Of a stretch of DNA of 64,000 bases, positions 1 to 64,000 are shown piece after piece. Source of the DNA: Malacoraja senta (Eukaryota); NCBI GenBank assembly GCA_038087875.1, contig CM075985.1:186001-250000 (forward strand), in the 5' to 3' direction. Numbering within the stretch: position 1 is the stretch's first letter; each line of letters starts with the position of its first letter. The notes under the pieces were generated by a model. That model ran no database searches, was not told the DNA's origin, and was given only the letters and a program-made list of their open reading frames with translations. The position numbers were made by a program, and so were the translations under genes.

Positions 1-368
1 ATCTGCTTCAACCTTCTATAAACAACTCCCTCAATCTAATTATTTCTCAAAGCAACTATTCCTTCACTTACATCTTATTCCTTATCACACTCATTATAAT
101 TTTACACAGCCAAGGCTAACTGCAGTCTATCATCTCTCAGCCTTGAATTCTGTCTCAAACCTAGCATAACAAGCCATAACTCTTCACGTTTATGTCACAT
201 TCAGAGCTCAAAAATGTGCCATAGAGACGGAGCAGATGGCCTAAGAAGAGGCCCCTTATTCAGCTTCCCATTCTTCAACACAAAGCCATATCAAATACAA
301 TTTCCTCCAGTGCTATAATTGCCCCCAAACAATAACCTAAGCTAAGCAGGTTCAGGTTCAGGCCTCCA

Positions 369-751
369 TGTTTTGATTCATCTTTGCCTGTGTGTATGTG
401 TCAGTTTGCACTTTATTTCAGTTCAGGGAAACTTTAAGCTTTTCTTTTGCAATTCACCTAGCTTATATAAAAGTCTCTATCCAAGCGGTTATATTTGTAT
501 AATATTTCCTCATTCCTCACTCTGGTCATTCTATGACCACTGATAGGATAATAACACAAGGCAGAGATTCATCAGCATTGGCTTATTAGTCATCCAAGTT
601 TATACCTAACCTCGAGATGCTTTATAGCCCCCAAAACCTGGACCACGTAGGTCAGCAGGCTGGCTTGTTGACACCAATGCTGTTCCCTACTTCTCTGCTG
701 TGCTTCCAACCCTAGCCCTTATGGTGCTCAATTATTCTGGACTTAATAACA
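369..751 (-). mobile_element. 3' LTR of ERV-A, copy 1 (383 bp)
   Basis: On the minus strand a polypurine tract GGAGAAGGAGGAA follows the env stop. It is followed by TGTT...AACA termini with a TATA-like TTTTATATAA and AATAAA inside. Confidence 0.75.
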
Positions 752-819
752 TTCCTCCTTCTCCACATTATTTAGTCTATTACACTCCTCCTCCAACATT
801 TCCTTCTCTACCTGCTGGT

Positions 820-2675
820 TCACACGTCTCTACATCCATCAGACTCCAACATCGTAATGTCTTCTTCTAGGTGCCGCAATAAGACCTGTCCACCAGTTTC
901 CACATTACCCAAGGCTGTCATTAGTCTGGTGATGATACATTTAACAATAGCAATTCCCACTAACAAACACATGATCACTATTGCTGCATTTATGGCCATG
1001 CTGATGATCCAATTATATAATCCCCCAAAACCCCAGTTTCCCCATCCAACACCCTCCTTCATTCCATCAAGCAGGGTAGTAATGTCCTCTTGATGTTTGG
1101 TGATATTACTAGTTCTATCCTGAACTCCCATCATACATTTTTCTTTTACAATAGCACACGTCCCTCCCTCACGGGCCAACAGATAATCTAAGGCATATCT
1201 ATTCTGTAAAGAGAACAGACGCATTTCTGATAGTTGGGTTTTTATTGCCTCCAAGGCGCCAGTAGTGGCATTTCCCAAAATGGTTAGTCCACAAATCATA
1301 TAGTTTCGATGTTTTGCTGCCAACCCTCCCCCCACACCTCTGAAGGTAAGCAGGCTTAGTACCCCCATCCCGCAGCATTCCACCTAGATGTTCCCATTGT
1401 AGTTGGGTTTCTCCAATTGGCACAGAATTCGGCGGATATTGCCCTGCGCAGAGTCCTTTGGTTTTGTCGGGATCAACTCTCTGGGCAGGGAACGGTGGTG
1501 GGGACAAGGGTCCCGATGGCTACGTTCTTTGGAAAAGGAGGTTTTAGCACATTGGTCCCTTTGCCATTGAAAAAGAAGTAATACCCTTCCTCGGTGTATA
1601 TGGACCCATGACAGTCCATGCGTGTATTAATCACCTCGCCACCCTTTGCCCAGTCCATCCAATTGCTTGAAATCCAATTGGTGTATCTTGGGATGGGCAA
1701 GTGATAGAATCCTACAGTTAGATGGGTTCCATTGGCCCACCCACAAAGCAGTTGAAACCCTGCAGAGACTGGGACGCATCTTTTGGGAATGGTGCATTGG
1801 ATGCCCTTAGATGTGCTGTTGCAACTAGGTTGTCGTGGGGTTCGTACTATGCACGTAATGTTGGAAGGGACGTCAACAACTATGCACCCGTATCCCTGGT
1901 TAGTGAAGCATCATCCGTATTGTCTATTGTCGGTGTTAGGGGTAAAGTTACACGGCATTAGTGGTTCTACTCTGGTACACAAAGAGTTTTGACAGCCTGG
2001 GTATGAATGCTTATTGTCGCCAGGTAATGGCAAACAGTTAGCTGGTGGGGCTAAGAACTCGTCATAATAGATGGTGACAGCTTTGACCGGAACTGGCATC
2101 TCATCTTGACACTTTACTAATCGTTAAATCCTTCCCCACTCAGGAGATACTGTAAATAGGCTAATAACAGATTTCATAGCGGGGTAACACACAACTTGCC
2201 CTTTACCAAATAATTCATTACGGGCCCGTATAAACACGTTAGTGTCTTTTTCTTCAAATTCTCCCTTTTCCCGTATTTGTTGTTCAGGTTCTGTCCTTTG
2301 GAGCCCCGGGTGGACCTGTAATGCTACTTGATAACATAGTCCATCATACAAGTGTTTATTTAGAGTTCGGTCCTCCCCGGGGTTCCTCCTGCAAGATAAG
2401 TCAACCCTGCATATCCGGTACCCACATGGAAACTCCCAGAGTGACTGATCAATTAGGTAGAGGCTTCAGTTAGTCTGTTGCATTTTGCCATGGCAGTAGT
2501 TAATTTTAATTATGTTCCATCTTCCGAGGACTTCTGGGCCTCTACATTGTACAACATCTCCTTTGCAGAGGTGAAATATCCTATATGCGTGTCCTGGAAC
2601 ACATCGTCGAATCTCTCCTTTATTTCCCTCTGTCTGCAGAAGCATTAGGTTGCATGGCAGGATAAATCGCCTCAT
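820..2675 (-). pseudogene. env: ERV-A env (SU-TM), disrupted, copy 1
   Basis: Immunosuppressive-domain motif LQNRYALDYLLAREGGTC, furin site RTLRR and a hydrophobic anchor WIISMAINAAIVIMCLLVGIAIV. Split by stops and frameshifts. Confidence 0.9.
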
Positions 2676-2830
2676 TTGAATTTATCTGCAAATGAATGCA
2701 AAGGCTTACAAAAAGTTCATTTCTTACTTAATTGACTTAATCAACTATTCACTCAAGTTAACCATCCTTCAGTCAGTCAGTCCAGTAATCAGTCGCATAT
2801 TCTTAACCATATAGCAAAATAAGGATTCAA

Positions 2831-2890
2831 AACTAAACTTATAATGCTACAACTAAACGTATAATGATACAACTAAACTTATAATGATAC
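2831..2890. repeat. 3 x 20 bp direct repeat between ERV-A pol and env (also 34352-34411)
   Basis: AACTAAACTTATAATGATAC occurs three times with single mismatches. Confidence 0.9.
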
Positions 2891-2954
2891 AACTCCCAAG
2901 CAAAGCAGCAATGTAAAAACTAAAAACTCTGAGTTGAAAATAAAATGACTCTTC

Positions 2955-4451
2955 TCACCCCTTATGATTGGGCTCCCCAATCAGTTTGCAGTGGTGCAGA
3001 TGAACCCATGCAGCACGAACCTCGACGTTGGCAGCGGTTGGAGTGGTGAGGAGGACCTGGAAGGGACCATCCCAACGTGAGTCCAAGTGCTTACGCTTCC
3101 AGTTCCTGACCAGCACATAGCAACATGTCTGAATATTAGATGGAACTTTGAGCGCTGGCGCCTCACCATTTGCAGCCCTGACCTGTGAATGAGAAGTTCG
3201 CAAAGCACGGGTTAAAGTTAATACATAGGATGTCATTTCCTCAGTCATCTGGTAGAAATGGACCGCTGCGGGGACATGGAAATGGACCGCCTGGTCATTC
3301 CATGGCATCCGTAAAGGTCGACCATATATTATTTCCGCAGGCGTCAGTCGTGCCGTACCAGAAGGAGTGGTCTGTATCTGAAAAAGAGCTACAGGAAGCA
3401 GTTTAAACCATGTTAAGCCAGTCTGTGCCACTAATTTAGCTAATTTGGTTTTCAAAGTCTGATTTGCCCGTTCCACCAATCCGGCGGCCTAAGGTCTATA
3501 TGCACAATGGAGCTGTTGATGTATCTGTAATTGTTGGCACATTTCTTTGTTTACTGCAGCAATAAAATGAGGACCTTTATCGGAACTTAAACGCGCAGGA
3601 ACACCGAATCGCGGTATGATTTCGCGTAACAATATTTTTACAATGGTAGACGCCTTATTGTCAGTGGTCAGGTATGCATCAATCCATTTACTGAAAACAT
3701 CGACAATTACAAGAACATACTTATAACACTGACACCTTTTCAACTCAATGTAGTCCATTTGCAAGGTCTCAAATGGACCTGCTGGTAAAGGGATCTTACC
3801 TGGTTCACAGGGCAAGCCTTTACCTGGATTATGCTGCTGGCAAATCAGACATCGCTGGCTGACACGCTGGGCCAAGTCCAGAAGTTTTGGATGCCACCAG
3901 GTGTCTAAAAGCATATCATTTCCGGCCTTGGCACCACAATGAGTTGCAAAGTGTACACATTCAATAATCCATAACGCAAGTTCATCAGACATGCAAGTCT
4001 GGCCTGCAGGCGTAACCCATAAGCTAGTGACAGGATCAAACACACAGCCCTGGTCCTGCCACAGCTGTTTTTCCTGTGCAGGAGCGTCCTCCTGTATTTG
4101 AAGTACTTCCTGGATGGTTGGCATTCCTTTTTCCGGGGGAGACTGATTCTTACTGGAATTTTTAGTCTGCCTCATCATTCGGGGCACAACAACCTGGTTA
4201 GTCCAAGAAGCTTTTTTTAGCAGCACCATCGGCAAGCGATTGCCGATATCTATAGGGCTCTGGCCTGATGTGTGGGCACGAACTTTAATAACTGCAAGCT
4301 GACTGGGCAATTGGATTGCCTGTAAAAGGTTGGAAACTAACTTCTGGTGTGAAATAACTGTTCCTGATGAGGTCAGGAAGCCTCGATTTTTCCACAATTG
4401 CCTATAATCGTAAACAACTCCGAAAGCATACTGTAAATCAGTGTAAATATT
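2955..4451 (-). pseudogene. pol: ERV-A pol 3' part (RNase H C-terminus plus integrase), epsilon-like class I, copy 1
   Basis: NIYTD..YAFG..LWKNRGFLTSSG (RNase H); HFATH/CLIC zinc finger; QMDY, SSDKG, LVER; WDGPFQV. Premature TAG at CAYRP*. Confidence 0.95.
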
Positions 4452-4800
4452 TTACCTTATTACAGACACTAAGATTATTGTCAGATAATTTAAAATCAGG
4501 AAATGTTAGACATTTATCCTCTTTGGTTCTACAGATCATAACAGCATTCTTACTAGCATTATATTTAATGTCATGTTCCACACCATACACAGAACATATA
4601 GTATGGAGCTGCTGGGGACCAGCGCTAGATGGACTAAAGATCACAAGATCATCTGCATACATAATATGGTTCAGTAAAATATTACCAATCACGCACCCAG
4701 TGTTACAGGCCTTCAATTGTTTAGACAGATCATCAATATATAGATTAAAAGGTCTGGGGACAAAATTCCCCCTTGTCTAACACCATTGGTATCCCCAAAT
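4445..4800 (-). mobile_element. RTE-X-like LINE RT fragment (copy 2 about 35967-36322)
   Basis: GVRQGGILSP, FNLYIDDLS and NHIMYADDL motifs. Confidence 0.7.
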
Positions 4801-5030
4801 GGATAAGTCCCATTAGGGTCTTTTTACCCTTACACTTCCTTAGTTCTATCCATACTGACTCCACATCTCCTGTTTCAATGTCACCCCTTGCAAGGGACTG
4901 AACTTCATTCCTCACCAACAGAGCTACCCCAGCCCCTCTGCCCACCTGTCTGTCTATTCTATAGGAGATATATCCTTGAATATTCAGTTCCCATCACCAG
5001 CCCTCTTGCAGCCATGTCTCTGTAATTCCT
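4800..5030 (-). mobile_element. CR1 endonuclease fragment (copy 2 about 36322-36550)
   Basis: GRGAGVALLVRNEV...VESVWIELRKCKGKKTLMG. Confidence 0.8.
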
Positions 5031-6226
5031 ACAACAAGCCGTGCGCATGAGTTTAGTTTTACATTTAGAGATGCAGAGTCGAAACAGGCCCTTCAGCGCA
5101 CCAAGTCTGCGAAGGATATTTAAAATAAAAGGGCTGTTTAAAGTTCACCAGCTGAAACTTTTTATAAAAATCGAATTGGAAGGAAATGTGAAGAATCATA
5201 ATGAAAATGTTCCCAAGAGCTGGCATCATTCCGGGGGAGCACATGGTAATTTTGATAACCAATTCGACAGAGATATTTGGGTCTCCAATTCATGGTTCAA
5301 AGATGCAAAAAGTTGGGTCTTCAAGTGAAGCTTTGACTAAATCAAACCCTATTTTAAAAGAATTTTAAATTAAAAGGAGTCTGCAGATGCTGTAAACGAG
5401 TTCATGTGGAAGAATAAGCAACGGTTAAACAAGCCAATTTATTTCATTTGAAGTGAAAATGCAATTTGTCCAATTTAAACAAGTTTGCCTGAACCATGGA
5501 TATTTGCCCAGCCTCAAAGATTTACGTTTTCTCACCCCATCACCAACAAAAGCATGATTAGTTCAAAACGGAATAGATTATTCTACAGAGGCATCGTTTA
5601 AGACTCGGCTGAATCCAACATTCCTAAAGCACTATCATAATTAACTTGTTTAAGAAAGAACTGCACATGCTGGAAAAATCGAAGGTTGACAAAAATCCTG
5701 GAGAAACTCAGCGGATGAGGCAGCATGCATCTAGACGCCGCCTCACCTGCTGAGTTTCTCCAGCATTTTTGTCTACCATAATTAACTCACTCCCTTCTCC
5801 CAGGAGATGGGTATATGGAACAAGCTGCCAGAGGACGTAGTGGAGGCTGGTACAATGGCATTTAGAAGATATTTGGACAGGACTATTTGGACTAATTGTG
5901 TTTCTCTAATATACATGGACCCTTTTTTGCTGTTTAATAAGGGTTTTACAGTGCAATATGTTACACTACTGTTGTGCTGCTACGTAACCCACTCCATGCC
6001 ACACTGAGGAACACCTTCAGCAACAGACTGGTTCCACCAAGATGCAGCACAGAATGCCACAGGAGATCCTGCTCCCCTATGGCTATCAAACTGTACAACT
6101 CCACCCCCTTCTGTCATGGGGTAGACTGACTAACCCCCTCCCCTCCCCAATCTTTGCACATCCGCAATCCTTTCCACTCATCACTTTAATTTCATGTTTC
6201 ATGTTTAGTTTAGTTTAGTTTAGTTT

Positions 6227-6553
6227 AGAGATACAGCGCAGAAACAGGCCCTTCGGCCCACCGGGTCCGTGGCAACCAGCGATCCCCGCACATTAACACT
6301 AACCAGCGATCATCCTGTACACTAGCACTACTCCACACACAAGGGACATCTACAATGTTACCAAAGCCAATTAACCTACAATCCTGTACGTCTTTGGTGT
6401 GTGGGAGAAAACCGAAGATCTGAGAAAACCCACGCAGGTCACGGGGAGAACGTACAAACTCCGTATAGACAGCACCCGTAATCGGGATCGAACCTGGGTC
6501 TCCGGCGTGCATGTGCTGTAAGGCAGCAACACTACCGCTGCGCCACCATGACC
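6227..6553 (-). mobile_element. tRNA-derived SINE (HE1/V-SINE-like); copy 2 about 37750-38077
   Basis: The reverse complement starts with a tRNA-like A box (GGTGGCGCAGCGGTAG) and B box (GGTTCGATCCC), continues with the family core, and ends in a (CTAAA)n tail. Confidence 0.85.
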
Positions 6554-6942
6554 GTCTTTATCTTGTATTGTAATGACTGTTGGCAGAACAATTTCCCTCC
6601 TTGGATAGATAAAGTTCTATCCTATCGTAAGTCAGCATTTAATAGTTCAGTTTGTGACATATGACAATAAAACATTCTTGACAGGTACATGGATAGGATA
6701 GGTATGGAGAGATATGGAACAAATGCAGGCAGGAGGAACTAGTGTAGATGGGGCATCTTGGTCAATGTGGGCAAGACAAAATGTGCAGGAACAGCAGATG
6801 CAGGTTTACACTGAAGATAGACACAAAATGCTGCAGTAACTCAGCAGGACAGGCAGATTACAACTCAGCGATATCAATATTGATTTCTCCAACTTCAAGT
6901 AACCCTTGCCTTCCCTCTCTCTCCACCCATCCCCAACCCTAG

Positions 6943-7700
6943 TTAGAAATATAGAAAATAGGTGCAGGAGTAGGCCATTCGGCCTATCGAGCCTGCACCA
7001 CCATTCGATATGATCATGGCTGATCATCCAACTCAGTATCCCATCCCTGCATTCTCTCCATACCCCCTGATCCCTTTAGCCACAAGGGCCACATCTAACT
7101 CCCTCTTAAATATAGCCAATGAACTGGCCTCAATTACCTTCTGTGGCAGAGAATTCCACAGATTCACCACTCTGTGTAAAAAAAGATTTTCTCATCTCGG
7201 TCCTAAAAAACTTCCCTCTTATCCTTAAACTGTGACGCCCTAGTTCTGTACTTCCCCAATATCGGGAATAATCTTCCTGCATCTAGCCTGTCCAACCCCT
7301 TAAGAATTTTGTAAGTTTCTATAAGATCCCACCTTAATCTTCTGAATGCTAGCGTGTGTAAGCCGAGTGTATCCAGTCTTTCTTCATATGAAAGTCCTGC
7401 CATCCCAGGAATCAGTCTGCTGAACCTTCTCTGTACACCCTCTATGGCAAGAATGTCTTTCCTCAGATTAGGAGACCAAAACTGTATGCAATACTCCAGG
7501 TGTGGTCTCACCAAGACCCTGTACAACTGCAATAGAACCTCCCAGCTCTTATACTCAAATCATTTTGCTATGAATGCTAACATACCATTTGGTTTCTTCA
7601 CTGCCTGCTGCACCTGCATTCCTACTTTCAATGACTGGTGTGCCATGACACCCAGGTCTCGTTGCATCTCCCATTTTCCTAATCGGCCACCATTCTCCAA
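6943..7700 (-). mobile_element. CR1 LINE 3' fragment (copy 2 about 38468-39230)
   Basis: LYRVLVRPHLEYCIQFWSP...LSYEERL followed by the CR1 3' UTR. Confidence 0.9.
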
Positions 7701-7714
7701 CTAGCTTCATTGTC

Positions 7715-7870
7715 CTGTGAAACGTCACCTATCCATGTTCTTCACAGATGCTGCCTGACACGCTGAGTTACTCCAGCAATCTGTGAAACGTCATCTATCC
7801 ATGTTCTACACAGATGCTGCCTGACCCGCTGAGTTACTCCAGCAATCCGTGAAATGTCATCTATCCATGT
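7715..7870 (+). repeat. 66 bp tandem repeat, 2 units plus a partial (Penelope-tail derived)
   Basis: Unit CTGTGAAACGTCACCTATCCATGTTC...GAGTTACTCCAGCAAT, period 66. Confidence 0.9.
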
Positions 7871-9518
7871 TATAACCATATAACCATATAACAATTACAG
7901 CACGGAAACACGCAATCTCGGCCCTTCTGGTCCGTGCCGAACACTTATTTTCCCCTAGTCCCATCTACCTGCACTCAGACCATAACCCTCCATTCCTTTC
8001 CCATCCATATACCTATCCAATTTATTTTTAAGTGGTAAAATCGAACCTGCCTCCACCACTTCCACTGGAAGCTCATTCCGCACAGCTACCACTGTCTGAG
8101 TAAAGGAGTTCCCCCTCATGTTACCCCTAATCTTCTGTTCCTTAATTCTCAAGTCATGTCCTCTTGTTTGAATCTTCCCTACTCTCAATGGGAAAAGCTT
8201 ATCCACGTCAACTCTGTCTATCCCTCTCATCATTTAAAGACCTCTATCAAGTCCCCCTTAACGTTCTGCGTTCCAAAGAATAAAGACCTAACTTGTTCAA
8301 CCTTTCTCTGTAACTTAGTTGTTGAAACTCAGGCAACATTCTAGTAAACCTCCTCTGTACTCCCTCTATTTTGTTGACATCCTCCCTATAATTAGACGAC
8401 CAAAATTGTACACCATACTCCAGAATTGGCCTCACCAATGCCTTGTACAATTTTCACATTCCATTCCAGCTTCTATACTCAATGCTCTGATTTATGAATG
8501 CCAGCACACCAAAAGCTTTCTTTACCACCCTATTTACATGAGATTCCACCTTCAGGGAACTATGCACAGTTATTCCTAGATCCCTCTGTTCAACTGCATT
8601 GCTCAATTCGCTACCATTTACCATGTACGTCCTATTTTGATTTGTCCTGCCAAGATGTAGCACCTCACACTTATCTGCATTAAACTCCATCTGCTATCTT
8701 TCAGCCGACTCTTCCAAATGGCCTAAATATCTCTGTAGACTTTGAAAATCTACTTCATTATCCACAACACCACCTATCTTAGTATCATCTGCATACCTAC
8801 TAATCCAATTTACCACACCACCATCCAGACCATTAATGTACATGACAAACAACAGTGGACCCAACACAGATCCCTGAGGCACCCCACTAGTCACCGGCCT
8901 CCAACCTGACAAACAGCCATCCACCATTACTCTCTGGCATCTCCCATTCAGCCACTGTTGAATCCATCTTGCTACTCCACCATTAATACCCAATTGAACT
9001 TTCTTAACCAACCCTCCATGAGGAACCTTGTCAAAGGCCTTACTGAAGTCCATATAGACAACATCCACTGCGTTACCCTCATCAATTTCCCCAGTCCCCA
9101 GAAAAAATTCAAGATTAGTCAAACATGACCTTCCAGGCACAAATCCATGTTGACTGTTCCTATTCAGATCCTGTTGATCCAGATGCTTATATATATTATC
9201 TCTAAGTATCCTTTCCATTAATTTGCCCACCACTGACGTCAAACTAACAGGTCTATAATTGCTAGGTTTACTCTTAGAACCCTTTTAATACAATGGAACA
9301 ACATGCGCAGTACGCCAATCCTCCAGCACTATTCCCGTTTCTAATGGCATTTAAAATATTTCTCTCATAGCCCCTGCTATTTCTACACTAACTTCCCTCA
9401 AGACTTATCCACTTTTATATATTTTTTAAAGTGTCAGTACTTCCTCTTCTTTTAATCTCATAGTTTCCATAGCTTTTCTACTTGTTTCCCTTACCTCACA
9501 TAATTCAATATCCTTCTC
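7870..9518 (-). mobile_element. CR1 LINE 3' half, RT region (copy 2 about 39528-41185)
   Basis: DFSKAFDKVPH, SGVPQGSVLGP and YADD motifs; (ATAACC)n tail. Confidence 0.92.
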
Positions 9519-10554
9519 CAGAGATGTTCTCCAGAGATGCTCCCTAACATTTGTCGTTTCAGGTCAGGACCCTTCCGGTTTGAGTGGGCCAGTGGAGTAG
9601 AGAAGCCAAGGCAGTTGTTGCACCAACAGTGGATATAAAAAGGTCCAGAGAGGGTAGAAGGGTGGGTAGGGGGAGAGGCGGGGGGGGATGTAGAAGACTG
9701 GAGACAGGATTGTCACTGGATGGATAGGATTCTCTCCCATAAAGAAAAGCTCAGAGGTGGCAGTAGAGCCCTACGTCCCTATGTTCCCAATGTAGGGGGT
9801 CCAGTACCAGGGGGTCACAGTTTAAGAATAAGACTCGCTGAGTCACTCCACCTTTTATCTTGGTCTATTAATGGATTCAAATCTACCTTAGATCTCCTTT
9901 TATCATCCTGCTTGGCACTCTCCACCGGCATTTTTGATACAGGTTCCTTTGTTTCTAAATACGTAGAGTGAATTTTAAAGCTCTAATCTGTTCAATATCT
10001 CGCAAACTGTGAACCCACTTCAAGTTGATGGATGGAATGGAGCCCGTCCGTCTCTCATGGTTACGGATGCAGTTCATTGTGATGTCGCCGGCCAGGCACA
10101 TTATGAGGTCACCTCTGATTATGATGGTTTACAAACTTGCGATCTTATGAATGGAAGGCCGGCCCAGAAGGGAATAAACCATTTCACCATATGACCACAG
10201 GTCACAGTGGTTATAACCAACTGGACTCAAGTGTTAGATACAAGGAACTCAGTTCAATTGAGTTTATTGTCACGTGTACGGAGAAATGCTTTTTGTCGCA
10301 TGTTAAAAACAGTTAGCAGAAAGACATTGCATGATTACAATCGAGCCATTTGCAATGTATAGATACATGGTAAAGGAATAACGTTTAGTGCAAGGAAAAG
10401 CCAGCAAGGATAGTCCGAGGGTCACCAATGAGGTAGATAGTAGTTCAGAACTGCTCTCTGGTTGTGGTAGGATGATTTAGTTGCCTGGTAACAGCTGGGA
10501 AGAAACTGTCCCTGAATCTGGAGGTGTGCGTTTTCACACTCCTGTACCTTTCCT

Positions 10555-11075
10555 AACTTGCAGAAGGACATTCTTACTATTGAGGGAGTGCAGCGTAAGT
10601 TCACCAGGTCAATATCCGGGGTGGCGAGACTTACGTATGATGGAAGCATGGGTAGACTGGGCTTGAATTCGCTGGAAATGAGAAGGATGAGAGGGTATCT
10701 TATGAAAACATATAACATTCTTAAAGGAGTTAAGGCTAGATGCAGGAACAATGTTCCCGATGTTCGGGGAGTCCAGAACCAGGGGTCACAGTTTAAGAAT
10801 AACGGGTTAGGCCATTTAGGACTCAGAAGAGGGAAAACATTTTCACGCAGAAAATCTGTAGAATTCTCTGCCACAGAAGGCAGTGGAGGCCAATTCACTG
10901 GATGTTTTCAAGTGAGTGTTGGATGTGGCTCTTTGGGCTAACAGAATCAAGGGATATGGGGAGATAGCAGGAATGGGGTATTGATTTTGGATGATCAGCC
11001 AAAATCATATTGAAAAATCATGCTAGCTCGAAGGGCCGAATGGCCTACTCCTGCACCTATTTTCTATGTTTCTAC
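10555..11075 (+). mobile_element. CR1 3' fragment (copy 2 about 42230-42750)
   Basis: QKDILTIEGVQRKFTR...LTYD.RM.RLGL followed by the 3' UTR. Confidence 0.85.
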
Positions 11076-11219
11076 GTCATGGTGAGTCCAGCACTCGTTG
11101 ACGTCTGGTCCTGAAGACGGGTCCTGAACCAAAACATCACCCACTCATGTTCTCCAGAGATGGTGCTCAACCCGCTGAGTTACTCCAGCACAAACAATAT
11201 TAAATCTCAAGTGTTTTCA

Positions 11220-11492
11220 TTTCGAGATACAGTGTGGCAACGGGCCCTTTGGCCCACCGAGTCCACGCCGACCAGTATTCACCTCTACACCCTCACTATC
11301 CTACACACTGGGGACTTTTTACCAAAGCCAATTAACCTACAAACCTGCACGTCTTTGGAGTGTGGGAGGAAACCGGAGCATCCGTAGAAAACCCACGCTG
11401 GTCACGAGGGGAACATACAAACTCTGTACAGACAGCACCTGGGTCTCCGGCACAGTGAGGCAGCAACTCTACCGCTGAGCCACACTGCCATG
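11220..11492 (-). mobile_element. tRNA-derived SINE (copy 2 about 42895-43167)
   Basis: Same family core as 6227-6553. Confidence 0.8.
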
Positions 11493-11920
11493 TTGGGGAA
11501 AAATACTTAAAAAACAGCAGAATATTTTTGCCATTTGCCAAATGAGAGTTGTCTATAGTCAAAGAGTGTGTAGTTTGTTCCTGGCACGAAAATACTTCTG
11601 CTTTATCAGTTTCACGCTTAACTCTATAAACCTAAAGACTCCATTGTTGGAATGCAATTCAATATTTGACAAATCTGAACACCTTAACAGACAGATATAA
11701 AGCACACAGAGGGATTACTGGTGTACATTTTCCCTTTGTAGTCCCTGAGAAATCAGTGGCTGTGGCAGAGGGTTTTTCTGATGTTCTAAGCCATGCCAAT
11801 CCAGATATGATTGAATGACGGAGAGGACTTGATGTACCAAATGGAGAAGGAACATCTCATTGGGTTTTAAAGTTTGCAGAGGGCTGACATACAACTTCCT
11901 TAGCATCAAGTGAATTGATC

Positions 11921-12215
11921 AGCATGGTGGCGCAGCGATAGACTAAGAGTTGCTGCCTTACAGTGCCAGAGACCCGGGTTTGATCCTGTCTACGTGTGCG
12001 TGTAGTTTGTACGTTCTCCCTGTGACCCACGTGGGATTCCTTCCGGTGCTCTGGTTTCCTCCCACATTCTAGAGATGTGCCGGTGTGTAGGTTAATTGAC
12101 GCCTGTAAATTGCCCCTAGTGTGAAGGATATGGGACTAGTGTACAGGTGATCGTTGGTTGGCATGGGCTCGGTGGGCGGAAGGGCCTGTTTTCACGCCAT
12201 CTCTCTAAAACAAAC
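11921..12215 (+). mobile_element. tRNA-derived SINE (copy 2 about 43597-43890)
   Basis: GGTGGCGCAGCG...GTTGCTGCCTTACAG..CCAGAGACCCGGGTT.GATCC head plus family core. Confidence 0.85.
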
Positions 12216-12484
12216 TATTGCCGTTACTTCGTTGGTCTCAGTTTAACATTGCTTGTGAAAGTCAGCAAAGTACAAGATTCTTTCTATAGCCCGCAGACCA
12301 GTGAGCCCATGTGTTCATATCTTTAACCAGACAGTCAGAACTTTTTTAGTTTAGTTTAGAGATACAGCACAGAATCAGGCCCTTCAGCCCACCGCGTCCA
12401 CGTCAACCAGTGATACCCGTGCATTAAACTACCCCACACACACTAGGGACAATTTACATTTATACCAAATTAACCTACTCTCTA

Positions 12485-13740
12485 GACTGACATCTTCAAC
12501 CTGTCACATGCCCAAGCAGTTGTCCCCACGTGCCTTAAAACCACCTCCCTCGTGCCGGTGCCAAAACACTCCACTGCAGCGAGCCTCAACGACTTCTGCC
12601 CAGTTGCACTTACTCCCATCATCACTAAGTGCTTCGAGAGGTTGGTCCTGGCACACCTCAAAGGCTGCCTACCTCCCACACTGGATCCCTATCAGTTCGC
12701 CTACCGCAAGAACAGGAGTACGGAGGATGCCATCTCAACGGCACTTCACTCCGCCCTCTCCCACCTCGACAACAGAGACACCTACGTGAGAATGCTGTTC
12801 ATCTCAGCATTTAACATCATTATCCCCTCAAAACTGATGACCAAACTCAGCGACCTGGGCATCGACCCCTCCCTCTGCAACTGGATACTGGTCTTTCTAA
12901 CCAACAGACCCCAGTCTGTTAGGTCAGACAACCACACCTCTTCAACCCTCACCCTGAACACCGGCTTTCCACAGGGCTGTGTGCTGAGCCCCCTCCTCTA
13001 CTCCCTCTTCACCTACGACTACACACCTGTACATGGTACTAACACCATCATCAAGTATGCAGATGATACAACAGTGATTGGCCTCATCAGCAACAACGAT
13101 GAGTCGGCCTATAGGGAGGAGGTCCAGCTCCTAGCAGCATGGTACGCTGACAACAACCTGGCCTGTAACTACAAGAAGACCAAGGAGCTCATTGTGGACT
13201 ACAGAAGGTCTAGGGGCGGCACGCACACTCCCATCCACATTAACGGGACGGAGGTGGAACGTGTTTCCAGCTTCAGGTTTCTGGGGGTCAACATCTCTGA
13301 TGACTTCTCTTGGACCCACAATACCTCAACACTGGTTAAGAAGGCTCACCAGCTTCTCTTCTTCCTGAGGGGACAAAAGAAGGTCCATCTGTCTCCTCAG
13401 ATTCTGGTGAACATCTACCGCTGCACCATCGAGAGCATCCTTACCAACTGTATCACAGGTTGGTATGGCAACTGCCTCCGACCGGAAAGCACTGCAGAGG
13501 GTGGTGAAAACTGCCCAACGCATCACCGGTTCCTCACTCCCCTCCATTGAGTCTGTCCAATGCAAGCATTGTCTGCGAAGGGCGCGCAGCATCATCAAGG
13601 ACTGCTCTCACCCCAGCCACATACTGTTTATCCTCCTCCCATCCGGTAGGCGCTACAGGTCTCTCCGTTGCCAGATCAGCAGGTTCAGGAACAGCTTCTT
13701 CCCTGTGGCTGTTACACAACTTAACTCTGTACCTTGGGGA
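12485..13740 (+). mobile_element. Rex1/Babar-type LINE RT fragment (ORF 12552-13550)
   Basis: [46 protein letters not shown] and YADD motifs. Confidence 0.88.
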
Positions 13741-13806
13741 TTGCCAGTCACCCATCCCGGACACTCCTTCCCCCAGAAAAATTGCACTACGCTAAAATTG
13801 TATTAC

Positions 13807-13807
<1 letters not shown>

Positions 13808-13840
<33 letters not shown>
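13808..13840. repeat. (TA)n microsatellite
   Basis: Perfect TA run; removed by the deletion in copy 2. Confidence 0.98.
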
Positions 13841-13842
<2 letters not shown>

Positions 13843-14496
13843 TGCTGTTCCATTATTCTATGTTCGCTCTTCTGGGTGAGATGCTAACTGCATTTCGCTG
13901 TCTCTGTACTGTACACTGCACAATGACAATAAAGATTGATTCTGAATCTGAAACCTACATGTCTTTGGATTGTGGGAGAAAACTGAAGATTTCGGGAAAA
14001 AAACCCACGCGGGTCAAGGGAAAATGTACAAATCTGTACTGACAGCACCCGTAGTCAGGATCGAACCCGGGTCTCTGGCACTGCAAGCAGTGTAAGCAAA
14101 GAACTCTACCGCTGCGCCACCGTGCCCACCCCTTTTCCCCAGGACAGAGATGGAATACTAGAGGGCATAGCTTTAACGAGAGTGGGGCAAAGTTTAAAGA
14201 TGTGTGGAGCAAGTTATAAGAGGTTAGAGTGCACCTTGAGTGTGTTGGCAGGGGTGGTGGAGGCAGATACAACAGTGGCATTTAACAGGTTTTTGGATAG
14301 GCAGGGAATGGAGGGATAATGATAATGTGCAGACAGATAAGAGTTGGCAGTGGTGTCACGTTTAGCACAGGCATTGTGGGCCGAAGGGGCGGTTCCTGTG
14401 TTGTACTGTTCTATGTTTTAAACCTCAGGTTATCAATCTTTATCTTTAACAAAGGGTTTGGTGGGGAAGGGAATGAGATGAGTTAAGACAAGCTGA

Positions 14497-14795
14497 TTTA
14501 AACTTTAGAGATATAGAGTGGAAACTGGCCTTTCGGCCCACCGAGACCACACCGACCAGCGATCACCCCGTACACTAGCACTACCCTACGCACTAGGGAC
14601 AATTTACAAATTTTCCAAAGCCAATTAACCTTGAAAACCTGCAGGTCTGTGGCGTGTGGGAGGAAACCGGAGCACCCGGAGAAAACCCACGCTGTCACAG
14701 GGAGAAAGTACAGGCAGCATCCCCGGTCATGATTGACCCCGGGTCTCTGGCGCTGTAAGGCAGCAACTCCATCGCTGCGCCACCGTGCCGCCCAA
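14497..14795 (-). mobile_element. tRNA-derived SINE (copy 2 about 46473-46770)
   Basis: Family head and core on the minus strand. Confidence 0.82.
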
Positions 14796-14989
14796 ATAGT
14801 TGCACATCAGATTAGACAAGTTAGGAAGAAGAACGTGTCCAACATTGTAGATTCAATTGCGGAGTTCAATTACTTCAGGCATATATAAATGCTAGGCGCG
14901 GCTGTTATAACCATATAACCATATAACAATTACAACAATTTTGGCTGTTGAGTAGAGCAACTACTCCTGAATAAAAAACTGCTGTGACA

Positions 14990-15690
14990 GTCCGGAGTCG
15001 CCTTCCAGAGGGTAGTGATTGAAATAGTTTGTTGCCAGGGTGAGAGGGGTCAGAGATGATCTTACCCGCTCGCTTCCTGGCCCTTGCAGTGTACAGTTCA
15101 TCAATGGAGGGAAGGTTGCAGCCAATAACCTTCTCTGCTGATCGGACGATTCGCTGCAGCCTCCAGGTGTCGTGCTTGGTGACTGAGCCAAACCAGACCA
15201 TGATGGGGATGGTGAGAACAGACTCTACGATGGTCGTGTAGAATTGGACCATCATTGCTTGTGGCAGATTGTGTTTCCTCAGCTGCCGCAGGAAGTACAT
15301 CATCTGTTGTGCCTGTTTGACTGTGGAGTCCATGGTAGCCCCCCACTTATGGTCCTTGGAGATGATGGTTCCAAGGAACTTAAAAGATTCCACAGATGTG
15401 ACTGTGGTGTTGTTGATGGTGAGTGGGGTGAGGGGAGGGGGAGCTCTCCTAAAGTCTACAATCAATTCCACTGTCTTAAGAGAATTGAGCTCCAGGTTGT
15501 TGCTTCGGCACCAGGACGCCAGCTGTGACACTTGCTGTCTGTAGGCCGATTCCTCCCCATCCTGGAACAGTCCAATCAGGGTTGTGTTGTCCGCAAACTT
15601 GAGAAGCTTAACTGACAGAGGTGAAGTCGTTGGTGTAGAGAGCGTAGAGGAGAGGAGAGAGTACGCAGCCTTGCGGTGCTCCTATGCTGA
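14990..15690 (-). mobile_element. Rex1/Babar-type LINE 3' fragment; target site of the LINE insertion in copy 2
   Basis: WCRSNNLELNSLKTVELIVDFRR...FKFLGTIIS. Confidence 0.85.
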
Positions 15691-15845
15691 GTGTTTACGG
15701 GTCCCAGATGTACTTTCCCAGCCAAAGTAAGTCAAATGGGCACTGGTGGGTGAAGAGTTGTAAACTAAGACCCTTGGACAGGTGAGTGGACAAGACAGGT
15801 TTAGAGGGGACAATGGACACAAGTGTGTGGGCCTTTGGTACCTTC

Positions 15846-16052
15846 TCAAGATGGCGTCTTGAACGGCGGGACCTTAACAAGATGGCTGCCGGCATCCGAC
15901 CAATCAACGGCGCCGACCTCACATGCCCTCACCAAGATGGCCACCATCAACCCCTCACAAAGATGGCCGCCGGCATCTGACCAATCAGCGGCGCCGATCT
16001 CACCTGCCCTCACCAAGATGGCCGCCATCAACCCCTCATAAAGATGGCCGAT
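15846..16052 (+). promoter_or_regulatory. CpG-rich VNTR with YY1-like (AAGATGGC.GCC) and CCAAT motifs; copy 2 52479-52730
   Basis: Six AAGATGGC motifs and two GACCAATC motifs in an 81 bp (54+27) period. Regulatory function is inferred from the motifs only. Confidence 0.5.
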
Positions 16053-16904
16053 GGAACTCTCTGCCACAGATGGTAGTTGAGGTCACAGTTCATTGGCTAT
16101 ATTTAAGAGGGAGTTAGATGTGGCCCTTGTGGCTAAAGGGATCAGGGGGTATGGAGAGAAGGCAGGTACAGGATACTGAGTTGGATGATCAGCCATGATC
16201 ATATTGAATGGCGATTGGTGCAGGCTCGAAGGGCCGAATGGCCTCTACTCCTGCACCTATTGTCTATGTTTCTATGTTTAGAATGTGAGAGTGACGGACA
16301 GTGTGGAGTGGACGGGGAGATGTGATGAATTACGAAGATTCAGGAACTGGGGAAAAATATCTAAAACAGAGGCTGAGCAGCAATAAAAATGAATTGTATT
16401 TCTCTGCAGAATTCACACAATATGGGGAAATGAGTTGTTAACCCGGATTAAGGAAGGAGCCTGATTAGATTTCTTGTCACAATGAGGACGACACTAACTC
16501 CTGAGCTGATGATGAGCTGCAAGTTGTGATTCCCTCCAGATGTTTTGCTGATAAATCTATGTTTTTGGATGTGGGCCTCAGTGTTTAGGCTTCCAGTTTT
16601 AACCCATGAGGATGTGACCATCCTTATTCCACCACTGATGGATGTGTTTAGTAAATGATGTAAATGATAGGAGTAGGCCCCACGAATAACGAAGGACCAG
16701 CAATGTATTTCCAAGTTATGATGGTGACTAACTGGGTCAATTTGTGCCACTCCACTAGCATGACCAAACAATTCTGGGTATGGATTGTGTTTGCATATTG
16801 TGGATATATTTTCTAGCATCGATGCAGTCATCAATGTAATGGGGATAGAGTTCGGGGATAGGGCCAGTGTACACCTGGAACACAATGTATCTCTCGTGTC
16901 TATA

Positions 16905-17154
16905 TCTCTAGGCTGTGAAGATCTTGGTGCAACTTTGTGAGGTTGTGCTTGGAGAACACCAAATGACAGAGGGAAAAACTAGTGATTGTGAAAATGTTTG
17001 CTGGAGGTTCTACCTTGAGTGAAATTCAGAACTGAGGAGAAATTTGCTCTCAATATTGGACTTACTTTGACAAATTGTAGTAGCGATGATCATATGCAGC
17101 TCATTGGTGACCTCCTAAGTCCAACCTCCGCCATGATCTAATGCAATGAATATT
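16905..17154. repeat. Ancient local repeat, unit A1
   Basis: Aligns by eye with 20370-20540 and 25730-25980 (GG.TGTGAAG.TCTTGGTGCA...TTGGAGAA...CCTTG.GTGAAA...TCAATATTG). Confidence 0.8.
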
Positions 17155-20123
17155 AGTTTGATCTATCGGACCAACTACAGCATGAACAGGCAAAGATGAA
17201 AAAGATAATAAACAGAGAATAAGTGGTGGTGGGTTTCTTAAATGCGTATATTTTAATGCTAGGAGCATTGTAAGAAAGGTGGATGAGCTTAGAGCCTGGA
17301 TTGACACCTGGAAGTTTGATGTTGTGGCGATCAGTGAAACATGGTTGCAGGGGGGCTGTGATTGGCAAATAAATATTCCAGGATTTCGTTGCTTCAGGGG
17401 TGATAGAATTGGAGGGGCAAGAGGTGGGGGTGTTGCATTGCTTGTCAAGGAAAATATTACAGCAGTGCTTTGGCAGGATAGATTAGAGGGCTCGTCTAGG
17501 GAGGCTATTTGGGTGGGACTGAGAAATGGGAAAGGTGTAGCAACACTTATAGGGGTGTATTATAGACCGCCAAATGGGGAGCGAGAATTGGAAGAGCAAA
17601 TATGTAAGGAGATAGCAGATATTAGTAGTAAGCACAAGGTAGTGATTGTGGGAGATTTCAATTTTCCACACATAGACTGGGAAACACATTCTGTAAAAGG
17701 GCTGAATGGTTTGGAGTTTGTAAAATGTGTGCAAGATAGTTTTTTGCAGCAATACATAGAGGTACCTACTAGAGAAGGGGCAGTGCTAGACCTCCTGTTA
17801 GGAAATGAGACAGGGCAGGTGGCGGAGGTATGCGTCGGGGAGCACTTCGGGTCCAGTGATCACAATACCATTAGTTTCAATATAATTATGGAGAGGGTCA
17901 GAACTGGACCTACGGTTGAGATTTTTGTTTGGAGAAAGGCTAACTTTGAGGAGATGCGAAAGGATTTAAAAGGAGTGAATTGGGACATGTTGTTTTATAG
18001 GAAGGATGTAGAAGAAAAATGGAGGACATTTAAGGGTGAAATTTTAAGAGTACAGAATCTTTATGTCCCTGTTCGGTTGAAAGGAAATAGTAAAAAATGG
18101 AAAGAGCCATGGTTTTCAAGGGAAATTGGACACTTGGTTCGGAAAAAGAGAGAGATCTACAATAATTATAGGCAGCATGGAGTAAATGAGGTGCTTGAGG
18201 AGTATAAAGAATGTAAAAAGAATATTAAGAAAGAAATTAGAAAAGCTAAAAGAAGATATGAGGTTGCTTTGGCAAGTAAGGTGAAAGTAAATCCAAAGGG
18301 TTTCTACAGCTATATTAATAGCAAAAGGATAACAAGGAATAAAATTGGTCCATTAGAGAGTCAGAGTGGACAGCTATCTGCAGAGCCAAAAGAGATGGGG
18401 GAGATATTGAACAATTTCTTTTCTTCGGTATTCACGAAGGAGAAGGATATGGAATTATGTGAGGTAAGGGAAACAAGCAGAGTAGCAATGGAAACTGTGA
18501 GATTCAAAGAAGAGGAGGTGCGGACACTTTTGAAAAATATGAAAACGGATAAGTCTCCAGGTCCTGACAGGATATTCCCTAGGACATTGAGGGAAGTTAG
18601 TGTAGAAATAGCAGGGGCTATGACAGAAATATTTCAAATGTCATTAGAAACGGGAATAGTGCCGGGAGGATTGGCGTACTGCGCATGTTGTTCCGTTGTT
18701 GAAACAGGGTTCGAAGAGTAAACCTAGCAATTATAGACCTGTTAGTTTGACGTCAGTGGTGGGCAAATTAATGGAAAGGATACTTAAAGATAATATATAT
18801 AAGCATCTGGATAAGCAGGGTCTGATTAGGAACAGTCAACATGGATTTGTGCCTGGAAGGTCATGCTTGACTAATCTTCTTGAATTTTTCGAAGAGGTTA
18901 CTAGGGAAATTGATGAGGGTAAAGCAGTGGATGTTGTCTATATGGACTTCAGTAAGGCCTTTGACAAGGTTCCTCATGGAAGGTTGGTTAAGAAGATTCA
19001 ATTGTTGGGTATTAATGGTGGAGTAGCAAGATGGATTCAACAGTGGCTGAATGGGAGATGCCAGAGAGTAATGGTGGATGGCTGTTTGTCAGGTTGGAGG
19101 CCGGTGACTAGTGGCGTGCCTCAGGGGTCTGTGTTGGGTCCACTGTTGTTTGTCATGTACATCAATGATCTGGATGATGGTGTGGAAAATTGGATTAGTA
19201 AGTATGCAGATGATACTAAGATAGGTGGTGTTGTGGATAATGAAGTAGATTTTCAAAGTCTACAGAGAGATTTAGGCCATTTGGAAGAGTGGGCTGAAAG
19301 ATGGCAGATGGAGTTTAATGCTGACAAATGTGAGGTGCTACATCTCGGCAGGACAAATCAAAATAGGACGTACACGGTAAATGGTAGCGAATTGAGGAAT
19401 GCAGTTGAACAGAGGGATCTAGGAATAACTGTGCATAGTTCCCTGAAGGTGGAATCTCATGTAGATAGGGTGGTAAAGAAAGCTTTTGGTGTGCTGGCCT
19501 TTATAAATCAGAGCATTGAATATAGAAGTTGGGATGTAATGTTAAAATTGTACAAGGCCAATTCTGGAGTATGGAGTACAATTTTGGTCGCCTAATTATA
19601 GGAAGGATGTCAACAAAATAGAGAGAGTACAGAGGAGATTTACTAGAATGTTGCCTGGGTTTCAGCAACTAAGTTACAGAGAAAGGTTGAACAAGTTAGG
19701 TCTTTATTCTTTGGAGCGCAGAAGGTTAAGAGGGGACTTGATAGAGGTCTTTAAAATTATGAGCGGGTTAGACAGAGTGGACGTGGATAAGCTTTTCCCA
19801 TTGAGAGTAGGGAAGATTCAAACAAGGGGACATGACTTGAGAATTAAGGGACAGAAGTTTAGGGGGAACATTAGGGGGAACTTCTTTACTCAGAGAGTGG
19901 TAGCTGTGTGGAATGAGCTTCCAGTGGAAGTGGTGGAGGCAGGTTCGATGTTATCCTTTAAAAATAGATTGGATGTGTATATCGACGGGAAAGGAATGGA
20001 GGGTTATGGTCTGAGTGCAGGTAGATGAGACTAGGGGGAAGTATTTATTTTTAATTTAAAAAAAAAATTTTAAAAAATGTTCGGCACGGACTTGAAGGGC
20101 CGAGATGGCCTGGTTATATGGTT
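17155..20123 (+). mobile_element. 5'-truncated CR1 LINE with near-complete ORF2 (APE endonuclease plus RT), two frameshifts, 6 bp TSD AATATT
   Basis: ORFs 17279-18721 (VAISETW, GDFNFP, SDHN), 18696-19595 (YADD) and 19648-20028. AATATT at 17149-17154 and 20124-20129; GGTTAT tail. Confidence 0.95.
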
Positions 20124-20545
20124 AATATTGACCGTTCCATTTATTACAAAACAACAGATTCTGTCATTTGCCATTATCATAGACCTTTCAAACATCACAC
20201 AGTCATCTGCTTGAATATGTGTTACTGGAAACTATTCTAACCAGTTGTGAATAGCATTAATTATACTTGTCTTTCTCCAGGCTGGTTAGCATTCTGCAAA
20301 AGCTTTTCTCTTTACCTCACGAACGTGACACTGAACTAAACTGAATTGAACTGGAAGGGACGTGATTTATTCCCAGAGGTTGTGAAGGTCTTGGTGCAAA
20401 CTGTGCGGTTTGATTTGGAGAAAACTGAAAGTTGCAGAAGAAATTGGATGATGATGAGGCTGGTGACTGGTGGGTTTACCTTGTGTGAAACTCAGGAGAT
20501 AATTGCACTCAATATTGGAATAACTGAGTAAATTCAGCATTTTTT
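20124..20545. repeat. Ancient local repeat: motif B (20124-20185) and unit A2 (20370-20540)
   Basis: Motif B matches 26172-26240 (TATTGACC...TTACAAAACA.CAGATTCT.TC.TTTGCCATTATC.TAGAC). A2 matches A1 and A3. Confidence 0.8.
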
Positions 20546-20617
20546 TCCACATCTACTGGTTTGTGTTCTCCTCAACCCAAAACTCACATTGTTTTAATCA
20601 GCCAAACCACCCAAATC

Positions 20618-20890
20618 ACAGTGGCACAGATGTTAGAGCTGCTGCCTCACAGTGCCGGAGACCAGGGTTCAATCTTGACCTCGGGTGCTCTCTGGGTGGA
20701 GATAGCACGCTCCCTGTGGCCACGAATGAGTGGGGATGTAGGTTACTGGACCTCCATAAATTGCTTGTAGTGTGTAGGGAGCGGATGGGAAAGTGAGATA
20801 ACAGAACGAGTGTGAACGGGTGATCAGAGGTCGGCACGGACAGAGGGCTGAACGGCAAGTTTCCATGCTGTGTCTCAAAACTAAACTCAA
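20618..20890 (+). mobile_element. tRNA-derived SINE
   Basis: GTGGCACAG..GTTAGAGCTGCTGCCTCACAG..CCGGAGACCAGGGTTCAATC head; CTAAA tail. Confidence 0.8.
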
Positions 20891-20999
20891 TCAGAACATC
20901 ACTACAGATGCAAGAAGATTAACACATACTCATCATTACACAACAATAGATACTCTCATTCCCCAATGCCCTTGACATTTGTTATCCTCCAATAACCTT

Positions 21000-21637
21000 T
21001 AGACAATAGACAATAGGTGCAAGAGTAGAGGCCATTCGGCCCTTCCAGCCAGCACCGCCATTCAATGTGATCATAGCTGATCATCCCCAATCAGTACCCC
21101 GTTCCTGCCTTCTCCCCATATCCCCTGACTCTGCTATCTTTAAGAGCCCTATCCAGCTCTCTCTTGAAAGCATCCAGAGAACCTGCCTCCACCGCCCTCT
21201 GTGGCAGAGATTCCACAGACTCACAACTCTCTGTGAGAAAAAGTGTTTCCTGGTCTCTGTTCTAAATGGCTTACTCCTTATTCTTAAATTGTGGCCCCTG
21301 GTTCTGGACTCCCCCAACATCGGCAACATGTTTCCTGCCTCTAGCGTGCACATACCCTTAACAATCTTATATGTTTCAATGAGATGCCCTCTCATCCTTC
21401 TAAACTCCAGAGTGTACAAGCCCAGCCGCTCCATTCTCTCAGCATATGACAGTCCCGCCATCCCGGGAATTAACCTGGCGACCCTACGCTGGGCTCCCTC
21501 AATAGCAAGAATGTCCTTCCTCAAATTAGGGGACCAAAACTGCCCACAATACTCCAGGTGTGGTCTCACCAGGGCCCTGTACAACTGCAGAAGGACCTCT
21601 TTGCTCCTAGACTCAACTCCTCTTGTTATAAAGGCCA
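21000..21637 (-). mobile_element. CR1 3' fragment
   Basis: FITRGVESRSKEVLLQLYRALVRPHLEYC. Confidence 0.9.
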
Positions 21638-21639
21638 TA

Positions 21640-22070
21640 TAATTTAATTGTATTTATTAGTAGTGTACATTACAATAATATATGCCAAAATAACATAATA
21701 CATTTCCTGTACCACTTTATATATTAAACTTTGAAAAGAAGTAAAGTAAAGAGAATTAAATAAGATAGTAAGTGTGTGAAAGAGTGATCAAAAGAGACCC
21801 TTAGACATGAAAAGTTCGAAAAAGAGTTGAGAAACAAGCCATAGAAAAAGAAAAAGAGAAAAAGAAAACAGAAGATATATTAAAAGTTTTTTAAAAAGAG
21901 CTAAAAGGGATAAACCAACTTTGTATTTTTCCTCCCCCCTCACCAGGTCCTGAAACCATTTATTTTCAGAATTCTGTTGCACCTTATACTTGTAGTAAGT
22001 CGATAAATGGAGACCAAATCTTTTGGAAATGGTCTGGTTTGCCTGCTAGAAGGAATCTCGATATTCCACT
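21640..22070 (-). mobile_element. L1/Tx1-type LINE 3' end
   Basis: The minus strand encodes FLLAGKPDHFQKIWSPFIDLL* (L1 ORF2 terminus), followed by a T-rich 3' UTR. Confidence 0.65.
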
Positions 22071-22208
22071 CCTACAACCATTTATTAGACTGTACCAGTC
22101 TGTTCTGCTTTAGATTTTACAAGGACATAGAAACGTAATGAATAATGAAGAGAGACACAAAATGCTGGAGCAACTCAGCGAGACAGGGAGCATCTGGAGA
22201 GAAAGAAT

Positions 22209-22244
22209 GGGTGATGTTTCGGGTCGAGACCCTTCTTCAGACCC
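22209..22244 (-). ncRNA. Minimal type I hammerhead ribozyme motif in a Penelope-like terminal repeat
   Basis: GGGU-CUGAAGA-A-GGGUC-UC-GACCC-GAAAC-AUC-ACCC: conserved core, 5 bp stem II and 4 bp stem I. Confidence 0.65.
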
Positions 22245-22459
22245 AGACTTCTTTGACCCGAAATGTCACCCATTCCTTCTCTCCAGAGATGCTGCCTGCC
22301 CCGCCCAGTTACTCCCGCCCAGTTACTTTTGTGTCTATATTCGGTGTAAAGCAGCATCTACAGTTCCTTCCAACATGAAACTTTATCAATGTATTTCTGT
22401 CTCCATTGTTTCCACTAGAAACTTAATGAAACTAAATTATCAGCATCTGCCATTTTACC

Positions 22460-23810
22460 CGCTGGATTGGAGGAAGGCTAACATCACTCCTCTCTTTAAG
22501 AAAGGTTCAACCACCAACCCAGCGAATTATCGTCCTGTTTCATTAACAAGTACTTGCTGCAAATTACTGGAGCATGTAATTGATAGTAATCTGATGCGTC
22601 ACGTGAGCAAACATAATATTCTTGCTGACAACCAACATGCATTTAGGAGGCATAGATCATGTGAGTCTCAGCTTATCCTGACGACAAATGACCTGGCCAA
22701 ACATCTTGATGGTAATGTCATCACGGATTTAGTAGTGCTGGACTTTTCTAAAGCATTTGTTGTCATCCCACACCAGAGACTGCTTCGGAAGCTTGACTTC
22801 TATGGTATTCGTTCCAACACGAAACGATGGATTTCCAGTTTCCTGACAAAACGTCTTCAGCGTGTGTGTGTGAACGGAAAGAGCTCCAATTGGCATCCAG
22901 TGTTGAGTGGTACACCTCAGGGCACAGTACTTGGCCCACATCTGTTTTTGCTTTACATAAACGACATCCATGAAAAAGTCGCAAGCTCGACCAGACTATT
23001 CGCTGATGATTGTTTGCTGTACCGTCCAATTAAGTCAGCTGATGATGAAGATGCTCTCCAAAAGGACCTCGATACAATGGTTGAGTGGTCACAACAATGG
23101 GGCATGCAGTTCAACCCTTCCAAATGTGAAACCATGCGTGTCACCAGAAAGAGGAATCCAGGCAAAACATCGTACAATATACTTGGTACCATCCTTGAAG
23201 AATCCAAACAAACCAAGTATCTTGGCATCAAATTGCAGAATGATCTGCGTTGGAATGGTCAGACTCATCATGCAACGGTGAAAGCAACAGGTGTCCTAAA
23301 TTTTCCGAGGCGCAACTTTCATCATTGTTCAACTTCTGTCAAGGAGAAGCTATACTTCACCCTCGTTAGACCTCATTTGGACTACGCAGTTGCAGCATGG
23401 GACCCATACACAAATAAAAACATTTCTTCCATCGAACGTGTCCAAAGACAGGCAGCTCGATTTGTTACTAACACCTATGAGAGAGAAGCGAGTGTTACCA
23501 AACTTCTGAATTCTCTGGGGTGGAACCCTCTCCAAGACAGACGTGAAGCTCACCGTTTGACCTGTTTTTACAAAATGTTAAATGGTCAGCTCAACATATA
23601 TTACAAGACCTACACCAAACCCAAACCAATTAGGAGCAGACGAGGACATTCGATCAAATTTGCGATTCCAGCTACCAAGACAGATGTGTACAGCAATTCA
23701 TTCTTCCCCCGCACAATTAAAGCATGAAATAATCTTCACCCTACCATAGTTACCCAACCAGATGCAACTAAATTTAAGGTAGCTCTTTCTTCCCAAAAAC
23801 CCTTTCTGGC
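22460..23810 (+). mobile_element. 5'-truncated CR1-group LINE (distinct lineage) with an open RT region
   Basis: NYRPVSLTSTCCKLLEH, HRSCESQL, PQGTVLGP, LFADD and VQRQAARFV motifs; uninterrupted frame to 23727. Confidence 0.88.
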
Positions 23811-23884
23811 TTAAGTCCTCCCTCCACCACCTCCAGTTTAAATTCCATTTGGAATATTTTGGAGGACCAAGAAACCAAGAACCA

Positions 23885-25695
23885 AGAACCCATTTGGGCT
23901 TTCTGGTCAATCTAATGTATCCATGCTCATGTGGATTTTATTTTTCCCATTTCTCTGGCAATCCTCTGGGACTGATTGAGGATGTTCAGTTTTCCATCCT
24001 TACTTAATAAATTACACAAACATATTCAGTACTGGAAAACACTTCCTATTTCTATGCTTGGTAGAATTAATGCTATAAAAATGATTTTCTTACCGCAACT
24101 ACTATATTTATTTCAATTAATTCCGATATATATTCCAAAAAACTTTTTCAAAAAAGTCGACTCCATTGTTACAAGCTTTATTTGGGATTATAAGAATCAT
24201 AGAATAAGTAAAAAACATTTATGTAAGTCAAAGAGCAACGGAGGTTTGGCCTTGCCAAATTTCTTATTTTATTTTTGGGCAGTCCATATTAAAAACATGA
24301 ATTTCTGGCTGGAAGAAATGGACCAACAACCAGAATGGTTAAGGATGGAAAAGGAAGACTGTTTACCTTTTGAAATAGGTTCGATTATATTTGCTACCAC
24401 AAAATTGCATAAAAAAAGCTATGAGGAAAACCCTATAATACATAGTGGAATACGAATTTGGAAACAATTAAAAAAGGCTTTAAAACTGAATAATATACCA
24501 CTATGTCTTCCCATTGTAAATAATCCTCTATTCATGCCATCCATATTGGATAGAGGTTTTATACAATGGAAAAATCATGGAATTAAAAGGATTGGACAAC
24601 AGAATCATGGACTACACTCAAATAACTTTTTCAGATATTTACAAATTAGAGATTATGTTAAATCCAATACACAAGTTTATAGGACTAGGGAACCAGAAAT
24701 TCTTGATGAATGCTTGAATAAGCATCCTAACTGAAAAATTAATAGCTTATATTTATAACATTCTCCTAAATAATGAGGTACCACTGATGGAACTATATAG
24801 ACATAAATGGGAAAATGAGTTAGGTTATCCTATTACAAAAGATATTTGGGACGAAAGTTTACAACATATACATCAATGTTCGTTAAATGCCAGACATGCT
24901 TTAATACAATTTAAAGTCTTACACAGATTACATTACTCCAAAATAAAACTAAATAGAATTTTCCCACATATTTCTCCTATATGTGATAAATGCCTGCATC
25001 TAGAGGCCAATTTAACACATACCTTTGCAAATTAAAAATTACTGGACTGATATTTTCCAAATAATCTCTGAAGTTGTTAATACCAAATTGGCTCCAGACT
25101 CAAAATTAATAATACTTGGGATATCAGAACAAAGTTTAACACTCACAACAAGCCAAAGAAACTTCCTTGACTACAGTATAATAACAGGGAAAAAATTAAT
25201 GTTAAAATTCTGGAAAGGCCCTACAACCCCCACAATTAAAATGTGGATTGTGGAAATGTCGGAGACCCTACATCTAGAAAGAATTAGACTTGTCTTAATG
25301 GACAAGCAAGAACTTTTTGTTAAAATATGGGCTCCATTCATTGCCTATTTAAAGGGATAGAGTGGCCCAGCGCGAAAGCCCGACTGAAGCTTGAACTCAG
25401 GATTAGATGTAATTATATTTCATAACCTACGAACTTATCTCCTATGACGTATTATAAGTTATTCATTCCACCTCTTTTTCTTTTTTGATATTGTAATTCT
25501 TCTTTCTCTCTCTTCTTTCTTCTTTCTCTCTATTTTTCTTTTTCTATCTATATTTTAAAAAAAAGACTAGAAGCAGAATTAACTGACAATTGACAAATGT
25601 AATAATGTATGAGTGATTGATGTATATGAAAAGTTTTTTCTTCTTTTATAATATGTTACTCTACATTGTAATATGTTTGCTTCTAATAAACATTT
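23885..25695 (+). mobile_element. L1/Tx1-type LINE 3' fragment (post-RT region and zinc knuckle), frameshifted
   Basis: GRINAIKMIFLPQLLYLFQ...FIW...GGLALPNF; FKVLHRLHYS...CDKC...H; T-rich 3' UTR. Confidence 0.9.
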
Positions 25696-25729
25696 ATATC
25701 ACAGAAATGCAAGATGGTTATGTGGGTTA

Positions 25730-26245
25730 TTCTCAGAGGCTGTGAAGGTCTTGGTGCATTCTGTGATGTTGAACTTGGAGAAAACTGCAAGATGCAGGAA
25801 CTATTTGGATGCTAATGAAAATATTGGCTGCAGGTTCCTCCTTGAGTGAAATTAAAAGCTCGGGAGAAAATTGCATTCAATATTGTACTAAGTTTGAAAA
25901 TAATGTATGATCCTGATTCTCAAATGCACCTCATTTGTAACCCCCTAAACCCACCGTGATCTGATACATTTGGATATAGATTTAAACTGCTATAATTGTA
26001 TATGGACATATAATGGTATATGGACACACTGATCTGTTTTGTAGCCAATGCCTACTATGTTCTGTTGTGCTGAAGCAAAGCAAGAATTTCATTGTCCTAT
26101 CAGGGACACATGCCAATAAACTCACTTGAACTTGAACTTGAGCTAAAGCTCTAACATAGCTGCAAGGCGTGAATATTGACCATGTTTCGTTCCTTACAAA
26201 ACAGCAGATTCTCTCGTTTGCCATTATCTTAGACATTTGCCACCC
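25730..26245. repeat. Ancient local repeat, unit A3 plus motif B (interrupted by a short insert at about 25981-26140)
   Basis: Aligns with A1, A2 and motif B at 20124. Confidence 0.8.
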
Positions 26246-27206
26246 ACTAATAGCATTTAATATAAGGAGGTTCCACGTCTAAACTTATCCAATGTATTTG
26301 TGACCTCAGGAAATTCCCCATTTGTTTTGTCCAAATTAGCTTTTACAAGATTCAATTCAATTCAACTTTATTGTCATTGCACAAATGCGAATATAGGTAC
26401 AACGAAATGCAGTTTAGCGTCTGGTCATAGTGCAAGAGAGTAGAAGTAAAAATAAAAATACAAAATAAGCATACAATAAAAATAAATAAAAATACTGGTT
26501 AACAATGTGTGGATTGTGGATGAATTAAAATGATACATAGGCAAATAACTGTATACTAATGGGAGAGTCTAAAGATAGCTAGCGACGGGACTCTGAGTTC
26601 AGCAGTGTAATGGTGTTATTGAAAAAGCTGTTCAGCATCCTGCTTGTGCGAGACCTGAGGCTCCTGTACCGCCTCCCTGATGGGAGGAGGGCAAATAGTC
26701 CATGGTTAGGGTGAGAGGGGTCCTTGATGATTTTCCCGGCCCGTCTCAGACACCATTTTCAGTGGAGGGCATCCAGGGCAGGGAGCGGAGCACCGATGAT
26801 GTGCTGAGCGGTTTCCACCACCCGTTGCAGTGCCTTCCTGTCAGCTGTGGTGCAGCTGCTGTACCATACCGTGAAGCAGGTGGTCAGGATAGATATAATA
26901 ATTTATTGCCACACAACCAGGGTCGGTGGAATTTGGGTTGTCAGCAGCAGTACAATAATAAAGAACACACAACCACAATAAAAATGTAACACAAACATCC
27001 ACCACAGTCCTCCTCCATTTCCCCCCCCCGTGGACAGGACCAGAGTCCAGAGTCAGTCCAGGATCGACTCTTCCCCACCGGAGATCGCAGCTTTAAGATG
27101 GTGTAGGCCGCAGGCCGGCGGTCGAGATTTAAAGACTCCACCGCAGCCAGAAGCACCGTAGACTGTGAGGGTGGTCCGGCTCAGGGCAGGAACAGTGCTC
27201 CCGTGA

Positions 27207-27470
27207 GCGCCCAAGTAGGGGCGGCCCGACCCGAGGGAGGTTCGGCGCCCAAGTCAGGGCGGCCCGGCCCGAGGGAGAAGCGACGCCCAAGTCGGGGCAG
27301 CCCGGCCCGAGGGAGGTTCGGCGCCCAAGTCGGGGCGGCTCGGCCCGGGGAAGAAGCGACGCCCATGTCGGGGCAGCCCGGCCCGGGGTAGAAGCGACGC
27401 CCATGTCGGAGCGGCCCGGTCCGGGGGAGGTTCGGCGCCCATGTCGGGGCGGCCCAGCCCGAGGCTGAAG
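27207..27470. repeat. GC-rich minisatellite, about 7 x 38 bp
   Basis: Unit (G)CGCCCA(A/T)GTCGGGGCGGCCCGGCCCG.GGGAG(GTTCG/AAGCGA). Confidence 0.92.
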
Positions 27471-27989
27471 ATGACACGGTACTCACGTGAGGGTGGCTAG
27501 GACGGTGTTCTGGCCTGAGTCCGGGGTTCGGCCGCGGGCCAGCGGCTGCGTCTGCAGGACTGGTGGGCGGCAGCTTCGACCACCCCGGGCAGCGGTGTTT
27601 GAGCCGCGGGAAACATCGCCCGGGGGGTATCGCCTCAGCGCAGAGGGAAGAAGAGGAGGGAAGAGACTGCAGACCTAAGACTTTTGCCTCCATCACAGTG
27701 AGGAGATGTTGGGTGGACTCACTGTGGTGGATGTTAATATGTGTTTATTGTTGTTTTATGTATGACTGTTGCAATTTTGTTCAGACTTCGGTCTGAATGA
27801 CAATAAAGGGCTATCTAATAAGAATAAGACTGCAGGGCCGGCGGTCGAAGCTCCCCTCCAGGGGTGATGGTTGTTTTTCTACTGCCTGCAACATAATCTT
27901 TACTACTTGTTTTTCCCTTCTGTGAAAAGGAATTGATCTAACTGTTCTTGTCAGACCTAAAAGGATCTTCAAGGAGGCTATTTAACAAT

Positions 27990-28390
27990 TCCCCTTCCCC
28001 CTCAGGGTCCTCTCCTAGGTACCTCCCTCAGGGGTCTAATTTCTACCGATCTTCTTATCTTCCCCTTCCGACCTTTTGACTCCCCATCCTGGTGGTTGGG
28101 TGATCTTCGTCCACCCAGGCCCGTCTTCTCTCTTCCCTGGGTATTTTGGCCCCCTGCGGCTCTGCATTTGCCCCAACGGACTATACCTTATCATTGTTGT
28201 CTACTCCAACCCCTGGGTATTTCCTGCCCCCCAGTGGTTCAGCATTTGCTCCAACGGACTATTGGGCAGAATGCGGGGATTTGGCCTACAGGCTTTTCCC
28301 CTCCCTTTTCAGTTTGCCTTGCCGGTACAGACCCCTGAATCCTTCAGGGCGTTAACCACAAGGTCTTTTCAATCGCCCAGGAAGTACTTT
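27990..28390 (-). mobile_element. ERV leader/gag-matrix fragment related to ERV-B 53600-53900
   Basis: The reverse complement aligns with the ERV-B leader (AAGACCTTGTGG..ACGCCCTGAAG.ATTCAGGGG...ATAGTCCGTTGG.GC.AATGCTG); SPLG.ML..W matrix motif. Confidence 0.75.
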
Positions 28391-29704
28391 ATTAGTCATT
28401 ATTCATGTGTGTGTGAGAAAGAGAGTGTGTGTATGAGAGAGAGAGGGAGCGTGTGTGTGAGCAGGGCTCTCGCTTAACGTTTTTTCCCTGTTGCCAGCCG
28501 GGCAGCCTTGGCAGCTTTTTAGGTTGCCAAATGACAGTTTAGGTGGTCATTTAAGATGGCTTGCATGACGCGTGCGATAAGATGGCTTGCATGACGCGTG
28601 GTCAGGTTCGAACACGGGTCTCTGGCGCTGTAAGGCAGCAACTCTACCACTGCGCCACAAAGTGCTGGAATAAGTCAGCTCACTCCATAGATCTCAGCTT
28701 CACTTTATCCTTCCACAAGGTCCACACGCTCAATCAAAGCTCCTCCACTTACCTGACCTCCACACAGGATCACAAACCTGCCTTTCTCCAGACCAGGCCC
28801 CCCGGCGACTGCGGAGTTACTCCAGCACTTTGCCTTTTTATGTAAACGAGCATCTGCAGTTCCGTGCGTCCACCCCTCATTAGAACGCGTTAGACCGATC
28901 GTGCGCAGCACAAAACGTTCCATGAGGAAAACGTTCTAACTTTTTGTAAACAAAATGTTTTACCAGAATGTCACCTGGATTCGAGAGCTTCAGCTACAGG
29001 GCGAGCTTAGGGACAGTTAGGGTCGACTCTCAGAATCTTTTTACGCCAGGCTGGAAATGTCCAAGACTAGTTGGTATCGCTGTAAGGAGAGAGGGGGAAA
29101 GTTTAATGGGGATGCGCGGGGCAGTGGTGGGGGCCTCATGTGCCTGACCTGGGGAGGTGGTGGAGGCAGATATGACGGGTGTTTAAGAAGCTTTTAGGTG
29201 GGCATGTGGAAGTGGAGGGGAGAGAGGGATATGGATCATGTACAGGCAGATGAGAGTTTAACCTGGCGTCATGTTCGGCACAAACATTGTGGGCCGAAGG
29301 GCCCGTTCCTGTGCTGTACTGCCCTACGTTCTAACCATCCAATCACCAACTAGAGAGCAGACCCCACCTACCATCTACTGCATTGGCAGATGTTTTCTGC
29401 CGCTCACCTCCGGCGACAAACTCTTTGAATCACTTCTTTCTGGGAGGCGACTCCGGACTATCAAAGCTGCTACAGTCAGACATAAAACAGCTTTTTCCCA
29501 CGAGCAGTAACTCTATTCAACAGCCAAAAGACCGTAGCCTCTTTTTACTCCGGTACTTTATTTTCACATGTTTGAATTATAATATTTTATTTTTTATTGT
29601 CTACAGAATATCTTGTTGTTACCTGCGAGCAAAGCACCAATGTAAATGCCTTGGATGTGGACCTACTTGGCTAATAACATTTTTATTCATTCATTATTAT
29701 TCAT

Positions 29705-29995
29705 TGAAGACAATAGACAATAGGTGCAGGAGTAGGCCATTCTGCCCCTCGAGCCAGCACCGCTATTCACCGTGATCATGCCAATCATCCACAATTAATA
29801 CCCTGTTCCTGCCTTCTCCCTATATCCCTTGACGCCGCTATCTTTAAGAGCTCTGTCCAGCTCTCTCTTGAAAGCATTCAGAGAATCGGCTTCCACCACC
29901 ATCTGCGGCAGAGAATTTCACAGACTCTCAACACTCTGTGTGAAAAAGTTTTTCCTCATCTCCGTTCTAAATAAATTACCCCTTATTCTTAAACT
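29705..29995 (-). mobile_element. CR1 3' end
   Basis: Same 3' UTR as 21000-21300. Confidence 0.85.
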
Positions 29996-30785
29996 ATCCC
30001 TCAGACTATCTTTAATCAGACTTTACCTTGCACTAATCGATATTCCCTTAATCCTATATCTGTAAACTGTGGATGGGTTGATTGTAATCCTGTATTGTCC
30101 TTCCACTAACTGGTTAGCACACAACAACAAAAAGCTTTACACTGTACCTCTCCCTGTAGCTGAAGCCCTCTAATCCAGGCAGTATTCTGGGAGAACATTT
30201 TGTTTTCATAAAGTTAGAACAGTCTCGTCGTAAAACATTTTGTGGTTGAAACGTCAGGCTGGGACACTTGCACCCCGCTGAGTTACTCCAGCACTTTGCA
30301 TCTTTTTTAAAAAGTACGCAGGCATCTACAGTTCCTCATGGCTATGTTTTCATTTTTTTAGTACGCGCCGACCAGCGATAACCTGTTCACTAGGTCTACC
30401 CTACTCACTGGGGGCAATTTTCAGAATTAATCTACACACCTGCACATCTTTGGAATGTGGGAGGAAATCGGAGCACCCGGAGAAAACACACACAGTCACA
30501 GAGAGAACGTACAAACTCTAGTCCCACCTGCCTGAATTTGGCCCATGTCCCTCTCAACCTTTCCAGACCTGTCAAAATGTATTTTAAATCAAAGATAAGA
30601 AACAAAATGCTGGAATAACTCAGCGAGACGGGCAGCATCTCTGGCGAGAAGGAATGGGTGACGTTTCATGTTGAGACCCTTCTTCAGAGTGATGATGAGA
30701 GTGGCCACAGAGATAAAATGTAGTCAGAGACAGTGAGAATGTTAAACTGAGTTATTTTGTCAATCTAAAGTCAAGAAAACGTGAC

Positions 30786-31560
30786 TCAAATGCTTGTAGC
30801 TGTTGGAATTGATTCTTTATTCAGTACTGAGACAATTCTTTGAACCTTCCAACACAGAGCTAGAAGGTCCGGGGCAGCTCCAAAGTATTTGTGTTTTTGA
30901 TACAAACTCATTGCTTTATATAGGTATTTAGACATTTCAAATACAGAGGGTAGGACAACTGGTAACCAATCGTCTGAGTCCTTTTGGTGATTTACAACAT
31001 CAGTCACAGGATATCCCCTTTCCTGACGTCTTTTTACAATCTTTGTTTGTCTATGGTATAACTCTATAACCGTTTTAGAATTATTTTATTTCAACACAGC
31101 AAAACCCCTGTAGGCTTTTATCAAAGACCACTCTTCAAAATATAAGATACATACAATGATCACTCAAGTCATACACACTTTCTATACCAAGAGAAAAGAT
31201 ATTTCTATAAATCTAAACAATTTCTCTAAGTCTAAAGTGTACCTTTCTACTAAGACAATACATTGCATAATTGGTGTTACTATAATTTTACACATTTTGA
31301 AATACCATTACCTATGTCTTTAAAACATTAATTATATAAGTTTGCTGAATTACAGTTTCTAAGTTCAAAACGCACATTTCCATCTCCCATCCAAAGATAC
31401 ATGGGTCGTAAATCTGTCAATTTAGTTAATATGAGTTTGGTGCCTTTCCTGTTATCGGGAAGCAGGATTTCCAATCTCATGTACCAGACAGAACACAAGG
31501 TACAAGGTACAACCCAGACCATTACGTCAGAATTCCATCTGCTTCAACCTTCTATAAACA
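30786..31560 (-). pseudogene. Highly degenerate Gypsy/Ty3-type integrase fragment
   Basis: Manual frame-joining gives EGVVYRR, YLWMG..NVR...NCNS (HHCC remnant), IVLVERY, IFSLGI....LSD, YHRQT.IVKR and HQKDSDDWLPVVL. These match the Gypsy IN motifs FSR.GIP..ILSDQG, YHPQT.GLVER and KDWD.WLP.VL. About 5 frameshifts and 1 stop are needed. Confidence 0.6.
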
Positions 31561-31905
31561 ACTCCCTCAATCTAATTATTTCTCAAAGCAACTATTCCTT
31601 CACTTACATCTTATTCCTTATCACACTCATTATAATTTTACACAGCCAAGGCTAACTGCAGTCTATCATCTCTCAGCCTTGAATTCTGTCTCAAACCTAG
31701 CATAACAAGCCATAACTCTTCACGTTTATGTCACATTCGGAGCTCAAAAATGTGCCATAGAGACAGAGCAGATGGCCTAAGAAGAGGCCCCTTATTCAGC
31801 TTCCCATTCTTCAACACAAAGCCATATCAAATACAATTTCCTCCAGTGCTATAATTGCCCCCAAAACAATAACCTAAGCTAAGCAGGTTCAGGTTCAGGC
31901 CTCCA

Positions 31906-32288
31906 TGTTTTGATTCATCTTTGCCTGTGTGTATGTGTCAGTTTGCACTTTATTTCAGTTCAGGGAAACTTTAAGCTTTTCTTTTGCAATTCACCTAGCT
32001 TATATAAAAGTCTCTATCCAAGCGGTTCTATTTGTATAATATTTCCTCATTCCTCACTCTGGTCATTCTATGACCACTAATAGGATAATAACACAAGGCA
32101 GAGATTCATCAGCATTGGCTTATTAGTCATCCAAGTTTATACCTAACCTCGAGATGCTTTATAGCCCCCAAAACCTGGACCACGTAGGTCAGCAGGCTGG
32201 CTTGTTGACACCAATGCTGTTCCCTACTTCTCTGCTGTGCTTCCAACCCTAGCCCTTATGGTGCTCAATTATTCTGGACTTAATAACA
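31906..32288 (-). mobile_element. 3' LTR of ERV-A, copy 2 (383 bp)
   Basis: PPT at 32289-32301, TG...CA termini, TATA and AATAAA; near-identical to 369-751. Confidence 0.75.
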
Positions 32289-32356
32289 TTCCTCCTTCTC
32301 CACATTATTTAGTCTATTACACTCCTCCTCCAACATTTCCTTCTCTACCTGCTGGT

Positions 32357-34199
32357 TCACACGTCTCTACTTCCATCAGACTCCAACATCGTAATGTCTT
32401 CTTCTAGGTGCCGCAATAAGACCTGCCCACCAGTTTCCACGTTACCCAAGGCTGTCATTAGTCTGGTGATGATACATTTAACAATAGCAATTCCCACTAA
32501 CAAACACATGATCACTATTGCTGCATTGATGGCCATGCTGATAATCCCCCAAAACCCCAGTTTCCCCATCCAACACCCTCCTTCATTCCATCAAGCAGGG
32601 TAGTAATGTCCTCTTGATGTTTGGTGATATTACTAGTTCTATCCTGAACTCCCATCATACATTTTTCTTTTACAATAGCACACGTCCCTCCCTCACGGGC
32701 CAACAGATAATCTAAGGCATATCTATTCTGTAAAGAGAACAGACGCATTTCTGATAGTTGGGTTTTTATTGCCTCCAAGGCGCCTGTAGTGGCATTTCCC
32801 AAAATGGTTAGTCCACAAATCATATAGTTTCGATGTTTTGCTGCCAACCCTCCCCCTACACCTCTGAAAGTAAGCAGGCTTAGTACTCCCCATCCCGCAG
32901 CATCCCACCTAGATGTTCCCATTGTAGTTGGGTTTCTCCAATTGGCACAGAATTCGGCGGATATTGCCCTGCGCAGAGTCCTTTGGTTTTGTCGGGACCA
33001 ACTCTCTGGGCAGGGAACGGTGGTGGGGACAAGGGTCCTGATGGCTACGTTCTTTGGAAAAGGAGGTTTTAGCACATTGGTCCCTTTGCCATTGAAAAAG
33101 AAGTAATACCCTTCCTCGGTGTATATGGACCCATGACAGTCCATGCGTGTATTAATCACCTCGCCACCCTTTGCCCAGTCAATCCAATTGCTTGAAATCC
33201 AATTGGTGTATCTTGGGATGGGCAAGTGATAGAATCCTACAGTTAGATGGGTTCCATTGGCCCACCCACAAAGCAGTTGAAACCCTGCAGAGACTGGGAC
33301 GCATCTTTTGGGAATGGTGCATTGGATGCCCTTAGATGTGCTGTTGCAACTAGGTTGTCGTGGGGTTCGTACTATGCACGTAATGTTGGAAGGGACGTCA
33401 ACAACTATGCACCCGTATCCCTGGTTAGTGAAGCATCATCCGTATTGTCTATTGTCGGTGTTAGGGGTAAAGTTACACGGCATTAGTGGTTCTACTCTGG
33501 TACCCGAAGAGTTTTGACAGCTTGGGTATGAATGCTTATTGTCGCCAGGTAATGGCAAACAGTTAGCTGGTGGGGCTAAGAACTCATCATAATAGATGGT
33601 GACAGCTTTGACCGGAACTGGCATCTCATCTTGACACTTTACTAATCGTTAAATCCTTCCCCACTCAGGAGATACTGTAAATAGGCTAATAACAGATTTC
33701 ATAGCGGGGTAACACACAACTTGCCCTTTACCAAATAATTCATTATGGGTCCGTATAAACACGTTAGTGTCTTTTTCTTCAAATTCTCCCTTTTCCCGTA
33801 TTTGTTGTTCAGGTTCTGTCCTTTGGAGCCCCGGGTGGACTTGTAATGCTACTTGATAACATAGTCCATCATACAAGTGTTTATTTAGAGTTCGGTCCTC
33901 CCCGTGGTTCCTCCTGCAAGATAAGTCAACCCTGCATATCCGGTACCCACATGGAAACTCCCAGAGTGACTGATCAATTAGGTAGAGGCTTCAGTTAGTC
34001 TGTTGCATTTTGCCATGGCAGTAGTTAATTTATTTATGTTCCATCTTCCGAGGACTTCTGGGCCTCTACATTGTACAACATCTCCTTTGCAGAGGTGAAA
34101 TATCCTATATGCGTGTCCTGGGACACATCGTCGAATCTCTCCTTTATTTCCCCCTGTCTGCAGAAGCATTAGGTTGCATGGCAGGAAAAATCGCCTCAT
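32357..34199 (-). pseudogene. env: ERV-A env, disrupted, copy 2
   Basis: ORF 32515-33225 spans the SU end, furin site RTLRR and ISD. A 13 bp deletion before the TM anchor causes a frameshift; SU has stops. Confidence 0.9.
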
Positions 34200-34475
34200 T
34201 TGAATATATCTGGAAAATGCAAAGGGTTACAAAAAGTTCATTTCTTACTTAATTGACTTAATCAACTATTCACTCAAGTTAACCATCCTTCAGTCAGTCA
34301 GTCCAGTTATCAGTCACATATTCTTAACCATATAGCAAAATAAGGATTCAAAACTAAACTTATAATGCTACAACTAAACGTATAATGATACAACTAAACT
34401 TATAATGATACAACTCCCAAGCAAAGCAGCAATGTAAAAACTAAAAACTATGAGTTGAAAATAAAATGACTCTTC

Positions 34476-35973
34476 TCACCCCTTATAATTGGGCTCCCCA
34501 ATCAGTTTGCAGTGGTGCAGATGAACCCATGCAGCACGACCCTCGACCTTGGCAGCGGTTGGAGTGGTGAGGAGGACCTGGAAGGGACCATCCCAACGTG
34601 AGTCCAAGTGCTTACGCTTCCAGTTCCTGACCCGCACATAGCAACATGTCTCAATATTAGATGGAACTTTGAGCGCTGGCGCCTCACCATTTGCAGCCCT
34701 GACCTGTGAATGAGAAGTTCGCAAAGCATGGGTTAAAGTTAATACATAGGATGTCATTTCCTCAGTCATCTGGTAGAAATGGACCGCTGCGGGGGCATGG
34801 AAATGGACCGCCTGGTCATTCCATGGCATCCGTAAAGGTCGACCATATATTATTTCCGCAGGCGTCAGTCGTGCCGTACCAGAAGGAGTGGTCTGTATCT
34901 GAAAAAGAGCTACAGGAAGCAGTTTAAACCATGTTAAGCCAGTCTGTGCCACTAATTTAGCTAATTTGGTTTTCAAAGTCTGATTTGCCCGTTCCACCAA
35001 TCCGGCGGCCTGAGGTCTATATGCACAATGGAGCTGTTGATGTATCTGTAATTGTTGGCACATTTCTTTGTTTACTGCAGCAATAAAATGAGGACCTTTA
35101 TCGGAACTTAAACGCGCAGGAACACCGAATCGCGGTATGATTTCGCGTAACAATATTTTTACAATGGTAGACGCCTTATTGTCAGTGGTCAGGTATGCAT
35201 CAATCCATTTACTGAAAACATCGACAATTACAAGAACATACTTATAACACTGACACCTTTTCAACTCAATGTAGTCCATTTGCAAGGTCTCAAATGGACC
35301 TGCTGGTAAAGGGATCTTACCTGGTTCACAGGGCAAGCCTTTACCTGGATTATGCTGCTGGCAAATCAGACATTGCTGGCTGACACGCTGGGCCAAGTCC
35401 AGAAGTTTTGGATGCCACCAGGTGTCTAAAAGCATATCATTTCCGGCCTTGGCACCACAATGAGTTGCAAAGTGTACACATTCAATAATCCATAACGCAA
35501 GTTCATCAGACATGCAAGTCTGGCCTGCAGGCGTAACCCATAAGCTAGTGACAGGATCAAACACACAGCCCTGGTCCTGCCACAGCTGTTTTACCTGTGC
35601 AGGAGCGTCCTCCTGTATTTGAAGTACTTCCTGGATGGTTGGCATTCCTTTTTCCGGGGGAGACTGATTCTTACTGGAATTTTTAGTCTGCCTCATCATT
35701 CGGGGCACAACAACCTGGTTAGTCCAAGAAGCTTTTTTTAGCAGCACCATCCGCAAGGCGATTGCCGATATCTATAGGGCTCTGGCCTGATGTGTGGGCA
35801 CGAACTTTAATAACTGCAAGCTGACTGGGCAATTGGATTGCCTGTAAAAGGTTGGAAACTAACTTCTGGTGTGAAATAACTGTTCCTGATGAGGTCAGGA
35901 AGCCTCGATTTTTCCACAATTGCCCATAATCGTGAACGACTCCGAAAGCATACTGTAAATCAGTGTAAATATT
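34476..35973 (-). pseudogene. pol: ERV-A pol 3' part, copy 2; integrase frame intact
   Basis: 426 aa ORF (34476-35756) with HHCC, D-D(35)-E and GPF/Y C-terminal domain. One frameshift in RNase H; no RT, PR or gag upstream. Confidence 0.95.
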
Positions 35974-38900
35974 TTACCTTATTACAGACACTAAGATTAT
36001 TGTCAGATAATTTAAAATCAGGAAATGTTAGACATTTATCCTCTTTGGTTCTACAGATCATAACAGCATTCTTACTAGCATTATATTTAATGTCATGTTC
36101 CACACCATACACAGAACATATAGTATGGAGCTGCTGGAGACCAGCGCTACATGGACTAAAGATCACAAGATCATCTGCATACATAATATGGTTCAGTAAA
36201 ATATTACCAATCACGCACCCAGTGTTACAGGCCTTCAATTGTTTAGACAGATCATCAATATATAGATTAAAAAGGTCTGGGGACAAAATTCCCCCTTGTC
36301 TAACACCATTGGTATCCCCAAATGGATAAGTCCCATTAGGGTGTTTTTACCCTTACACTTCCTTAGTTCTATCCATACTGACTCCACATCTCCTGTTTCA
36401 ATGTCACCCCTTGCAAGGGACTGAACTTCATTCCTCACCAACAGAGCTACCCCAGCCCCTCTGCCCACCTGTCTGTCTATTCTATAGGAGATATATCCTT
36501 GAATATTCAGTTCCCATCACCAGCCCTCTTGCAGCCATGTCTCTGTAATTCCTACAACAAGCCGTGCGCATGAGTTTAGTTTTACATTTAGAGATGCAGA
36601 GTGGAAACAGGCCCTTCAGCGCACCAAGTCTGCGAAGGATATTTAAAATAAAAGGGCTGTTTAAAGTTCACCAGCTGAAACTTTTGATAAAAATCGAATT
36701 GGAAGGAAATGTGAAGAATCATAATGAAAATGTTCCCAAGAGCTGGCATCATTCCGGGGGAGCACATGGTAATTCTGATAACCAATTCGACAGAGATATT
36801 TGGGTCTCCAATTCATGGTTCAAAGATGCAAAAAGTTGGGTCTTCAAGTGAAGCTTTGACTAAGTCAAACCCTATTTTAAAAGAATTTTAAATTAAAAGG
36901 AGTCTGCAGATGCTGTAAACGAGTTCACGTGGAAGAATAAGCAACGGTTAAACAAGCCAATTTATTTCATTTGAAGTGAAAATGCAATTTGTCTAATTTA
37001 AACATGTTTGCCTGACCCATGGATATTTGCCCAGCCTCAAAGATTCACGTTTTCTCACCCCATCAACAAAAAAAGCATGATTAGATCAAAACGGAATAGA
37101 TTATTCTACAGAGGCATCGTTTAAGACTCGGCTGAATCCAACATTCCTAAAGCACTATCATAATTAACTTGTTTAAGAAAGAACTGCACATGCTGGAAAA
37201 ATCGAAGGTTGACAAAAATGCTGGAGAAACTCAGCGGATGAGGCAGCATGCATCTAGACGCCGCCTCACCTGCTGAGTTTCTCCAGCATTTTTGTCTACC
37301 ATAATTAACTCACTCCCTTCTCCCAGGAGATGGGTATATGGAACAAGCTGCCAGAGGAGGTAGTGGAGGCTGGTACAATGGCATTTAGAAGATATTTGGA
37401 CAGGACTATTTGGATTAATTGTGTTTCTCTAATATACACTGAACTTTTTTTGCTGTTTAATAAGGGTTTTACAGTGCAATATGTTACACTACTGTTGTGC
37501 TGCTACGTAACCCACTCCATGACACACTGAGGAACACCTTCAGCAACAGACTAGTTCCACCAAGATGCAGCATAGAACGCCACAGGAGATCCTGCTCCCC
37601 TATGGCTATCAAACTGTACAACTCCACCCCCTTCTGTCATGGGGTAGACTGACTAACCCCCTACCCCTCCCCAATCTTTGCACATCCGCAATCCTTTCCA
37701 CTCATCACTTTAATTTCATGTTTCATGTTTAGTTTAGTTTAGTTTAGTTTAGAGATACAGCGCAGAAACAGGCCCTTCGGCCCACCGGGTCCGTGGCAAT
37801 CAGCGATCCCCGCACATTAACACTAACCAGCGATCATCCTGTACACTAGCACTACTCCACACACTAGGGACATTTACAATGTTACCAAAGCCAATTAACC
37901 TACAATCCTGTACATCTTTGGTGTGTGGGACAAAACCGAAGATCTCAGAGAAAACCCACGCAGGTCACGGGGAGAACGTACAAACTCCGTATAGACAGCA
38001 CCCGTAATCGGGATCGAACCTGGGTCTCCGGCGTGCATTTGCTGTAAGGCAGCAACACTACCGCTGCGCCACCATGACCGTCTTTATCTTGTATTGTATG
38101 ACTGTTGGCAGAACAATTTCCCTCCTTGGATAGATAAAGTTCTATCCTATCGTAAGTCAGCATTTAATAGTTCAGTTTGTGACATATGACAATAAAACAC
38201 TCTTGACAGATACATGGATAGGATAGGAATGGAGAGATATGGAACAAATGCAGGCAGGAGGAACTAGTGTAGATGGGGCATCTTGGTCAATGTGGGCAAG
38301 ACAAAATGTGCAGGAACAGCAGATGCAGGTTTACACTGAAGATAGACACAAAATGCTGGAGTAACTCAGCAGGACAGGCAGATTACAACTCAGCGATATG
38401 AATATTGATTTCTCCAACTTCAAGTAACCCTTGCCTTCCCTCTCTCTCCACCCATCCCCAACCCTAGTTAGAAACATAGAAAATAGGTGCAGGAGTAGGC
38501 CATTCGGCCTTTCGAGCCTGTACGGCCATTTGATATGATCATGGCTGATCATCCAACTCAGTATCCCATCCCTGCCTTCTCTCCATACCCCCTGATACCT
38601 TTAACCACAAGGGCCACATCTAACTCCCTCTTAAATATAGCCAATGAACTGGCCTCAACTACCTTCTGTGGCAGAGAATTCCACAGATTCACCACTCTCT
38701 GTGTAAAAAATGATTTTCTCATCTCGGTCCTAAAAAACCTCCCTCTTATCCTTAAACTGTGACCCCCTAGTTCTGTACTTCCCCAATATCGGGAATAATC
38801 TTCCTGCATCTAGCCTGTCCAACCCCTTAAGAATTTTGTAAGTTTCTATAAGATCCCACCTTAATCTTCTGAATGCTAGCGTGTATAAGCCGAGTCTATC

Positions 38901-39241
38901 CAGTCTTTCTTCATATGAAAGTCCTGCCATCCCAGGAATCAGTCTGCTGAACCTTCTCTGTACACCCTCTATGGCAAGAATGTATTTCCTCAGATTAGGA
39001 GACCAAAACTGTATGCAATACTCCAGGTGTGGTCTCACCAAGACCCTGTACAACTGCAATAGAACCTCCCAGCTCTTATACTCAAATCATTTTGCTATGA
39101 ATGCTAACATACCATTTGCTTTCTTCACTGCCTGCTGCACCTGCATTCCTACTTTCAATGACTGGTGTGCCATGACACCCAGGTCTCGTTGCATCTCCCC
39201 TTTTCCTAATCAGCCACCATTCTCCAACTAGCTTCATTGTC

Positions 39242-39528
39242 CTGTGAAACGTCACCTATCCATGTTCTACACAGATGCTGCCTGACCCGCTGAGTTACTC
39301 CAGCAATCAGTGAAACGTCATCTATCCATGTTCTCCACAGATGCTGCTTGACACGTTGAGTTACTCCAGCAATCTGTGAAACGTCATCTATCCATGTTCT
39401 TCACAGATGCTGCCTGACACGCTGAGTTACTCCAGTTCTCTGTGAAACGTCACCTACCCATGTTCTCCACAGATGCTGCCTGACCCGCTGAGTTACTCCA
39501 GCACTCCGTGAAATGTCATCTATCCATG
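39242..39528 (+). repeat. 66 bp tandem repeat, 4 units plus a partial
   Basis: Unit starts at 39242, 39308, 39374, 39440 and 39506. Confidence 0.92.
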
Positions 39529-42500
39529 TTATAACCATATAACCATATAACAATTACAGCACGGAAACACGCCATCTCGGCCCTTCTAGTCCGTGCCGAA
39601 CACTTATTTTCCCCTAGTCCCATCTACCTGCACTCAGACCATGACCCTCCATTCCTTTCCCATCCATATACCTATCCAATTTATTTTTAAGTGATAAAAT
39701 CGAACCTGCCTCCACCACTTCCACTGGAAGCGCATTCCGCACAACTACCACTCTCTGAGTAAAGGAGTTCCCCCTCATGTTACCCCTAATCTTCTGTTCC
39801 TTAATTCTCAAGTCATGTCCTCTTGTTTGAATCTTCCCTACTCTCAATGGGAAAAGCTTATCCACGTCAACTCTGTCTATCCCTCTCATCATTTAAAGAC
39901 CTCTATCAAGTCCCCCTTGACGTTCTGCGTTCCAAAGAATAAAGACCTAACTTGTTCGACCTTTCTCTGTAACTTAGTTGTTGAAACTCAGGCAACATTC
40001 TAGTAAACCTCCTCTGTACTCCCTCTATTTTGTTGACATCTTCCCTATAATTAGCCGACCAAAATTGTACACCATACTCCAGAATTGGCCTCACCAATGC
40101 CTTGTACAATTTTAACATTACATTCCAGCTTCTATACTCAATGCTCTGATTTATGAAGGCCAGCACACCAAAAGCTTTCTTTCCCACCCTATTTACATGA
40201 GATTCCACCTTCAGGGAACTATGCACAGTTATTCCTAGATCCCTCTGTTCAACTGCATTGCTCAATTCGCTACCATTTACCATGTACGTCCTATTTTGAT
40301 TTGTCCTGCCAAGATGTAGCACCTCACACTTATCTGCATTAAACTCCATCTGCTATCTTTCAGCCGACTCTTCCAAATGGCCTAAATATCTCTGTAGACT
40401 TTGAAAATCGACTTCATTATCCGCAACACCACCTATCTTAGTATCATCTGCATACTTACTAATCCAATTTACCACACCACCATCCAGATCATTAATGTAC
40501 ATGACAAACAACAGTGGCCCCAACACAGATCCCTGAGGCACCCCACTAGTCACCGGCCTCCAACCTGACAAACAGCCATCCACCATTACTCTCTGGCATC
40601 TCCCATTCAGCCACTGTTGAATCCATCTTGCTACTCCACCATTAATACCCAACCATTGAACTTTCTTAACCAACCCTCCATGAGGAACCTTGTCAAAGGC
40701 CTTACTGAAGTCCATATAGACAACATCCACTGCTTTACCCTCATCAATTTCCCCAGTAACCTTTTCAAAAAATTCAAGATTAGTCAAACATGACCTTCCA
40801 GGCACAAATCCATGTTGACTGTTCCTAATCAGATCCTGTTGATCCAGATGCTTATATATATATTATCTCTAAGTATCCTTTCCATTAATTTGCCCACCAC
40901 TGACGTCAAACTAACAGGTCTATAATTGCTAGGTTTACTCTTAGAACCCTTTTAATACAATGGAACAACATGCGCAGTACGCCATCCTCCGGCACTATTC
41001 CCGTTTCTAATGGCATTTGAAATATTTCTGTCATAGCCCCTGCTATTTCTACACTAACTTCCCTCAAGACTTATCCACTTTTATATATTTTTTAAAGTGT
41101 CAGTACTTCCTCTTCTTTTAATCTCATAGTTTCCATAGCTTTTCTACTTGTTTCCCTTACCTCACATAATTCAATATCCTTCTCCAGAGATGTTCTCCAG
41201 AGATGCTCCCTAACATTTGTCGTTTCAGGTCAGGACCCTTCCGGTTTGAGTGGGCCAGTGGAGTAGAGAAGCCAAGGCATTTGTTGCACCAACAGTGGAT
41301 ATAAAAAGGTCCAGAGAGGGTAGAAGGGTGGGTAGGGGGAGAGGCGGGGGGGGGGGGGGGGATGTTGAAGACTGGAGACAGGATTGTCACTGGATGGATA
41401 GGATTCTCTCCCATAAAGAAAAGCTCAGAGGTGGCAGTGGAGCCCAACGTCCCTATGTTCCCAATGTAGGGAGTCCAGAACCAGGGGGGTCACAGTTTAA
41501 GAATAAGACTCGCTGAGTCACTCCACCTTTTATCTTGGTCTATTAATGGATTCAAATCTACCTTAGATCTCCTTTTATCATCCTGCTTGGCACTCTCCAC
41601 CGGCATTTTTGATACAGGTTCCTTTGTTTCTAAATACATAGAGTGAATTTTAAAGCTCTGATCTGTTCAATATCTCGCAAACTGTGAACCCACTTCAAGT
41701 TGATGGATGGAATGGAGCCCGTCCGTCTCTCATGGTTACGGATGCAGTTCATTGTGATGTCGCCGGCCAGGCACATTATGAGGTCACCTCTGATTATGAT
41801 GGTTTACAAACTTGCGATCTTATGAATGGAAGGCCGGCCCAGAAGGGAATAAACGACTTCACCATATGACCACAGGTCACAGTGGTTATAACCAACTGGA
41901 CTCAAGTGTTAGATACAAGGAACTCAGTTCAATTGAGTTTATTGTCACGTGTACGGAGAAATGCTTTTTGTCGCATGTTAAAAACAGTTAGCAGAAAGAC
42001 ATTGCATGATTACAATCGAGCCATTTGCAATGTATAGATACATGGTAAAGGAATAACGTTTAGTGCAAGGTAAAGCCAGCAAGGATAGTCCGAGGGTCAC
42101 CAATGAGGTAGATAGTAGTTCAGAACTGCTCTCTGGTTGTGGTAGGATGATTTAGTTGCCTGGTAACAGCTGGGAAGAAACTGTCCCTGAATCTGGAGGT
42201 GTGCGTTTTCACACTCCTGTACCTTTCCTAATTTGCAGAAGGACATTCTTACTATTGAGGGAGTGCAGCGTAAGTTCACCAGGTCAATATCCGGGGTGGC
42301 GAGACTTACGTATGATGAAAGAATGGGTAGACTGGGCTTGAATTCGCTGGAAATGAGAAGGATGAGAGGGTATCTTATGAAAACATATAACATTCTTAAA
42401 GGAGTTAAGGCTAGATGCAGGAACAATGTTCCCGATGTTCGGGGAGTCCAGAACCAGGGGTCACAGTTTAAGAATAACGGGTTAGGCCATTTAGGACTCA

Positions 42501-44159
42501 GAAGAGGGAAAACATTTTCACGCAGAAAATCTGTAGAATTCTCTGCCACAGAAGGCAGTGGAGGTCAATTCACTGGATGTTTTCAAGTGAGTGTTGGATG
42601 TGGCTCTTTGGGCTAAGAGAATCAAGGGATATGGGGAGATAGCAGGAATGGGGTATTGATTTTGGATGATCAGCCAAAATCATATTGTAAGGCGGTGCTG
42701 GCTCGAAGGGCCGAATGGCCTACTCCTGCACCTATTTTCTATGTTTCTACGTCATGGTGAGTCCAGCACTCGTTGACGTCTGGTCCTGAAGACGGGTCCT
42801 GAACCAAAACGTCACCCACTCATGTTCTCCAGAGATGCTGCTCAACCCGCTGAGTTACTCCAGCACAAACAATATTAAATCTCAAGTGTTTTCATTTCGA
42901 GATACAGTGTGGCAACGGGCCCTTTGGCCCACTGAGTCCACGCCGACCAGCATTCACCTCTACACCCTCACTATCCTACACACTGGGGACTTTTTACCAA
43001 AGCCAATTAACCTACAAACCTGCACGTCTTTGGAGTGTGGGAGGAAACCGGAGCATCCGTAGAAAACCCACGCTGGTCACGAGGGGAACATACAAACTCT
43101 GTACAGACAGCACCTGGGTCTCCGGCGCAGTGAGGCAGCAACTCTACCGCTGAGCCACACTGCCATGTTGGGGAAAAATACTTAAAAAACAGCAGAATAT
43201 TTTTGCCATTTGCCAAATGAGAGTTGTCTATAGTCAAAGAGTGTGTAGTTTGTTCCTGGCACGAACATACTTCTGCTTTATCAGTTTCACGCTTAACTCT
43301 ATAAACCTAAAGACTCCATTGTTGGAATGCAATTCAATATTTGACAAATCTGAACACCTTAACAGACAGATATAAAGCACACAGAGGGATTACTGGAGTA
43401 CATTTTCCCTTTGTAGTCCCTGAGAAATCAGTGGCTGTGGCAGAGGGTTTTTCTGATGTTCTAAGCCATGCCAATCCAGATATGATTGAATGACGGAGAG
43501 GACTTGATGTACCAAATGGAGAAGGAACATCTCATTGGGTTTTAAAGTTTGCAGAGGGCTGACATACAACTTCCTTAGCATCAAGTGAATTGATCAGCAT
43601 GGTGGCGCAGCGATAGACTAAGAGTTGCTGCCTTACAGTGCCAGAGACCCGGGTTCGATCCTGTCTACGTGTGCGTGTAGTTTGTACGTTCTCCCTGTGA
43701 CCCACGTGGGATTCCTTCCGGTGCTCTGGTTTCCTCCCACATTCTAGAGATGTGCCGGTGTGTAGGTTAATTGACGTCTGTAAATTGCCCCCAGTGTGAA
43801 GGATATAGGACTAGTGTACAGGTGATCGTTGGTTGGCGTGGGCTCGGTGGGCGGAAGGGCCTGTTTTCATGCCATCTCTCTAAAACAAACAATTGCCGTT
43901 ACTTCGTTGGTCTCAGTTTAACATTGCTTGTGAAAGTCAGCAAAGTACAAGATTCTTTCTATAGCCCGCAGACCAGTGAGCCCATGTGTTCATATCTTTA
44001 ACCAGACAGTCAGAACTTTTTTAGTTTAGTTTAGAAATACAGCACAGAATCAGGCCCTTCAGCCCACCGCGTCCACGTCAACCAGCGATACCCGTGCATT
44101 AAACTACCCCACGCACACTAGGGACAATTTACATTTATACCAAATTAACCTACTCTCTA

Positions 44160-45830
44160 GACTGACATCTTCAACCTGTCACATGCCCAAGCAGTTGTCC
44201 CCACGTGCCTTAAAACCACCTCCCTCGTGCCGGTGCCAAAACACTCCACTGCGGCGAGCCTCAACGACTTCTGCCCAGATGCACTTACTCCCATCATCAC
44301 TAAGTGCTTCGAGAGGCTGGTCCAGGCACACCTCAAAGGCTGCCTACCTCCCACACTGGATCCCTATCAGTTCGCCTACCGCAAGAACAGGAGTACGGAG
44401 GATGCCATCTCAACGGCACTTCACTCCGCCCTCTCCCACCTCGACAACAGAGACACCTACGTGAGAATGCTGTTCATCTCAGCATTTAACATCATTATCC
44501 CCTCAAAACTGATGACCAAACTCAGCGACCTGGGCATCGACCCCTCTCTCTGCAACTGGATACTGGACTTTCTAACCAACAGACCGCAGTCTGTTAGGTC
44601 AGACAACCACACCTCTTCAACCCTCACCCTGAACACCGGCGTTCCACAGGGCTGTGTGCTGAGCCCCCTCCTCTACTATTGTATTGTATATCTTTATTGT
44701 CATTTCCTGAGTATTCACATACCCAGAGGAAACAAAAAAACGTTCCTCAACCAGTGTCCATTTCAGTGTGCAGTGAAAAATAAATAGAAGTAAAAATACA
44801 TATATCATGAACAAATTAACACTCTACTCTACTAAACATCAACAGGCGTTCTGATCGGCAGCGGCACGACAGTGGCTCTGCTGCAGTGTGTCCAGGTTCG
44901 TGGTTGGTGCACGATACTTTGGCAGGGGACAAAGTCCGTTTATCAGTCTTATAACCTGCGGGAAGAAGCTGAGGAGCATCCTGCTGGTTTTGCACCTAAT
45001 GCTCCGGTACCTCTTCCCAGATGGCAGGATGGAGAATATGTGATGCGATGGGTGGTAGGGGTCTTTGATGATGGAGATGGCTCTGCTGATACATCTCTTC
45101 CTGTATATGTCCAGCAGGAAAGGGAGTGGAGCACCAATAATCCTGCTGGCGGTCTTCACAATCCTGTCTAGTTGGTGCCGTTCGTACGCCTTGCAGCTCC
45201 CGAACCAGGAAGTGATGCCGGAGGTTAATGTGCTCTCGTTTGTCCTCCTATAAAAAGTTCGTAGGTGTGTAGTGGGGAGACCTGCTTTACGTAGTCTTCG
45301 GAGAGGGTGTAGTCGCTGCTGGGCTCTCTTGACCAGTGCTGTGGTGTTGGTCGTGGACGTCAGGTCATCTGACAGGTGGAGTCCTAGAAACTTCACACTG
45401 TTGACCCTTTCCACATCAGCTCCATCGATGTGCAGAGGTGTATGGTGTTGTTTTCCCGCCCTCCTGAAGTCAACCACCATCTCCTTAGTTTTTCCCACGT
45501 TGAGAATGAGGTTGTGGGATTTGCACCATCCTACTCCCTCTTCACTTACGACTGCACACCTGTACATGGTACTAACACCATCATCAAGTATGCAGATGAT
45601 ACAACAGTGATTGCCTCATCAGCAACAACGATGAGTCGGCCTATAGGGAGGAGGTCCAGCTCCTAGCAGCATGGTGCGCTGACAACAACCTGGCCTGTAA
45701 CTACAAGAAGACCAAGGAGCTCATTGTGGACTACAGAAGGTCTAGGGGCGGCACGCACACCCCCATCCACATTAACGGGACGGAGGTGGAACGTGTTTCC
45801 AGCTTCAGGTTTCTGGGGGTCAACATCTCT
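44160..45830 (+). mobile_element. Rex1/Babar fragment (copy 2 of 12485-13740), interrupted and partly deleted
   Basis: ORF 44227-44787 is near-identical to 12552 onward until the insert, and resumes at 45531. Confidence 0.85.
44678..45530 (-). mobile_element. 5'-truncated Rex1/Babar-type LINE nested in a Rex1 copy, TSD CTACT
   Basis: WCKSHNLILNVGKTKEMVVDFRR...VKFLGLHL; (ATTGT)n tail; CTACT at 44673-44677 and 45531-45535; absent from copy 1. Confidence 0.85.
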
Positions 45831-47796
45831 GTTGTTCCATTATTCTATGTTCACTCTTCTGGGTGAGATGCTAACTGCATTTCGCTGTCTCTGTACTCTA
45901 CACTGCACAATGACAATAAAGATTGATTCTGAATCTGAAACCTACATGTCTTTGGATTGTGGGAGAAAACTGAAGATCTCGGAAAAAAAACTCACGCAGG
46001 TCAAGGGGAAAATGTACAAATCTGTACTGACAGCACCCGTAGTCAGGATCGAACCCGGGTCTCTGGCACTGCAAGCAGTGTAAGCAAAGAACTCTACCGC
46101 TGCGCCACCGTGCCCGCCCCTTTTCTCCAGGACAGAGATGGAATACTAGAGGTCATAGCTTTAACGAGAGTGGGGCAAAGTTTAAAGATGTGTGGAGCAA
46201 GTTATAAGAGGTTAGAGTGCATCTTGAGTGTGTTGCCAGGGGTGGTGGAGGCAGATACAACAGTGGCATTTAACAGGTTTTTGGATAGGCAGGGAATGGA
46301 GGGATAATGATAATGTGCAGACAGATAAGAGTTGGCAGTGGTGTCACGTTTAGCACAGGCATTGTAGGCCGAAGGGGCGGTTCCTGTGTTGTACTGTTCT
46401 ATGTTTTAAACCTCAGGTTATCAATCTTTATGTTTGGTGGGGAAGGGAATGAGATGAGTTAAGACAAGCTGATTTAAACTTTAGCGATATAGAGTGGAAA
46501 CTGGCCTTTCGGCCCACCAAGACCACCCCGACCAGCGATCACCCCGTACGCTAGCACTACCCTATGCACTAGGGACAATTTACAAATTTTCCAAAGCCAA
46601 TTAACCTTGAAAACCTGCAGGTCTGTGGCATGTGGGAGGAAACCGGAGCACCTGGAGAAAACCCACGCCGTCACAGGAAGAAAGTACAGGCAGCATCCCC
46701 GGTCAGGATTGACCCAGGGTCTCTGGCGCTGTAAGGCAGCAACTCCATCGCTGCGTCACCGTGCCGCCCAAATAGTTGCACATCAGATTAGACAAGTTAG
46801 GAAGAAGAACGTGTCCAACATTGTAGATTCAATTGCGGAGTTCAATTACTTCAGGCATATATAAATGCTAGGCGCCGCTGTTATAACCATATAACCATAT
46901 AACAATTACAACAATTTTGGCTGTTGAGTAGAGCAACTACTCGTGAATAAAAAACTGCTGTGACAGTCCGGAGTCGCCTTCCAGAGGGTAGTGATTTAAA
47001 TAGTTTGTGGCCAGGGTGAGAGGGGTCAGAGATGATCTTACCCGCTCGCTTCCTGGCCCTTGCAGTGTACAGTTCATCAATGGAGGGAAGGTTGCAGCCA
47101 ATAACCTTCTCTGCTGATCGGACGATTCGCTGCAGCCTCCAGGTGTCGTGCTTGGTGACTGAGCCAAACCAGACCATGATGGGGATGGTGAGAACAGACT
47201 CTACGATGGTCGTGTAGAATTGGACCATCATTGCCTGTGGCAGATTGTGTTTCCTCAGCTGCCGCAGGAAGTACATCATCTGTTGTGCCTGTTTGACTGT
47301 GGAGTGCATGGTAGCCCCCCACTTATGGTCCTTTATTTATTTATTTATTTATTTATTTATTTTATTTATTTATTTTATTCCGAACAAGTAAAGACATTAA
47401 AGACATTGATATTAACAAAATCGAAATTATCAAACAATTGAACATTGCAATCAACATTTACAATTGAGAAGAACAAAATCAAGGTTCCAATGTCCAACTC
47501 AGAGTCTGTACAAGCTCGAAAAGGAGTGAGAAGAAGAATAACTTATTAAATCTCACCCCTTTTCCCCAACACTTCTATCGTATTTAAAAATCAATTCCTT
47601 ACTAATAATAGTACTGCCCTAGGCAATTTCCCATAATACATACAGACACTTATATACATTCAACTATTATGTACATACAATCTTCATATTTGAAGTACCC
47701 AACATCAGTGAACAATAGTAAACAAGATAAACATCAACAATATTAACAAGATAAACATCAACGATTGTAAACAAGATAAACATCAACCCCCACTTG

Positions 47797-50700
47797 TCAA
47801 CCATCCCCTCCATCCCTGTACCCCTTGAGCATTATTTTTTTATATATCATTTTAAAATGATTCATGTTTGTGCATTGCTTCAATTCCCCGTTCAATTTAT
47901 TCCACACTCCTACTCCACAAACCGAAATACAAAAGGATTTTCTAGTCGTACGGACTTGTTGTTTCTTAAAGTTAAATATTCCTCTTAAATTGTAACCCCC
48001 CACACGCTCGTTAAATAATTTTTGAATGTTTCCAGGTAAATTTTTATTTTTGGCCCTAAACATTATCTGAGCTGTTTTGAATGTGACCAAATCTTCCAAT
48101 TTTAATAATTTTGACTCTAAAAATAATGGATTCGTATGACCCAGATACCCAGCATTATGGATAATACGAACCGCTCTTTTTTGCATCATTGTTAATGAGT
48201 GTATCGAATTTCCATAATTATTTCCCCAGACTTCTGTACAATAATCCAAGTAGGGCAAAATTAATGCACAACAAAGAACACGGAGTGATCTGCAATCCAG
48301 AGCCCGCCTGGCTTTGCATAACACAGAGACACTCCCTGACAATTTTAACCCCACATGTTCAATATGTGATTTCCAGCCTATTCCACCGTCAATCACAACC
48401 CCAAGAAATTTACCCTCATGCACTCTTTCAACTTCCACCCCATCCATCTTTACACTTACCAGGGGACTTATTCTACAATTACCAAATAACATTATTTTAG
48501 TTTTACTCAGATTTAATGAAACTTTATTACTATCAAACCATATTTTCAATTTACCCATTTCTTTTATTATTTTATCCAATAGCCTTTTTAAATTTTCCCC
48601 AGAGCAAAAAATATTTGTATCATCTGCAAACAAAACCAGCCTCAAGACATTGGACACATTACAAATATCATTTATGTACATGATAAATAATTTTGGGCCC
48701 AGCACTGACCCCTGTGGTACACCACACACAATGTCCAAACATGTAGAACCATGACTACCCAGATCTACAAACTGTTGCCTGTTACTTAAGTAGCTTTTAA
48801 TCCAGTCCAGTACTATTCCTCTAATTCCATACCTCTCCAACCTTTTTAATAAAATATCATGATTAATTGTATCAAATGCTTTTTTTATGTCAATGAATAT
48901 CCCAGCTGCATATAATTTCTTATCAATGGCGTTTGTGATGTCTTCAATTAATTCTAGTATTGCAAGTGATGTTGATCTATTTGTTCTGAATCCATATTGA
49001 CTTTCTGTTAATAATGTATTATTTTCTACAAATTTGTCTAGTCTATTATTAAACATTTTTTCTAATATTTTGGAAAATTGTGGGAGTAAGGAAACAGGTC
49101 TATAGTTTGTAAAATGATGCTTGTTCCCTGTTTTGTATATTGGTATTATTTTTGCTATTTTCATTTTAATTGGAAAAGTGCCGGTCTGGAAGGATAAATT
49201 ACAGATGAATGTTAAAGGTTTGGAGATCCCCTCAATGACCATCTTAACTAGCGACATGTCAATGTCATTGAAATCGGTAGACTTCTTATTTTTACATGTT
49301 TTGACAATATCCAGCAGTTCTTTCTCTTCTACTGCCGTAAGAAACATAGAGCAGGGATTTCTTTCCACTAATTTCTCAGGTGTTTCTCCAGATGTCCCTG
49401 AATCAGGGATTTGTTTAGCCAGGTCTGGTCCAATATTAACAAAAAAATTATTAAAGCTATTAGCTATATCTTCCATATTGTAAATTTCCTTATCCTTATC
49501 AATAAAATACTTCGGGTAATCTGTTCTCCCCGGACCACCTCGGACAATGCTATTAAGTATGCTCCATATTCCTTTCACATTGTCTTTATTGTCATCTAAT
49601 TTCTTCTTATAATAATCTTTCTTGCTTTCTCTTATAATGCAAGTTAATTTATTTTTATACTTTTTATATTTATTTTCTGTATCTTTAGTTCTCTCTCTTA
49701 TAAAATCTCTGTATAGGCCATTTTTTTTTTACAAGCATTTTGTAATCCCTTTGTAATCCATGGACATTTAGTATATTTTGATTTTCTATTATATTCTTTA
49801 ATTGGACAATTTTTATCATATAATAACTTAAACATATCAATAAATGTTTCATAAGCACTATCAATGTCTCTTTTTTGGTATATTATATCCCAGTTTTGTG
49901 CCAATAGATCCTTTTTTAGTGCATTGATAGCTTCCTCCGATCTCACTCTTCTATATTCTATTAATCCGCTTGGTTTGTTGTTCCTGTGGACACCATCATA
50001 AACTACAAAAACTGGCAGATGGTCACTTATATCATTAATTAATAATCCACTTACTATTTTATTTTCCAAATCATTGTTAAATATATTGTCAATGAGTGTA
50101 GCGCAATGGGAAGTAATTCTACTCGGTCTAGTGATTTTCGGAAATAGACTCATGCTGTACATAGTATTAATAAAATCTTCTGTAAGGTTGTGTTGATTAG
50201 GATTTAGTAGGTCAATATTGAAATCTCCACATAAAAACACTGATTTACTACCTGTTGTTGAAAACATACTCTCCATCCAGCCCCTGAAGATTTCAATACT
50301 TGACCCCGGTGCCCTATATATACAGCTAATGATTACATTTTTATTTCCACCATTACTTATTTCTATAGTTATACATTCATGCAGATTGTCAACCACAGTT
50401 GTCATATTATCTACTACCTTATAATTCAGAGTTGTATCCACATATAGTGCTACCCCTCCTCCCCCCTTATTTTTTCTATTGATGTAATTGAAGTCATATC
50501 CGTCCATCTCAAAATCAATTCCCTTTTCTTGATTAATCCATGTTTCAGATATTGCGATGACATTGAATGGTTGTGAAAATTTTTGTAAATACTCTTTAAT
50601 ACTATTGAAATTTGTATAGAGGCTCCTGCTATTAAAGTGGATAATAGATAATTTGCCTTTTGTATTAATATTCTGATTATACTGCTCCTCTGTGTAGTAG

Positions 50701-50903
50701 CAGCAGATATTTTTGTCGTTAGAATTAAAGTAAAAATTATTGTCCGGGTCTATATCGTATTCCAAATCCTGTAAATTGTGTTCTGTATATTCGAATGGTT
50801 GTAACTTCGGTTGTTCCTTTTCGCTTATTATTTTAGTTACTTGACTTCCATTTCCAGATGTTAATGGCTGAATTCCTTCAGTGTTTTCCCGTTTTATGAT
50901 CAT
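47797..50903 (-). CDS. LINE ORF2 (APE endonuclease plus RT), single -1 frameshift in a 10-A run at 49721-49730
   Basis: AISETW, GDFNID and ISDHLP (EN); NYRPVSLLPQFSKILEK, PQGSVLGP and FADD (RT). Adding one A joins the 401 aa and 593 aa ORFs. Confidence 0.88.
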
Positions 50904-51622
50904 TGGTATGTGTCCAGGTCTGCAATATCTCTGATGACCAGCACTTTGGCTTCCTCTGGTGTTCCATTTAATTTAATAAAGATTTTACAGTTTGCAGTCC
51001 AGGTATTTAATATTTTTTTTTGTTTCTTAAGGTATCGTGCTTGTCGGGCTATATCGGCATTTCGTTTTGTTAGGTGCTCATTCATGTATACTTTTGTTCC
51101 CTTCAGCTTTCTTCCTTGTTTTAGGAGACTGACTTTATATTTCCTGCTTACAAACCTTATTATGATGGCAGGTTTGTCATCACTATTTTTAACATCTTTC
51201 GATTTTTTCCTGGGCAGTGGGTGACAAGCCTCGATGTTATCGCAGTCTACTTGTATACCTTTCGACTGCAGGAAGGCCGCCACCTGTTGCTCCGTGGAGC
51301 TTGTGTCCATTTCCCCGGGCTCCCCCCCGTTTTCGTCAGTCACCGCCCGTGCGTATGACCGGGGCTTTATACTGAGCCCGGTAATGATGATGTTGTTCTC
51401 TCTGGTGTACTGCTCCAGATCTGCAACTCTGCTCTCCAGGAACACCAGTCTCCGGTCCTTTTCGGCGCTCTGGATCCGAAGATCCCTTACCTCCGCCACG
51501 AGGTCGAGGATGGCTTTCTGCTGTTTTTTGACAGCAGAAATCTCCTCCGACAAGAACTCCAGCGCTCTTTTTATTTTGTCGCTATCCTCCGTTGTTATTA
51601 CCTTCTTCGGAGGCATGGTCAC
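50900..51622 (-). CDS. LINE ORF1 protein (coiled coil plus L1-type RRM/CTD), 240 aa
   Basis: Coiled coil (LEFLSEEISAVKKQQ...RVADLEQYTR) and IEACHPLP, IIRFV.RK, VYMNEHLT, TWT.NCKIFIK motifs. Confidence 0.88.
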   Translation of the reverse strand: MTMPPKKVITTEDSDKIKRALEFLSEEISAVKKQQKAILDLVAEVRDLRIQSAEKDRRLVFLESRVADLEQYTRENNIIITGLSIKPRSYARAVTDENGGEPGEMDTSSTEQQVAAFLQSKGIQVDCDNIEACHPLPRKKSKDVKNSDDKPAIIIRFVSRKYKVSLLKQGRKLKGTKVYMNEHLTKRNADIARQARYLKKQKKILNTWTANCKIFIKLNGTPEEAKVLVIRDIADLDTYQ

Positions 51623-51730
51623 CAGCTACTCAGGTAAACTCCAGCTACTCAGTTTTTCAATGAAAGCCAAGGTCTAACCTCGGATAATCCTCTCACCACC
51701 GCTCACCGCTGCCGCCATTTTCCGCCATTT

Positions 51731-51984
51731 GAACAGTAAGAAAACCGTTTGACTCCACAGCTAATTTCTAAATTTCTCACTCTGACTCTGTGGCACCATT
51801 TTGTTTTCCTTAATTCTTTATGAACTTAGGAACTTCTGAATTCAACGTTCATACCACTGGGTTGTAAGCTACCCAAGCAGAATATGAGCTGCTGTTCCTC
51901 CAGTTTGCATGTGGCCTCACTCTGGTAATAGAGTAGGCCCAGGACAGGAAGGTCGGTGTGGGAATGAGAAAGGCAGTTTTTGTT
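51731..51984 (-). mobile_element. Penelope-like GIY-YIG 3' fragment plus spacer, inside the LINE's TSD
   Basis: LGLLYYQSEATCKLEEQQLIFCLGSLQPSGMNVEF; GTCCTT TSD at 47328-47333 and 51985-51990. Confidence 0.75.
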
Positions 51985-52805
51985 GTCCTTGGAGATGATG
52001 GTTCCCAGGAACTTAAAAGATTCCACAGATGTGACTGTGGTGTTGTTGATGGTGAGTGGGGTGAGGGGAGGGGGAGCTCTCCTAAAGTCTACAATCAATT
52101 CCACTGTCTTAAGAGAATTGAGCTCCAGGTTGTTGCTACGGCACCAGGACGCCAGCTGTGACACTTGATGTCTGTAGGCCGATTCCTCCCCATCCTGGAT
52201 CAGTCCAATCAGGGTTGTGTTGTCCGCAAACTTGAGAAGCTTGACTGACAGAGGTGAAGTCGTTGGTGTAGAGAGCGTAGAGGAGAGGAGAAAGTACGCA
52301 GCCTTGCGGTGCTCCTATGCTGAGTGTTTACGGGTCCCAGATGTACTTTCCCAGCCAAAGTAAGTCAAATGGGCACTGGTGGGTGAAGAGTTGTAAACTA
52401 AGACCCTTGGACAGGTGAGTGGACAAGACAGGTTTAGAGGGGACAATGGACACAAGTGTGTGGGCCTTTGGTACCTTCTCAAGATGGCGTCTTGAACGGC
52501 GGGACCTTAACAAGATGGCCGCCGGCATCCGACCAATCATCGGCGCCGACCTCACATGCCCTCACCAGGATGGCCGCCATCAACCCCTCACAAAGATGGC
52601 CGCCGGCATCCGACCAATCAGCGGTGGCGATCTCACCTGCCCTCACCAAGATGGCCACCGACATCCGACCAATCAGAGGCGCCGACCTCACCACGATGGC
52701 CGCCATCAACCCCTCATAAAGATGGCCGATGGAACTCTCTGCCACAGAAGGGATCAGGGGGTACGGAGAGAAGGCAGGTACAGGATACTTGGTTGGATGA
52801 TCAGC

Positions 52806-53333
52806 TGTGAGAAAGGGGTTAATAGGTATAAGTTGATTTAGACAAGAACCCTTTGTATAGTAGGGAGGATAGGGGGAGTGAAGGACGAGTACAGATGGTG
52901 ACTTTTTCAAGGATGAGAACAGAGAAGATAGCAACAGCCCAGCCAAGAACAGGGGTAAGGGTCATAAGAAACACTCTGTGCGCATGGGCAATGAACTTAC
53001 ATAAATATGTACACACACCCACTATGACAAGATGTTTCATTTAAATGCACATGCGATGCATGATATGGGAGGTGTCTTTGACGTTGGGTGGACGTTCCAG
53101 GACGTTCTCGTGGGAATGTGGGCTTTATGTTATGATTGGAAGAAGCACAATGGGGAGGGATGAGGGTGTGACAATGATACCCATGAAATGTATAAAGATA
53201 GAAGTCATCCCGATCCTCGGTGTGCCTCTAGGGGACATCAGAGGAGAGGCACCTATTCTGCAGAATATGATTTGAATAAAAAGCTTCTTTGCCGACTTTG
53301 TCTCTAAAAGCGTTTGTGATTTTAAATCTCACA
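52806..53333 (+). mobile_element. ERV-B 5' LTR
   Basis: TGTGAGA...TCTCACA 7 bp inverted termini; TATAAA and AATAAA. Confidence 0.95.
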
Positions 53334-53338
53334 ATTTT

Positions 53339-53357
53339 TGGGGGCTCGTCTCGGGAC
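53339..53357 (+). promoter_or_regulatory. Primer binding site, tRNA-Pro
   Basis: TGGGGGCTCGTC(T)CGGGA versus the canonical TGGGGGCTCGTCCGGGAT; first 12 nt exact. Confidence 0.9.
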
Positions 53358-53723
53358 CCCCACTCCGGCTGGCTGACGACGGTATACAGAAGAAGGGACG
53401 GTGCACCCCGTTGATTTTAACGGTCCCAGACCCCTAGATTGCCGTCAGCGGTTTGGGCGAGTGGTATCCCTGAACAGAGACTCAGCAAAGAAGTGGGAGT
53501 AGTTGGAAATCCGATCGGGAGGAAGATCGGGGGAAATTCGCGAAGGAGCCAAATCGAGTGATTCTTGTGTACAGGACCCGGGTAAGAAAACTGACTATTA
53601 AGTACTACTCGGGCGATTGGGATAAGACCTTGTGGATACCGCCCTGAAGAATTCAGGGGTATGTACGGGCAAGGCAGGAAAATGGCAGGAAAATAGATCG
53701 GGGGGGAAATTCCGATCGGGAGG

Positions 53724-55100
53724 ATGGGCCATGAGAACGGAAAGCCCACCAGGGAGGGGAAGGGCGGTAAGCCTGACCCCAGCATTCTGCCTGATAGTCC
53801 GTTGGGGCGAATGCTGAGCCTCTGGGGGCAGGGAAATACCCAGGGAATTGGAGGACAAAAATGATTGAGCCTCTGGGGGCAGAGAAATACCCAGGGAATT
53901 GGAGAAGACAAAAATGATTTGATTCTGTTATTTTGAGTTTTAATACATGTAAAAGATGTTGCATTTATTTGAAGTAAGAATGGAACGAATGTGATTTGTG
54001 TGTAAAAACCGGTTTGGAATGAAAGAGGAAGTTTATATATGTGATAATTATTTTGTTTATTGTATTTGTAGACCACATTGTAAGAGTAAGTAAGTACGTT
54101 TTATTAAAATCAAAAATGTTCACTGTAGGTAGGTGTATGTTCCTTTAAATAAATCAGGTCATGGTGAAAGGCGCCGAACAGCTGTAAGATAACGATTAAT
54201 GTTTGTATCCTCGTAAGAAGGGGAAGTTGTGAAACCAGCTTTTGGTTTTTCTGATGTTCTTTTAGATTTCTAGTCAGTAAAGATAATTTGGAAAATTGTT
54301 ACTAGTGCTAGGAATTGGACATTTAAAATAGTGCTGAATATGGATTGAAATAATTGGAAATAAGTTAATTGGTAAACATTCAAGTTTAGAAAGAAAGGAG
54401 AGAGAGGCAGTTAGAAGATAACAGAAGTAGAAAAACGACAGGCGTGAAAGTAATAAAGCAGGAGGAGTCAGTGGAAGATTTTTGCAAGGAGGCTAGAATA
54501 TTTGAGAAGCAAGAAATTGAGTTTAGAATTAGAAAGAAGGCATACCAGAAAGGATTAAAGTTGGAAGCATTGGGATAAAGTGATGAGACTGTTTTAAAGA
54601 GAAAAGAGAAGGACAGACACGGATTATCCCTTGGGGCACCCATAAACTGAAAGGGCTAAAAAATACCTCGCCCTATATCCCTGATGGGGGAGGAAATGGA
54701 TTAGGGCTTTGGAGGAGGAGAACGTGGGACGATTATTGATCATGGAAGATTTGAAGGCACTGTTGGTAAAAGTGATAGGAACCGCTAAAGTGACAGAACT
54801 ACTGAAGATGGATGGTATAAACTGATGCGAACAATGTAACAAGCAATGGCATACTGTTTGACACAGTCAGGCAGAGGGTATGGCAGACCCTCAGACAATG
54901 TTACCCACTTAAGAGGAACCCCAAGGAACAAGGGGAGATACAGAAGGAAAGGCAAATAGCCTATCTGGAAAACCAGCTGAAAAGGTGGAGAGTTGATTGA
55001 TGAACATTATATTATGAACTACTGTGGTGGATGTCATTCTTCTTAAAGTCAAGCAGATTCAGCGAACAGTTGGTCTCTGCGGTCGAGAAATATCGCAAAG
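53724..55100 (+). pseudogene. gag: gag remnants (matrix start, then degenerate capsid of another ERV lineage)
   Basis: MGHENGK...ILPDSPLGRMLSLW, later KWIRALEEE.VGRLL..EDLKALL and VWQTLRQCYP...YLENQLKRWR; many stops. Confidence 0.7.
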
Positions 55101-55439
55101 ATAGGAAAAAGATTTGCAAACCAGCAGGAGGAGGTGTTGTCAATAAACAATGGACCTAAGTGAGTCCTATGACGGAACCAAGCAGGGCCAGAGAATTACA
55201 TGCCAATAATGAATGTCTTTGGGGTACGTTTCCTCAAAAAGTCCTATCAGGAGTGAAATTAATCTGGATATAAGCCCTAACAGGACTGGGGTCCCCAAGA
55301 GAGAAAGGGATTTAAAGGAGGATTTGTTGGTATTGTTCCATAAGTAACAAGCGATGTAAGAGAGAGAGAGAGATTTAAAAAAAATACTTCAGAATGTAGG
55401 ACAGAGTATGATAACCTCAGGAAAAGGCAGGATATAGTT

Positions 55440-56000
55440 CAGACTAGATTAGGTATAAGCCCTGTAGTGTCGTTTATGATGAATAAGGTAATTAAGAGGT
55501 TTGGTAGACGTACAGAAATCAGCTTTGACAACGGATTGTTTTCATTTAGGGAGTAGCTAAGTTGGCGATAGAGACCCTTAGAGTAAAATACACATTTGGG
55601 TATGTAACACCTGCAGTCACAGGCATGGTGGAAAGAATAAATGGAACATTGAAGGTTAATATAAATAAGATTTGTTTAATTACAAAGTTGAATGGGATCG
55701 ATGCCCTGCCATTGGCACTGAAGAGATGTTGCATGCAAACTAACCGAGCAGGTGGCACAATGGAGAGGTCCCTACAAGAGACCGAGTTTGGAACAGTTAA
55801 AGATAGAATTTAAAAAGTATATGAAACAGTTAATTATGATATACAAGTCTATTTATGAACAGGAAAAGTAAAAGCTGTTGGAGGTGGACCAGGAGGAAGG
55901 ACCCTTTAAACCTGAAGACAAGGTGTATGTATGAGTTTTCTAAACTACCGACCGATGTTCAGGTAGAAGGTTGATATACCTGGTACCATTTCAATAATAC
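55440..56000 (+). pseudogene. pol: Degenerate retroviral integrase
   Basis: GMVERINGTLK..INKIC..TKLN.IDALPLAL...MQTNR and PTDVQVEG.YTWYH. Confidence 0.8.
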
Positions 56001-56097
56001 CTGAGGGCTGTCCCGCAGGTACGAATAGATAATAGCCCTGAGGTAAGTGAACAGGAGGACAAGAGATGTGAGAAAAGAGTAGAGTTTGAACAAGAAC

Positions 56098-57058
56098 GTT
56101 GTTTGACATCAGTGGTGGGCAAAATAATGGAAAGCATACTTAAGACAATATAAGAATTTGGATAAATAGGGTAGGATTAGGAAGAATTAGCATGGATTTG
56201 TGATTGTGATGTTTGACTAATCTTGAATTTTTTGAAAAGGTTATTAGGGAAATTGATGAGGGTAAAGTGATGGATGTTGTCTAGATGAACTTCAGTAAGG
56301 CCTTTGACAAGGTTCAATAAGGAAATAAGGTTGGTTAAGAAGGGTTAGTAAGGAATAGGAAGATGGATTAAAAAGTGGCTGTATGGGAGATGTCAGAGAG
56401 CAATGGTGGATGGATGTTTGTCAGGTTGGAGGTCAGTGACTAGAGGGGTACCTCGGGGATGTGTGTTGGGTCCACTGTTGTTTGTCATGTGAATCAATAA
56501 TCTGGATGCTGGTGTGGTAAAATAGATTAATAAGTATGTAGATGATACTAAGATAGGTGGTGTTGTGAATAATGAAGTAGATTTTAAAAAGTGTACAGAG
56601 AGATTTAGGTCATTTGGAAGAATGGGTTGAAACATGACAGATGGGTTTAATGTTGATAAGTGTGAGGTGATACATCTTGGCAGGACAAATCAAAATTGAA
56701 TGTACATGGTAAATGATTGTGAATTGAGGAATGAAGTTGAATAGAGGGATCTAGGAATAACTGTGCATGGTTCCCTGAAGGTGGAATTTCATGAAGATAG
56801 GATGGTAAAGAAAGATTTTGGTGTGTTGGCCTTTATAAATCAGAGCATTGTGTATAGAAGTTGGGTTGTAATGTTAAATTGTACAAGGTATTGGTGAGGT
56901 CAATTGTGGAGTATGGTGTATAATTTTGGTAGGCATAATTATAGGAAGGATGTCAACAAAATAGAGAGAGTACAGAGGAGATCAATTAGAATGTTGACTG
57001 GGTTTCAGCAACTAAGACACAGAGAAAGATTGAACAAGTTAGGTCTTTATTATTTAGG
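56098..57058 (+). mobile_element. Heavily mutated CR1 RT fragment inside ERV-B
   Basis: Collinear with CR1 18743-19705 but with many substitutions and small deletions. Confidence 0.92.
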
Positions 57059-57450
57059 AACGATAGAAGGGGTCCCAACAAATACAAGGGAATGATGTAT
57101 TCCTAAGGAACTATCTACTGGCAGTATCTCGTTCTCTTACAGAATTAAGAACCAAGGGGCTGCTGGCACAGAGTCCCCATCTCGACTTTCCAATCCATTC
57201 TGTGAAAGCGGGGGACTGGGATCTTGTAACATCATGGAAGGAAGAAAAGCTGCAACCTAAGTGGACTGGACCCTACCTGGTGTTACTAATCACCGAGACA
57301 GCAGTACGAACAAAAGAAAAAGGGTGGACACACGCAAGCCGATTTAAGGGTCCTGTGGAGGCCCCACCAAACAATATCAGCCCGTGGACTGTGCGCAAAG
57401 GAGAGGAACCATTGACTTTAATATTTAACAAGAACCCGCGGGAAAAATGA
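57059..57450 (+). pseudogene. pol: Second integrase C-terminus (ERV-B lineage)
   Basis: GDW.LV.SWKEEKLQPKWTGPYLVLL.TETAVRTKEKGWTH. Confidence 0.85.
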
Positions 57451-58298
57451 AGATTTCGTGTTGGTGGGTCGTGTGTTGGGTGGTTACCCAACTATGTAAG
57501 CATACAGAGTGTTCAAATGCAGGAAAGTGGAAGGATGTGCAGATAGAACAGGGAGAATGAGCCTAAGGATTTGAAGATAATGATAGTAGCAGGAGAAACA
57601 GAATTAAGGCAATTATATGAGGAGGGAATACCTACAGGAGGGAAGGGAGCCAACACCTGGCTTGCCTGGATGATGTACACGGCCAGGAGTATGCAACACA
57701 CCAATTGCTATGCCTGTGCCGGAGCTAAGCCTCAGCTGGTTCCAGAACCATTTCCCTTGAATTGGGATAGGACACCTGGGGCTATGTCATGTATACTACA
57801 GCTATTCACGAATCCCATCCTACCAAAGGATGCGACCTGCCAGAGTTATCATTACCTACTCCCGGCTAGCAACAACAATACAAAGGGCCGAAGGACAGAC
57901 CCTTCGACACACACATATATATAGATGCGATAGGGGTGCCAAGAGGGGTACCCGATGAATTCAAAGCCAGAAACCAGATAGCTGCGGGCTTTGAGTCCAT
58001 ACTCTTCTGGTGGTCCACACTTAATAAAAATGTGGACTGGATCAACTACCTATACTACAATCAACAACGCTTTATAAATTACACTCGAGATGCGGTTGAA
58101 GGATTAGCGGAACAACTGACAGATACCAGCCTAATGGCCTGGCAAAATCGCATGGCCTTAGACATGCTACTGGCTGAGAAGGGAGGGGTGTGTGTAATGT
58201 TTGGGGAACAATGTTGCACCTTCATCCCCAACAACATTGCTCCTGATGGGTCAGTATCGAGAGCCCTAGCAGGTCTCACCTCCCTGTCTATCGAATGA
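57447..58298 (+). pseudogene. env: ERV-B env, internally deleted and truncated before the TM anchor
   Basis: NTWLAWM.YTA...NCYACA (SU); GVPRGVPDEFKARNQIAAGFES, WQNRMALDMLLAEKGGVC and CX6CC (TM). Confidence 0.9.
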
Positions 58299-58396
58299 GA
58301 GGAAGATAGAGAGAGGCGAAGATTCTGCTGCTAGCATTAGAGAAGGGGCAGATAGTCTAAATCAAAGATTGCAGTAGCAAAAGTAAAAGTGTGGAT

Positions 58397-58938
58397 TGTG
58401 AGAAAGGGGTTAATAGGTATAAGTTGATTTAGACAAGAACCCTTTGTATAGTAGGGAGTATAGTAGGGAGGATAGGGGGAGTGAAGGACAAGTACAGATG
58501 GTGACTTTTTCAAGGATGAGAACAGAGAAGATAGCAACAGCCCAGCCAAGAACTAGGGTAAGGGTCATAAGAAACACTCAGTGCGCATGGGCAATGAACT
58601 TACATGAATATGTACACACACCCACTATGACAAGATGTCTCATTTAAATGCACATGCGATGCATGATATGGGAGGTGTCTTTGACGTCGGGTGGACGTTC
58701 CAGGACGTTCTCGTGGGAATGTGGGCTTTATGTTATGATTGGAAGAAGCACAATGGGGAGGGATGAGGGTGTGACAATGATACCCATTAAATGTATAAAG
58801 ATAGAAGTCATCCCGATCCTCGGTGTGCCTCTAGGGGACATCAGAGGAGAGGCACCTATTCTGCAGAATATGATTTTGAATTAAAAGCTTCTTTGCTGAC
58901 TTTGTCTCTAAAAGCGTTTGTGATTTTTGAATCTCACA
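58397..58938 (+). mobile_element. ERV-B 3' LTR
   Basis: Matches the 5' LTR plus a 12 bp duplication (TATAGTAGGGAG); TATAAA at 58794-58799; poly(A) signal is ATTAAA. Confidence 0.95.
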
Positions 58939-59791
58939 ATGACCATGGCTGACGTTCCTCAGGCATCAACTCCTGTTTGGTGCCAGTTCCTCATTGCACT
59001 CAATTCTCCAATCTTTCAAAAGTTTAACTACCGCCATATTAAATACTTCCAATGATTTTGTCTTCACAAATCTCTGGCGCCAGAGAATGACCACACTCTG
59101 CAAAAAGAGATTTTGTAAACAAATGACTGGTCTCTTTTATCTCTTATTGAAGAGGAGTGAAAATACGGCCAATTTTAAGCTTGTCCCCTCCCCAATTGGC
59201 CCTCATTTTGTAACTTGTCAATTATTTATTATTGTCAATAATATGCCCTAGTGAAAAGATTTGCCGTTGGTATTAGTTTATTATTGTCACGTGAACTGTG
59301 ATATAGTCAAACGTTTTTTCTGTGTGTTATCCAATCAGATCATACTACACATGTGCAATCAAGCCATCCACAAGTAGAACAGTGCAAAGAGAAAACTACT
59401 CAGAGTGCAGAATATCGGGTTACAATATCATAGCATTACAGTTACAGAGAAAGTGCAGATCAAAAAGAGTTGCAAGGATCACAATGAGATTGGTTGGAAG
59501 ATCAGGACAACATCTTATCTTACATGAGAATCATTCAGTAGTCCAATAACAGTGGGGAAGAAGCTGTTCCTGAATTTAATGGTGCATACTTTCAAACGTT
59601 CTTGTGTACTGTCTTAACAGGGAGCATACAATCCCTTTTAAACCACGTGTTTGGTTGATGGTGACGAAAGAGGCAAAATGGGGCAGATGTGGACAGTAAC
59701 TTGGTTGTTGTAGTAGACTGAAGAATATTTTGTGGTGGGTGACTGTGCAAGTTTTACTGAAGATGAAAATAACCATCTTACTGCCTTGTAG

Positions 59792-60058
59792 TTTCCCCTG
59801 AGGTCACTCTCGCTGCCCGTCCTGATGATCATTCAGTCCTGTACTGCACTGTGTTTGGATTTTACCCACCGGCCATCAATGTCAGCTGGTTGCAGAATGG
59901 TCAACATGTCTCTGAGACCAAATCTTCTGGGGTCATACCCAACAACGATGGAACATATCATCTAAGGTCTGTCCTTGAGTATGATCCATATGATGGGAAA
60001 CAGTATTCCTGTCATGTCGATCACAGCAGCCTGCCCGGTGGGAAGATCATCATCTGGG
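59792..60058 (+). CDS. MHC class I-like alpha3 (C1-set Ig) exon, phase 1-1, 267 nt
   Basis: ttgtag|...|gtaag. Encodes xSPEVTLAARPDDHSVLYCTVFGFYPPAINVSWLQNGQHVSETKSSGVIPNNDGTYHLRSVLEYDPYDGKQYSCHVDHSSLPGGKIIIW, with both Cys, the core Trp, GFYP, PNxDGTY and YSCxVxHSSL. C1-set is certain; class I is the likeliest family. Confidence 0.88.
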
Positions 60059-60133
60059 GTAAGAACGTTAAATATTCTTTCATAGATAATCATTATCTTC
60101 TGTTGTTTCCATTTTAATCATTGTGACTACATC

Positions 60134-61177
60134 TAGGTATGTTACAAAACTTACCTTCAGCGGCGCTGCAATTCTGTCACTGCCTGTGTGCGCGACTTTG
60201 GCGCCTTTGAGAGGGGGGCGGGTTTAAAATGCAATATTTCGGCAGCCTGTTCTAAACGATCTTGAACAGGCTAAATAGTTGATGAAGAAAAATCGCTTCG
60301 ACTGCCGTTTTATTAAGTTTATTAATATTAGCGCTTTATAATTTAATTGGTGGAGTAAAATTAAAATCATCTTCAAATGCCGTAAACGCAGACAACGGGG
60401 ACGGATTTCACGCACGGGACAAGGCAAGGTACACCATTTATTTTTTCATATAAACTTGCTTCTTAGGATGCCTTTAATAAAAATTTCAAGTTGCGAAAAT
60501 GTGATTATTTAAGTATACCAACCGGCAGTATTTTTCCTGCCGATATTGGGATTTAATTCAGTGCAACCGCAGCGTTCCAAACCAGCGCATTCCACAAAAT
60601 CCCACTCGCAAGATGATTTAAATGGCCATTAATTTACAGGAATTAAACACTAAATTCCTTCCATTTGGCCTATAAATTAATGACAATGAGATTTAAAAAT
60701 AATGTTATATTGTGAATTCTTGTGTGAATGTTATTTGGACACTTAGGCTTTTTAAAAATGTTAACTTTTTCTTAAGAAATGGACAGATATTTAGATCTAG
60801 TAATTGAATTTTGTAATTAGCTACAATTGGGTAACTAACTAATTATATGCTTTAATTTCAGGTCATCCAAGTAAGATTGTTTCATATTTGTTTCAGAATG
60901 CTTCAATCTATAATAACTGAAAATGTCATTAAGTTCTCTTAATTTTTAAGAAAGTTATGGGCTTTTGACTGTCCTTGATCACAGCTTTTGTTTTAAGTCA
61001 ATGGAAAAGCAATAGGGAACAAGATGCTAATTTCCGAGTATGAAAATGGCCAAACTTTTTTAACACAGAAGAAATGAAAGTGGATTAGGTGTCAAATTAA
61101 TCTTCTTTTTATGCTTTATCTGATGGGATAAATTGCAGACTTGATTTTTAAAATCTCAAAATTTTGTGACATTGCTA
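60134..61177. mobile_element. Non-autonomous DNA transposon (MITE-like, possibly hAT) in the intron
   Basis: Imperfect 16 bp TIRs (TAGGTATGTTACAAAA / TAGCAATGTCACAAAA, 13/16). CTACATC(T/C) recurs at both ends, so the exact TSD is ambiguous. Confidence 0.55.
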
Positions 61178-61479
61178 CATCCCATGTAGTACATCCCACA
61201 TTCCAAGATGCTTAAACTTTCTTTGTTTAGTGGTGTTGCTCTAAGTAATCACGTAATCAGCACCCACTCTCCACATGAGCAGAAGACTTTGTCAACAGAA
61301 AATATATTAAAAGTAAGTAAATAAATAACTAATATACAAGGAAGGAGTATTTGGGATTCTCAGTGGTGGAACTGATATCCATGAAAGGTATGTTTAAATA
61401 TAAAATGAATCTTTCCTCATGATGTGATTAACAGCAAGGCACTGGGGGAGTACATGCCCCAATCTGAATCAATAGTCTG

Positions 61480-61930
61480 AAGTGGAAATGATTGAGAGCT
61501 TTGTGTTCCTTGGCATGAATATATCCAATATTCGGTCATGGACTGGCCACATAGCCAAGGAGGCACACCAACACCTCTACTTCCTCAGGAGACTGAGGAT
61601 ATTCATCATGTCTCTGGTGACTCCAGCAAACATCTATAGATGCCGCTAGAGAAAGCATGTTGTTGGGTTGCATCACATCTTGATTTGGGAACTGCACTGC
61701 CCAAGACTGCAAGAATATATAAAGAGTTAAAGATCATCACACAGCCCAGACTTCCCAGTATTGACCCAATCTACACCAGGTACCCTTGGAAAACGAGACT
61801 TATCCCACCTTTCTCACATTCCTCCTTCCTGCTCCCATCAGGCAATAGGTACTGAAAGTTGAAAATAAGCACTGCCAGACTCAGGAACACCCCCTTTCCA
61901 CCTGTTAACAGGCTTCGGAAGGGTCCTTCC
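61480..61930 (+). mobile_element. Degenerate Rex1-type LINE 3' fragment
   Basis: AHQHLYFLRRLR and HPFPHSSFLLPSG.RY-like remnants. Confidence 0.65.
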
Positions 61931-63842
61931 ATAATGTAGGTTTAATGCCCGATTCACCTCAACCTCATTGAACATTGAACATTGTCCATGGAACTGATGT
62001 GTTACAATGCTGAGAACTATATTCTGTACTCTGTATCCTCCTCTTTGCTCTATCTATTGTTTTTGAGTTTTTTATTTATCTATAGTATTATCTAATTTGT
62101 TTGGATAGCATACAAAACAAACCTTTGCACTGTATCTTGAAACATCTGACATTAATAAAACTAAACCTAATGAAGTAAGTTCCCTGACGCAAGTTACAGA
62201 TTCAGCAACGAAAAATATAACTGCCTGACAAACAGCGATCGTAGTAGTTTGATTCGAGGTACGCTGCACTAACCTACACAAATGTTCACTTTTGAAGATT
62301 CCCTCGAACAATGCACAATTAAGGAATCTGATGTTTCACTCTGAAGACTGTTGACATACTCCAGAACTTAATTTTCAACCTATCTATGTATCATCAGCAA
62401 TCTAGGCTACAGCGCCATCAGTCCCTTCATCTGCTCTTAATACTAACGATAAGTAGTTCACTTTCTTGCATTGATTCCCATCCTGCAGTTGCAGTTTCCC
62501 AACCTGAACACTCCTTTAAGACTCTGCTTGCTCTTAATTGTTTTTCCATTCATGCTAATTATTACCCCCAATGTCATAAGCCATGTGCCTTTGCATCACT
62601 TGATCAGATATCTTATGAAAATCCAGATATTCTGGCGACATCTGGTGGTCAGGCCACTTATTGCTAGAACTCTCGTCAGGGGAGCTGGGACTGTCACGTG
62701 ACAGGGTTTTGGTGGGAGTTGGTGATGAGTTAATCGCCAGTCAACTGGTGTGCCCGATTACAACGGCAGGAACTTTGCTCAAGTCCTTACTAAACACGAG
62801 TGTGCCAAAACTGTATTTCTTTTAAAAAAAACATTGATTTGTTCACGACGCTTGGATCTCTACAATATATTGTATTTCTTTTGTTTCTCATTCCAATTTT
62901 GTTACCTATTCTGCTTTTCCATCATTTTGTTTTTGAATTTTAGGCTGTGCACACCTGCAAACTACTGCTGCTCAAATATACATTGTCTACGGGTTCCTGT
63001 TGCATTTTCAAAGAATTCTAATCAATTTCTCAAACAAAGTTTGAAGAAGGGTCCGTAAACGAAATGTCACCTGTCCATGTGTAGGGAGAAACTGCAAATG
63101 CTGGTTTACACTCAAGATGGACTCAAATTGCTGGAATAACTCAGCTGGTCAGGCAGCATTTCTGGAGAAAAAGAATAGATGATGTTTCGGGTCACGATCC
63201 TTCTGACTGAGTCCATGTTCGCCAGAGATGTTGCCTATTCCGCTGAGTTACTCCAGCATTTTTTGTCTATCATGTATATTCTTTCCACTGACTGGTTAGC
63301 ATGAAACAAAAGCTTTTCACTGTACCTCAGTACTCATGACAATAAACTAAACTAAAGCTTTTGTGTAAATCAGTATCTGCATCTCTTTCTTTCTACAATT
63401 TTCCTGTTAATGCACTTTATTGTTTAGTTATTACTTAAATGTTCTGCCATTACTGAAAGGAATCCAGCATTTTCCCCAAAACAGATGTTAGTTTATATAG
63501 GGTTAAAGCTTTCTGCTTTCAATGCACCTTCTTTCATGAATTAAGTTGTGGCTGTGATGGTGCCATAGATCATAGAGTTGTACAGAACAGATATTGCCCC
63601 TTTGCCATGTTGCAGAACTCCATGATTCAAAACAACATATTTATTATATATGTTGAAAAGTGCCAAAGATAGACACAAAATGCTGGAGTAACTCAGTGGT
63701 CAGGTAGCATCTCTGGAGAAAAGGAATAGGTGGCGTTTTGGGTCGAGACCCTTCTTCACCCTGAAGTCTTCAGACAGTGCCAATCTATTTAGCTGCACAG
63801 CTTAGCAATTGATTTGTAAAATTATGCATTCTTATTTTTCAG

Positions 63843-63950
63843 AAGGAAATAGAAAGAAAGACAGGCACATAGGCCTTATTGCCGTGTGTGTGCTGATATT
63901 GCTGGCTATTGTTTTGGCAGTAATTGTTTGGTGGAGAAAAAAGAGGAGAG
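63843..63950 (+). CDS. Connecting peptide/transmembrane exon of the same gene, phase 1-1, 108 nt
   Basis: ttatttttcag|...|gtaag. In frame with the C1 exon: EGNRKKDRHIGLIAVCVLILLAIVLAVIVWWRKKRR, a ~21 aa hydrophobic helix plus a basic stop-transfer. Confidence 0.88.
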
Positions 63951-64000
63951 GTAAGATGGAAAAATTGTGATGAACTGTTGCTAGTAAAGGTATTGGGCTT

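What the first reader, a model, noticed from the sequence alone, without database searches (positions are those of the whole stretch)
47797..51622. Full-length LINE carrying a genomic fossil of ADAR-type A-to-I hyper-editing
Between about 48115 and 48560, roughly 20 residues deviate from the family motif as I recall it (ERVHENKFLGVIIDDKISWK.HIKH...SRSISVL.KAK..LDYKSLHILYC...PYLNYC.EVWGNNYK). The window reads ERVHEGKFLGVVIDGGIGWKSHIEH...SGSVSVLCKARRALDCRSLRVLCC...PYLDYCTEVWGNNYG. Nearly all differences are reachable purely by A>G on the sense strand: AAT>GGT, ATA>GTG, GAT AAA>GGT GGA, AGC>GGC, TAC>TGC, CAT>CGT, AAT>GAT. Further patches lie at about 47800-47925 (GVGVW, DGGDG), 49515-49560 and 50240-50360, plus three AAC>AGC changes in ORF1 (QSAEK, LESRV, FVSRK). 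The frame is preserved, with no stops. This is the pattern expected if the RNA was hyper-edited by ADAR, then reverse-transcribed and integrated in the germline. APOBEC G>A fossils in retroelements are well known; A>G fossils in a LINE from a cartilaginous fish would be unusual evidence of ADAR acting on retrotransposition intermediates.
Basis: partly seen in the sequence, partly recalled or inferred. Interest (0 to 1): 0.85.

Follow-up and report, generated by a model that had tools for sequence, protein, structure and literature searches.

The report
ADAR editing scar in a LINE
One young copy of a jumping gene carries 57 one-strand A-to-G changes in dense patches that none of 167 sister loci shows, likely because an RNA-editing enzyme (ADAR) altered its RNA before that RNA was copied into the chromosome; raw reads to rule out an assembly error were not available.

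Summary
The core observation is real. Against 29 sister copies, this full-length LINE (minus strand, 51730-47334) has 57 sense-strand A>G changes, no T>C and 4 other private changes. They lie in three patches within 48097-49640 (36 of 87 A in the core), and the 5' neighbour follows the ADAR order T>A>C>G. None of 167 other loci exceeds 3 A>G per 200 nt. A 6-bp target-site duplication, a (TAAA)n tail and an empty paralogous site mark an ordinary retrotransposition. Best reading (0.8): ADAR hyper-edited a duplexed part of the RNA, which was then reverse-transcribed into the genome. The double-strand partner and the donor were not found, and no sequencing runs were listed, so an artefact is unlikely but untested. 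Precedents are integrated retroviruses; my paper searches found no germline LINE case. This scan noted two similar cases in other genomes (unchecked by me).

The parts
47328..47333 (.). Target-site duplication, 3' side (6 bp)
   Evidence: Present once at the empty paralogous site 15352-15357 and twice here
47334..47379 (-). (TAAA)n 3' tail of the LINE
   Evidence: Sequence; same tail in sister copies
47380..47796 (-). 3' UTR, unedited
   Evidence: 0 A>G among 249 A in 47345-48096
47797..49728 (-). ORF2, reverse-transcriptase part (643 aa); FADD motif intact; holds all 57 A>G
   Evidence: PF00078 E 1.1e-37
48097..48522 (-). Main edited patch: 44 of 172 A read G; core 48246-48460 has 36 of 87
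48749..48842 (-). Second edited patch: 5 of 35 A read G
49521..49640 (-). Third edited patch: 8 of 60 A read G
49721..49730 (-). A10 run that splits ORF2; length varies among copies of every lineage (slippage or homopolymer error)
   Evidence: 26 of 63 copies show 10 A, 31 show 11, 5 show 12, 1 shows 8
49698..50972 (-). ORF2, endonuclease part (424 aa), unedited
   Evidence: PF03372 E 4e-9, PF14529 E 2.2e-6
50900..51616 (-). ORF1 (238 aa), unedited
   Evidence: no Pfam family over its cut-off
51617..51730 (-). 5' UTR starting with a short tandem AAATGGCGG unit (YY1-like internal promoter motif; label recalled, not tested)
   Evidence: Shared by full-length copies
51731..51984 (-). Extra 254-bp segment inside the target-site duplication, unedited, made of two old repeat pieces; source not found in the assembly
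51985..51990 (.). Target-site duplication, 5' side (6 bp)

Best explanation
This is a recent full-length insertion of an active LINE family whose template RNA was likely hyper-edited by ADAR (A to inosine) over three patches and then likely copied into the chromosome by target-primed reverse transcription, which would write G at each inosine. Shown: 57 sense-strand A>G, none on the other strand, ADAR-type 5' context, insertion hallmarks, absence from sister copies. Inferred: the patches were double-stranded, most likely with an antisense transcript of another family copy, since the RNA has no long hairpin of its own. Inferred: the reverse transcriptase was made before editing or came from another copy, since the edits change 34 codons. 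Speculative: the extra 254-bp 5' segment marks an unusual read-through donor transcript. The event is rare and is a dead end so far (no daughter copy carries the edits).
For: 57 A>G, 0 T>C, 4 other private changes; about 0.9 expected at the family rate of 106 per 489,780 sites. 5' neighbour in the patches T 26/79, A 28/116, C 2/33, G 1/39 (chi-square p 2e-4), the order U>A>C>G given for ADAR in PMC11019741. Core density 41% matches the 40-50% quoted there for long perfect duplexes. Codon positions 24/17/16 and 12:42 synonymous to non-synonymous against 39:102 for unedited W-A sites (p 0.47), so no selection; an older subfamily differs mostly at third positions and evenly. No indel in the tract, flanks show no T>C excess against the empty paralog. 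TSD and tail. A-deaminase (PF02137) genes are in this genome. Zebrafish editing is highest in ovary and testis (PMC8096273).
Against: No raw reads seen, so neither DNA status nor inheritance is shown. No duplex partner: longest internal inverted match 36 nt at 72%; predicted pairing 0.42 for edited and 0.42 for unedited A; no family piece in 15 flank stretches of up to 10 kb beside five same-lineage copies and beside the window. No 3' G preference (7/45 against 28/115 for A; p 0.67), although human ADARs and zebrafish sites show some. Donor not found. One case only: 0 of 167 other loci. PMC5224506 found no editing in over 2.5 kb of expressed human L1 RNA. PF02137 also covers ADAT/ADAD, which I did not separate.
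Confidence: 0.8

Rival explanations
1. Assembly or sequencing artefact: the G letters are not in the animal's DNA (for example polishing with edited RNA reads, or base-call error).
For: No reads could be checked. The assembly likely has homopolymer errors (A10/11/12 mixed in every lineage). Clustered same-type errors have entered reference genomes, though as G>A (PMC2873906).
Against: One substitution type, one strand, ADAR context, no indels, and only 2 private changes in the 2.1 kb upstream. Short RNA reads could not be placed on one of over 200 copies that are about 99% alike, and would not agree on 57 sites (inference). 167 other loci of the same assembly are clean.
Confidence: 0.07
2. Same enzyme, different route: an unedited copy inserted first and a 1.5-kb tract was later overwritten by cDNA from an edited RNA (gene conversion or RNA-templated repair), or the cDNA switched between edited and unedited RNAs.
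For: Edits are confined to the middle 1.5 kb; 813 A upstream and 249 A downstream are untouched. The foreign 5' segment shows that a template jump is possible here.
Against: All lineage markers match one sibling (L008) on both sides of the tract; patchy editing needs no second event; no unedited allele with the same junction in the assembly.
Confidence: 0.06
3. Deamination of adenine in DNA, by ADAR on a DNA:RNA hybrid (R-loop with antisense RNA, or during second-strand synthesis).
For: ADARs edit DNA in model hybrids (review PMC12925331 citing Zheng 2017).
Against: That review describes it at A-C mismatches or with hyperactive mutants. Editing of first-strand cDNA would read T>C on the sense strand; 0 seen. 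Inosine in DNA is normally repaired (recalled).
Confidence: 0.03
4. Polymerase error: a burst by polymerase eta (A>G at W-A, recalled) or by the reverse transcriptase under a skewed nucleotide pool.
For: 54 of 57 sites have a 5' A or T, also the recalled pol-eta motif.
Against: 57 of 58 private or near-private changes at A are to G, with runs of up to 4 and 67% (18/27) of T-A sites hit in the core: far above recalled error rates of a few percent, with no accompanying changes at C or G. Pool-driven RT errors favour G>A and U>C (recalled).
Confidence: 0.04

Closest known systems
[quoted passage not shown]
   Same: Clustered A>G on the RNA-sense strand written into chromosomal DNA by reverse transcription; rare among copies; up to about half of A changed.
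   Different: Those are exogenous LTR retroviruses in somatic or cultured cells, with short tracts. Here it is a non-LTR element inserted by target priming, in a genome assembly, over 1.5 kb of ORF2, with no inverted repeat in cis.
APOBEC G>A 'DNA editing' fossils in endogenous retroviruses (PMC4866542)
   Same: A single strand-biased, clustered, motif-biased hypermutated copy among near-identical young siblings.
   Different: Other base change and enzyme, cDNA not RNA as substrate; that screen covered LTR elements and DNA transposons, not LINEs, and called clusters other than G>A and C>T negligible.
ADAR hyper-editing of long dsRNA (PMC11019741)
   Same: 5' order U>A>C>G, 40-50% conversion, 5' G avoided.
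   Different: Normally seen only in RNA; no 3' G preference here; duplex partner unknown.
ADAR1 restriction of human LINE-1 (PMC5224506)
   Same: ADAR meets LINE RNA in the retrotransposition particle.
   Different: Reported as editing-independent, with no edits found in L1 RNA; here an edited RNA seems to have completed insertion.
Fish LINEs with endonuclease plus reverse transcriptase ORF2 (teleost-named relatives at roughly 51-67% identity)
   Same: Domain order, ORF2 of about 1020-1060 aa, FADD motif.
   Different: Clade (CR1/L2 group, recalled) not tested; this copy is hypermutated and carries a foreign 5' segment.

Membership tests
ADAR hyper-edited sequence | A>G only, on the transcribed strand | tested here: met
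   57 A>G, 0 T>C on the sense strand
ADAR hyper-edited sequence | Dense clusters, up to about half of A | tested here: met
   36 of 87 in the core; 0 of 5000 permutations as clustered
ADAR hyper-edited sequence | 5' neighbour U>A>C>G with G depleted | tested here: met
   33%, 24%, 6%, 3%
ADAR hyper-edited sequence | Mild 3' G preference | tested here: not met
   7/45 (16%) against 20-24% for other bases, p 0.67; weak feature, small sample
ADAR hyper-edited sequence | Long double-stranded substrate | tested here: inconclusive
   None in cis; antisense RNA in trans could not be tested
ADAR hyper-edited sequence | Host encodes and expresses ADAR in germ cells | tested here: inconclusive
   14 PF02137 matches on 5 contigs; subfamily and expression not determined
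LINE insertion by target-primed reverse transcription | Endonuclease and RT ORF2, ORF1, 3' simple-repeat tail | tested here: met
LINE insertion by target-primed reverse transcription | Target-site duplication against an empty site | tested here: met
   6 bp; empty paralog at 15352-15357
Heritable germline insertion | Edits in genomic DNA reads and in other individuals | not testable with these tools
   No run was listed
APOBEC-edited retroelement | Sense-strand G>A clusters | tested here: not met
   2 G>A in the whole copy
CR1/L2-group clade | RT phylogeny with named clade references | not tested
   Label recalled from motifs; homologues carry no clade names

The most novel reading that the evidence does not exclude
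ADAR-hyper-edited LINE RNA can finish retrotransposition in the germline, so RNA editing is a rare but recurring route to dozens of heritable DNA changes at once, and young LINE copies across animal genomes hold a countable fossil record of germline double-stranded RNA and ADAR activity, the A>G counterpart of APOBEC fossils in endogenous retroviruses.
Probability: 0.6. Interest if true: 0.82.

Novelty: new variant of a known kind. Interest (0 to 1): 0.68.

Why it matters
ADAR restriction of LINE-1 is reported as editing-independent and genomic editing fossils have been sought almost only as APOBEC G>A in LTR elements. A LINE copy with a clean ADAR signature would show that edited LINE RNA exists in cells that pass on DNA, that inosine-rich RNA can still be inserted, and that an RNA edit can become an inherited mutation. 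It makes a direct test possible: an A>G cluster screen of young LINE families across assemblies would measure how often germline LINE RNA is double-stranded and edited. In this family the rate is low (0 of 167 further loci, about 1.8% upper bound), so it is not a main defence here.

Tried and rejected
Sequencing runs: none was listed for 48120-48490, so no reads were laid; this is no evidence either way. Other edited copies: none in 167 loci, none in a letter-collapsed k-mer scan of the held loci (other hits had 8-14 sites against L002, the level of lineage differences), none in 3 more close copies checked against L002. A duplicate or daughter carrying the edits: best other match 92%; 3' junction unique. 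Hairpin in cis: rejected. Inverted copy near same-lineage copies or the window: none in the stretches fetched. Source of the 5' segment: best matches 91% and 86%, partial; it shows no A>G excess (1 of 18 differences). T>C excess of an older subfamily (105 against 56): mostly third-position and even, ordinary divergence. Carmi et al. 2011 was not held.

Full report
Anatomy. The finding is a full-length LINE on the minus strand: ORF1 (51616-50900), an ORF2 with endonuclease (PF03372, PF14529) and reverse transcriptase (PF00078) domains, a 3' UTR and a (TAAA)n tail. The window holds a roughly 32-kb duplication at about 98% identity, and the other unit has the empty site. That fixes the insert at 47334-51984 with a 6-bp target-site duplication. 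The insert includes 254 bp (51731-51984) upstream of the family's 5' end that none of the held loci has. The 3' junction occurs once in the assembly. The family is young and numerous: 225 exact matches to one RT motif, most copies about 99% alike, and 19 of 57 copies spanning ORF2 have an open frame of 1000 aa or more.

The observation. Against the per-column majority of 29 long sister copies the window copy differs at 68 sites in 47600-51720: 57 A>G on the sense strand, 0 T>C, 4 other private changes, 1 shared G>A and 6 lineage markers. All 57 lie in 48097-49640, in three patches holding 44 of 172, 5 of 35 and 8 of 60 A; the core 48246-48460 has 36 of 87. The median gap is 5.5 nt against 49 in permutations (0 of 5000). 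About 0.9 A>G would be expected at the family rate. ORF2 is split at an A10 run; 26 of 63 copies show 10 A, in all lineages, so this is slippage or a sequencing error and is unrelated to editing.

Signature. The base 5' of edited A is T 26/79, A 28/116, C 2/33, G 1/39. PMC11019741 (passages) gives U>A>C>G for ADAR1 and ADAR2 and 40-50% conversion for perfect duplexes over about 50 bp. There is no 3' preference here (p 0.67), which counts mildly against. Codon positions are hit evenly and the synonymous share equals that of unedited W-A sites, as expected for one burst without selection. Of 37 residues that differ from sibling L026 in the RT part, 34 come from A>G; 11 become Gly, 15 are seen in none of about 70 homologues, and two nearly invariant residues change (70 of 70 and 68 of 69); the catalytic FADD is intact and the profile score drops only from 1074 to 1050 bits. 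The protein is likely impaired; this is not shown.

How common. I screened 168 loci including the window copy: the top hits of two DNA searches (chosen by score, so biased to unedited copies), the first 100 of 225 matches of one edit-tolerant pattern, and the further places among 126 matches of three more. Ten loci held twice and 25 non-family or junction loci were dropped before counting. The other 167 have at most 3 A>G per 200 nt, with 106 A>G and 111 T>C in 489,780 sites. Some loci are assembly duplicates (for example L002 and L003 share flanks), so independent insertions are fewer. Copies shorter than about 1.35 kb and other families were not screened. No second copy carries the edits.

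Mechanism. Shown: strand, type, clustering, context, insertion hallmarks. Inferred: part of a sense LINE RNA formed a duplex, ADAR turned A to inosine, and target-primed reverse transcription wrote C opposite inosine, giving G on the sense strand. The duplex was not a hairpin of the element: no long inverted repeat, equal predicted pairing of edited and unedited A in a natural sibling, longest helix 12 bp. An antisense transcript from one of hundreds of near-identical copies is the likeliest partner; none was identified, and 15 flank stretches beside five same-lineage copies and the window held no family piece. The 254-bp 5' segment is unedited and its source is not in the assembly by three searches; it may come from a read-through donor absent in this animal or from a template jump. 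The genome has adenosine-deaminase-domain genes (14 matches on 5 contigs; ADAR, ADAT and ADAD not separated). In zebrafish, repeat editing is highest in ovary and testis (PMC8096273, passages), which makes germline editing in a fish plausible.

Rivals. An artefact cannot be excluded without reads (none listed), but the tract has no indels, the flanks show no matching excess against the empty paralog (T>C 3 of 31 and 2 of 13 differences), and the rest of the copy is nearly perfect. Later overwriting of an unedited copy by edited cDNA fits the confined tract but needs a second event. ADAR on DNA in hybrids is described at mismatches or with mutants (PMC12925331, passages). Polymerase eta shares the W-A motif (recalled) but not the purity or density.

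What is known. A>G clusters ascribed to ADAR are described in integrated retroviruses: avian viruses (seen only through the review PMC12925331) and three BLV proviruses (PMC8025556, passages). The genome-wide fossil screen PMC4866542 (passages) covered LTR elements and DNA transposons, never mentions ADAR in the main text, and calls other cluster types negligible; its supplements, which I did not open, may hold A>G counts. PMC2873906 (passages) treats A>G clusters as RNA-trace editing. PMC5224506 (passages) found no editing in expressed L1 RNA. PMC11817618 (passages) proposes ADAR plus reverse transcription as a somatic mutation route in cancer; I took no evidence from it. Carmi 2011 is recalled only (not held). 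Paper searches aimed at precedent (listings and abstracts' starts) showed no report of an ADAR-edited LINE copy in a genome; some searches were for context; subscription journals are mostly not covered. Two earlier notes of this scan describe similar A>G-scarred LINE copies in other genomes; I did not check them, and they are leads, not support.

Verdict. Real in the assembly, narrower than first described, most likely an ADAR scar carried into DNA by retrotransposition (0.8). It is a new variant of a known kind: known for retroviruses, not found in print for a LINE by my searches. Interest 0.68, held down by the single case, the missing duplex partner and the lack of reads.

Noticed in passing
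window 1-16023 and 31537-52656: A head-to-tail duplication of about 32 kb at 97-98% identity near the contig start; could be a true segmental duplication or two haplotypes joined in the assembly, in which case the LINE insertion is heterozygous.
   Followed up: partly
window 820-4451 and 32515-35771: Endogenous retrovirus-like frames in both duplication units: envelope (PF00429, PF22307) and integrase (PF00665, PF18697) in the second unit; broken into several frames.
   Followed up: partly
window 49721-49730 and sister loci: The A run between endonuclease and RT is 10, 11 or 12 long within every lineage; about 40% of copies read out of frame there. Sequencing error, RT slippage or a recoding site is undecided.
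   Followed up: partly
window 51838-51978: Piece of an abundant repeat (3,677 first-look candidates for the query holding it) inside the 5' extra segment; recalled as Penelope-like, no Pfam match.
   Followed up: partly
L146:153-2773: A family copy with an inverted 5' part (twin-priming type); such copies would give antisense RNA when transcribed.
   Followed up: no
L250 and L252: An older subfamily at 87.5% identity with a mostly synonymous C-for-T bias (105-106 against 55-56); L253 and L255 are a more distant family at 67%.
   Followed up: partly
window 17186-20028: A long CR1-type LINE (label recalled) with endonuclease and RT frames, inverted relative to related pieces at 7952-9401 and 39605-41067.
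   Followed up: no
L080, L081, L101: Three equally truncated family copies spaced about 8 kb apart on one contig, a local tandem amplification after insertion.
   Followed up: no
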